Assembly (NCBI GenBank): GCA_963828465.1
Contig: CAWHEU010000001.1
Coordinates: 1-43,502, forward strand
DNA: 43,502 nt
Source of the DNA: an uncultured Acidobacteriota bacterium
GTDB taxonomy: Bacteria > Actinomycetota > Acidimicrobiia > Spongiisociales > ZC4RG35
Direction of reading: 5' to 3'
Part shown: positions 1 through 43,502 of the stretch, in pieces
Position numbering within the stretch: the stretch's first letter is position 1
Layout of the letters: the number at the start of each line of letters is the position of its first letter
Notes under the pieces: model-generated
What the model was told of the DNA's origin: nothing
What the model saw: the letters and a program-made list of their open reading frames with translations, nothing else
Databases searched by the model: none
Position numbers and translations under genes: made by a program

Positions 1-1427
1 TCGCCGGCCACCACGTGTTCGCCAGTCGAAATCATGGAAGAGACCTTGCGGAGGGTCGAGGAGCGCGAGCCGAGTCTCAACGCCATCGTCTACCGGGGTT
101 TCGACGAGGCCATGGAATCGGCACGGTCGGCCGAGGAAGCTCTGGCCCAGGGACGGTCGGGTGGTCCTCTCCTTGGCGTGCCGGTCCTCATGAAGGATCT
201 CTTCGACTTCAAGCCGGGGTGGCCGGCCACCTTCGGAGGCATCCCGGCGATGTCCGAATTCTCGATCGATGGCTATTGCGTGTGGGCGGAGCGGATGGAA
301 GCGGCCGGCGCCATCATCATCGGGAAGGGCAACAGCCCGGCGATGGGTTTCAGGGGAGCTTGTGACAACTACCTCTTCGGACCGACCCGCAACCCCTTCG
401 ACACGACGCGGAATAGTGGCGGTTCCTCCGGAGGGTCGGCGGCCGCTGTCGCTGACGGGCTGGTCCCAATCGCCGAGGGCACCGACGGCGGGGGGGTGAT
501 CCGCATCCCGGCATCTTGGTGCGGCGTCGTGGGTTATCAACCTTCCGCCGGTCGTGTTCCCTCGATCCTGAGACCTAACGCATTCTCGGGCGTCTCTCCA
601 TTCATCTACGAGGGCCCGATCACGAGGACTGTGGCGGATGCCGCCCTGGCGATGAGCGTGCTCGGTGGCCCACATCCGGGGAACACCTACTGCGCCCTCG
701 ACACCGTCGATTCATGGCCGGTCTCGACAGCGGGATCGAAGGGTGGAACATCGCCTATTCGCCCGACCTCGGCGTCTAGCCGGTGCAGCGGACGTGGCGG
801 CCGTCGTGGAAGAGGCGGTCCGGGCGTCCGAGGAGGCCGGCCCGGGTGGTCGAGGTCGATCTCGAGATCGACATCGACCGGCGAGCTGGCCGACATGTGG
901 TGCGTCTCATCATGCCGCTCAGTCTCGATTCGTTCGCCAACCTGGCCGCTGGCGGGATCGACCTCCTGGGCGATCACCGCTCGGATCTACCGCCTGAGTT
1001 CCTGCGTTGGGCTGATCACGTGGCATCGATGACAGCGATGGAGTACTTCAACGACAATTCGATGCGCGCCCGCGTCTACGACGCCTTGCAGTCGGTCCTG
1101 GGCGAATACAACGTTTTGGTTTCGCCGACGCTGGCCTGCTTGCCCGTCGAGAACCTCGCCAATGGTGAGACTCGGGGCCCGGTCGTCATCGAGGGGGTGG
1201 AGGTCGACCCACTCATCGGGTGGTGCATGACCTACTTCACCAATTTCACCGGCCACCCTGCAATATCGCTCCCCGCAGGGCTGGCGTATGGGCTACCGGT
1301 GGGGATGCAGGTCATCGGAAGACGCGGCGCAGATCTCGACGTGCTCACCGCCGGCGCGGCCTTCGAACGGGTCAGACCTTGGGAGCAGATTTACCAGATC
1401 CCGGCCAACCGACCGCTCACGGTCTGA
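1..1427 (+). pseudogene. Amidase-signature family amidase, 5'-truncated by the window edge and frameshifted as assembled (likely sequencing errors)
   Basis: ORF 34..1032 has [18 protein letters not shown] and GTDGGGxIRIPAS. ORF 783..1427 has the amidase C-terminus (NFTGHPAISLPAG, GLPVGMQVIG). About five single-base deletions and a TAG at 777-779 lie between ~705 and ~905. Confidence 0.85.
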
Positions 1428-1445
1428 ACGTCGGTCTCGGGCCGA

Positions 1446-2441
1446 TCAAGGCTCTGTGACACGGGTGTAGGCCGCAGCCACGAAGATGATGAGCGCACCG
1501 AAGAGGATCTGACGGACCGCTTCCGGGTATCCCAATGAGGAGAGGATCGACGAGATGACAGTGAGGATCAGGGCGCCGATCATCGTCCCGCCGTACCCAC
1601 CGCGCCCACCCATGATGGAGGTCCCACCGATCACCGCGGCCGCAACCGACGGGAGCAGCGCCGTATCGGCAAGAGTGACGCTTGCCACGTTCGTCAGGCC
1701 CGAATAGAGAAAGCCGGCGACCCCGGCGAGAACCGCCGAGATCACATAGAGCACTATCAAGACCTGCCAGGAACGGGCGCCCGACAGCCTCGATGCGATT
1801 GGATTGTCTCCGATTGCATACAGGAGCCGCCCGTAGCCAGTCCGGTTGAGACCGAGGATGATGAGGATGGCCAGGGGCACGAACAGGAGCAGGCTCCTGG
1901 GCACGAACCCGAGGAATATCCCGGCGCCCAGATCTCTGAACTGATCCGGGACGCCCGACCCGGTCTGCACCATCTGTATCTGCCAGACGTTGGCAAAGCC
2001 GAGTACCACCAGGCTCATGCCCAGCGTCATGATCAGAGGGTGGACCCGGAAGATGCCGACTCCGATTCCGCTGATGAGACCGACGATTGCTGCCACCGCG
2101 AGAGCCACGAGGATGCCGGTGGCCAGACCAGGCCCGCCGACCAGCGTCGCCACGACGAAACCCGACATGGACGCCACCGCCCCGACCGAGAGATCGATGC
2201 CGCCAGTCAGCATCGTCATCGTCTGACAGCCCGCCAGTATCGCCAGCGGCACGGCAGCACGAACCATCACACCTGCCCAGTTCAGGTTGACGATCCCGGG
2301 GCGGATCAATTCGCTGACCACGACGAGATTGGCGAGCAGGCCGATCAAGGGGATGATCGGCCGCTCGCGGAAAAGGGCACGCAAGCCTGCGGTGGTCAGC
2401 CGCTTGGGCTTGGAGTCGGTCGTGGTCACGGTATCGGTCAT
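1446..2441 (-). CDS. Sugar ABC transporter permease (RbsC/BPD_transp_2)
   Basis: Hydrophobic; GGIDLSVGA, GRLLYAIGDNPIASRLSG and AAAVIGGTSIMGGRG motifs. Confidence 0.92.
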   Translation of the reverse strand: MTDTVTTTDSKPKRLTTAGLRALFRERPIIPLIGLLANLVVVSELIRPGIVNLNWAGVMVRAAVPLAILAGCQTMTMLTGGIDLSVGAVASMSGFVVATLVGGPGLATGILVALAVAAIVGLISGIGVGIFRVHPLIMTLGMSLVVLGFANVWQIQMVQTGSGVPDQFRDLGAGIFLGFVPRSLLLFVPLAILIILGLNRTGYGRLLYAIGDNPIASRLSGARSWQVLIVLYVISAVLAGVAGFLYSGLTNVASVTLADTALLPSVAAAVIGGTSIMGGRGGYGGTMIGALILTVISSILSSLGYPEAVRQILFGALIIFVAAAYTRVTEP

Positions 2442-3442
2442 GGCTCACGCTTCCGCAGTTGGAGCAGGCTCCCGACCATCACCACTCCCACGAGGATGAG
2501 CCCCTGGGCTACGGTCGCCAGATTGGTGTTGACGTTCAGGAACGTCATGTCGGTGCGGAGCAGGGACAGGATCACGACGGCGACGATCGGCCCGAAGACC
2601 CCGCCGCGGCCTCCCGCCAGGCTCACCCCGCCGAGCACGACGGCTGCGACGCTCAGGAGGGTGTAGGGCCCGGGAACCGGGGTGCCGATCCCCGTCGTGG
2701 CTGTGAGGGTGAGACCGGCGAAGGCAGAGAACAAACCAGTCAACGTGTAGGCGAAGATCTTGGTGCGCGCCACCGATACGCCGCTTCGATATGCCGCCAG
2801 TGGGTCGCTGCCGATTGCGTACAGCGACAGGCCGAGCCGCGATCTTCTGATCGGGATCCAGATCGCGGCGACGATCACCAGCAGCAGCAATGCTGCCTTC
2901 GGGATCCAGGCGCTGAGGATCGATCCTCCGGTCAGGCTCCGAAGCCACTCGGCCGATCCACCGCCGGGCGTGCCCAGCACGAGCAGGGCGCAGCCCGCCC
3001 ACACGAAGAGCATGGCCAGGGTGACGACGATGTCGGGCACGCGCGTCAGGACTATGAGGCTGCCATTCACCGCCCCGAGGACACACCCGAGCAGGAGCAC
3101 CCCGATGACGACCAGGACGGCGAACCCCTCGCTCCGCTCGTCCATGAGGGACGCCGAGATGACACTGGTCAGAGCCATCATCGACCCGACGGACAGATCG
3201 ATCCCACGGGCGATCACCGCAATCGCCTGGGCGACTGCGGCGAAGGCGAGCGGGAGCACGGAGATAGCCAGGCCTTGCACCCCGGCCGCGCCGTAGGACG
3301 GTTGGATGAGCCTCGTGACGACGAGGAGAACCAACAGGATACCGACCAGGCCCAGGGTCCAGCCGTGACGGCGGATCATCGACGCGAGCGCCGAACTCGT
3401 GCGTGCGGTCGTCTGGTCGGCCGTGTCGACGGTCGTGCTCAC
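2438..3442 (-). CDS. Second sugar ABC transporter permease (RbsC family)
   Basis: RGIDLSVGS, LYAIGSDPLAAYRSG and AAVVLGGVSLAGGRG motifs; 4-bp overlaps with both neighbours. Confidence 0.92.
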   Translation of the reverse strand: MSTTVDTADQTTARTSSALASMIRRHGWTLGLVGILLVLLVVTRLIQPSYGAAGVQGLAISVLPLAFAAVAQAIAVIARGIDLSVGSMMALTSVISASLMDERSEGFAVLVVIGVLLLGCVLGAVNGSLIVLTRVPDIVVTLAMLFVWAGCALLVLGTPGGGSAEWLRSLTGGSILSAWIPKAALLLLVIVAAIWIPIRRSRLGLSLYAIGSDPLAAYRSGVSVARTKIFAYTLTGLFSAFAGLTLTATTGIGTPVPGPYTLLSVAAVVLGGVSLAGGRGGVFGPIVAVVILSLLRTDMTFLNVNTNLATVAQGLILVGVVMVGSLLQLRKREP

Positions 3443-5025
3443 AGATCGCCCGCCTCGTCCAGCCCGGGCTCTTCGCGCGCGCCTTCGGCATCCTCCTCGG
3501 CAGCCACCGCCGCGGCGACCACTTCTTCGGGGAGGGGAGCGTCGGAGCGAAGGTTGTGGGCCGCCCGGAGCAGCGTTGCCTCGTCGGCATCCGATACGTC
3601 TATCTCTGCCACGACTTCGCCGCCGAAGATCACGATCGCTCGGTCGCAGGCGAGCTGGATCTCACTGAGCTCCGAGGTGTAGAGCAGGACGGCGGCGCCT
3701 GCTTCCGCCAGGTCCCGCAGCAACAGATACACCTGGTGCTTGGTGCGGATATCGATCCCACGTGTTGGGTCGAAGCACAACATCGTCTGCACCCCGCCGG
3801 CGACCCACCGGGCGATCGTGACCTTCTGCTGGTTGCCGCCGGAGAGGAGGCGGACCTCCTTCTGTGCCCTGGTGTCGATTTGCAGCGTGTCGATCGCCTT
3901 GTCGACCTTGGGTTTCTCCTTGCTTCTCCGAATCGGCCCCCACCCGGAAATCGGCGCACTGAACGGCAATGCGATGTTCTCCCGCACCGAGCGTTGCATG
4001 AGCAGGGCCTCTGCCCGATCGGCGGGAACGAAGACGATTCCGGCGCGGATCGCGTCCGCCGGGTGCCGGAAAGAGACGGATCGCCCGTCGACGAGGACTT
4101 CTCCCGTGCTGGCGTGCTCTGATCCGGCGAGGATGTCGAAGAGCTCATCCTGGCCTTGGCCCTCCAGAGCCACGAGCCCGACAACCTCTCCGGCGCGGAC
4201 GTCGAACGAGACATCGCGAAGACGGCCGGACGACCCGAGACTGCGGACTTCTAGCCGCGGAACCTCGTCCTGTTGCGATGCCAGCGCCGCCCGCTCTGTC
4301 CGTTCCGGCATCTCTCCGACGGCCTCGCCGAGCATCAGCTCGACGATCCGGTCCGCGGAGTCGGCGGAGATGTCGACCACCCCCACGGTCACTCCCTCCC
4401 GCAGAACGGTGGCCCGGTCGCAGACTGATGCGATCTCGGTCATCCGATGTGAGATGAAGATGATGCTGCCTTCGCCGCCGCGCTGGCCGGCAACCACCTC
4501 GAGCACGCTCTCGGTGAGGTTGGCCGGGAGCGCTGCGGTGATCTCATCGAGCATGAGCACGTCTGGACGGATGGCCAGGGCGCGGGCGAGATCGATGATC
4601 CTCAGGGTGGCGAGCGGCAGGTCTCGCGCCATCCTCGACAGGTCGAGCTTTCCCAGGCCGAGCTGGCGCACCCAGTCGCGAAACGGCTCGAGTGGTGTCT
4701 CGGTGAGCCGCAGGTTGGAGGAGATGTCGAGGTCGGGGATCAGAGCCGGCTCCTGGTAGACCGAGACCAGGCCGCCCCGGCGAGCCTCGGCCGGGGAATG
4801 TGCCATGCGCTCCTTGCCCCTAACCGTGATCGTGCCCTCGTCCGGGCGGACTGCGCCTGTCAGGACCTTGACCAGGGTGCTCTTGCCGGCACCGTTCGCC
4901 CCCATCAATGCGTGCGCCTCGCCGGGTCGCACACGGAGCGAGGCAGACTTCAGTGCGACGACGGCGCCGTATCGCTTCGAGACATCGGATGCCTCGAGCA
5001 GGTACCCGTTGGTGCTTGCCGTCAT
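3439..5025 (-). CDS. Sugar ABC transporter ATP-binding protein (RbsA/MglA type, two NBDs)
   Basis: Walker A GANGAGKST, Walker B LMLDE, ISH and LSGGNQQK. Start placed at ATG 5025 because 5050-5083 is a hairpin. Confidence 0.92.
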   Translation of the reverse strand: MTASTNGYLLEASDVSKRYGAVVALKSASLRVRPGEAHALMGANGAGKSTLVKVLTGAVRPDEGTITVRGKERMAHSPAEARRGGLVSVYQEPALIPDLDISSNLRLTETPLEPFRDWVRQLGLGKLDLSRMARDLPLATLRIIDLARALAIRPDVLMLDEITAALPANLTESVLEVVAGQRGGEGSIIFISHRMTEIASVCDRATVLREGVTVGVVDISADSADRIVELMLGEAVGEMPERTERAALASQQDEVPRLEVRSLGSSGRLRDVSFDVRAGEVVGLVALEGQGQDELFDILAGSEHASTGEVLVDGRSVSFRHPADAIRAGIVFVPADRAEALLMQRSVRENIALPFSAPISGWGPIRRSKEKPKVDKAIDTLQIDTRAQKEVRLLSGGNQQKVTIARWVAGGVQTMLCFDPTRGIDIRTKHQVYLLLRDLAEAGAAVLLYTSELSEIQLACDRAIVIFGGEVVAEIDVSDADEATLLRAAHNLRSDAPLPEEVVAAAVAAEEDAEGAREEPGLDEAGDL

Positions 5026-5049
5026 CGTTTCGATCGCAGAGTCCTCATA

Positions 5050-5083
5050 AGCAGATGCGCCGGGCAAGGCCGGCGCATCTGCT
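5050..5083 (-). terminator. Intra-operon stem-loop after the binding-protein gene (mRNA stabiliser or partial terminator)
   Basis: Perfect 14-bp inverted repeat AGCAGATGCGCCGG-N6-CCGGCGCATCTGCT; no U-tract. Confidence 0.7.
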
Positions 5084-5103
5084 CGTCTATGGCTAGTTGT
5101 TGG

Positions 5104-6303
5104 TTACTCGCCGGGGCCGAGGCAGGCCACGGCCTGCTCCGGGGTGTACGTGGTCCAGCCCTCGATGGTCAGACCGAGTGGCCACAGCGGGTCGAGACCG
5201 TCGACCTGCCATGACTCGAGCGTGGCCCGTCCATCATCGCTGACGTTGTCTGCCAGCACCGGGTCGAGCAGCACCGTGTTGGGTTGAGCAGCGTCCGCTG
5301 CTGTCTCCACGGTCTCCCCGTTGAGCAGCTTCAGAGCCAGGTTGACCCCGGCTCCGCCAACTGCCGCGGTGTTGGTCACCGCCGAGCCTTCGAGGCCGGC
5401 AAACCCCTCGGAGTCGAGGAGCTGGGTGACATACGCGCCGAGGTCGGCACCGACGATCGGGACGAACTCGAGGTTGGCCTGCTGGACGGCGTCGACGACC
5501 TGCGAGTCCATGCCCGAGGTCCAGATGCCGTTGGTGTCCCCGTACTGACCACTGGCGATCCAGTCGTTGATCAGCTGGGTCGTGGTGGCCGGGTCCCAAC
5601 CAGTGTGCTCACCGTCGATGCTCGGGATCACCGTGATACCCGGGTAGTTCTCCAGCGCCTGCTGGAACCCGGTGTGACGGTCGGTATCAGCTGGGTGACC
5701 GGCGAAGCCACGCATGTAATACACGTTGCCCTCCCCACCCATCTGCTCGAACAACCACTCCGCACCGAGACGTGCGTACTCGATCTGGTTGTTGTAGAGG
5801 TTGTAGGTGCCCTCGTGCGTGACGAACGCGTCGACCGAGACCGTCGGGATCCCGGCTGCTGCTGCTTCGTCGAGTGCTGGGTTGAGCGCCTCGGGGTCGT
5901 TCGGGTTGAACACGATCGCGTCGACGTCGGCCGCGATCAGGTCGCGGATGTCCGCGAGCTGGCCGGCGGCGTCCGTGTTGCGATGGATCTGGTTCAACTC
6001 GGTGACCTGACCGGATGCCAGGGCCTCTGCCTTCGCCGTGCACACCTGCTCCTCACGGAAACCGTTGCCCACGCCGCCACCGTTCGAATATCCGATGACG
6101 AAGCCCTCGCCCGCCGCTGCGGTGGTCTCGGTGCTCCCTGCTGTAGTAGTGGGTTCCGCTGCGGCCGTGGTGTCCGGGGCGGCGGTGGTGTCTGAACCCT
6201 CGGCCAGGGTCGTGTCAGAACCCGAGCCATCTCCACAGGCGACGGCGATCATGGCAATCGCCATAACCGCCACCAACCTCTTGAACCATTGGTGTTTGGT
6301 CAT
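5104..6303 (-). CDS. Sugar ABC transporter substrate-binding lipoprotein (Peripla_BP_4 type)
   Basis: Lipobox IAVAC, Thr/Ala-rich linker (GSDTT repeats), QLADIRDLIAADVDAIVFNP; AGGAG RBS upstream. Confidence 0.9.
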   Translation of the reverse strand: MTKHQWFKRLVAVMAIAMIAVACGDGSGSDTTLAEGSDTTAAPDTTAAAEPTTTAGSTETTAAAGEGFVIGYSNGGGVGNGFREEQVCTAKAEALASGQVTELNQIHRNTDAAGQLADIRDLIAADVDAIVFNPNDPEALNPALDEAAAAGIPTVSVDAFVTHEGTYNLYNNQIEYARLGAEWLFEQMGGEGNVYYMRGFAGHPADTDRHTGFQQALENYPGITVIPSIDGEHTGWDPATTTQLINDWIASGQYGDTNGIWTSGMDSQVVDAVQQANLEFVPIVGADLGAYVTQLLDSEGFAGLEGSAVTNTAAVGGAGVNLALKLLNGETVETAADAAQPNTVLLDPVLADNVSDDGRATLESWQVDGLDPLWPLGLTIEGWTTYTPEQAVACLGPGE

Positions 6304-6410
6304 AAATGAACTCCTCCTAAGTGGTGCCCGAAGGCGTGCGGGAGTGTGTCATACGCAATAGCGGATGTCCACTCACCCGATGTGGCGAATCGTACCGATC
6401 GGCCCGGGTA

Positions 6411-6426
6411 TGGCAAACGTTCTCAT
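6411..6426. promoter_or_regulatory. Possible LacI-family operator
   Basis: TGGCAAACGTTCTCAT, a CG-centred imperfect palindrome in a divergent intergenic region. Confidence 0.35.
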
Positions 6427-6503
6427 CACCCCCGTACGTCCCGGCGAATCGCTTGGGGTCATTGCTTATCCTTCCCGCTCGGATTCGCGTCGAGTGGAGG
6501 TTC

Positions 6504-7658
6504 ATGAGCCCGAGCGAGATCAAGGCCGGAGTGGTGGGGATCGGCTTCATCGGGGTGGCACACGTCGAGGCTTTGCGTCGTCTTGGCGTCGAGGTGGCCG
6601 GTGTGGTCGGCTCTTCGCCGGAGCGCACCCGGCCCAAGGCCGATGCCATAGGCGTCGGCCGGGTGTACGACAGCGTCGAGGGGATGGCCGCCGATCCGTC
6701 GATCGACGTCATTCACATCGCTAGCCCCAATTACGCCCACGCCGAACAGGCACGCGCAGTCCTTGCCGCCGGCAAACACGTTGTCTGTGAGAAACCGCTC
6801 GCGGTCACCTCGGAGGACACCGCCGATCTCGTGGCACTTGCCGCCGATTCCGGGTTGGTCAACGCGGTCTGCTTCAACATTCGGTTCTATCCAGCCAATC
6901 ACCAGGCAATGGCGATGGTGGCCAATGGTGACATCGGCGAGCCTCGCTTCATCACTGGCTCCTATCACCAGGACTGGCTGCTGCGCGAGACCGACTGGAA
7001 CTGGCGTCTCCAACCCGAGGAAGCGGGAGGGCTCCGGGCGGTGGCCGACATCGGCTCGCACTGGCTCGACCTCAGCCGATTCGTGTCCGGTCGGCGCGTA
7101 GTGGAGGTCATGGCCGACCTCCACACCCTCGTGCCCGTTCGACGGCATCCCTCAGGACCGGTCGAGACATTCGCGGCGGTCGCAGATGCCGAGGACCTTG
7201 TTTCAGAGAAGATGAGCAGCGACGATGCCGCCGCCGTCCTCCTCCGTTACGAGGATGGCGCCCGTGGGGCGGTCACGATCTCTCAGGTCTCGGCGGGACA
7301 GAAGAACTCTGTCCGCTATGAGATCGCCGGGTCCGAGTCGGCGATCCGCTGGCTGTCCGCCAACCCGGACGACCTGTTCATCGGTCACCGGGGTCGACCG
7401 AACGAGGTGCTCAGCCGCGATCCCGGTCTCTATTCACCTGGGGCCGCCGGCCTGGTGGCGTATCCCGGTGGTCATGTTGAGGGCTTTCCCGATACGTTTC
7501 GAGCCCTCTTCTCTCAGGTCTACGCGGATGTGGCCAATGGATCGCCCGCAGCGGCACCGACCTATCCGACGTTTGCCGATGGCCACGACGCGGTCCTGGT
7601 GACCGACGCGATCACCCAAAGTCACGAGACCCAACAATGGAGACCTGTTCGACGATGA
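6504..7658 (+). CDS. Gfo/Idh/MocA family NAD(P)-dependent oxidoreductase
   Basis: GVVGIGFIG Rossmann motif, VCEKP, ADIGSHW; GGAGG RBS before ATG 6504. Confidence 0.92.
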   Translation: MSPSEIKAGVVGIGFIGVAHVEALRRLGVEVAGVVGSSPERTRPKADAIGVGRVYDSVEGMAADPSIDVIHIASPNYAHAEQARAVLAAGKHVVCEKPLAVTSEDTADLVALAADSGLVNAVCFNIRFYPANHQAMAMVANGDIGEPRFITGSYHQDWLLRETDWNWRLQPEEAGGLRAVADIGSHWLDLSRFVSGRRVVEVMADLHTLVPVRRHPSGPVETFAAVADAEDLVSEKMSSDDAAAVLLRYEDGARGAVTISQVSAGQKNSVRYEIAGSESAIRWLSANPDDLFIGHRGRPNEVLSRDPGLYSPGAAGLVAYPGGHVEGFPDTFRALFSQVYADVANGSPAAAPTYPTFADGHDAVLVTDAITQSHETQQWRPVRR

Positions 7659-7668
7659 GGAGGAAGAC

Positions 7669-8583
7669 ATGAAGCTGGGACTGCTCACCGCACCATTTCC
7701 GGAGACGCCGCTCGACGAGGTCGTGGACTGGACCGTCGACAACGGGTTCACCACGATCGAGATCGCCTGCTGGCCGGCATCGAGTGGTGACACCCGCCGC
7801 TACGCGGGGACGAGTCATATCGATGTCGACGGCATCTCCGATGCCCGCGCCGGCGAGATCGCCGACAGCGTCACGGGGCGTGGTCTCGAGATCTCGGGCC
7901 TCGGCTACTACCCGAACCCGCTGAGCCCGGACGCCGAGCACCAGCGGATGGTGATCGACCACCTGAAGAAAGTGATCGTTGCCGCCGGCAAGATGAATGT
8001 CCCAGTCGTCAACACCTTCATCGGCGCCGATCACACCAAGACACAGGACGAGAACTGGGAAGACGCCACAAGGGTCTGGCCCGAGATCATCTCCTCGGCG
8101 GACGAGAACGGTGTCAGGATCGCAATCGAGAACTGCCCGATGATCTTCTCCAAGGACGAGTGGCCGTCGGGGCACAACCTGGCCTACAACCCCCGGATCT
8201 GGCGCCGGATGTTCGAGGAGTTCGGCGAGACGATCGGTCTCAACTTCGACCCGTCGCACCTGGTCTGGCTGATGATCGACATCGAGCAGGCCATCGAGGA
8301 ATTCGGCTCCCGCTTCTATCACTTCCAGGCCAAGGACGTGATGATCGACTACGGCGGTCTCTATGAGAACGGAAGCTTGTCATCTGGCATCGGATGGCAG
8401 GTTCCCCGGCTTCCCGGTCTCGGGCACGTCGATTGGGGTGTCGTCTTCTCGGCGCTCTACCGCGTCGGCTACGACGGCCCGATAATCATCGAGCACGAGG
8501 ATCGTGGGTTCGAGGCCACCGACGAGTTGGTGAAGCGGGGCTTCCTCCTGGCCAGGGACGTACTCAGCCCGTACGTCCACTGA
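7669..8583 (+). CDS. Sugar phosphate isomerase/epimerase-like TIM barrel (AP_endonuc_2/IolE-like)
   Basis: IAIENCP, LNFDPSH, QAKD, PGLGHVDW and IIEHED motifs; GAGGAGG RBS. Confidence 0.88.
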   Translation: MKLGLLTAPFPETPLDEVVDWTVDNGFTTIEIACWPASSGDTRRYAGTSHIDVDGISDARAGEIADSVTGRGLEISGLGYYPNPLSPDAEHQRMVIDHLKKVIVAAGKMNVPVVNTFIGADHTKTQDENWEDATRVWPEIISSADENGVRIAIENCPMIFSKDEWPSGHNLAYNPRIWRRMFEEFGETIGLNFDPSHLVWLMIDIEQAIEEFGSRFYHFQAKDVMIDYGGLYENGSLSSGIGWQVPRLPGLGHVDWGVVFSALYRVGYDGPIIIEHEDRGFEATDELVKRGFLLARDVLSPYVH

Positions 8584-8584
8584 C

Positions 8585-9781
8585 CTACTCGCTGGTGACC
8601 AGGTCGAAGATCTCGCCGGTCTCCTTGTTGGACAGCATGAGTTTCACCCGGCCGTCGGGAAGGATCTCTCGCTTGACGATCGAGTGGCCGTCGTGCGTGC
8701 CGGCCTTCTTCTCGATCCGGCCCGTGGTCCCGCCCCGCCACTCGATGTCGACCGGCTCCCACTGTCGTGATCGCGCCGAGCGATACGCCGCGTCCATGAC
8801 AGCGTTCACGATGTAGCCGTCATAGAAGGTCTCCCGTGGCTCGCGACCCTGGTCCATCGCGTCGAACATGTCGGTGAACATGTTGGCGTACCCGAACTCA
8901 CTGACCTCATCGCCAACAGCGAAGACCCACCCCTCGGTGGATTCGATCTTCTCCGCCACATAGCGGTCACCGCTGCCGGAGGTGTACATCTCGTATCCGG
9001 TCCGGAGGAAGTGATTGAGCCAGATCGTGCCCTCGGTGCCGGCGATCTCGTCTCGCAGGTCCAGCCCACCCCGAAAGGTCCAGGAGACCTCGAATTGGCC
9101 GAGGGCGCCCGATTCGAACCTGATCAGCGCGACCGCGTTGTCCTCTGCCTCGATTGGGTGGACCAGAGTGTCGCTCCATGCCATGACCTCCACGGGGCGG
9201 TTTCCCTTGCCCACGTACGTGCGGATGACCTCGATGCAGTGACACCCGAGATCGACGATCGCTCCGCCGCCTGCCTTCTCCTTGTCCCAGAACCAGGCGC
9301 TGTGAGGACCGGGGTGGGTCTCACGGGATCGGGCCCAGGTCACGTCGCCGATCCCTCCGGATTCGATCGTCTCGACGGCCTTCATGGCCTTCGGCGTATA
9401 ACAGAGGTCTTCGAGATAGCCGGCGAACACGCCGGCCGACTCCACCTTGTCCAGGATGCGCCGGGCCTCCTCGGCGTTGCGGGCGAGGGGCTTGGTGCAG
9501 AGCACAGCCTTTCCGGCGTCGGCCGCGGCAACGATGACCTCCTCGTGGAGGAAGTTGGGCAGGCCCACCACCACCGTGTCGGTCTCATCGTGGTTGATCG
9601 CCTCTTCGATGGAGGTCGTATAAGCGGGGATGTCCCAGCGATCGCTGAAGACCCGGGCCCGCTCGTCGGATTGTGAAAAGACGATGCCCACCCGGTCGCG
9701 GCTTCGCTGGCTGTGGAGCGTCATCGTGTAGAAGTCCCCGATGAGACCGGTGCCGAGCATTGCGACGTTGTGAGATTTCAT
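8585..9781 (-). CDS. Gfo/Idh/MocA family oxidoreductase
   Basis: LGTGLIG, LCTKPL (T in place of the usual E), [11 protein letters not shown]; GGAGG RBS upstream of ATG 9781. Confidence 0.9.
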
Positions 9782-9810
9782 TGGCCCTGGTCCTCCGGTT
9801 CGAATGTCTC

Positions 9811-9873
9811 TGCAACGTATCAGGGACTGCCGGAGCGAAATACAGTGCTTGAGTGGCTGTGCAATCGATGGCG
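9811..9873. promoter_or_regulatory. Two LacI-like operator candidates in the divergent promoter region
   Basis: TGCAACGTATCA (9811-9822) and TGCAATCGATGGCG (9860-9873), both CG-centred imperfect palindromes. Confidence 0.4.
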
Positions 9874-9902
9874 GCTCCGCCTCACGAGGAAAGGACAGGC
9901 TC

Positions 9903-11690
9903 ATGGGTGAAGACAGCAAGATCCTGAAGCAGTTCCTGGGCGACACCGACTTCCCGATCGATTGGGCCAGCGATGAGGAGAAGGGGCTGTTCTGGTTCTT
10001 CGACGACCTTCATTGCCCACAGCCACTGTCTCCCATGTACTTCGACATAGGGGGCTGGTGGCTGACCTGCGATCACATGTTCCGGAGGTTCGGCACACCC
10101 TTCGCCTCGGACTGGATCGCCAAGAACATCAACGGATACCTCTACACCGCCGCCATCCCCGCCAATCCGGGGACCACCGTGGAGGGGGTCGAGTTGGGCA
10201 ACCGGTACGCCCCGAGGACTCCCGTCGACGACCCCGCCTACCCGGAGCAGATCGGCGCCTATCTCAACGCAGTGCTTCCGACATACGGGGCTCATTTCGC
10301 CGACTGGTGGGCCAGCCGCCTCGTCCCCGAGATGATCAGGAACTTCGAGTACCTCGAGGAGAAGATCGAACGCTGGGAGGACATCCCCCTGATGGAATGG
10401 GCGACGATCCTCGAGGATGCCATCGACATCCACGACCGCCACTGGAAGATCCATTGGATGCTCAACTTCTCACAGCTGTCGGCCACGCTCGCCCTGCAGG
10501 CTGCTGTCGAGGAGCTGAAGGAGGGTGTCGATCCGACACTGCTCGGCCGGCTGCAGAACTCGGCGAGCGACCGGAACTGGGACTCGATCGAGGCGCTCTG
10601 GCGGATGAAGGGGGAGGTCAAGGAGGACCAGGAGCTTTCTGGGCTCTTCTCCCGTGAGACAGGTGTCGACATCCTCGCCGCGCTGAACGGAAGCGACAGG
10701 GGCAGGAGTTTTCTCGAAGAGAGGCTTCGGCCCTACCAGAAGGAGTTCGGCTGGCATGCCGTATGGAGTCACGAGTTCGTGTTCCCGACCCGCTACGAGA
10801 CACCTGAGCCGATCCTGGAGGTGATCAAGGGATATGTGGACACCGACTACGACTACCCGGCGGCCATTGGCGAGCTGAAGAAGGATCTCGAGGCGGCCAC
10901 CGATGAGCTGTTGGATGGGCTCGAGGGTGAGGCACTTGAGCGCATGAAGCAGGCACACGACACGAATGCCCGAATGGCCCCACTGACACCCGACCACCAC
11001 TTCTACATCGACCAGGGCACCAACGCCCATGTCCGTCTGGTCCTCATCTGCATCGGCCGTCACCTGGCGGCTCGAGGTGCCATTGGCGATCCCAACGACG
11101 TCATGTTCCTCAAGTACAACGAGCTCCGCTATCTGATGGCTGATCCGGAAGGCTCCGACGTCCGGGAGCTGATCTCCGACCGCCGGGATGAGCGGGAGGA
11201 CGCCTATGAGATTCGGCCTCGCGACTGGGTGGGGACTGCCACCGAAGCGGCACTGGCCTTCCCGTATCTGCCTCTCTGGGGATTTCCCGAGCGTCTCGAC
11301 CGGGACTATGCCGTGGCGGAAGATCGGGTCGAAGGGCTGGCCGCTTCAGCGGGTGTCATCGAAGGCGTGGCCAGGGTGGTGCTGAGCCCGGAGCAGTTCG
11401 ACGAGGTGAAAAAGGGGGAGATCCTGGTCTGCCAGATGACCAACCCGGCTTGGGTGACGTTGTTCACGAGGATCAGCGGGTTGGTCTCCGACGCCGGCGG
11501 AGCCGCCTCACATCCTGCAGTCCTGTCGCGGGAGTTCGGCATTCCGGCCGTGATCGGGACATCGGTGGCCACCCAGAAGATCAAGACCGGCGATCTGGTT
11601 CGGGTCAACGGCTCGACCGGCGTCGTCGAGATCCTCCCCGACGATTACGTTGCGCGGGAGGCACCGACATCCGATCTATTGACCTCATGA
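9903..11690 (+). CDS. PEP-utilising dikinase subunit: substrate-binding domain plus C-terminal phospho-His swivel domain (PpsA/CreH/Rph-C-like)
   Basis: C-terminal [29 protein letters not shown] and [24 protein letters not shown] (His537); N-terminal [12 protein letters not shown]. Confidence 0.85.
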
Positions 11691-12628
11691 GCGTGACCGA
11701 GGATGTCATCTGGCTGGATGACATCGAGTGCCACCGGGCGGAACTGGCCGGTGGCAAGGGTGCGAGTCTCGGCAGGATGACGGGTACCGGCATGCCGGTG
11801 CCACCCGGCTTCGTGGTTACGGCTGGCGCCTTGAGTGACTCTCTCGCCACTGGAGGCGTCTTGGAGAAAGTGAGAGATCTCGCCCGATCCTTCGAAGTGG
11901 GCGCCGAAGGAGGTCGCATCGCCGGTGAAATCCAGGCGATCGTGCTCAGCTCGCCGCCATCGGAGGAGTTGGCCGAGCACATCACGAGCGCCTATCAGAA
12001 CCTCGGGCCGGATGTCCCGGTTGCCGTCAGGTCGAGCGCTTGTGCCGAAGATGGCGAGTCGGCCAGTTTCGCCGGCCAGCAGGAGACGTATCTGAACGTG
12101 ATCGGCTCGGAGAATGTGCTCGAGGGAGTCGTTCGGTGCTGGGCATCGTTCTTCACGGAAAGAGCCCTCTTCTATCGGCGCAGCAAGGGGTCGCTCACCG
12201 ACCTCCAAATGGCCGTAGTGGTGCAACAACAGATCGCCGCAGACAAGTCAGGGGTCATCTTCACGACGGACCCCATCCGACAGCGCTCCGATCAAATGGT
12301 GATCGAGGCGGGGTACGGGCTGGGAGAGGCCCTGGTCTCCGGTCTGATCACACCTGACAACTACGTGGCTCGAAGGGACGGCAGGCTGAAGAGGGTCCGT
12401 CTCGGGCAACAAGATCAGATGACGGTCCGCGTGGACGATGGGGGGACGACGACCGTGCCCCTCGATGAGGAGATCGCCGGCTCTCAGGTCCTCGACGAGG
12501 ACGAGATCTCGCGCCTCGTGGAGGTAGGCCTCGAACTCGAAGCAGCCTTCGGGTCGCCGCAGGACATCGAGTGGGCGTTCGAGGCCGACCGGCTATACGT
12601 CCTTCAATCGCGTCCGATCACGACCTGA
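11687..12628 (+). CDS. Stand-alone ATP-grasp PEP/pyruvate-binding (PPDK_N) dikinase subunit (PpsB/CreI-like)
   Basis: AGGKGASL, VPPGFVV, AVRSSACAED, SFAGQQETYLN, GLGEALVSG, QDIEWA and LQSRPIT; ATGA overlap with the upstream gene. Confidence 0.9.
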   Translation: MSVTEDVIWLDDIECHRAELAGGKGASLGRMTGTGMPVPPGFVVTAGALSDSLATGGVLEKVRDLARSFEVGAEGGRIAGEIQAIVLSSPPSEELAEHITSAYQNLGPDVPVAVRSSACAEDGESASFAGQQETYLNVIGSENVLEGVVRCWASFFTERALFYRRSKGSLTDLQMAVVVQQQIAADKSGVIFTTDPIRQRSDQMVIEAGYGLGEALVSGLITPDNYVARRDGRLKRVRLGQQDQMTVRVDDGGTTTVPLDEEIAGSQVLDEDEISRLVEVGLELEAAFGSPQDIEWAFEADRLYVLQSRPITT

Positions 12629-12646
12629 CCGGAGTGTGACCATCAG

Positions 12647-13477
12647 GTGACTTGGTTCGAGTATCAGCGGCCCCAGAGCCTGGGCGAGGCATCCGATCTG
12701 CTTCGCAAGGATGATGCGGTTGCGCTGGCCGGAGGCACCGACCTGCTGGTGGCAGTTCGTCATCGGACGGTGCGCCCGGCCCTGGTGGTCGACCTGAAGT
12801 CGGTGACCGACATCGCTGACGGGATCGAGGTCGAACGTGACCGGCTCCGGATCGGGGGCCGCGTGGTGATGAACCGGCTGACCAGAAACGAACACGTGAA
12901 CAGGCATTTTCCGGCGCTGGCGCAGGCTGCTGCGGTCGTCGGTTCCGTGCAGATCCGCAACCGAGCGACCCTGGCCGGGAACCTCTGCAACGCCTCGCCT
13001 GCTGCGGACACTGCCCCGGCCCTTCTCGCCTATGGGGCAACCGTGATCGCATCCGGCCCCGATACAACCCGGTCGATCCCGGTCGAGGAGTTCTTCACCG
13101 GGCCGGGCACGACCGTCCTGGGGCGGGGGGAGATCGTCACAGCGGTCGAGATCCCGATTCGGGCCACGGCCGTGGGCTCGGCCTTCGCCCGGGTGACTCG
13201 CCGGCGCGGAGTCGATCTGGCGTCGGTGAGCCTCGCCTGCACTCTGGACTCTTCGGGGCGGACGCGCTTTGGGTTCGGAGCGGTCGGGCCGACTCCGCTC
13301 CTGGCTGAGTCGACGTTCGACGAGCTCGCCACCGACGAGGGATGGTCCCGGCTGCTGGCCGTCACCAGTCCCATCACCGATGTGCGTGCCGGTGCCGAAT
13401 ACCGGCGAGCCATGCTCCACGTGCACTCGAGAAGAGCCTTTCAGACAGCATCCGAACAGGTGAGGGCGGCGCAATGA
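12647..13477 (+). CDS. Xanthine-dehydrogenase-family FAD-binding subunit (CoxM-like)
   Basis: LAGGTDL, QIRNRATLAGNLCNASPAAD and DVRAGAEYR motifs. Confidence 0.92.
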   Translation: MTWFEYQRPQSLGEASDLLRKDDAVALAGGTDLLVAVRHRTVRPALVVDLKSVTDIADGIEVERDRLRIGGRVVMNRLTRNEHVNRHFPALAQAAAVVGSVQIRNRATLAGNLCNASPAADTAPALLAYGATVIASGPDTTRSIPVEEFFTGPGTTVLGRGEIVTAVEIPIRATAVGSAFARVTRRRGVDLASVSLACTLDSSGRTRFGFGAVGPTPLLAESTFDELATDEGWSRLLAVTSPITDVRAGAEYRRAMLHVHSRRAFQTASEQVRAAQ

Positions 13478-13953
13478 CCGCGATCGAGTCGGCGATCACA
13501 TTGACGGTGAATGGCTCCAGGAGAACGGTCAGCGTCAGCCCGTCCACGACGCTTCTCGAGATGGTCCGGACTCGACTCGAGCTGACCGGCTCCAAGGAGT
13601 GCTGTGCTGAAGGAGAGTGTGGAGCCTGCACCATGATCCTCGACGGCGAGCCGGTGAACTCCTGTCTGGTCCTGGCGGTCGAGACCGACGGGTCGGAGGT
13701 CACCACCATCGAGGGAATCGGCGCCGCCGGCATGACCCCGCTCCAGGAGAGCTTTCTCGCCACCGGCGCGATCCAATGCGGCTTCTGCATCCCCGGGATG
13801 GTCGTGGCCGCGACCGCCCTGTTGGAACGAATCCCCCGACCCACCGAGTCCGAGGTCCGGGAGGGGTTGTCGGGCAACCTTTGCCGTTGTGGCGGGTACT
13901 CGCGGATCTGCGCCGCGGTGATGGCCGTCGCCGGTGGGGACGGTGCGACATGA
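13474..13953 (+). CDS. Xanthine-dehydrogenase-family 2x[2Fe-2S] subunit (CoxS-like)
   Basis: CCAEGECGACT, QCGFCIPG and GNLCRCGGY motifs; ATGA overlap. Confidence 0.93.
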   Translation: MTAIESAITLTVNGSRRTVSVSPSTTLLEMVRTRLELTGSKECCAEGECGACTMILDGEPVNSCLVLAVETDGSEVTTIEGIGAAGMTPLQESFLATGAIQCGFCIPGMVVAATALLERIPRPTESEVREGLSGNLCRCGGYSRICAAVMAVAGGDGAT

Positions 13954-16206
13954 CCGAGCGCGGGCTTGGGGATCTCCGCCCCGAGGGTGGGCGGGTCTGA
14001 CCGGGTGACCGGCGCCCAGCGTTTCGCCGCCGACATCGCCATCGAGGACGTCCTGCACGTCGCCCTCGTCCATCTCGACTGTGGCCATGCCGCCATCGAG
14101 GAGATCGACACATCGAGGGCCGCCGGGATCGAAGGGGTCGTGCGGGTGTTCACCGCCGAGGACTTCCCCAACCCCGTGCCACGGTTCGGGCCACGTTTCG
14201 CCGACCGGCCTGTCATCGCGACAGATGAGACGAAGTACCACGGAGAGCCGCTGGCGGCCGTCGTAGCCGTCAGCAAGGAGGCGGCTGCGGAAGGCGCGTC
14301 GGCGGTCCGGGTGGAGTACAAGGAGCTCCCCGGCGTCTACTCGATCGACGACGCCCTCGATCCGAAGTCGCCACTGGTCCTGGACCCCCGGCTCCGCACC
14401 GCTGACGACCCATTGGCCGACAGCAACGTAAGACAGCGCTGGGACTGGGGCTGGGGCGACGTCGACTCGACCGAGGCCGAACTGGTGATCGACGAGTCAT
14501 ACACCTTCCCGATGGTCACTCACTTCTCGATCGAGCCCCACGCCTTCGCTGCGGCTCCGGAGGGTGGGGGAGTGACGGTATGGAGCTCGATCCAGCATCC
14601 CTATTTCCTGCAGGGGACGTTGGCGAGCCTGCTCGATCTCCCAATTTCAAAGGTACGGGTCCACGCACCGGACCCGGGCGGAGGGTTCGGGGGCAAGGGA
14701 TTCCCGAAATACGAGCCGCTGGTCGCCATGATCGCCCTCGAGTTGGGACGTCCGGTAAGACTCGTCCTCACACTCGAGGAGACGTTCCAGGCGGTCCGCC
14801 GCACCAATGCCCGCCTCCAGCTCCGCAGCGGTTTCGCTCGCGATGGCCGCCTCGTCTTCATCGATGCCATCGAGGACTTCATGATGGGCGCCTATGCCGA
14901 CATCGCCCCACGGGTGATCAGCAAGAGCAGCTACTTCGCCGCCGGGCCCTACAAGGTCGGGGCGGTGAGGGCCGTCGTTCGTGGCCTCATGTCGCACACG
15001 ACTCCGAGCACGGCGTTCCGTGGCTTCGGCGCCCCGCAAATGACGTGGGCCATCGAGTCGCAGATGGATGCCGCAGCCCGGGCCCTGACGATCGACCCGG
15101 TCGAGATCAGGCTCCTGAATCTGGCCGGGCCCGGGGAGGAGATCGTGCCCGGCGATCGACCCGCCGACGGGGACTGGCGCCAGGCTTTGAACATCGCCGC
15201 AGAGAGGGTGGGCTGGGGAGAGCCCTTGCTGCCGGGTCATGGCCGCGGAATCTCCGTTGGATTGAAGGCGTCTGCCACTGCCGGAGCGTCGTATTGCATC
15301 CTGCGCATCCTCCATGACGGGAGCGTCTCGCTGATCGCCGGCACGTCGGACATGGGTCAGGGGGCCCGGACCATCCTCACCCAACTGGTGTCCGAGAATC
15401 TCGGGGTGCCCATGGAACGGGTGAGCCTCGTGATGGGCGACACCGCAGTTGTCCCATTCGACTACTCGACCTCGGCGAGCCGGTCGACCGTGTTCATGGG
15501 GAGCGCCGTGGTCGACGCCTGCCAAAAGGCGATTGCGGATCTGAGGGCCAAGGCGGCCGAACAACACAAGGTGTCGGTCGAGGATGTCGTCTTCACCCCC
15601 GGCCACGTGTCCGTCGATGGGGCCGTCTACACGCTCGCCGAGGTATTGAGCGATGTGTTTGGCGCGGTCCCCGGTGAGATCATCGTCACTGGCTCACAGA
15701 GGGGTGAGGGGGACGCCGATCACCCGCTGGGCGGCCCGGCCTCGTTCTACGAGGTGTCCTGCACGGCGTCCGAGGTGTCGGTCGACCTCGAGACCGGTGA
15801 TTTCGAACTGGTCAAGCACATCACAGTCGCCGACGTGGGAAAAGCCATCAATCCCCAGCACGTGGAGATGCAGGACGAGGGTGCTGCCGTGATGGGTCTC
15901 GGTCATACGCTCATGGAGCATTTGATCCTCGACGAGCACGGGCGGATCGTGAACCTGGGTGCGCTCGACTACCGCATCCCCACCTTCAAGGACATGCCGT
16001 CCACCTTGGAGTCGGTGCTGGTCGAGAATGGAGACGGCCCCGGGCCTGGTGGAGCAAAGGGGAGCGGGGAAGGGGGTCTACTGGCTACATCGCCTGCCAT
16101 TGCGGCCGCCCTGACTCAGGCGACTGGAGTGGTGATCAAGGACCTGCCGCTGACTCCGGAACGGGTGTGGCAGGCGATGCACGGCGGAGACGAAGGGCGT
16201 GAGTAG
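13950..16206 (+). CDS. Xanthine-dehydrogenase-family molybdopterin-binding subunit (true start probably ATG 13950 with a 1-bp insertion; in-frame TTG at 13966)
   Basis: GGGFGGK, TAFRGFGAPQ, SDMGQG, TSASRST and GAKGSGEGG motifs. Confidence 0.9.
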
Positions 16207-16985
16207 TGATTGAGATGTTCGACCTCAGCGGACGGGTTGCGATCATCCCTGGCGGGGGAGGCGCCATCGGATCGGCGCTGGCGAAGGGCCTGGCCGGTGC
16301 CGGAGCCGCCATCGCCGTGGTGGGACGATCGAAGGAGCGTGCCGATCGGGCCGCGGCCGAGATCACCGGATCCGGTGGGCGGGCTGTGGCGATCTCGGCC
16401 GACGCCACCGACCCCGAAGGCGCCCAGAGGGCCATCGACCAGACAATGGCCGAGTTCGGGAGGGTCGACATCATCATCAATGCCATCGGCGGCGGCGCCG
16501 GGGACGTGTTGCATGATGCCCAGGAGTATCCAGGCGACGACTGGGACTGGATCATGGAGCTCAACGTCCGGAGCACGCTCCTGCCGACCCAAGCCGCGGT
16601 CCGCCAGATGGTGGAGCAGGGCGATGGTGGGCGCGTCATCAACATCTCCTCGGTTCGCGGGCAGTTGGGCATCAACGCCGGCTACTCGGCCTATGTCGCC
16701 GCCAAGGGGGCAATCGACTCGCTCACCAGGCAATGGGCAACCGAATGGGCCAAGCATGGGATCACCGTCAACGCCATCTCTCCCACCTTCGTCGATACGC
16801 CCCAGGTGGCGTCTCTTCTCGGCGACCCGGAGTTCAAGGCGAGGATCGTGTCGCGGATCCCTCTCGGGCGGATTGGGACCACGGACGATCTGTTGGGTGC
16901 CGTCCTCCTGTTCTGCAGCGGGGCCTCGTCCTTCATCACCGGTCAGATACTCACCATCGATGGCGGGCTCACCGCCACCCAGTGA
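16206..16985 (+). CDS. Short-chain dehydrogenase/reductase (classical SDR)
   Basis: PGGGGAIG, INISS, YVAAK, VNAISP and ITGQILTIDGG motifs. Confidence 0.92.
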   Translation: MIEMFDLSGRVAIIPGGGGAIGSALAKGLAGAGAAIAVVGRSKERADRAAAEITGSGGRAVAISADATDPEGAQRAIDQTMAEFGRVDIIINAIGGGAGDVLHDAQEYPGDDWDWIMELNVRSTLLPTQAAVRQMVEQGDGGRVINISSVRGQLGINAGYSAYVAAKGAIDSLTRQWATEWAKHGITVNAISPTFVDTPQVASLLGDPEFKARIVSRIPLGRIGTTDDLLGAVLLFCSGASSFITGQILTIDGGLTATQ

Positions 16986-17006
16986 TCCTCGAAGAGGGAG
17001 TCGATC

Positions 17007-17864
17007 ATGGAGCAAGCCACCGAGAACGTCTTCGTCGAGACCGGCCTCCGAGGCTGTAACCCGGGGTACGTCGTCACTAGCGACGGGGTGGTGGTGGTCG
17101 ATACGCCTCAGCTGCCCACCAAGGCTGTCGAGATGCGTCGCCAGGCCGAGACTCATGGTGAGATTCGCTATCTGATCAACACCGAGCACCACGTCGACCA
17201 CATCTTTGGCAACTACTACTTCAAGGGCTCCGGGACGGTCGTCAACCACCGTGGCCTGTACGAGAACTTCATGGTCGTGACCCCCGACCTCGATCCTTTC
17301 GCCTACGCGGCGGAGGCGATCCCGACGGACGATCTGGAGGGTGAGGCGATATTCCCGGATCGCCATGAGTACTACGCCGATCCGAACAAGGGCACCATCG
17401 TCTTCGACGGGAATCTGACGCTGCGGGTTGGCGACCACACGTTCGAGTTGATCCACACCCCGGGGCACACTCCGGGGCAGTTGGCTGTCTATGTGCCGGA
17501 GGAAAGAGTGGTGTTCACCGGGGACACCATCTTCAGCGAATGCCAGACATGGCTCATGACCTCCGACATCGACCAATGGCTCGAAGCCCTGGAGACGATC
17601 AGGCAGTTGGACGTGAAGTACATCCTTCCCGGACATGGCCCCGTGACCACCAAGAGCTATCTCGACACACAGCGATCGAACCTCCTCGACTGGAAGTCTG
17701 CGGTGGCAGCGGCCGTCGCCAAGGGATGGACACGCGAAGAAACCGTCGAGCGGGTCAACTTCGCCGACCGATACCCGGTCGATATCGGCCAGGGCTACAT
17801 GATGGACCACATCCAGACACTCAACGCGGGGTCGTTGTACGACAAGATGACCGGCCAGGCCTAG
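17007..17864 (+). CDS. Metallo-beta-lactamase-fold hydrolase (cyclase-like)
   Basis: VVVDT, NTEHHVDH, TPGHT, FTGDT and LPGHG motifs. Confidence 0.88.
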   Translation: MEQATENVFVETGLRGCNPGYVVTSDGVVVVDTPQLPTKAVEMRRQAETHGEIRYLINTEHHVDHIFGNYYFKGSGTVVNHRGLYENFMVVTPDLDPFAYAAEAIPTDDLEGEAIFPDRHEYYADPNKGTIVFDGNLTLRVGDHTFELIHTPGHTPGQLAVYVPEERVVFTGDTIFSECQTWLMTSDIDQWLEALETIRQLDVKYILPGHGPVTTKSYLDTQRSNLLDWKSAVAAAVAKGWTREETVERVNFADRYPVDIGQGYMMDHIQTLNAGSLYDKMTGQA

Positions 17865-17874
17865 TGACCCACTA

Positions 17875-18531
17875 GTGCGGCTCTACCTCCTACGACACGG
17901 CGAAATCACGTCCCATCGTGGCGATGTGCCGATCACGGCCGCAGCCGAGGAGCAGGCGTTCTCGGTGGGACGGGGCTTTGGTCTCCGTGAGCCGGGCCCG
18001 ATCACCGTGCTGAGCGGGGAGACACGCAGGGCGATTGACACTGCGACCCACCTTGCGCGTGGTGTCATCGATGCGGGTGGCGACGTGATCGGGCCGGAGG
18101 TTGCATTCGCGCTTCGCAACCCCGATCTCTACGTGGCGGGGGTGAGAGTCAACATGGTGAGCAGCGCCGATGCTCTAGCCGAACAGGTGGAGGGACTCTC
18201 TGCCGAGGATGTGGCGTCGCTCGGGTTCTTCCCGACTTTCTTCGACTCGCCTGACCGCATCGGGTGGTGGCTGGCCCACGCTTCACCTCCAGGGGAGGAC
18301 GCCAGGTCGGTCGCTGCCCGCGTGGAGTCCTTTGCCGGGAGCCTCGTCGATCCGATACCCGACAGGCTCGAAGTCGTCGTCGCCGTGACCCATTCGCCTT
18401 TGCTCCGAGCCGTCGCCAGTCACTCCCTGGGACATGACATCGGCGAGCCCCCCTGGGTGTCGGGTCTGCTGATGGTGGTCGACGACGACCGCAACACGAC
18501 GGTCGAGGTGTTCGACCCTGGTGCGGGATGA
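17875..18531 (+). CDS. Histidine phosphatase (phosphoglycerate-mutase-like) family protein
   Basis: LYLLRHGE, RRAIDTA and VAVTHSP motifs. Confidence 0.8.
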   Translation: MRLYLLRHGEITSHRGDVPITAAAEEQAFSVGRGFGLREPGPITVLSGETRRAIDTATHLARGVIDAGGDVIGPEVAFALRNPDLYVAGVRVNMVSSADALAEQVEGLSAEDVASLGFFPTFFDSPDRIGWWLAHASPPGEDARSVAARVESFAGSLVDPIPDRLEVVVAVTHSPLLRAVASHSLGHDIGEPPWVSGLLMVVDDDRNTTVEVFDPGAG

Positions 18532-19466
18532 GCTTCGAAGTCATCTGCATGGGCAGGCTGGGGATCGACCTCTACCCGTTGCAGTCCGGCGTTCGCCTGG
18601 GATCGGTCACCAGCTTCGGGAGATTTCTCGGAGGGAGTGCCGCCAATGTTGCGGTGGCGGCAGCACGGCATGGTCGGCGCACGGCTCTGATCTCGAGGAC
18701 CGGCGCCGACGACTTCGGCCGGTTCCTCAGCGAAGAGCTCGAGCGGCTTGGGGTGAGCAGTGAGTTCGTATCGAGGGTCGAGGGACTCCCGACACCCATC
18801 ACCTTCTGTGAGATCCATCCGCCCGACCACTTCCCGATCACTTTCTATCGGTATCCCAAAGCGCCCGACATGGAGATTCGACCCGAGGACCTCGATGAGG
18901 AGAGCGTTGGTGGTGCCCGATTGTTCTGGATCACGACCACCGGCCTCTCCCAGGAGCCCAGTCGTTCCGCCCACCACGAGGCACTCCGGATGAGGGTTGG
19001 TGCCGGCCTCACAGTCCTCGACCTCGACTATCGAGAGCAGTTCTGGAGCGATGTAGGAGACGCCAGAGAAGAGATCGCTGCAGTCCTACCGCACGTGGAC
19101 ATCGTCGTGGGAAATCTTGTCGAGTGTGAGGTGGCCGTCGGTGAAACCGACCCGCATCGAGCCGGCAAAGCCCTCCTCGAGCGAGGACCTACGACCGCCG
19201 TCGTCAAGCTTGGCCCGGAGGGAGTGCTGGGCTTCGAGCCGAAGGGCCAGGTCTCGGTGCCCCCGGTCGAAGTCGAGGTGGTGAACGGCTTGGGAGCTGG
19301 AGACGCATTCGGTGGAGCTCTGTGCCATGGAGTCTTGGAGGGTTGGCCCCTGCAAAGAGCGCTGGAGTTCGCCAACACCGCCGGTGCGATCGTCGCATCG
19401 CGATTGGAATGCTCGACGGCAATGCCGGACACTGAGGAAGTAATGGCCCTTCTGCCGCGGAGGTGA
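18528..19466 (+). CDS. iolC: 5-dehydro-2-deoxygluconokinase (PfkB family)
   Basis: MGRLGIDLYP, FLGGSAANVAVAAAR, FCEIHPPDHFP, LDLDYR and NGLGAGDAFGG motifs. Confidence 0.85.
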   Translation: MSFEVICMGRLGIDLYPLQSGVRLGSVTSFGRFLGGSAANVAVAAARHGRRTALISRTGADDFGRFLSEELERLGVSSEFVSRVEGLPTPITFCEIHPPDHFPITFYRYPKAPDMEIRPEDLDEESVGGARLFWITTTGLSQEPSRSAHHEALRMRVGAGLTVLDLDYREQFWSDVGDAREEIAAVLPHVDIVVGNLVECEVAVGETDPHRAGKALLERGPTTAVVKLGPEGVLGFEPKGQVSVPPVEVEVVNGLGAGDAFGGALCHGVLEGWPLQRALEFANTAGAIVASRLECSTAMPDTEEVMALLPRR

Positions 19467-20338
19467 GCGTGAATCTCGACATCGAACAGATCAGGGCCCT
19501 GCGCGTCGAGGATCCTGGTGCGATCGAACGCGCTGCGGCCGCGCGGTCCCGCCGTGCTCTGACCGGGCGGATGGTCTTGATTGCCGCCGACCATCCGGCT
19601 CGGGGAGCGCTCGCCGCTCGGGGCAGACCGCAGGCGATGGCCAATCGTCAGGACCTTTTGGAGCGGCTTGTCACGGCACTCGAGCGCCCTGGCGTCGATG
19701 GCGTCCTGGGGACTCCTGACATCGTCGAGGATCTGCTGCTGCTCGGTGCCCTGGAAGACAAGATCGTCATCGGGTCGATGAATCGAGGCGGTCTGGCGGG
19801 ATCCGTGTTCGAGCTCGATGATCGATACACCGCCTACGACGCACGAACGGTGGCCGAGATGGGTCTCGATGGGGGGAAGATGCTCATCAGAATCGCCCTC
19901 GAGGATCCGGGAACGGCGCGGACCCTGGAGCACACGGCGCGGGCCGTCTCCGAGCTTGCCTCGTCAGGGCTGATGGCATTGGTCGAGCCCTTCATGTCCA
20001 ATTGGGAAGACGGGAAGCTGGTCAACGACCTTTCAGCCGATGCCGTGATCAAGTCAGTGGGGATTGCGTCCGGTCTCGGGTCGACGAGCAGTCATACGTG
20101 GCTGAAGGTACCGGTGGTCGATGACATGGAGAGGGTCATGGAGTCCACGACGATGCCGACACTGTTGCTGGGCGGAGACCCGCAGGGGTCCGACGAAGAG
20201 GTCTTCGCCAGCTGGGAGAGGGCCCTCGGGCTACCCGGGGTGCGGGGACTCGTGGTCGGTCGGGCTCTCCTCTACCCCCAGAACGACGACGTCGCTGCGG
20301 CCGTGGACGTCGCGACCGGTCTCGTCGCCAGGGCCTGA
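19463..20338 (+). CDS. Class I TIM-barrel aldolase of actinobacterial iol clusters (Cgl0159/DeoC-FbaB-like)
   Basis: IAADHPARG, GSMNRGGL, DGGKML, TWLKVP, LLLGGDP and GLVVGR motifs; GTGA overlap with iolC. Confidence 0.8.
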   Translation: MSVNLDIEQIRALRVEDPGAIERAAAARSRRALTGRMVLIAADHPARGALAARGRPQAMANRQDLLERLVTALERPGVDGVLGTPDIVEDLLLLGALEDKIVIGSMNRGGLAGSVFELDDRYTAYDARTVAEMGLDGGKMLIRIALEDPGTARTLEHTARAVSELASSGLMALVEPFMSNWEDGKLVNDLSADAVIKSVGIASGLGSTSSHTWLKVPVVDDMERVMESTTMPTLLLGGDPQGSDEEVFASWERALGLPGVRGLVVGRALLYPQNDDVAAAVDVATGLVARA

Positions 20339-20355
20339 ATCGGGTTTTCAGCCGA

Positions 20356-20838
20356 TCAGTCCAGGAAGTTGTTGTCGTGAGCCAGGAAGAAGTCGGCCCG
20401 CTCGTCTGGTGACATCTCGTTCAGATGGTTGAGGCCTTCGAAGTACTGCTCGCGCGGCGCGCCGGGGGCGAAGTGGATGAGCATCGAGGCAGGCGCGCCA
20501 GACTCGTTGCTGAAGCCGTGGATCCCGCCGGGTGGGACGTGGGCGAAGTCGCCGACGCCGGCATCAACCCATTCCTCGCCGTCATAGATCCGCACCGTGC
20601 CGGTGAGGATGTAGAAGGACTCGGCCATCGTTCGGTGGAAGTGGGGATCCGCCCCGCCCCGGCCCGGGCCCATCGACCATCGATAGAGCCCGAACAGGCC
20701 ACCAGTCGTGGCACCGGTGGCGAGGTATTGCACCTCGGTCCCGCTCGTGCGGACCAGGTCCGGCTCACCGCCGGCCCTCGTGATCGTTGCGGTGACGGCA
20801 GCGCCCGATGCTGTATAGAGGGGGTCTGGATAGGTCAT
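20356..20838 (-). CDS. Cupin domain protein
   Basis: PHFHRTMAESFYILTG and HVPPGGIHGF cupin motifs. Confidence 0.88.
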   Translation of the reverse strand: MTYPDPLYTASGAAVTATITRAGGEPDLVRTSGTEVQYLATGATTGGLFGLYRWSMGPGRGGADPHFHRTMAESFYILTGTVRIYDGEEWVDAGVGDFAHVPPGGIHGFSNESGAPASMLIHFAPGAPREQYFEGLNHLNEMSPDERADFFLAHDNNFLD

Positions 20839-20885
20839 GGGTTTGACGTTCGCTACGTTACGCGTGACTTGAAAAAGGAGAACGG

Positions 20886-21917
20886 ATGACCGCGGAGTCT
20901 CCGACCCTGGCCGATCAAGTCAGCAAGCTCTATGACCTGATCGCCGGGTACCACGCCACCCACATGATCGAAATCGGGCACAAGCTCGGTGCATGGGCCG
21001 CCCTCACCGAGGATCCCGGTCTCACCTCCGCCGAACTCGCTGCCCGCCTTGCCACCGACGACTTCTACACCGATGTCATGTGTCGCACCGCCTTCGCCTT
21101 CGAGATCGTCGATCGTGACGGGGCCGGCTGGCGAATGGGGCCGCATTTCGAGCAGATCCTCGGAGATCCAGAATCGAGCTTCTATCTGGCTTCCGCCGCC
21201 GGGGTTCACATGGAAGTCGGAAAGGACTACCCGGACTACTTGCGTCATTTCCGGGATGGCACAGTCCGTCCGTACCAGGAACACGATGAGGCCTTCATGC
21301 GTGAGGTCGCCGAGGCACTCAAGGCACTGCCGCGCATCTTCCTCGATCTGGTGCTGCCCCAACTTCCGGTTTTGGAGCAGCGTCTCGAGGACGGTGCCAG
21401 GGTGCTGGACGTGGGCTGCGGTGGGGGATGGGCGGTGGTGCAGATCGCCGAGCGCTTTTCGGGCGTTACTTGTCTCGGCGTCGATGTCGAGCCCTATTCG
21501 GTCGGGCTTGCGCAGCAGCTCATCTCCGATCGAGGTCTCGCCAAGCGCTGCGAAGCGCGTTTGATCAGCGTCGACCAAATAGGTGAGGCAGGCACATTCG
21601 ACATCGCGACCAGCTTCCTGGTCGTCCACGAGATCGCTCCGCCGCTGAAACCAGGAGCCTTCGCCGCGGTGGCGAGGGCCCTCAAGCCGGGCGGCTACTT
21701 CCTCATCTTCGACGAGGTCTACCCGGTCTCCGACGATGCACTTCGCACCATGCCTACGCGCTTTGCAGCGCTGGCCCAGTGGTACGAGTTGACCTGGGGA
21801 AACGTTGTCGATACCCGCGCCGGTCTCGAAGAGCTATGCAATCATGCGGGTCTCCAGGTGATCGACGAGACGGGCTTCTCCCGGTTCCACATCGTGGTCG
21901 CAGAGAAGCCCGAATAG
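20886..21917 (+). CDS. Class I SAM-dependent methyltransferase with N-terminal wHTH (Rv2258c-like)
   Basis: VLDVGCGGG, FLVVHE and ALKPGG motifs; AAGGAG RBS. Confidence 0.88.
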   Translation: MTAESPTLADQVSKLYDLIAGYHATHMIEIGHKLGAWAALTEDPGLTSAELAARLATDDFYTDVMCRTAFAFEIVDRDGAGWRMGPHFEQILGDPESSFYLASAAGVHMEVGKDYPDYLRHFRDGTVRPYQEHDEAFMREVAEALKALPRIFLDLVLPQLPVLEQRLEDGARVLDVGCGGGWAVVQIAERFSGVTCLGVDVEPYSVGLAQQLISDRGLAKRCEARLISVDQIGEAGTFDIATSFLVVHEIAPPLKPGAFAAVARALKPGGYFLIFDEVYPVSDDALRTMPTRFAALAQWYELTWGNVVDTRAGLEELCNHAGLQVIDETGFSRFHIVVAEKPE

Positions 21918-21931
21918 TCGACCGCCGTGGA

Positions 21932-22246
21932 TCACATGTCGAGAGTCTCGGCGACCTCGATCGTCCCGCCCGACGGCAGTTGCGGCGAGCCCTTGGCGAA
22001 GACCAGGGCCTGCTCGAGGCTGTCTGCGCTGATGATCGAATAGCCGGTCACCGGGTTGGCGCCGCCGCCCTGCGTGGTCGACCCATCAGTCGCGACGGTG
22101 GCCGATGCCCCGGTCGGGTGCCCTTGATCGACGACCGCCGTGCCCAGACCCTCGAGCCATTCATTCCACGCCTGCATCACGGCCGCCCCCTCCTCTTCCG
22201 ACTCCGGGGCACTTCCGCCGTGATAGACGAACAAGAACTTGGCCAT
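21932..22246 (-). CDS. YciI/DGPF-like small protein
   Basis: MAKFLFVYHGG, WNEWL, VTGYSII and GGTIEV pattern; AAGGAG RBS. Confidence 0.75.
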   Translation of the reverse strand: MAKFLFVYHGGSAPESEEEGAAVMQAWNEWLEGLGTAVVDQGHPTGASATVATDGSTTQGGGANPVTGYSIISADSLEQALVFAKGSPQLPSGGTIEVAETLDM

Positions 22247-22378
22247 TGCATCTCCTTTTCGCACGGCCACCTTGTGTGGCCTGTCCACCTAGAGACGAAC
22301 GAGGCTGACGCTTTTCGACAGCCGATGTCCAGGCAATTTCGTCGTAGTGGCCGGGCGATAACTACCGTCCCGTCGCCG

Positions 22379-22996
22379 ATGAAGTTCAGGATCGTCCCCA
22401 CCAGTCGGGAATTCTTCGACGATTTCTCCTTGGCAGCGCAGAACATCGCCACCTGTGTGGACAAACTCAACGATGTCCTCGCCGACACAGCCCATGCGGC
22501 GGAGCTCCACGTTGCCGTCAAGGAGGTCGAGCGGGCCGGTGACGAGTACACCTCGCGCATTCTCACCAGACTCGACTCGACGTTTGTCACCCCGTTCGAT
22601 CCTGAGGACATCCAGCGGTTGGCGCAGGGGATCGACGACGTGGTCGACGACATCTACCACGTGTCTGAGATGGTGGTGCTCACCAACATCACCAAACTGA
22701 TCCCCGAGGTTCCGGAACAGGTGGAAGTGCTCACGCAGATGGCCTCGAAGATTGTCGAGCTCTTCGACCGTTTCGAGGATATGAGAGGCCTCCGTCAGAT
22801 CATCAGCGAGATAGAAGGTCTGGAGACCGAGGGAAATCGCATCTACCGAAGAGCTGTAGCCCGACTCTTCTCCGGGGAGATGGAACCGGTCGATGTCATC
22901 CGCTGGAAGGACATCGTCGAGTCGCTCGAGGCAGTGCTGGACCGAATCGAGGACATGACGAACATCGTCACCACGATCGTCGTCAAGCAGGCCTGA
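22379..22996 (+). CDS. DUF47 phosphate transport regulator (PhoU-like)
   Basis: EVERAGD, LDSTFVTPFDPED, IDDVVD and VIRWKDI motifs; directly upstream of a Pit gene. Confidence 0.88.
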   Translation: MKFRIVPTSREFFDDFSLAAQNIATCVDKLNDVLADTAHAAELHVAVKEVERAGDEYTSRILTRLDSTFVTPFDPEDIQRLAQGIDDVVDDIYHVSEMVVLTNITKLIPEVPEQVEVLTQMASKIVELFDRFEDMRGLRQIISEIEGLETEGNRIYRRAVARLFSGEMEPVDVIRWKDIVESLEAVLDRIEDMTNIVTTIVVKQA

Positions 22997-23009
22997 GGGA
23001 GCATCGATC

Positions 23010-24002
23010 GTGGAGATCGGCGCGATCATCGTCATCCTCGTCGCGCTGGCATTCGACTTCACCAACGGATTCCACGACGCCGCCAACTCGATCGCGACGG
23101 TGGTGTCGACCAGAGTGCTATCGCCTCGCTATGCGGTGATATGGGCGGCGTTTTTCAACTTCGTCGCCTTTCTCATCTTCAGCACCCACGTGGCAAACAC
23201 CATCGCCAAAGACGTGGTTGTGCAGGAGGCCCTCACCGTAGGGGTGATCTTCGCCGGACTCCTCGGTGCGATCGCCTGGAACCTCCTGACGTTCTGGCTC
23301 GGCCTCCCCACAAGCTCGTCACACGCCCTCGTTGGTGGCATGGCAGGTGCGGCGGTGGTGCGGGGCGGTTTCGATGTCCTGATATCCGAAGGGCTGGCGA
23401 CCATCGGCGCCTTCATCGTTTTGTCGCCATTGGTCGGGCTCGCTATCGGCCTGTTGTTGACCGTGATCATCCAGTGGGTGTTTCACCGCGAGAAGAACCT
23501 GCAGCGATTGAACAAGGGCTTCCGACGTGGTCAGCTCGTTTCGGCGGCCGCCTTCAGCCTGGGACATGGCGGCAATGACGCCCAAAAGACGATGGGGATC
23601 ATCCTGGCGGTCCTCATCGCGGTCGGGAGCCTCCCCGCGGATGCCGAAGTGCCGTTGTGGGTCGTCCTCTCCGCACACACGGCGATCGCGCTAGGGACCC
23701 TCTTCGGCGGATGGCGGATCGTGAAGACGATGGGGTTCAAGCTCACCAGGCTGCAGCCTTCGGGTGGTGTTGCCGCCGAGAGCGCTGCCGCCGCCACACT
23801 CTTCTTTGCCTCGGCACAGGGCATTCCGGTCTCGACGACGCACACCATCACCGGGGCGATCGTCGGAGTGGGCGCTTCCCGGCGTATGTCGGCGGTGCGT
23901 TGGCGGGTTGCCGGCAGGGTGCTGTGGGCGTGGATCTTCACGATCCCGGGGGCGGCCATCGTCGCCGGCATATTCTCGCTGATCGTGGAAGCGCTGGCAT
24001 GA
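23010..24002 (+). CDS. pitA: Inorganic phosphate transporter, PiT family
   Basis: FDFTNGFHDAANSIAT, PTSSSHAL, HGGNDAQKTMG and PVSTTH motifs. Confidence 0.93.
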   Translation: MEIGAIIVILVALAFDFTNGFHDAANSIATVVSTRVLSPRYAVIWAAFFNFVAFLIFSTHVANTIAKDVVVQEALTVGVIFAGLLGAIAWNLLTFWLGLPTSSSHALVGGMAGAAVVRGGFDVLISEGLATIGAFIVLSPLVGLAIGLLLTVIIQWVFHREKNLQRLNKGFRRGQLVSAAAFSLGHGGNDAQKTMGIILAVLIAVGSLPADAEVPLWVVLSAHTAIALGTLFGGWRIVKTMGFKLTRLQPSGGVAAESAAAATLFFASAQGIPVSTTHTITGAIVGVGASRRMSAVRWRVAGRVLWAWIFTIPGAAIVAGIFSLIVEALA

Positions 24003-24202
24003 ACGACCGCAGGGCGTATTTCTTCCTGGCAGCGGCACTCGCGGTTCTCGCGGTTCAAGGGCTCGTGCCCCAGTACCGCTGGTTGACCCTTTCCGTGGCG
24101 ACCCTCTACCTGGTCTTCGCCCTGGCCTTTGCCACCGCCAATCTCTCGGCTAGGCGAGCTTCGATCAAAAAACGCCAATCGCTGGACCGGTCGGGCAGTT
24201 AG
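23999..24202 (+). CDS. Small two-TM hypothetical protein (67 aa)
   Basis: ATGA overlap with the pit stop; two hydrophobic segments and a basic tail. Confidence 0.55.
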   Translation: MNDRRAYFFLAAALAVLAVQGLVPQYRWLTLSVATLYLVFALAFATANLSARRASIKKRQSLDRSGS

Positions 24203-24208
24203 GTTCGG

Positions 24209-24649
24209 TCAGGTCGAGGAGGGGGAGTCCTGGAGGCTTTGGCGTTTGCCGCCTGACCTGAGGACGCCTACTCCCAGACCGATCAGGGCCACGGCAAGGA
24301 GGACTGCACCGATGCGGGTTAGCAAGGTCCCGGAGGAGGACCCCCCTTCTTCGCCGACGAGCATGTGGAGGAAGAAACCTCCCGACTGAAGGAGGATGCC
24401 GGTCAAGAGGGTCAGCCCGAGCAGTCGCTGGCGCGGGGCATCGAAATCGGTTCTGTCCATCAGCACGAAGTAGACCAGAGCGAGGGTTAGCAGTACCCCG
24501 GCGTGGGCGTGTCCGGCCCGGAAGAACTGCTCTTCGAACTCGCTGATGGCCCCCTGGCTGGTCAACATGCCCAGCAGCGACCAGCCGCCGAATTCGACGG
24601 TCACGATGGCGAAGAGTGTGAAGGCGATCATTCGCGAGGTGGGTCTCAT
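24209..24649 (-). CDS. Four-TM hypothetical membrane protein with FFRAGHAHAGVL motif
   Basis: AGAAGGAG RBS; ATGA overlap with the upstream gene; hydrophobic. Confidence 0.78.
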   Translation of the reverse strand: MRPTSRMIAFTLFAIVTVEFGGWSLLGMLTSQGAISEFEEQFFRAGHAHAGVLLTLALVYFVLMDRTDFDAPRQRLLGLTLLTGILLQSGGFFLHMLVGEEGGSSSGTLLTRIGAVLLAVALIGLGVGVLRSGGKRQSLQDSPSST

Positions 24650-25371
24650 CGGGTTTCTCCTTCTGTTGATAGTCCGCGGGCGCGACGGATAAGCGATGTG
24701 CCGAGTGCGAGCAGCCAGATCGTGATGACAGTCGGCCCGATGATGGTGAGGATCCTCGAGGCCGCGGTCGGCTCTCCAGCGAAGGCCTGGATCAGGCCTG
24801 CACCGATCGATAGGACACCCGCTGCCACCGCAACCCATCCGAACCATTTCGGGTAGTCGTCACCGACGGCCACAGCCAACCCAAACAGGATGAAAGTGGC
24901 GCCGGCGAACACGAAGTTGAAGAGACTGGCGAGGGAGAAGTTGATCGTCTCGTTGGCGGCGAGGATGCGGAGCGCGGTGGCCTGCTGATCCGGAGGCGCC
25001 AGCGCCCACTCCTCGGCCAACTGTCGGGCTCCCACCCCATCCATGATGACCAATACGAGGCCGACGGTCACGCCGACCACCGCCGCGAGAATCCCGAACT
25101 CGGCCAACACCCGCGGGAGCGTCCCCGTGATCGAGCGGAACAGCGCATACATCCCCAAGAGCATCAGAAAGATCCCCGAGACGATGATCAGATGGAGAGG
25201 GACCCACGAGCCCGACCCCGCGATCACCTCGGCGGTGCCCAACGGATCGCCGATCGGGGTTTGAGGATGGAGGAGGTTCCCGACCATTCCCAGGAGAGAT
25301 CCGACGACGGCTGCCCATCCTCCGATCTTGAGCACCCACTGCTGATGTGTCGTGGGAGTGAGAGTCTGCAT
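24646..25371 (-). CDS. Multi-TM membrane protein (DUF4386-like)
   Basis: About six hydrophobic segments; GNLLHP and WVPLH; AAGGAG RBS. Confidence 0.75.
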   Translation of the reverse strand: MQTLTPTTHQQWVLKIGGWAAVVGSLLGMVGNLLHPQTPIGDPLGTAEVIAGSGSWVPLHLIIVSGIFLMLLGMYALFRSITGTLPRVLAEFGILAAVVGVTVGLVLVIMDGVGARQLAEEWALAPPDQQATALRILAANETINFSLASLFNFVFAGATFILFGLAVAVGDDYPKWFGWVAVAAGVLSIGAGLIQAFAGEPTAASRILTIIGPTVITIWLLALGTSLIRRARGLSTEGETR

Positions 25372-25393
25372 GGTTGCACTCCTTCGCCAGATA

Positions 25394-25413
25394 TATCACA
25401 ATGACATGTGATA
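25394..25413. promoter_or_regulatory. Probable PadR operator
   Basis: Perfect inverted repeat TATCACA-N6-TGTGATA between the divergent genes. Confidence 0.6.
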
Positions 25414-25418
25414 CAGGA

Positions 25419-25448
25419 ACATTACGACCCACCACTGTGTCATGTCAA
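25419..25448 (-). promoter_or_regulatory. Housekeeping-sigma promoter for the leftward membrane-protein operon
   Basis: On the minus strand: TTGACA (25443-25448), 18-bp spacer, TAATGT (25419-25424). Confidence 0.55.
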
Positions 25449-25468
25449 GAGGTCAGAAAGACGAACAG

Positions 25469-25993
25469 ATGTCCCGTCCCCTGAATGCCACCGCAGCGTC
25501 TCTTCTCGGATTCCTCCACGATGGGCCGATGACTGGATGGGACCTCGTGGCCGTAGCCCAACAACGCATTGGTGATTTTTGGTCTCTGACCCAGAGCCAG
25601 GTTTACCGAGAGTTGGCGACCATGGCCGATCAAGGCCTCGTCGAGGCGGGGGAGAGGGGCAGCCGGGACAAGCGTCCATATGCGATCACGCCGGCTGGGC
25701 GGTCCGCCTTCCGGGACTGGGTGGAACGGATGCCCGGGGACGAGACGATCAGATTCCCTCTCCTGCTCACCCTGGCCTTCGGCCGCCACCTCCCGCCCGA
25801 CCGGCTGACGACCATGCTCGAACAGCATCGTCTCATTCACTCAGAGCGACTGCGTGCCTACGGCCTGCAACAGGAGGAGGTGGAGGCGATGGGAGATCCC
25901 TATGCCCGGGCCACGCTCGACTTTGGCATCACCTATGAGAAAGCGGTTCTCGAGTGGTTCGACCGGCTACCCAAGGACCTGTCTGGGAAATGA
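25469..25993 (+). CDS. PadR family transcriptional regulator (with C-terminal Vir_act_alpha_C-like domain)
   Basis: LLGFLHDGPMTGWDL, FWSLTQSQVYREL and RPYAITPAG motifs. Confidence 0.9.
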   Translation: MSRPLNATAASLLGFLHDGPMTGWDLVAVAQQRIGDFWSLTQSQVYRELATMADQGLVEAGERGSRDKRPYAITPAGRSAFRDWVERMPGDETIRFPLLLTLAFGRHLPPDRLTTMLEQHRLIHSERLRAYGLQQEEVEAMGDPYARATLDFGITYEKAVLEWFDRLPKDLSGK

Positions 25994-26011
25994 GGGAGTC
26001 TGTGGCCGAGC

Positions 26012-26722
26012 TCAGTCCGCCGCCCGCTGCCGTGTCGCTTCGAGACCCTCGAGGATCAAGTCGAGCCCGAACTCGAACTCGAATTGGTCATCGCACCAGC
26101 CCAATGTCGAATCTGGATCTTCGTGGGCGACCTCCATCATCATTCCCGTCAGGTGCGGGAACTGATCGGCCATCTCGGCCATCGCCTCCATCATGTCCTC
26201 GTCGCCCTCGTCGGCGTTCTCTGGCTCGAACAGTTCCTGGGTGAAGCCCAAGCCGCGGCTGCCCAGAGCGTGCAAGGCGTGATGGGCCAGGTCGTATGAG
26301 AAGCCTCCATCGTGCAACACCCCGAGCAGCTCGTCGAAGTAGCGCATCGTCGTCGGGCCTATTGCGGCTCGCGTCTCGATCAGTCGCGAAGCCCAGCGGT
26401 GTCGGAGCAGGACCTCCCGGGCAGCGAGGATCCTCGAGCGCATCGCCGCCTTCCAATCCTCGGTCGCCGGAGGACCATCCACCGCGCTGACGGCCAGGTT
26501 GATCTCATGCATGATCACCTCCACCACACCGTCGAGGACCGCCTCCTTGTTGGCCACGTGGTAATAGAGCGACATCGCCTCGGCGCCCAATTCACGGGCC
26601 AGGTTGCGCATGGTGAGGGCGTCGATGCCTTCCCGGTCGGCCAGGTCGACTGCGGCGCGCAGGACTCGCTCCCGTGTCAATGGATCACGGGCTCTGGGCC
26701 TCGGCTCGGTCTGCGTTGCCAT
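26012..26722 (-). CDS. TetR family transcriptional regulator (TetR_C)
   Basis: LTRERVLRAAVDLADREG, TMRNLARELG, AMSLYYHV and FEFGLDLILEGL motifs. Confidence 0.93.
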   Translation of the reverse strand: MATQTEPRPRARDPLTRERVLRAAVDLADREGIDALTMRNLARELGAEAMSLYYHVANKEAVLDGVVEVIMHEINLAVSAVDGPPATEDWKAAMRSRILAAREVLLRHRWASRLIETRAAIGPTTMRYFDELLGVLHDGGFSYDLAHHALHALGSRGLGFTQELFEPENADEGDEDMMEAMAEMADQFPHLTGMMMEVAHEDPDSTLGWCDDQFEFEFGLDLILEGLEATRQRAAD

Positions 26723-26738
26723 CGGTCTCCGATTCTAA

Positions 26739-26819
26739 TCGTACGAGGTAAGTCTGAAGGGGACTTGACAGCCTTACGTCGTACGAGGTACCTTACACCA
26801 TACGACTTACAACGTACGA
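26739..26819. promoter_or_regulatory. Four-copy TetR operator array overlapping divergent promoters
   Basis: Motif CTTACnnCRTACGA at 26739-26752 (minus), 26773-26786, 26792-26805 and 26806-26819. Rightward TTGACA (26765-26770) N18 TACCTT; leftward -10 TAGAAT at 26732-26737. Confidence 0.75.
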
Positions 26820-26837
26820 GTGACAGAGGAGGTCATC

Positions 26838-27809
26838 GTGAAGGCAATCGTGCAGGACATATACGGCTCGGCCGACGTGCTCGAGTTGAGGGACATCGAT
26901 CCGCCGGTCATCGGCGACGACGAGGTCCTTTTGCAGGTCCATGCCGCTGGTGTCGAACCTGGCGTGTGGCACATCATGACCGGGCTGCCCTATCTGGTCC
27001 GGGTCATGGGCTACGGCCTGACCAAGCCGAAGTACCCGGTGCGGGGGCGGGATGTCGCCGGGCGTGTCGAAGCGGTCGGAGCCGCAGTAACAAAATTCCA
27101 ACCCGGGGATGAGGTCTTTGGGACCTGCGAGGGCTCCTTCGCCGAGTACGCCGCGGCCCGTGAGGACAAGCTGGCACTGAAGCCGGGCAATTTGAGTTTC
27201 GAGGAGGCGGCCGTGATCCCCATCTCGGGGATGACCGCACTCCAGGCCCTGCGTGACAAGGGACAGGTGAAACCGGGACACAAGGTGCTGATCATCGGTG
27301 CCGGTGGCGGCGTGGGCACGTTCGCAGTCCAGCTGGCCAAGGCGTTCGGTGCCGAGGTCACCGGGGTGTGCAGCGCATCCAAGGTGGATCTGGTCGAGTC
27401 GATCGGCGCCGATCACGTCATCGACTACACACGTGAGGATTTTGCAGATAGCCCGGTCCGGTATGACCTCATCATCGACAACGCCGGCAATCGGTCCCTT
27501 TCTCAGCTCCGGGGCGCCCTTGCCCCCGAGGGGACCCTCGTCATTGTCGGGGGCGAGAATGGTGGGGCCTGGGTCGGTCCCGCCGATCGGATCATCCCCG
27601 TGGCTGTGCTCTCGCCGTTCGTCAAGCAGAAGCTGCTGGCGTTGATGGCGACGGAACGTCAGGAAGACCTCCGGGCCCTGGCTGAGATGGCAGAGGCCGG
27701 GAAGTTCAAGCCGGCCTTGGACCGGACCTACCCGCTCGTCGAGGCACCCGATGCGGTCCGATACGTGGGCGAGGGGCACGCCCGGGGCAAGGTCGTCGTC
27801 ACGATCTGA
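26838..27809 (+). CDS. NAD(P)-dependent MDR / quinone-oxidoreductase-like protein
   Basis: YGSADVLEL, GRDVAGRV, GAGGGVG and GHARGKVV motifs; GAGGAGG RBS with GTG start. Confidence 0.9.
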   Translation: MKAIVQDIYGSADVLELRDIDPPVIGDDEVLLQVHAAGVEPGVWHIMTGLPYLVRVMGYGLTKPKYPVRGRDVAGRVEAVGAAVTKFQPGDEVFGTCEGSFAEYAAAREDKLALKPGNLSFEEAAVIPISGMTALQALRDKGQVKPGHKVLIIGAGGGVGTFAVQLAKAFGAEVTGVCSASKVDLVESIGADHVIDYTREDFADSPVRYDLIIDNAGNRSLSQLRGALAPEGTLVIVGGENGGAWVGPADRIIPVAVLSPFVKQKLLALMATERQEDLRALAEMAEAGKFKPALDRTYPLVEAPDAVRYVGEGHARGKVVVTI

Positions 27810-27834
27810 TGGGACCGTCGATCAGGACCTCGCT

Positions 27835-28806
27835 TTGAAGGCAATCGTCCGCGATGAGTACGGCTCACCGGATGTGCTCGAGTTGCGGGAGATCGACCAA
27901 CCCGCGCCCGGGGATGGCGAGGTGCTGGTCAAGGTTCACGCCGCCTCCGTCAACACGGCAGACCTCGACTATTTGCGAGGAAGGCCGGCGGCCGCTCGTG
28001 TCGCATCCGGGATAGGTCGCCCCCGAAGCAACCGCATCGGTCTCGACGTCGCCGGCCGTGTCGAGGCCGTTGGTCGAGAAGTGACGGCGGTCGCGGTGGG
28101 GGAAGACGTGTGGGCCGACTTGTTCGACTTCGGCCAGGGCGCCTTTGCCGAGTACGTCTGTGCCCCGCAGACGGCGTTCACACCGATGCCGTCGGGCGTG
28201 ACGTTCGAGCAGGCGGCAACGATTCCTCACTCCGGGGTCCTGGCGCTGCAGGGTCTCCTCGGTTACGGAGAGATCAACCCGGGCGAAAAAGTCCTGATCA
28301 ACGGTGCTGGTGGGTGTGTCGGGCCCTTTGCGATTCAGCTCGCCAAGTCATTCGGCGCTGAGGTGACCGGTGTCGATCACGGCGGGAAGTTCGACCTGAT
28401 GCGCGCGGCTGGGGCGGACCATCTGATCGACTACACCAACGAAAACTTCACCGCGAATGGGCGCGGTTATGACCTGATCCTCGACATCGTCGACGAGCAC
28501 TCGGTCCTGCACTACCGGCACTCATTGGCACCGGGAGGGCGTTACGTCCTCATCGCACGCAGGCTGACCGGATTCGCTCAGGCATTCCTGGTCGGGGCCG
28601 GGGTCTCCATGACCAGCAGCAAACGAATGGGCACCTTCATGTGGCGGGCGAACAGACGTGCTGACCTCGAGCTCATCAAAGCCCTCCTCGAGAATGGGAA
28701 GGTCACCCCGATCATCGATCGGCGGTTCCAGTTGTCCGAGGTCCCAGAGGCTCTGCGCTATCAGGAGGACGGCCACGCCCGGGGCAAGGTCGTCATCACC
28801 GTTTGA
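27835..28806 (+). CDS. Second, tandem MDR / quinone-oxidoreductase-like paralogue
   Basis: YGSPDVLEL, GLDVAGRV, NGAGGCVG and GHARGKVV motifs; TTG start inferred by alignment to the first copy. Confidence 0.88.
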   Translation: MKAIVRDEYGSPDVLELREIDQPAPGDGEVLVKVHAASVNTADLDYLRGRPAAARVASGIGRPRSNRIGLDVAGRVEAVGREVTAVAVGEDVWADLFDFGQGAFAEYVCAPQTAFTPMPSGVTFEQAATIPHSGVLALQGLLGYGEINPGEKVLINGAGGCVGPFAIQLAKSFGAEVTGVDHGGKFDLMRAAGADHLIDYTNENFTANGRGYDLILDIVDEHSVLHYRHSLAPGGRYVLIARRLTGFAQAFLVGAGVSMTSSKRMGTFMWRANRRADLELIKALLENGKVTPIIDRRFQLSEVPEALRYQEDGHARGKVVITV

Positions 28807-28821
28807 TGATGGAGCGAGGCG

Positions 28822-29496
28822 TCACTTGCGTTCGGGAGCGCCCCAAAGGGAGACGAGGCGCGCCACCAGTGCGACCAGGAATACCTGTCCGACGAACGCC
28901 TCCACCACCACAAGTCGTTTGGCGAGATCGGTGGCGGCGGTGATGTCACCGTATCCGACAGTGGTCAGGGTGACGAAGGAGAAATAGACATAGTCGCCGT
29001 CGGATACCACTCCGTTGAGGAACGTCGTGTCGGTGAGCAGATCCATGCCGTGGTAAAGCGCCGCCATCACAAACGCGATCAGGGCATACGCGGCCACGCC
29101 GCCCATGACGGTCTGGATGGTCACGTGTCGATGTCGGCTGACCCGGTTGAGGATGGCCAGCAGGGCAGCGAACTGAGCGATGCCGAGAAGTATCAGCCGC
29201 CAGCCGCCGGCCAATTCAGACGAGACGAAACCCAGGGAGAGAGTGGTGAGCAGAACCAGGATCGTGGCAAGCGAGCCGATCCTGCGAAGCCGCTTCGGGA
29301 CGCCTGGGGACCACAAAGTCGTCAAGAGCAATGCGACCCACAAGAACGTATTCAATGCGATAAGAAATCGATTCGATTCGACGGCTGAAAGGACGTATCC
29401 GACCAGGATCAGGATCAGGACAAGGCCATACCGCTCGCGAATCGGCACACGGGCTACGACCGTGTCTTCTGGCGCTCCCGGAGCCGAGGCTGTCAT
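28822..29496 (-). CDS. Potassium channel family protein (Ion_trans_2)
   Basis: YFSFVTLTTVGYGDI selectivity filter; ATG 29496 overlaps the upstream stop. Confidence 0.88.
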   Translation of the reverse strand: MTASAPGAPEDTVVARVPIRERYGLVLILILVGYVLSAVESNRFLIALNTFLWVALLLTTLWSPGVPKRLRRIGSLATILVLLTTLSLGFVSSELAGGWRLILLGIAQFAALLAILNRVSRHRHVTIQTVMGGVAAYALIAFVMAALYHGMDLLTDTTFLNGVVSDGDYVYFSFVTLTTVGYGDITAATDLAKRLVVVEAFVGQVFLVALVARLVSLWGAPERK

Positions 29497-30173
29497 CCGC
29501 TGGTGATTGGCTGTCCCAGAGCTATCCCGAGACCTATGACCAGGCCGATCCCGGCGATGACGAGCAGGGCGACTTGTGCCCTGAAGTATTCGAACCGTTC
29601 GGCCATCGCAGCGAAGAAGAGCACGGCAGCGAAGAGGAGTGTTGTCAGGGTGTAGATGTCGGAGATCGTGTTGGCATCCTCTCCGGCTTGGAAGAGCTCG
29701 TCGGCGCGTGCTTCGAGACGGTCCGCCTCGGCCTCCTGTGAAAGCTGATATTCGGGCATGGCAAACGGGCTGGGCGGCGCATCGGGGTTGTTGAGTGGAT
29801 CGAGGGCGATCCACGCGTCGTATCCCAACCTGAACTCGTCCCGGAACCGCTCGAAGTAGAAATCGGCGACCTCTTCTCTTCCCTCGATGGTTGCGTCTAT
29901 GTAGTTCTCGAACACACTCAAGTCGGCCAGACGGAACTGGTTGGCTGCAGTGCGCTGCTGGGCGGCATTGGTGCGTGACCCTGATGCCTGGGTGTAGTTG
30001 CTCGACTGGATGCCGTCCCAGAGTGACGCCTGATATCCGCTCCACGCCGTCGACAGCGCGGCAAACGCCAGGATCGCCACTGTGACGATCTCCATGCGCT
30101 TCTCGCTGCGCGAAACCGGTGGGGCTGTGTTTCCCCTCGGCTCGGTTGGTTGCGTGTTCTCGGGTCCGGTCAT
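29493..30173 (-). CDS. Hypothetical membrane protein
   Basis: N-terminal TM (AILAFAALSTAWSGYQ), soluble middle, two C-terminal TMs; GAGGAG RBS. Confidence 0.75.
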   Translation of the reverse strand: MTGPENTQPTEPRGNTAPPVSRSEKRMEIVTVAILAFAALSTAWSGYQASLWDGIQSSNYTQASGSRTNAAQQRTAANQFRLADLSVFENYIDATIEGREEVADFYFERFRDEFRLGYDAWIALDPLNNPDAPPSPFAMPEYQLSQEAEADRLEARADELFQAGEDANTISDIYTLTTLLFAAVLFFAAMAERFEYFRAQVALLVIAGIGLVIGLGIALGQPITSG

Positions 30174-30324
30174 CTCTCTCCTCGTTTCGAGCAGCATCCT
30201 CTTTGTCGTCGTGGCCCGGCATCACCCGATCTAGGCGAAAAGATCGCATTCGCCCGGGGCGATGGAGGATCGTAGGATCGCAGGGACAGTCTGTCTTCGA
30301 GAGACAGCGAACGAGAGGACGTCT

Positions 30325-30774
30325 ATGAGCGGCAGCGAAGAAATGATGGGACCCATCGACTATCTCATTGTCGAGTGGCCGGCAGGGTCGCCCCCGAATG
30401 GCGAGGCTTTCCCCCATCTGCTCGAACTGGTCGACCGGGGTGTGATTCGGATACTGGATTTCTCTTTTGTGGAGAAGGACGACGCGGGGAACGTCGTCGG
30501 GGTCGACATCGCCGACTTCGATGGAGACGGCACGAATGACCTGTTGGTCTTTGCCGAAGCGTCGTCGGGCTTGCTCGACGAGGAAGATTACGCGGAAGCG
30601 GGCGCCGCGCTGGAAGCCGGGACCGCCGCCGCAATTCTGGTCTTCGAGAACACGTGGGCGGCGCCGTTCGCCACTGCGCTGCGCAAGAGCGGTGCTCAAT
30701 TGGTCGCGTCCGGGCGTATCCCGGTCAACGCATTGATCGCCACTCTCGACGAGCTCGAAGCCGCCGAGGCCTGA
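30325..30774 (+). CDS. DUF6325 family protein
   Basis: MGPIDYLIVE, LVDRGVIRILD, ENTWAAPF and GRIP motifs. Confidence 0.8.
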   Translation: MSGSEEMMGPIDYLIVEWPAGSPPNGEAFPHLLELVDRGVIRILDFSFVEKDDAGNVVGVDIADFDGDGTNDLLVFAEASSGLLDEEDYAEAGAALEAGTAAAILVFENTWAAPFATALRKSGAQLVASGRIPVNALIATLDELEAAEA

Positions 30775-30794
30775 TCCGGAAAGGAACGAGAACT

Positions 30795-31079
30795 ATGGGA
30801 TTATTGAGAGGTGTAGCCCGTACCGCGGTTGTGGCCGGGACAGCGACCGCCGTTTCCAATCGTGTGTCGCGCCGTCAGGGCGATCGCTGGGCGACGGAGC
30901 AAGATGCCGCCGCCTACCAGGAACAGCAATACCAGCAACAGGCGCCGCCACCACCCCCCGCTGCCCCCGCGGCCCCCGACACGCTGACGCAGTTACAGCA
31001 GCTCGGCGAGCTCCACGACGCCGGTGTCCTCACCGACGAGGAGTTTGCGGCACAAAAGGCCAAGATCCTCGCTCAGTGA
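30795..31079 (+). CDS. SHOCT domain protein
   Basis: ARTAVVAGTATAVSNRV, Gln/Pro linker, LGELHDAGVLTDEEFAAQKAKIL. Confidence 0.88.
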   Translation: MGLLRGVARTAVVAGTATAVSNRVSRRQGDRWATEQDAAAYQEQQYQQQAPPPPPAAPAAPDTLTQLQQLGELHDAGVLTDEEFAAQKAKILAQ

Positions 31080-31125
31080 TCAAACCGAGTCACTGAGGGT
31101 CCGAGGCCCCGTGAGCGGTCGACGA

Positions 31126-31302
31126 ATGTCGGCCGCCGGGGTGCTTGGATTCGCCTAAGACCGGGCCGCCGCCCTGGCAGCCGGTGGCCTCCTTGCGATG
31201 TTGACCGACTCACTGATGCCGTACGCGGTGCAGAAGGGTGGCAATCAGGCGGGCGTTTGGACAGTGGTCGGATTTGGGCTCGCCCTGGCCACGTCGTCCT
31301 GA
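31126..31302 (+). pseudogene. Remnant of a ZIP/GufA metal transporter (C-terminal helices only)
   Basis: Translates as MSAAGVLGFA*DRAAALAAGGLLAMLTDSLMPYAVQKGGNQAGVWTVVGFGLALATSS*, resembling the ZIP TM7-8 pattern AAGAxLAMLxDxMxPEA. Confidence 0.6.
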
Positions 31303-31396
31303 GCCCGGACCATTGGCAAATCGACGCGGTCAACTTCCATCATTGCTTTCTTGCCCACCTCGGGAAGAATGTCGTCACTTAGAGCGAGGAGACCGG

Positions 31397-31681
31397 GTGG
31401 GTTGTCTGTTTCTGATACTTCTGGGCGTCAGTCCGCGTCTCGCGGTTGTGGCCCTCTGGCTGTTGACCGATTGGGTCGAACGTGCCTTTGGCGACAGTTG
31501 GATCCTCCCGGTGGCCGGATTGATTCTGTTGCCATGGACCACCGCCCTCTACGTGGTCGGGTATGTGGCCGGTGATGCGGCCGCCCCGTGGGGGATTCTT
31601 GGAGCGATCATCGGATTGTTCCTCGATGTGGCGGTTCATGCCGGTTCGGCGACGATGACCCGGCGCCGCTCCAGCACCTAG
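31397..31681 (+). CDS. Small membrane protein (94 aa)
   Basis: GAGGAG RBS, GTG start; SPRLA, GLILLPWTT; three hydrophobic segments. Confidence 0.7.
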   Translation: MGCLFLILLGVSPRLAVVALWLLTDWVERAFGDSWILPVAGLILLPWTTALYVVGYVAGDAAAPWGILGAIIGLFLDVAVHAGSATMTRRRSST

Positions 31682-31898
31682 ATCGAGCGTCATCCCGGTC
31701 TCTTTACGTTCTCTATAGGCGCGTCCGACATGCTTTCGATTGTGGCCTTGGCGTCTTTCACCTGCAGGATCCTGGAACCGCGGTCTGGTCTGCGACGTCT
31801 GAACGCTGACTGCCCTCCGCTTTGCCCATGACCGTGCCCATTCTGCAACCCACCAGCGTGATCGAACGCGTCCACACGTGCCAGGGGGCTCGGGTCTG

Positions 31899-32594
31899 AT
31901 GCGCATCCTCGTTGTCGAAGACGAGCAGGATCTGGCGTCGGCAATCGCCGACAGCCTTCGTCGCGACGGGTACGCGATCGACATCGCTCCCACCGTGACG
32001 TCGGCGATGAGCCTCACGTCGGTCAATGCCTACGACGTCGTCTGCCTCGACCTGAATCTGCCCGACGGGGACGGACTTGACGTGTGCCGGCAGGTGTTGG
32101 CCGATCCGGCCCGGTCCTACGATCTGGCACCGGCTCCAAAGATCCTGATGCTGACCGCTCGCGGCGGTGTCGACGACAGGATTCGTGGCTTGGACGAGGG
32201 TGCTGACGACTACTTGGTGAAGCCGTTCTCATTGGGGGAGCTGAGCGCCCGGATCCGTGCCTTGTTGCGGCGCGACACCGCGACGGGCAGCTCGGTCATC
32301 GCCTATGGCGGGATCGAGATGGACACTGCCCGCCATGAGGTAACCGTCCACGGACAATTAGTTGCGCTCACTGTCAAGGAGTACGCCCTTCTCCGCTGGT
32401 TTCTTCTGCATCCCGAGGAGGTGCACAGCGCCGAGCGTCTTCTCGAGCACGTTTGGGACGAGCACGCCGATCCCTTCACCAACACGGTGAGGATGACCTT
32501 GTCCAATCTGCGTCGAAAGTTGTCATCGGTGGCGGCTGCGCACCTGATCGTGACCCTTCCCGGACGTGGCTACATGTTGAAGGCCGACACATGA
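31899..32594 (+). CDS. OmpR-family response regulator (CutR/MprA-like)
   Basis: ILVVED, CLDLNLP, MLTAR, ADDYLVKPF and TLPGRGY motifs. Confidence 0.93.
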   Translation: MRILVVEDEQDLASAIADSLRRDGYAIDIAPTVTSAMSLTSVNAYDVVCLDLNLPDGDGLDVCRQVLADPARSYDLAPAPKILMLTARGGVDDRIRGLDEGADDYLVKPFSLGELSARIRALLRRDTATGSSVIAYGGIEMDTARHEVTVHGQLVALTVKEYALLRWFLLHPEEVHSAERLLEHVWDEHADPFTNTVRMTLSNLRRKLSSVAAAHLIVTLPGRGYMLKADT

Positions 32595-33664
32595 GCGGGT
32601 CCAGGGTTCGATTGGCGATAGTCCTGATGGCGCCAGCCGTCCTCATGGCGTTTGTGGTCATGGTGGTGACGGTCGCTCTGCTCTTAAGCCACGAGCCGTG
32701 GGCCGACGCCCGGACCGGCATTGCCCAGGTCGGTGACGACCTGGTGGTGGTAGTGGCCGAAGAAGGATCGCTCGACGGGCTCATCGATTCCGGCTTGTTG
32801 GCGCCTGCCCTGGCCATGATCCCGGCCGTCGTCGTCGCCTGGCTCGTTGCTGGTCGGGTGAGACGGGTTGTGGCGCAGGCCCGGGCGGAGGTCGAGGCCG
32901 CAGAAGTCGAGCGTCGCAGCCGGACCCAGGAAGTCGTCCACGAGCTACGCACTCCGCTTGCCGTGATGGGCACGAATCTCGAGCTCGCGGCAATCGAGGC
33001 CGGGCATGAGCCCGGAGCTGCGGGATATATCGACGCCGCCCGCCGGGCGGTGAGCAGGATGGCGCGAACCGTCGATGACCTCGCCGGCCACGGCGGGCTG
33101 GCGGTCGAGCAGGGAAATGGCCCTGTCGACCTGGCCGACCTCGCCGAGTCGGCGGTGGCCGAGCACGTCGGCCCTGCCCGTGCACGCGGGGTCAACGTCG
33201 AGCTCATCGGGGCATCTCATACGACCGTTCCGTCGGTCGACCCGGCCGCGGTGCGTATCGCCATCGGGAACTTTCTCAGTAACGCGGTACGCCTGGCGCC
33301 GCAGGGGTCGTCGGTTGGCATCGATTGGGGTCGGCTCAACGGCTGGGCCTGGATCGCGGTGATCGACGAGGGTCCCGGCCTGGCTCCTCATCTCCATGCC
33401 CGTGTCTTCGAGAGGGGATGGCAAGGCCATCACGAGCGCGAGCGTGGTACGGGGAATGGCGAGGCCGGATTGGGGCTAACGATTGCCCGCCAACTCACCG
33501 AAGCCCAGGGCGGGGCGGTGACAGTCGAGTCCGAAGAGGGCGGAGGCTCCGTTTTCGCAGTCTGGTTGCCACTGGAGATCGGCGCTGACCCGAAGGCGGT
33601 CATCGCACCCGATCGGATCCACGCCGCAACGCGACCCTGGCTAGAGGCCTCGCTGACCGCTTGA
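32591..33664 (+). CDS. Sensor histidine kinase
   Basis: Two TMs; H-box VHELRTPL, N-box NFLSNA, DEGPG and GLGL motifs; ATGA overlap. Confidence 0.9.
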   Translation: MSGSRVRLAIVLMAPAVLMAFVVMVVTVALLLSHEPWADARTGIAQVGDDLVVVVAEEGSLDGLIDSGLLAPALAMIPAVVVAWLVAGRVRRVVAQARAEVEAAEVERRSRTQEVVHELRTPLAVMGTNLELAAIEAGHEPGAAGYIDAARRAVSRMARTVDDLAGHGGLAVEQGNGPVDLADLAESAVAEHVGPARARGVNVELIGASHTTVPSVDPAAVRIAIGNFLSNAVRLAPQGSSVGIDWGRLNGWAWIAVIDEGPGLAPHLHARVFERGWQGHHERERGTGNGEAGLGLTIARQLTEAQGGAVTVESEEGGGSVFAVWLPLEIGADPKAVIAPDRIHAATRPWLEASLTA

Positions 33665-33720
33665 CGGGCCTTTTAAAGGTCATCCCATATGTTGCGGCGG
33701 TTGACCACACGGAGGATGCC

Positions 33721-34881
33721 TTGACCCAACTCGACCCCAGCCCGCCGAAGCTCCGCCCCAGACGGCGGTCCTGGCGCGACCTTCCGGCTTCGCCGCCCAT
33801 CGGCGACCCGCACCCGCCAATCAGCGAGGAGCAACCGGTCGTGGTGCAAACAGAGCCCGCGGAGGTGGCGGAGAAGACGCCCAGAAGCGGTCTGCGCACG
33901 TTCACCTATGCGTTGACGGCGGTTGTGGTCGTACTGGTTGGCGCCGCGGTCTGGCTCTGGCAGCGCGAGGCGCCGGTCGCGACGACACCGACGGTGGCTG
34001 CCGAGGAGGCGGAGGCCGGTAGTCCGGGCGCGGTTGCAGCAGCCTTGGGCCCCGCCGTCGTCCATATCGAGATCCTCGGCGGGTTGGAGGCCGGGGGAGG
34101 GGTCGGCTCGGGTGTGATCTACGACACCTCAGGGCTGGTCCTGACCGCACATCACGTTGTCTCATTCTCAGATGAGGTGACCGTCATGACCGCCGACGAG
34201 CGTTCGTTCAGCGGGCGGGTGGTGGGGCGAATCCCCGAGCGTGATCTCGCCATCGTTGCTCTCACCGATGCAACCGATTTGGTCGCGGCAACCATCGCCG
34301 AGCCGGGAACGGTCGAAGTAGGCGAGCCGGCCATCGCAATGGGGAGCCCGTTCGGGTTCCAGCAGTCGGTGACTGCCGGGATCATCTCGGGCCTCGACCG
34401 TGAATTGGAGACGCCGATGGGCACTCTCACCGGGCTCATCCAGACAGACACTCCGATCAACCCGGGCAATTCTGGAGGCCCGCTCGCCGACGCCGAGGCC
34501 AAGGTCATCGGCATCAACACCGCGATCGCCTCCATGTCTGGCGGTAACGACGGTGTCGGGTTCGCAGTGCCTGTCGAGGACTTCGCGTCGCTGATGGAAG
34601 AGGTCGAGGCGAACGGCGGCGTCGAGGCCCCGACCGTGCCCGCTCCGGAGGATGCCGGTGGGTTGGGAGGCTTGGTTCCCGGCCTTGAAGACCTTCTGCC
34701 CGGACTCGATGACCTATTCGGCCCCGAAGGACCGGGGGGTCTGGAGGATCTTCCCGGATTGGAAGAGATGCTTGAAGAGATGTTCGGCACCGCCGACATC
34801 CCGCCGGAGCTGCAACAGCTCCTGGAGGAGCTGCTTGGTGTGCCCGCCCCTGCGGCGCCAGGGGAGGGAGAAACCTCATGA
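33721..34881 (+). CDS. Membrane-anchored HtrA/S1C-type serine protease without PDZ domain
   Basis: Single TM; GSGVI, TAHHV, RDLA, GSPFG and IQTDTPINPGNSGG motifs; acidic low-complexity tail; GGAGG RBS before TTG. Confidence 0.88.
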   Translation: MTQLDPSPPKLRPRRRSWRDLPASPPIGDPHPPISEEQPVVVQTEPAEVAEKTPRSGLRTFTYALTAVVVVLVGAAVWLWQREAPVATTPTVAAEEAEAGSPGAVAAALGPAVVHIEILGGLEAGGGVGSGVIYDTSGLVLTAHHVVSFSDEVTVMTADERSFSGRVVGRIPERDLAIVALTDATDLVAATIAEPGTVEVGEPAIAMGSPFGFQQSVTAGIISGLDRELETPMGTLTGLIQTDTPINPGNSGGPLADAEAKVIGINTAIASMSGGNDGVGFAVPVEDFASLMEEVEANGGVEAPTVPAPEDAGGLGGLVPGLEDLLPGLDDLFGPEGPGGLEDLPGLEEMLEEMFGTADIPPELQQLLEELLGVPAPAAPGEGETS

Positions 34882-35921
34882 CCACGAGTCAATTCACAAC
34901 GAGGAGCGACGCGGCTCAGCCGGGACTCCACGGAGTCCAGCTCCGTGAGGTGATGGCCGAGTTGCAACGAGTCATCGTTGGCCAGGACCGTGTCCTGGAG
35001 CGCGTCCTGGTCGCTCTCATGGCCGGTGGCCATTGTCTTCTCGAGGGCGTGCCCGGCCTGGGCAAGACACTCACTGTGTCCACATTGGCAAAGACCCTTG
35101 GGGGCACGTTCACCCGGATCCAGTTCACACCCGACCTGTTGCCTTCGGACATCGTCGGCACCCGGATCTACCGGCCGTCGACGGAGCGGTTCGATGTGGA
35201 GTTGGGCCCGGTCTTCGCCAACTTCGTGCTGGCAGACGAGATCAACCGTGCCCCGGCCAAGGTCCAGTCGGCGCTGCTCGAGGTGATGGGGGAGCGTCAG
35301 ATCTCGATCGGCGGCACCACATATCCCCTGCCGCTGCCGTTCCTCGTGCTTGCCACGCAGAACCCGATCGAGTCGGAAGGGGTGTACCCCCTGCCGGAGG
35401 CTCAGCGGGACCGGTTCCTGATGCGGATCCCGGTGGACTACCCGACACCCGACCAGGAGCACGAGATCGTTGATCGTTCCCGGCACCAGGCATCCGGATC
35501 ACCGGTTGCCCTTCTGTCGACCGAGGATGTGGCCGGCCTTCAGGCGGCGGCTTCAGCGGTGTACGTCGACCGGGCGGTGCAGGACTATGCCGTCAGGCTG
35601 GTGCTCGCCACCAGGAACCCTGCCGAGCACGGCGTGGTCATCGACGGGCTTCTCGCTTACGGCGCCAGTCCCCGGGCCAGCATCGGGCTCATCAACGCTG
35701 GAAGGGCCCTGGCACTGTTGCGGGGGCGAGATCATCTCCTTCCCCAGGACGTCTACGACATCGCCTACGACGTACTCAACCACCGGCTGGTGCTGTCCTT
35801 CGACGCGGTAGCCGACGGGGTCACCGTCGACGACGTGTTGGTCGAGGTGATGACGACAGTGGTCTCACCACGTGTCTCGTCCTCCCAACTGGCCGGGCAC
35901 CGGGCTCCGCTGGCAGTCTGA
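34878..35921 (+). CDS. moxR: MoxR family AAA+ ATPase
   Basis: GVPGLGKT, RIQFTPDLLPSD, LADEINRAPAK, ATQNP and GASPRA motifs. Confidence 0.93.
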   Translation: MTTSQFTTRSDAAQPGLHGVQLREVMAELQRVIVGQDRVLERVLVALMAGGHCLLEGVPGLGKTLTVSTLAKTLGGTFTRIQFTPDLLPSDIVGTRIYRPSTERFDVELGPVFANFVLADEINRAPAKVQSALLEVMGERQISIGGTTYPLPLPFLVLATQNPIESEGVYPLPEAQRDRFLMRIPVDYPTPDQEHEIVDRSRHQASGSPVALLSTEDVAGLQAAASAVYVDRAVQDYAVRLVLATRNPAEHGVVIDGLLAYGASPRASIGLINAGRALALLRGRDHLLPQDVYDIAYDVLNHRLVLSFDAVADGVTVDDVLVEVMTTVVSPRVSSSQLAGHRAPLAV

Positions 35922-36892
35922 TGCAGCTCAGACGATCCGGGCCCCCCACGGGGGTGGAGCCGATCCCGCGCACATCGCGTCTCACCTCGCCGTCGCAGGT
36001 CCCCATCGAGCGGCTGCGGCTCACCGTGCTTCGTCGGCTGAATGGCCTCCTCGCCGGCGATCATGCCGGGCTCTTCCCTGGCCACGGGACCGAGAGGGGC
36101 GAATCACGCCCGTATGTCCCGGGTGACGATCCCCGTTACATCGACTGGGCGGTGACGGCCCGAACCCATGACACCCATGTTCGTGACATGGTTGCCGACC
36201 ACGAGCTCGACGTCTGGCTGATCCTCGATTCCTCGTCGAGTCTCGGCTTCGGCACCGGCCGAGCCACGAAACACGAGGTTGCCTGGTCCGCGGCCGGTGC
36301 TTTTGCCCTGCTTGCATCGAACAGCGGCAACCGGGTGGGGGCGGCTCGCTCGACCAACCGCAAGGGACGTTCTCGTCCGCTTCTCATCCCGGCCCGTGGC
36401 GGCTCGGCACATGCGGGCGGAGTTCTCAGTGCTCTCCTCGTCGCTCCTGAGGACGGGGAGAGCGGTGACCTCGGTCGAGCCATCGAGATGGTCGGCCAGG
36501 TCGCTCGCCGTCGAGGCATGGCAGTGGTCATCTCCGACTTCCTGGGATCTCCCGACTGGGAACGCCCGTTGCGGGCCATGTCCCATCGACATGAATTGAT
36601 CGCCGTCGAGGTGGTAGATCCCCGAGAGGTCGACCTGCCCGATGTCGGGTTGATCGCGGTGGTCGATCCCGAGTCGGGGAGGCGTCGACTGATCGATACG
36701 GCCAAGGATGGCGTTCGCGAGCGTTACGCAGCCTTGGCCGAGCAGCGCCGTGCCGAAGTCGCGGGGCGTCTCAAGTCGTGTGGCGCCGATCACCTGGTCC
36801 TGCGAACAGATCGCGATTGGGTTCTCGACTTCGTGCGTTTCGTCTCAGGTCGCAAGGCGAGACTGATGTCGGCGGGGAGGTCGGGACGATGA
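35921..36892 (+). CDS. DUF58 domain protein (MoxR-associated)
   Basis: RPYVPGDDPRYIDWAVTAR, LDSSSS and ISDF motifs. Confidence 0.9.
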   Translation: MQLRRSGPPTGVEPIPRTSRLTSPSQVPIERLRLTVLRRLNGLLAGDHAGLFPGHGTERGESRPYVPGDDPRYIDWAVTARTHDTHVRDMVADHELDVWLILDSSSSLGFGTGRATKHEVAWSAAGAFALLASNSGNRVGAARSTNRKGRSRPLLIPARGGSAHAGGVLSALLVAPEDGESGDLGRAIEMVGQVARRRGMAVVISDFLGSPDWERPLRAMSHRHELIAVEVVDPREVDLPDVGLIAVVDPESGRRRLIDTAKDGVRERYAALAEQRRAEVAGRLKSCGADHLVLRTDRDWVLDFVRFVSGRKARLMSAGRSGR

Positions 36893-37875
36893 GTGATTTC
36901 GGGTTTCTCTCGCCTGGCCGTCTGGCCATTCTCATCCTGCCCGTGGCCCTCACGGTCGGTTACCTGGTGCTGCAAGCAAGACGGCGTCGCTATGCGATGC
37001 GGTTCACGACGGTCGAAATGCTCGATGAGGTAGCACCGGACCGCCCAGGGTGGCGCCGACATCTCCCGGCGATAGGGCTGATCGTGGCCGCGGTGGTAGC
37101 GACTATGGCCTTCGCCCGCCCGGTCATAGCCGGGGAGACCCGTGAGTCGACCCAGCTGGTGGTGCTGGCAATCGACACATCGATCTCGATGGAGGCCGAA
37201 GACGTGTCGCCGTCCAGGGTCGACGCGGCCCGGGAGGCTGCCGGGGCGTTCCTCGACGCAGTGCCCGAGGGCGTCGCTGTCGGGGTTGTCGGATTCGACG
37301 GCGTGGCCAGGAACCTGATCTCTCCGACCACCCGCATCGACGCGGTGCGCCGGGTGATCGAAGGATCCATCAATCACAGCGGGTTGGGAGAAGGCACCGC
37401 GATCGGCGAGGCCGTGTTTCTCGGTATCGAGGCCATCGAGGCTTCCGGCAGTGAGACAGATGACGAGTCGGCGACTTCTGACGAGGCCGTCGGCACGATC
37501 GTCATCCTCTCCGATGGTGAGACAACGATGGGTCGCACCAACGACGAGGCTGCCACCGCAGCCCGCAGTGCCGGCATCCCGGTTCATACCATCGCCTTCG
37601 GAACAGACGCCGGGACGATCATGGACCCGTTCGAGGGCGAGGTTCCGGTGCCGGTCAACGAGGAAGCCCTGGCCGAACTGGCTCGCCAGACCGACGGCAA
37701 GGCACTCACCGCGGCATCGGTCGAGCAGCTCAGCCAGGTCTACGAGGATCTCGGGCGCTCCGTCACCGTCGAGAAGGAACAAGTCGAGATCGGTGACTGG
37801 TTTGCCGGCGCCGCCCTGGCCCTCCTCAGCCTGGCCGGTGTGGGCTCGCTGGTTTGGTTCGGCCGACTCCCCTAA
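36889..37875 (+). CDS. VWA domain membrane protein (BatA/Rv1481-like)
   Basis: N-terminal TM, MIDAS motif DTSISM, GTAIGEA, LSDG; C-terminal TM. Confidence 0.9.
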   Translation: MSDFGFLSPGRLAILILPVALTVGYLVLQARRRRYAMRFTTVEMLDEVAPDRPGWRRHLPAIGLIVAAVVATMAFARPVIAGETRESTQLVVLAIDTSISMEAEDVSPSRVDAAREAAGAFLDAVPEGVAVGVVGFDGVARNLISPTTRIDAVRRVIEGSINHSGLGEGTAIGEAVFLGIEAIEASGSETDDESATSDEAVGTIVILSDGETTMGRTNDEAATAARSAGIPVHTIAFGTDAGTIMDPFEGEVPVPVNEEALAELARQTDGKALTAASVEQLSQVYEDLGRSVTVEKEQVEIGDWFAGAALALLSLAGVGSLVWFGRLP

Positions 37876-37902
37876 GGGATCCCCTCTTCCTGTGTCGACT
37901 GG

Positions 37903-39132
37903 TCACTGGAACAGCGAGCGCAGGTGTTGGTTGAGGAAGGTCCCGTTGGGGTCGAATCGCCGACGCATCTCGAGGAAGTCCTGATATCGGGGAAACAGAG
38001 CCGCGATGCGCTCCGATGTCATGAAATGGATCTTGCCCCAGTGGGGTCGGCCGCCATACTCGGCGAACAGCTCGTCGCAGGCGCGGAGGTACGGCCAATA
38101 GTCGGTTCCCGGCTCGCCTGAGACGGAGACAACGAGATTGTCCCTCTGATAATTGGGGCTCAGCCAGGCATCGTCGGCAGCGACCACCCGGATTTCCAGC
38201 GGGTAGACACTCAGCGGGAGCCAGTCGAGCATCAGCTTTCGCATCCCGTCCATGATCTCTCGGGCCTGCTCGATGGGCAGGAAGTACTCGACCTCGTGGA
38301 AATTGGGGTCGTAGACCATCGGGTAGATCCGGTAGGAGCGGTCGATGCGCTCGCCCTCGGGCAGGCCGTCGGGCGACGTGCCGGGTTCGACCTCCAGATA
38401 TCGCTTGACCACACAATCGTCGGCGCCGGCGTCATGGAGGTTGTAGAGGGCGGCCGAGGCCTCGGTCGGCATCCAGAACAGGCCGAAATGGCGGTACTCC
38501 TCCAGGTCGGACTCGAAGCGCTCCATGACCTCGTCGTACTTCATGATGTCGATCCGGGCGTGCAGGTCATAGGCGGGGACAACCTTGAGCGTGACCTCGG
38601 TCATGATGCCGAGCAGACCAATCGACGCCTGGAGGGCATGAAGGACATCCAGGTCGCTGTCTCTCGTGATCTCGACGAGATTCCCCAATCCGTCGACGAA
38701 CCTCGCTCCTTCGAGGGCCGCCGAGAAGTTGGGCTGTTTCAGGCCCGACCCGTGGGTCGCGGTGGCGATGGCGCCGGCTATCGCCTGTGTGTCGATGTCG
38801 CCTTGATTGGCAAGAGCCAGGCCATGTTCCCACAGCGGATCGCCGAAATCAGCGATGGTGGTCTTCGGCCCGGCCTTAACCGTGAGTTGTCCAGGATCGA
38901 CCTCGATTATCCCGCGGAGCGGGCTGGTGTCGAGCAGGACATCAGTTTCGACGATCGGGGTGAACGAGTGCCCGGTGCCGACCGTGCGGATCGAGTGTCC
39001 GCTGGAGGACGCCCTCGCCACTTCACGCTGGACGTCGGTCTCGGAATCGACGCCCACGATCTCTCTCGGTGAGAAAGACTGGTTGCCGACCCAATTGGTC
39101 CAGCTCCCGCCATCCATCGAACTGGTTGTCAC
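37903..39132 (-). CDS. FAD-linked oxidase, aldonolactone oxidase (ALO/GULO) family
   Basis: WTNWVG, GTGHSF (covalent-FAD His), NQGDID, AIATATHG and GGRPHWGK motifs; alternative start ATG 39117. Confidence 0.9.
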   Translation of the reverse strand: MTTSSMDGGSWTNWVGNQSFSPREIVGVDSETDVQREVARASSSGHSIRTVGTGHSFTPIVETDVLLDTSPLRGIIEVDPGQLTVKAGPKTTIADFGDPLWEHGLALANQGDIDTQAIAGAIATATHGSGLKQPNFSAALEGARFVDGLGNLVEITRDSDLDVLHALQASIGLLGIMTEVTLKVVPAYDLHARIDIMKYDEVMERFESDLEEYRHFGLFWMPTEASAALYNLHDAGADDCVVKRYLEVEPGTSPDGLPEGERIDRSYRIYPMVYDPNFHEVEYFLPIEQAREIMDGMRKLMLDWLPLSVYPLEIRVVAADDAWLSPNYQRDNLVVSVSGEPGTDYWPYLRACDELFAEYGGRPHWGKIHFMTSERIAALFPRYQDFLEMRRRFDPNGTFLNQHLRSLFQ

Positions 39133-39170
39133 CGGCCCGGAATGTACCCAGACATCTCGGGCCGGTGACA
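39127..39170 (-). terminator. Long hairpin after the TPR gene that overlaps the oxidase GTG start
   Basis: Perfect 13-bp inverted repeat TGTCACCGGCCCG / CGGGCCGGTGACA plus inner ATGT/ACAT pairing. Confidence 0.65.
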
Positions 39171-39180
39171 GGTTCGTTGA

Positions 39181-40494
39181 TCAACCCTCTAATGACTCCA
39201 GCACGCTCTTGGCATGAGGGGCCTGGAGGGGATGGAACATTGGTGCGTTGTCCAGAGCCTCTGAGAGCTCGAGGCGCGCCTGCTCCTCGTTCCCTTCGGC
39301 CAGGGCGATCAGGCCGGAGTGGTAGAGGATCTGCGGCTCCCTGAGCCCGACATCGAGGACCTTGTCGATCTGGCTTCTGGCTTCCTCGACCCGGCCGGCT
39401 CTGTACAGGGCCCAGGCGTAGGTGTCGAGGCCAAACGGATCCGATCGCTGACTCACATCGACCTCGGCGAGCTCGACTGCACGCTCCGGCTCCAGATCGT
39501 GATCGGCCAGGTATTGGGCCAGCGTCCGTCGATAGGCGTCCTGATGAACTGGAGTCTCGCTGGCTGCCGGCTCCACCTGGTCATAGAAGGCCTCGGCTCG
39601 CCGCTCATCACCCAGGGCCACGGAGAGATCACCGAGGATGGCGAGCGTGCCGGGGTCCGGGCTCAAGGCTGCTGCTCCCTCATAGGCCGTGAATGCCTCT
39701 TCGAGCCTTCCGTCGGACATCAGCACGGCACCCAACGTCGCCCGTGAGGACGACCAGGTGGGATCGGCCTCGATGGCCCGATTCAGCATGGTCTCTGCCT
39801 GCTCGTATCGACCGAGATCGTTGAGGAAGTGGGCGGCAAACGTCAGATGAAAGGCGAGACGCCGGGGCTCGGAGCCATCGGCTTCGGTGACCCGCAATGC
39901 TTCCTCCGCATAGCCGAGTGCCGCTGGGACGTCCCCCATCGAATCGGCGTGCTGGGCACGGCGAGTCAGGATCTCGGGTATCTCACCGGTGATTGCGGCG
40001 ACCTTCTCCAATGCCGCGGCAGCCGCCTCGGCGTCACCGAGCTCGAACTGGGCGTCCGCAACCACCAACGGTGCTGCCGCGTCCGTGGTGTCGGATGCGG
40101 CGAGGCTCGAGGCGAGCCCGAGTGCCTCGTCGAAACGATGCACGGCTAGGTAGGACTGGGCGAGGCGGAGACCGGCTACGCGGTCCTCCGGCGCCAGGTT
40201 CACCGCTTTTTCGAGACTGTCGATGGCAGATCCGTAGTCGCCGAGATCGTCGACCAGCTCGGCCCGCTCCAGATAGAGCCTGCCCAGCTCGCTCAAGTCC
40301 AGAGGGTCGCCGTTCTCGGTGACTCGCTCCTCGAAGACGGAGATCAGGCGTTCGACCTCGCCCAGGCGGGGGATGGGGGACTGTTCGAAAGCACTAGCCG
40401 GCGCGGTTTCTGGGGTGTCGGTGAGTGCGCGGAGGCCGTAGGAACCGGCAACCAGCAGCCCGATGGCAACTATGGCGGTGATTGCTCGTCTCAT
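39181..40494 (-). CDS. Tetratricopeptide-repeat protein with N-terminal signal/anchor
   Basis: MRRAITAIVAIGLLV followed by repeated TPR helices; DTYAWALYRAG and YHSGLIA. Confidence 0.85.
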   Translation of the reverse strand: MRRAITAIVAIGLLVAGSYGLRALTDTPETAPASAFEQSPIPRLGEVERLISVFEERVTENGDPLDLSELGRLYLERAELVDDLGDYGSAIDSLEKAVNLAPEDRVAGLRLAQSYLAVHRFDEALGLASSLAASDTTDAAAPLVVADAQFELGDAEAAAAALEKVAAITGEIPEILTRRAQHADSMGDVPAALGYAEEALRVTEADGSEPRRLAFHLTFAAHFLNDLGRYEQAETMLNRAIEADPTWSSSRATLGAVLMSDGRLEEAFTAYEGAAALSPDPGTLAILGDLSVALGDERRAEAFYDQVEPAASETPVHQDAYRRTLAQYLADHDLEPERAVELAEVDVSQRSDPFGLDTYAWALYRAGRVEEARSQIDKVLDVGLREPQILYHSGLIALAEGNEEQARLELSEALDNAPMFHPLQAPHAKSVLESLEG

Positions 40495-40523
40495 GTCGAT
40501 CCTTTCTCGATACCGCCCGAGTG

Positions 40524-40554
40524 TTGGCCGGTGGGGGTTTCCCCCACCGGCCAA
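40524..40554 (-). terminator. Intra-operon stem-loop between the DUF4331 and TPR genes
   Basis: Perfect 14-bp stem TTGGCCGGTGGGGG-TTT-CCCCCACCGGCCAA. Confidence 0.75.
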
Positions 40555-40558
40555 TGAC

Positions 40559-41710
40559 TCAGCTGTTTGGCACTCCCAGGTATGGGAACTTGGACAGGTA
40601 GTCGTCGTGCGGCCCGATTCCATCGGTGTTGATGGCGCCGTCGGCATCTCGATCATCGAACAGACCGAGCGGGTCTCCACCCGTCACGATCCGCAACTCG
40701 ATGTCGATGACGTCGTCGGCCAGGGCGCGGCCGTTCAACGGTCCCGCAGCAGCGGTTGCGGTGTCGTAGGTGATGACATCCGGCAACAGCACGCCGGCGA
40801 GGGCGCCCGCCGCCGCATCGCTATAGGCGCCTTCGACGTCCAGCGATGAGAATGCCTGCAACGCTGCGATCGTGCCGGCCGTGAAGTCGGCGACATCGCG
40901 GTTGGGCTTCCCGGCGTTGAACACGTTCTTGGCGTTGGAGTCCGCCCCGACGATCGGTCCGGAGCTGTTGACCACGGTGTTGATCGCGGGCCGACCCATG
41001 CGATCGACCTGGCGATCGCGACTGCCGTTCTCGGAGCTCGTGGTGCCCCACACTCCGATCTGCTTGCCCAGCTTGGAGTCGGGTACCTCGATCACGATGG
41101 CGAGGGTGTTGAGGTCTTCGAAGAAGTCGCTCTCCATGCCGTCGTTGAACATCCGTGACCCGACGCCTTCGACGGTTCCACGGAAACCGCTGAGGTCGAA
41201 GAAGAACGGGTCCGAGCGCAGGCCGGTGAACACCTTGCCATTGCCCGAGCACAGTCGGATCGTGTCTTCGGTGCGGCCGAATCCGATCAACTTGCCGTCC
41301 GGGGTGACCTCACGGGCCTCGGACCCGGTCGCCCTGCGGACAGTCACGAACTGTCCATCACGGAAGAAGCGATCGGCGAAGGTGAACGAGTACGTCAGGT
41401 CCTCGACTGCATCGCCGTTCTGATCGATCCTCAAGTGATATGCACCTTCCCGACGATCGGCAAACTTCGTGTCGCCGGTGGCTATCGGGTTGACCGTGGC
41501 CGCCAGCACCGTCTTGGAGGGATCCGAGCCCTCGAAGACATACACGTCGTTGATGTCGAGTCGGGTCTTGCCTCCGGGCGAGGTCAACCCCGGTGCATCG
41601 AGGTGATCCGCCCCCTGGGCGGTCAAAGGGGCAAACGCAAACGTGGCTACCAGGGCAAGTAGCACCCAGATGGCCACATTCGACGCCGCCTTTCGTATTG
41701 TCGTCATCAT
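40559..41710 (-). CDS. DUF4331 family secreted protein
   Basis: Signal peptide then ADHLDAP, DINDVYVF, GLRSDPFFFDL, QVDRMGRPAIN, NGRALADDVID and FPYLG; GGAGG RBS. Confidence 0.88.
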   Translation of the reverse strand: MMTTIRKAASNVAIWVLLALVATFAFAPLTAQGADHLDAPGLTSPGGKTRLDINDVYVFEGSDPSKTVLAATVNPIATGDTKFADRREGAYHLRIDQNGDAVEDLTYSFTFADRFFRDGQFVTVRRATGSEAREVTPDGKLIGFGRTEDTIRLCSGNGKVFTGLRSDPFFFDLSGFRGTVEGVGSRMFNDGMESDFFEDLNTLAIVIEVPDSKLGKQIGVWGTTSSENGSRDRQVDRMGRPAINTVVNSSGPIVGADSNAKNVFNAGKPNRDVADFTAGTIAALQAFSSLDVEGAYSDAAAGALAGVLLPDVITYDTATAAAGPLNGRALADDVIDIELRIVTGGDPLGLFDDRDADGAINTDGIGPHDDYLSKFPYLGVPNS

Positions 41711-41745
41711 CGCCTCCTTCCAAAGTCGTTCGATGACGCGGGTAG

Positions 41746-41772
41746 TTCGGAGCCGCCGAGTGCATGGTTTGG
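41746..41772 (-). promoter_or_regulatory. ECF sigma (SigK-like) promoter candidate
   Basis: Minus strand CCAAACC-N15-CCGAA, 35 bp upstream of the DUF4331 start. Confidence 0.5.
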
Positions 41773-41815
41773 GACGATTTCGGGTAGGACTCGTGTGTCC
41801 GACGAGAGGAAGCCG

Positions 41816-42253
41816 ATGTCAGACAGCGATCACGTGGCGAAAGTGTCCACGGTCATCGATGCCCCGAAGGAAGAGGTCTGGGAGGCCCTGACCGACCCGG
41901 AGTCGATCAGCCAATACATGTTTGGGACGAAGGTGACCACCGACTGGAGCGAGGGAAGCCCGATCACCTGGGAAGGGGAATGGGACGGTCGGTCATACCA
42001 GGACAAGGGCACAGTCCGCGAGGTCCTTCCGCCCCAGGTCCTCGAGTACAGCCACTTCAGCCCGTTGACCGGGTTGCCCGATGTGCCGGAGAACTATCAC
42101 ACGGTCCGCATCGAGGTGGTCGACGACGGCCCGGCGACAAAGGTGACTCTGATCCAGGACCACAACGAGACCGTCGAGGCGAAGGACCACTCCGAGGGCA
42201 ACTGGCAGACGATGCTCGACGGTCTCAAGAAGGTCGTCGAAGAAGGTTCCTAA
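41816..42253 (+). CDS. SRPBCC/AHSA1 domain protein
   Basis: IDAPKEEVWEALTDP, YMFG, WEGEW and NWQTMLDGLK motifs; GAGGA RBS. Confidence 0.88.
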   Translation: MSDSDHVAKVSTVIDAPKEEVWEALTDPESISQYMFGTKVTTDWSEGSPITWEGEWDGRSYQDKGTVREVLPPQVLEYSHFSPLTGLPDVPENYHTVRIEVVDDGPATKVTLIQDHNETVEAKDHSEGNWQTMLDGLKKVVEEGS

Positions 42254-42299
42254 CCGGGCTCCACAGCTACCTGGCCGGCCTCGTAGTCGATCCAGGCGG

Positions 42300-43502
42300 T
42301 TTCGACGGCTGAAAGGGTTTCCTGCGCCGACTTGCCGCTGTTGGACACGCCATCGGCGGGCCCTCGACCTTGACCGCGCCGGTCAGCGCTGGATCGCGGC
42401 GGGTGGTCGGCGTCATCGACCCGTACATGCTTCCCGCCGCCCTCATCAGGTCGCTGCAGCCGATCGACGGTCCGGCCTGACGCCGGCCATCCGCCTGGAG
42501 TCGTGGTATCAAAAGAAGGGTTCATGGTGACCAGCAGAGGCCGATTCACAGAAAGAAGAGTGGGTCAAGCTCGACCTGGCCCCGCTGGTCGCTGGCATGG
42601 GAGTCCGCCAGCCGAGGGAGGCGGCCCGAATCCCCGACACGTCGAAGGAGTCGATGGCGGCGATGAAGTCCGCCGCCGCCCCCACGGACGAGGAAGGCGC
42701 TTGGCGCCGGACCTGCTCGCTGGCCCCAAGGTGGAGCTGGAGGAGAAACAGTACGCCCTGTCGGACCTCTAGCGGGAGCTCGGTGGTCGACCCTCGCGGA
42801 GCTGACCTGGACCAGCTACGGGTAGTCGACTAAGAACGGGCACCCCAGAAGGCGACGGCGGAGGAGGCGACCCGGCAATCGTGCCTGGGTCCTCCAGCTC
42901 GGCCTAGGACGCTGCTGGAGCTGCGAGAGGGCGTGGATTTTTCGGGATGGGTGCTGAGCATGTCAGCGCATGGGGAACGGCAGACCCCCGTCTAGCTGGA
43001 GGAGAGGACCTGGGAGACGTTCGCTTCTGGATCGTAAAGTCGGGACCGCTCGCCCCCGCCCCTAGGCAACAGTCGCCCGAGCGACCGAAACTCAGCGAGA
43101 GATCCGACCGGACCTGGTCGCGCCTGCACCTGATGGCTGGCCTGGCACGGGCGACTGAGTCTCGCCGTCTGCACGCTCGCAAGTGGCTACCCCTACCCAC
43201 TTCACGCTGCACCGTGATGGGGACGGTGGCGTCGTCCTCGAAGAAACTCTAGAACTGACCCTGCCCATCTCCTCCTTGGGGACGCTGTGGTTGTCCTCCG
43301 TGAGCGGGCCCCCAGGAACAGCAGAAGAATCGCCTCGACGGAGACACGCCGATCCACGGAATCGTCGGACCATGGCTTTTCGATCCTACTTAGTCACGTG
43401 GAAATGTACGAGGGAAGGGCGCCTCCGAAGTGCTCGACGACCTTGTCGGGGCGCCCGGTTGGTGATCCCTACGTCCCCCTGAGTCTCGAGAGCTTGGAGG
43501 AC
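42300..43502 (+). pseudogene. Probable decayed coding DNA of unknown identity
   Basis: No long ORF; short protein-like plus-strand segments broken by stops and frame changes. Confidence 0.25.

Follow-up and report, generated by a model that had tools for sequence, protein, structure and literature searches.

A probable catabolic operon joins a split dikinase and a molybdenum hydroxylase to sugar-import and predicted keto-deoxy-acid enzymes

What compound could call for a two-part dikinase, a Mo hydroxylase, a sugar importer and an IolC-type kinase encoded side by side? The question is raised by positions 9903-20338 of a 43,502-nucleotide stretch of DNA (the window) from an uncultured actinobacterium of soil, in which ORF calls, translations, Pfam and NCBIfam place ten genes in one shared orientation, with domains and junctions checked. 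An earlier note on this DNA had described ten co-oriented genes with 1-4-bp overlaps or gaps of at most 21 bp, and every junction fits. With the starts chosen here, g01/g02, g03/g04, g08/g09 and g09/g10 overlap by 4 bp and g05/g06 by 1 bp, and gaps of 18, 12, 21 and 10 bp separate g02/g03, g04/g05, g06/g07 and g07/g08, respectively. The starts of g01, g02 and g04 were picked within longer ORFs, a choice that rests on a length of 595 aa in most homologues listed, on Pfam coverage and on a GAAAGGA motif 8-14 nt upstream of 9903.

The first gene, g01 (9903-11690, on the forward strand like the other nine), encodes a 595-aa protein with a PEP-utilizers swivel domain at residues 503-573 (Pfam, 81 bits); no model in the Pfam copy used matches its first 470 residues. 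Residues 211-578 match the NCBIfam PRK08296, PigC and RPH models, Ser536-His537 is invariant, and the top six Foldseek matches of the AF2 model are all rifampin phosphotransferase (RPH), over 458-471 columns. These features mark it as one half of a split dikinase like PpsA, CreH and HpeH, namely the subunit that binds the acceptor and carries the phosphohistidine (swivel). The 313-aa product of g02 (11687-12628; PPDK_N ATP-grasp, 291 bits) aligns over its full length with the RPH ATP-grasp domain (E 7e-60) and, judged by these matches, is the stand-alone ATP-grasp (nucleotide-binding) subunit. The split PEP-synthase-like pair proposed in the earlier note is borne out by these NCBIfam, RPH-fold and ATP-grasp matches and by homology to a Cre-type protein. 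PpsAB, CreHI and HpeHI, which are split relatives of RPH, likewise set an acceptor and swivel subunit of about 600 aa beside an ATP-grasp subunit of 310-390 aa, and share with g01/g02 the Ser-His phosphocarrier motif and the RPH-like fold. According to the available text of PMC12167813, both subunits of the split phenol dikinases are required, a conserved His after Ser or Cys bears the phosphate, and the characterised split members all phosphorylate small phenols. HpeH, CreH and PpsA are about 45% identical among themselves in the same text, whereas g01, aligned over 94% of its length, shows 25% identity with the PEP-utilising protein from a Cre-type cluster in Rhodococcus pRB98. The follow-up enzyme also differs, being a Mo hydroxylase here and a P450, a carboxylase or a biotin enzyme in the PpsAB, CreHI and HpeHI systems. 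A HAD phosphatase, which the earlier note had placed in the Cre pathway, was not borne out: the accessible part of the source lists CreD as a 'phosphohydrolase', and the Cre-type cluster that we inspected has an HD-domain protein.

The XDH-family Mo hydroxylase has three genes, a CoxM-type FAD subunit gene (g03, 12647-13477; FAD_binding_5 and CO_deh_flav_C), a CoxS-type gene for a subunit with two [2Fe-2S] clusters (g04, 13474-13953; Fer2 and Fer2_2) and a CoxL-type molybdopterin subunit gene (g05, 13966-16206; Ald_Xan_dh_C and MoCoBD_1/2). Because g03 has just two Cys, it lacks a 4Fe-4S insert. The motifs GGGFGGKG and GAKGSGEGG are present in g05, a motif check of the translation found no CODH AYRCSFR loop, and the best solved relative is the alpha subunit of 4-hydroxybenzoyl-CoA reductase (E 4.8e-81). 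Next come an SDR of the gluconate-5-dehydrogenase/KduD type (g06, 16206-16985) and an MBL-fold hydrolase (g07, 17007-17864; Lactamase_B). In related loci outside the window's own genus these two are 60-84% and 65-89% identical, respectively, and the MBL gene mostly adjoins the SDR gene.

A kinase/Mo pairing of this sort has been described in the 3hpd cluster of Ensifer adhaerens HP1, where an XDH-family Mo hydroxylase likewise adjoins a PEP-utilising (swivel) and a PPDK-like protein. In the available text of that report (bioRxiv 10.1101/2020.01.08.898148), HpdA1-4 converts 3-hydroxypyridine only with orf9 (PPDK-like) and orf10 (PEP-utilising), the SRPBCC subunit of HpdA is essential, and the authors, who detected no phosphorylated intermediate, assign no role to orf9/orf10. 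The earlier statement that no described pathway has this gene set must be withdrawn for the kinase/Mo pairing, which on that text is genetically established in Ensifer, and stands for the rest. The locus could in principle be a 3hpd (maleamate) orthologue, in which the kinase and Mo enzyme would yield 2,5-dihydroxypyridine and the amidase or other hydrolases would complete ring breakdown. The unusual trio of PEP-utilising protein, ATP-binding partner and Mo hydroxylase is the same, an amidase is close by, and relatives of the locus have a formamidase-like cyclase-family hydrolase as well as, like 3hpd, a GntR regulator and an ABC transporter, a likeness of gene content as described in the available text. 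However, Pfam gave no SRPBCC fourth subunit, NicX-type dioxygenase, deformylase or maleate isomerase, and no other sign of maleamate-pathway genes, in the ~40 window ORFs scanned; the partner protein is a classical ATP-grasp here and PPDK-like in 3hpd; and the sugar importer, SDR/MBL pair, IolC and aldolase are attached here, unlike in 3hpd as far as its accessible description goes, leaving the sugar-acid enzymes without explanation. We consider this orthology very unlikely. No Ensifer record stands among the plasmid matches listed (60 of 92 records).

How firmly the genes belong together can be judged from their relatives. There are at least 497 relatives of g01, 60-97% identical and mostly from Acidimicrobiia and Chloroflexota MAGs; among the matches listed, the close ones all come from MAGs. 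Among the best 80 of these at least 497, CoxM is present in 67, CoxS in 63 and CoxL in 59, counts that are not independent events, the 80 loci being from related species and some duplicating loci of the G series. Where both flanks reach 7 kb or more (38 loci, called fully flanked below) all three are present every time, accompanied by the SDR in 21 cases and by the MBL in 22. Since the linkage recurs in other phyla, the arrangement is beyond chance. Conserved linkage to the Mo subunits, the MBL and the phosphatase had been named in the earlier note as a sign of one pathway; it holds throughout for the dikinase and Mo subunits and in part for the MBL, and few genomes of the class (2 of 201) have an orthologue of the phosphatase g08. 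Around this core the companions vary: further enzymes for sugar acids or sugar phosphates recur near it, transaldolase (20/38) and split transketolase (12/38) in fully flanked loci and KDPG aldolase in 9 of the 80, and IolC/Cgl0159 (4/80) and CUT2/Gfo/TIM genes (6-9/80) are minority companions. CUT2 permeases adjoin SDR-MBL in L030, L075 and L083, and L077 has the co-oriented order G01-GntR-SDR-MBL-Gfo-TIM-binding protein-ABC, but the transporter in most loci is a branched-chain-type ABC system or MFS, so the tie to sugars may concern only some derivative of the core substrate.

The strictness of the coupling to the Mo subunits, greater than to any other enzymes, also bears on whether the dikinase acts on a catabolic substrate at all. 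It might instead modify or activate the Mo enzyme or its cofactor, or serve as a regulatory phosphotransfer device, as would suit the absence of a detected phosphorylated intermediate in the accessible account of the 3-hydroxypyridine system and the odd ATP module of most relatives, a shortened PPDK-like protein with an unannotated 300-aa protein. Against this, the N-terminal domain of g01 is, by Foldseek and the available text of PMC12167813, the small-molecule-binding domain of RPH/HpeH-type kinases, whose characterised split members act on phenols as noted above. We give such a role very little credence, and infer that the kinase acts on a small molecule.

Upstream of the ten genes, Pfam recovers every neighbour that had been named, namely the sugar ABC importer, two Gfo/Idh/MocA enzymes, a TIM barrel and the amidase. 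The amidase (PF01425; 34..1427, forward strand) appears as two frames, 34-1029 and 783-1424, probably split by an assembly indel; it is a single open frame in a duplicate contig and in L030, and lies near the cluster in L023, L028 and L030 at 64-77% identity. The CUT2-type importer (1446..6303, reverse strand) comprises BPD_transp_2 permeases (1446-2441 and 2438-3442), a double ABC ATPase (3439-5067) and a Peripla_BP_4 binding protein (5104-6303) with weak matches only, to ribose- and galactofuranose-type binding proteins. Orthologues, 62-71% identical, show linkage with the core in four loci of Chloroflexota (L058, L075, L077 and L083). The first Gfo/Idh/MocA oxidoreductase (Gfo1; 6321-7658, forward) probably starts later than called because its Pfam match begins at residue 67; it is followed by the xylose-isomerase-like TIM barrel (7669-8583, forward) and by the second Gfo/Idh/MocA oxidoreductase (8585-9781, reverse), which is divergent from g01, with 121 bp between them.

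Oxidative 3-keto-sugar pathways (levoglucosan LgdA/B, 3-keto-glycoside lyases/hydratases) likewise have a Gfo enzyme, a TIM barrel, a second Gfo and a sugar ABC importer. In NCBIfam, Gfo1 scores highest with levoglucosan (C3) dehydrogenase (164 bits, cut-off 650), and the TIM barrel weakly matches PDB 8ro4, 2-hydroxy-3-keto-glucal hydratase (E 1.2e-4); with scores so far under family cut-offs, membership is unsupported and the likeness is a lead for the feeder module only. From it one could argue for two substrates: the Gfo/TIM/Gfo enzymes would free an aglycone from a conjugate such as a glycoside by C3 oxidation and elimination, the kinase, Mo hydroxylase, SDR and MBL would act on that aglycone (a hydroxylated N-heterocycle or phenol), and IolC and the aldolase would act on the sugar part only. 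The affinity of the Mo subunit to aromatic-substrate enzymes and the absence of the sugar importer from most core loci would fit. Yet, besides the low scores, transaldolase, transketolase and KDPG aldolase recur near cores that have no Gfo/TIM genes, and IolC would be superfluous for an ordinary hexose part; we regard the division as unlikely.

The last three genes encode a branch 1 histidine phosphatase with RHG motif and second His intact (g08, 17875-18531; His_Phos_1), an IolC-type 5-dehydro-2-deoxygluconokinase-like kinase (g09, 18528-19466; PfkB) that passes the equivalog-domain model TIGR04382 (IolC) at 361 bits (cut-off 300), and a (beta/alpha)8 protein of the Cgl0159 family (g10, 19463-20338; PF22649, 426 bits), presumed to be an aldolase. 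The last matches PDB 3fok, labelled 'uncharacterized protein Cgl0159', at E 1.7e-106, and the literature searched documents no function for Cgl0159. We take Cgl0159 to neighbour iolC within the C. glutamicum iol cluster. Phosphatase, IolC and Cgl0159 are limited to a few Actinomycetota, in three arrangements beside the kinase/Mo module, which every g08 orthologue found adjoins. In L043 and G041 the three genes are divergent from the kinase module, and in L028 the phosphatase is followed by an SDR and a KDPG aldolase, which replace IolC/Cgl0159. The earlier note had placed all three in one pathway with the rest; they are lineage-specific additions outside the widespread core. Phosphatase-like genes of three unrelated folds occur in 16 of the 80 loci (His_Phos_1 in 5, PHP in 10, LMW-PTP in 3), and 25 of the 38 fully flanked loci have no phosphatase, so dephosphorylation within the cluster is not general.

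With an IolC kinase and a Cgl0159-family protein, the locus resembles the lower myo-inositol pathway (IolC kinase and DKGP aldolase). However, in all six trio-bearing genomes checked (the window's own and five others) there is no match to IolB and none above cut-off to IolD, with controls responding, and nothing in the own genome scores above cut-off for IolE; the kinase and aldolase are therefore not fed via the classical inositol route. A variant myo- or scyllo-inositol pathway would turn these absences to account: Gfo (as IolG) and the TIM barrel (as IolE) would begin it, and the kinase, Mo enzyme, SDR and MBL would stand in for IolD and IolB, taking the diketone to 5-dehydro-2-deoxygluconate for IolC and the aldolase. 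IolG is among the top matches of both Gfo enzymes, second for Gfo1, and the Zn-ADH of relatives is nearest to IolM (219 bits, cut-off 450). But the IolG scores (116 bits for Gfo1, 126 for the second enzyme) stay well under the cut-off of 355 and the IolE score of the TIM barrel (33 bits) under 290, the core mostly occurs without Gfo, TIM or IolC genes, and we know of no chemistry that calls for a Mo hydroxylase acting on inosose. This variant seems to us improbable. As for the earlier proposal that IolC and the aldolase use a keto-deoxy sugar acid, the non-classical character of the pair holds up, and g09 and g10 plausibly consume such an acid produced by the locus.

Gene content and conservation incline us, by a modest degree, to read the whole as one catabolic locus, a widespread core to which lineage-specific feeder and drain modules would have been added. 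The CUT2 importer, the two Gfo/Idh/MocA enzymes and the TIM barrel would deliver and pre-process the compound. In the core, g02 would place the beta-phosphate of ATP on His537 of g01, whose RPH-like N-terminal domain would transfer it to an enol- or phenol-type hydroxyl of a small molecule; the Mo/FAD/2Fe-2S enzyme (g03-g05) would hydroxylate or oxidise the same skeleton with oxygen from water, the SDR would oxidise or reduce the product, and the MBL hydrolase would open it hydrolytically. The phosphatase g08 would then take off a phosphate, and g09 and g10 would split a six-carbon keto-deoxy acid into C3 units. An order of phosphorylation, oxidation and dephosphorylation is what we infer. If core and additions work as proposed, the most likely substrate would be a carbohydrate-derived or carbohydrate-linked hydroxylated ring compound, for example a heterocycle, a cyclitol derivative or a glycoside. 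The earlier interpretation thus survives in part, for the conserved unit, the split dikinase and the non-classical IolC/aldolase pair, and gives way on the want of a described pathway, the HAD phosphatase and the core membership of g08-g10.

The locus is a real variant of known enzyme logic. Its pairing of a two-part kinase with a Mo enzyme is kept in hundreds of soil bacteria and has been studied only once. Its novelty lies in a classical ATP-grasp partner that stands alone and in the joining of the kinase/Mo core to the import of sugars and a predicted lower pathway for keto-deoxy acids, in a likely operon that probably degrades a sugar-like ring compound.

The ten plus-strand genes at 9903-20338 (g01 to g10) carry the domains that the earlier note had assigned to them, as confirmed by their translations and by Pfam and NCBIfam matches. 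The first, g01 (595 aa), ends in a C-terminal PEP-utilizers swivel domain (PF00391, 81 bits) and overlaps by 4 bp with g02 (313 aa), a PPDK_N ATP-grasp protein (291 bits). These are followed by a molybdenum hydroxylase of the XDH family in three subunits (CoxM-type g03, CoxS-type g04, and CoxL-type g05), an SDR (g06), an MBL-fold hydrolase (g07), a branch-1 histidine phosphatase (g08), an IolC-type PfkB kinase (g09; 361 bits on TIGR04382, whose cut-off is 300), and a Cgl0159-family barrel (g10). Every junction is either a 1-4 bp overlap or a 10-21 bp gap, and the catalytic signatures are intact in the translations: Ser-His537 in g01, AGGTDL in g03, both 2Fe-2S Cys motifs in g04, GGGFGGKG and the C-terminal GEGG glutamate in g05, RHG in g08, and GAGDAF in g09. 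Upstream of the operon lie an amidase, a CUT2-type sugar ABC importer, a Gfo/Idh/MocA enzyme (Gfo1), a TIM barrel, and a second, divergent Gfo/Idh/MocA gene. The window opens contig C1 of a 3.07 Mb MAG (29 contigs, 92% complete, 4.8% contaminated), and Acidimicrobiia is among the depositor labels of the close relatives of this MAG.

A promoter and terminator scan of 8500-21000 returned no promoters (1.6 in shuffled sequence) and two weak terminators (4.5 in shuffled sequence); the palindrome at 9861-9872 is intergenic, short, and imperfect. Part of the stretch is contained in 20 of the 24 listed sequencing runs, and half of its words in none. Two of these runs, from one study, are RNA libraries that cover all 30 bins. 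Because their contigs are mostly 90-95% alike, we assign them to relatives and not to the window strain; they span the g02/g03, g06/g07, and Gfo1/TIM junctions, which proves neither transcription nor a single transcript.

The pair g01/g02 was proposed in the earlier note to be a split dikinase, and the sequence-level evidence for this is complete: a swivel Ser-His, an RPH-like (rifampin phosphotransferase-like) N-terminal domain, and an adjacent ATP-grasp subunit. H537 of g01 is invariant in alignments of 5 and of 20 sequences, while S536 is invariant in the first and nearly invariant (>=90%) in the second. The g01 family is listed under PF27448 as well as PF00391. Residues ∼211-578 are matched by the NCBIfam models PRK08296 "hypothetical protein", PigC/RedH, and rifampin phosphotransferase, all far under their cut-offs, and residues 378-578 match RPH in a search of PDB sequences. 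An AlphaFold2 model built with 20 homologues (mean pLDDT 63) is confident over residues 130-430 and unreliable over residues 1-127; its six best Foldseek matches are all to the Listeria enzyme RPH-Lm (E 1e-13 to 2e-10), with 21-22% identity over 458-471 columns. The g02 protein matches the isolated RPH ATP-grasp domain end to end (E 7e-60). Among the matches listed, PEP-utilising proteins from Rhodococcus plasmids are 25-27% identical to g01 over 93-96% of its length, and one such relative, aligned over residues 17-578, belongs to a Cre-type cluster with a P450, ATP-grasp, swivel protein, SDR, ferredoxin, reductase, HD phosphohydrolase, and ALDH. The available text of PMC12167813 describes PpsAB, CreHI, and HpeHI as two-component dikinases of this architecture, in which the beta-phosphate of ATP reaches a phenolic hydroxyl by way of a His preceded by Ser or Cys, and reports that HpeH and HpeI form no stable complex. 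By sequence, g01/g02 are a distant branch of these two-component small-molecule dikinases, and their kinase activity is predicted.

The AYRCSFR sequence is the active-site loop of the form I CoxL large subunit, and its absence from the g05 translation argues against an aerobic form I CO dehydrogenase; the NCBIfam CODH models also score g05 under the XDH and 4-HBCR models. The nearest solved structure to g05 is the alpha subunit of 4-hydroxybenzoyl-CoA reductase. The models of that enzyme reach only 399 bits against a cut-off of 995 (alpha) and 114 against 405 (beta), and its 4Fe-4S Cys-rich insert was not found in g03, which has two Cys only. Because g03 is without this insert and the scores fall far below the equivalog cut-offs, we read g05 as an ordinary hydroxylase.

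The earlier note had also proposed conserved linkage in other genomes as a test of a single pathway; at the fully flanked loci described below, the linkage is complete for the dikinase and the molybdenum subunits but partial for the SDR and MBL hydrolase. When one genome per species was scanned, at least 497 g01 relatives came up. The best 80 of these loci, 60-97% identical and all from MAGs, are mostly labelled as Chloroflexota-type or Acidimicrobiia/Actinomycetota, with a few Dormibacterota, Proteobacteria, and Gemmatimonadota; by tblastn at a coverage of at least 0.5, CoxM is found in 67 of them, CoxS in 63, CoxL in 59, SDR in 35, and MBL in 29. At the 38 of these loci that have 7 kb or more to each side (fully flanked), CoxM, CoxS, and CoxL are all present in every case, an SDR (>=55% identical) in 21, an MBL hydrolase in 22, and both in 19. 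Since the loci come from related species, and some duplicate other loci of the analysis, these counts describe conservation and not independent events. Full-length g01 orthologues (>=69% identity) in the order of the window are patchy, occurring in 7 of 25 genomes of its own genus and 4 of 16 from other genera, a tally of 41 genomes that includes three flagged as unpublished (G018, G027, and G038).

De novo clustering of neighbours, with Pfam and NCBIfam, gave the usual order elsewhere as transaldolase, the g01 orthologue (G01), GntR/FCD, U301, CoxM-S-L, a cyclase-family hydrolase, Zn-ADH, and PPS721, and other lineages also hold SDR-MBL, a split transketolase, ALDH, KDPG aldolase, and a branched-chain-type ABC or MFS transporter near the core. 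U301 is a 300-aa protein without a Pfam or NCBIfam match (e.g., L042:6716-7621), and PPS721 is a 720-aa truncated PPDK-like protein (e.g., L048:7704-9866; NF004531, 498 bits against a cut-off of 456); both accompany G01 in most lineages. A g02-type ATP-grasp (>=50% identical) occurs at 8 of the best 80 loci, none of which holds U301 or PPS721, whereas 32 of the 33 fully flanked loci that are without it have one or the other, and 21 have both (the exception is L078). The classical ATP-grasp and the PPS721/U301 pair exclude each other, which suggests that G01 receives its phosphate from either one or the other. A g02-type cluster also resides in a cultured organism, Thermomicrobium roseum DSM 5159, on the megaplasmid NC_011961.1 (45264-74952), with 51% identity to g01, 48% to g02, and 36% to the CoxL subunit of the window. 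It comprises a branched-chain-type ABC transporter, a Tm-1-like and PEP-hydrolase-like pair, GntR, cyclase, ATP-grasp, FAD subunit, FAH, ABM, swivel, and Mo and 2Fe-2S subunits, and it could serve as an experimental model.

The closest described system is the 3-hydroxypyridine cluster (3hpd) of Ensifer adhaerens HP1, where, according to the accessible part of a preprint (bioRxiv 10.1101/2020.01.08.898148), HpdA1-4 form a four-subunit 3-hydroxypyridine dehydrogenase that converts its substrate in a heterologous host only together with orf9 ("pyruvate-phosphate dikinase") and orf10 ("PEP-utilizing protein mobile subunit"). The same text states that knock-out of either orf abolishes growth, that no intermediate was detected, and that the authors leave the role of orf9/orf10 open. 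The two systems share a molybdenum hydroxylase beside a PEP-utilising protein and an ATP-binding dikinase-like protein. They differ in that 3hpd has an essential SRPBCC subunit, HpdA3, whereas none of the window ORFs scanned, of 100 aa or more, matches SRPBCC/CoxG in Pfam, and in that its 2,5-DHP dioxygenase, deformylase, and maleate isomerase were not found in the scanned window ORFs, among which the amidase-signature amidase is the only candidate gene of maleamate-pathway type. In a search for the 3hpd genes themselves, no Ensifer record appeared among the best 60 of 92 plasmid records matching g01 or among the best 40 of 84 matching the PPDK-like partner, most of the latter being true PPDKs. 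The sole plasmid relative of g07 (38% identity) lies in a Rhodococcus GntR/FAH/MFS/ALDH cluster.

A vitamin B6 pathway would assign the SDR as pyridoxal 4-dehydrogenase and the MBL protein as 4-pyridoxolactonase, with the kinase and hydroxylase acting on a 3-hydroxypyridine vitamer. Solved structures exist for both of these enzymes. None of the 59 PDB sequences that g07 matches (E up to 0.001) is named as a pyridoxolactonase, and the best 60 of 140 matches to g06 are of gluconate-5-dehydrogenase, KduD, and FabG types, with none named as a pyridoxal dehydrogenase; we rejected the assignment on sequence. In the literature searched, the 3-hydroxypyridine preprint was the only relevant work found on catabolism by a kinase with a molybdenum hydroxylase, with no follow-up on its mechanism, and no gene cluster joining phenylphosphate synthase to the xanthine dehydrogenase family was found. 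The suggestion that no described pathway has this gene set thus holds for the set as a whole in that literature, but not for the kinase/Mo pairing, which has one genetic precedent.

The phosphatase, IolC, and aldolase genes form a rarer extension of the core. Of 201 genomes in a sample of the class, 2 have a g08 orthologue (E up to 1e-20), and the gene adjoins the kinase/Mo module in all five carriers among the best 80 loci and in the class genome G041. It sits after MBL and before IolC-Cgl0159 in the window and at L023, L026, and L027; at L028 it follows MBL and precedes an SDR and a KDPG aldolase in place of IolC/Cgl0159; and at L043 and in G041 a divergent Cgl0159-IolC-phosphatase unit faces PPS721/G01. 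Phosphatase-like genes of three unrelated folds occur at 16 of the best 80 loci (13 of the 38 fully flanked), which is consistent with a phosphorylated intermediate, but they are far from universal.

The g09 protein is the sole one in the genome of the window to exceed the IolC model cut-off. The classical iol route shares this kinase and differs in the remainder: in this 92% complete genome IolB has no match, and IolD (best 238 bits against 715) and IolE (best 33 bits against 290) stay under their cut-offs, with control genomes responding as expected. In the five other genomes that carry the trio, IolB is found in none and IolD exceeds its cut-off in none. On these grounds g09/g10 do not form the end of a classical iol operon, and what they cleave must have another source, most simply the co-encoded enzymes. 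The absence of IolB and IolD from six genomes supports the claim in the earlier note that the locus feeds a keto-deoxy acid to IolC and the aldolase, and points to a six-carbon keto-deoxy acid intermediate; the KduD/gluconate-5-dehydrogenase-like g06 and the KDPG aldolase swap at L028 fit such a compound. For methylmalonate/malonate-semialdehyde dehydrogenase, the genome offers as its best match an mmsA-like gene on contig C4 (46687-48121) that is broken into two neighbouring parts (model positions 1-217 and 218-477), a split that is likely an assembly frameshift. No paper on Cgl0159 was found in the literature searched.

For the upstream importer, Gfo, and TIM genes, linkage with the core extends to one further phylum and to different arrangements. 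This rests on L077 (labelled Chloroflexia), where G01-GntR-SDR-MBL-Gfo-TIM-binding protein-ATPase-permeases are co-oriented and the molybdenum subunits divergent; on L030, L075, and L083, where SDR-MBL adjoins CUT2 permeases; and on L058, where the TIM barrel and importer are upstream of G01. The module is found at only 6-9 of the best 80 loci. The best family match of Gfo1 is to levoglucosan dehydrogenase (164 bits against a cut-off of 650), and the TIM barrel matches 2-hydroxy-3-keto-glucal hydratase weakly, which hints that a glycoside or anhydrosugar undergoes C3 oxidation and elimination. In most relatives a GntR/FCD regulator is encoded within the cluster, and the window locus is without a GntR gene. 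Directly past the left end of the window, divergent from the amidase, is a LacI-family gene, seen on the duplicate contig C25 (about 1220-2232 of L105, the stretch C25:11000-29000), whose product may regulate the locus. Beyond it on L105 lie genes for an SDR, CoA transferase, enoyl-CoA hydratase, luciferase-like oxygenase, shikimate-dehydrogenase-like protein, alanine racemase, DUF993, and ALDH.

The duplicate arises because window positions 20-12016 are repeated, reversed, at the start of C25 (1-12000; 99.2% identical, 88 mismatches, 11 gap positions), where the g01 copy is broken into four frame pieces; the repeat is probably strain redundancy with indel errors in the MAG and not a biological duplication. 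The amidase (34-1427) is split over two frames in the window (34-1029 and 783-1424) and is a single open frame in the C25 copy and in the L030 orthologue. Downstream of the operon are a cupin (20356-20838, minus strand) and a methyltransferase (20886-21917), and ∼1.5 kb away are PhoU_div (DUF47) and a PHO4 phosphate transporter (21779-24002), for which no operon link was seen in relatives. Further on are a TetR regulator beside two tandem zinc-type alcohol dehydrogenase/quinone reductase genes (26012-28806), a co-oriented row of response regulator, histidine kinase, trypsin-like protease, MoxR AAA ATPase, DUF58, and VWA/BatA-type genes (31878-37875), and a D-arabinono-1,4-lactone-oxidase-like FAD enzyme (37903-39132).

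The most likely mechanism for the operon has five steps, for which we infer both order and substrate by analogy. As in 3hpd and CreHI/HpeHI, g01/g02 would phosphorylate an enol- or phenol-type hydroxyl; g03-g05 would then hydroxylate the activated ring, g06/g07 would carry out redox and hydrolytic processing, g08 would take off a phosphate, and g09/g10 would phosphorylate the opened product ahead of an aldol cleavage. An IolC-type kinase and aldolase exit without IolB and IolD limits the product to a six-carbon keto-deoxy acid, and the substrate in turn to something carbohydrate-like. Carbohydrate enzymes recur beside the core (transaldolase at 20 and transketolase at 12 of the 38 fully flanked loci, together with KDPG aldolase and IolC/Cgl0159), and the transporters vary, with CUT2 in the window and a branched-chain-type ABC or MFS elsewhere. 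We conclude by inference that the substrate is a hydroxylated ring compound, either derived from a carbohydrate or linked to one. A fuller joint reading, tentative and rather unlikely to hold in all of its parts, is an undescribed route widespread in soil Acidimicrobiia and Chloroflexota, in which the dikinase would act on a carbohydrate-derived ring (a hydroxypyrone, hydroxypyridone, cyclitol-derived enediol, or glycoside of one), phosphorylating an enolic or phenolic hydroxyl and so enabling attack by the molybdenum hydroxylase, the SDR and MBL hydrolase would open the ring to a keto-deoxy hexonate, and the exit here would run through IolC and the Cgl0159 aldolase.

If true, such a route would reach the lower inositol pathway in a new way, without IolD or IolB, and would give phosphorylation its first assigned role in the chemistry of molybdenum hydroxylases. 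The sole studied relative, 3hpd, as far as the accessible preprint text goes, leaves open why the hydroxylase needs a kinase, and to it the window adds a classical, assayable two-subunit version of the dikinase, a rare phosphatase, and an IolC/aldolase exit independent of IolB and IolD. The kinase/Mo core belongs to abundant, mostly uncultured soil phyla, with at least 497 species-level genomes when counted as g01 relatives, and solving its function would name a large family of "PEP-utilizing enzyme" annotations and might show a new way in which molybdenum hydroxylases are activated.
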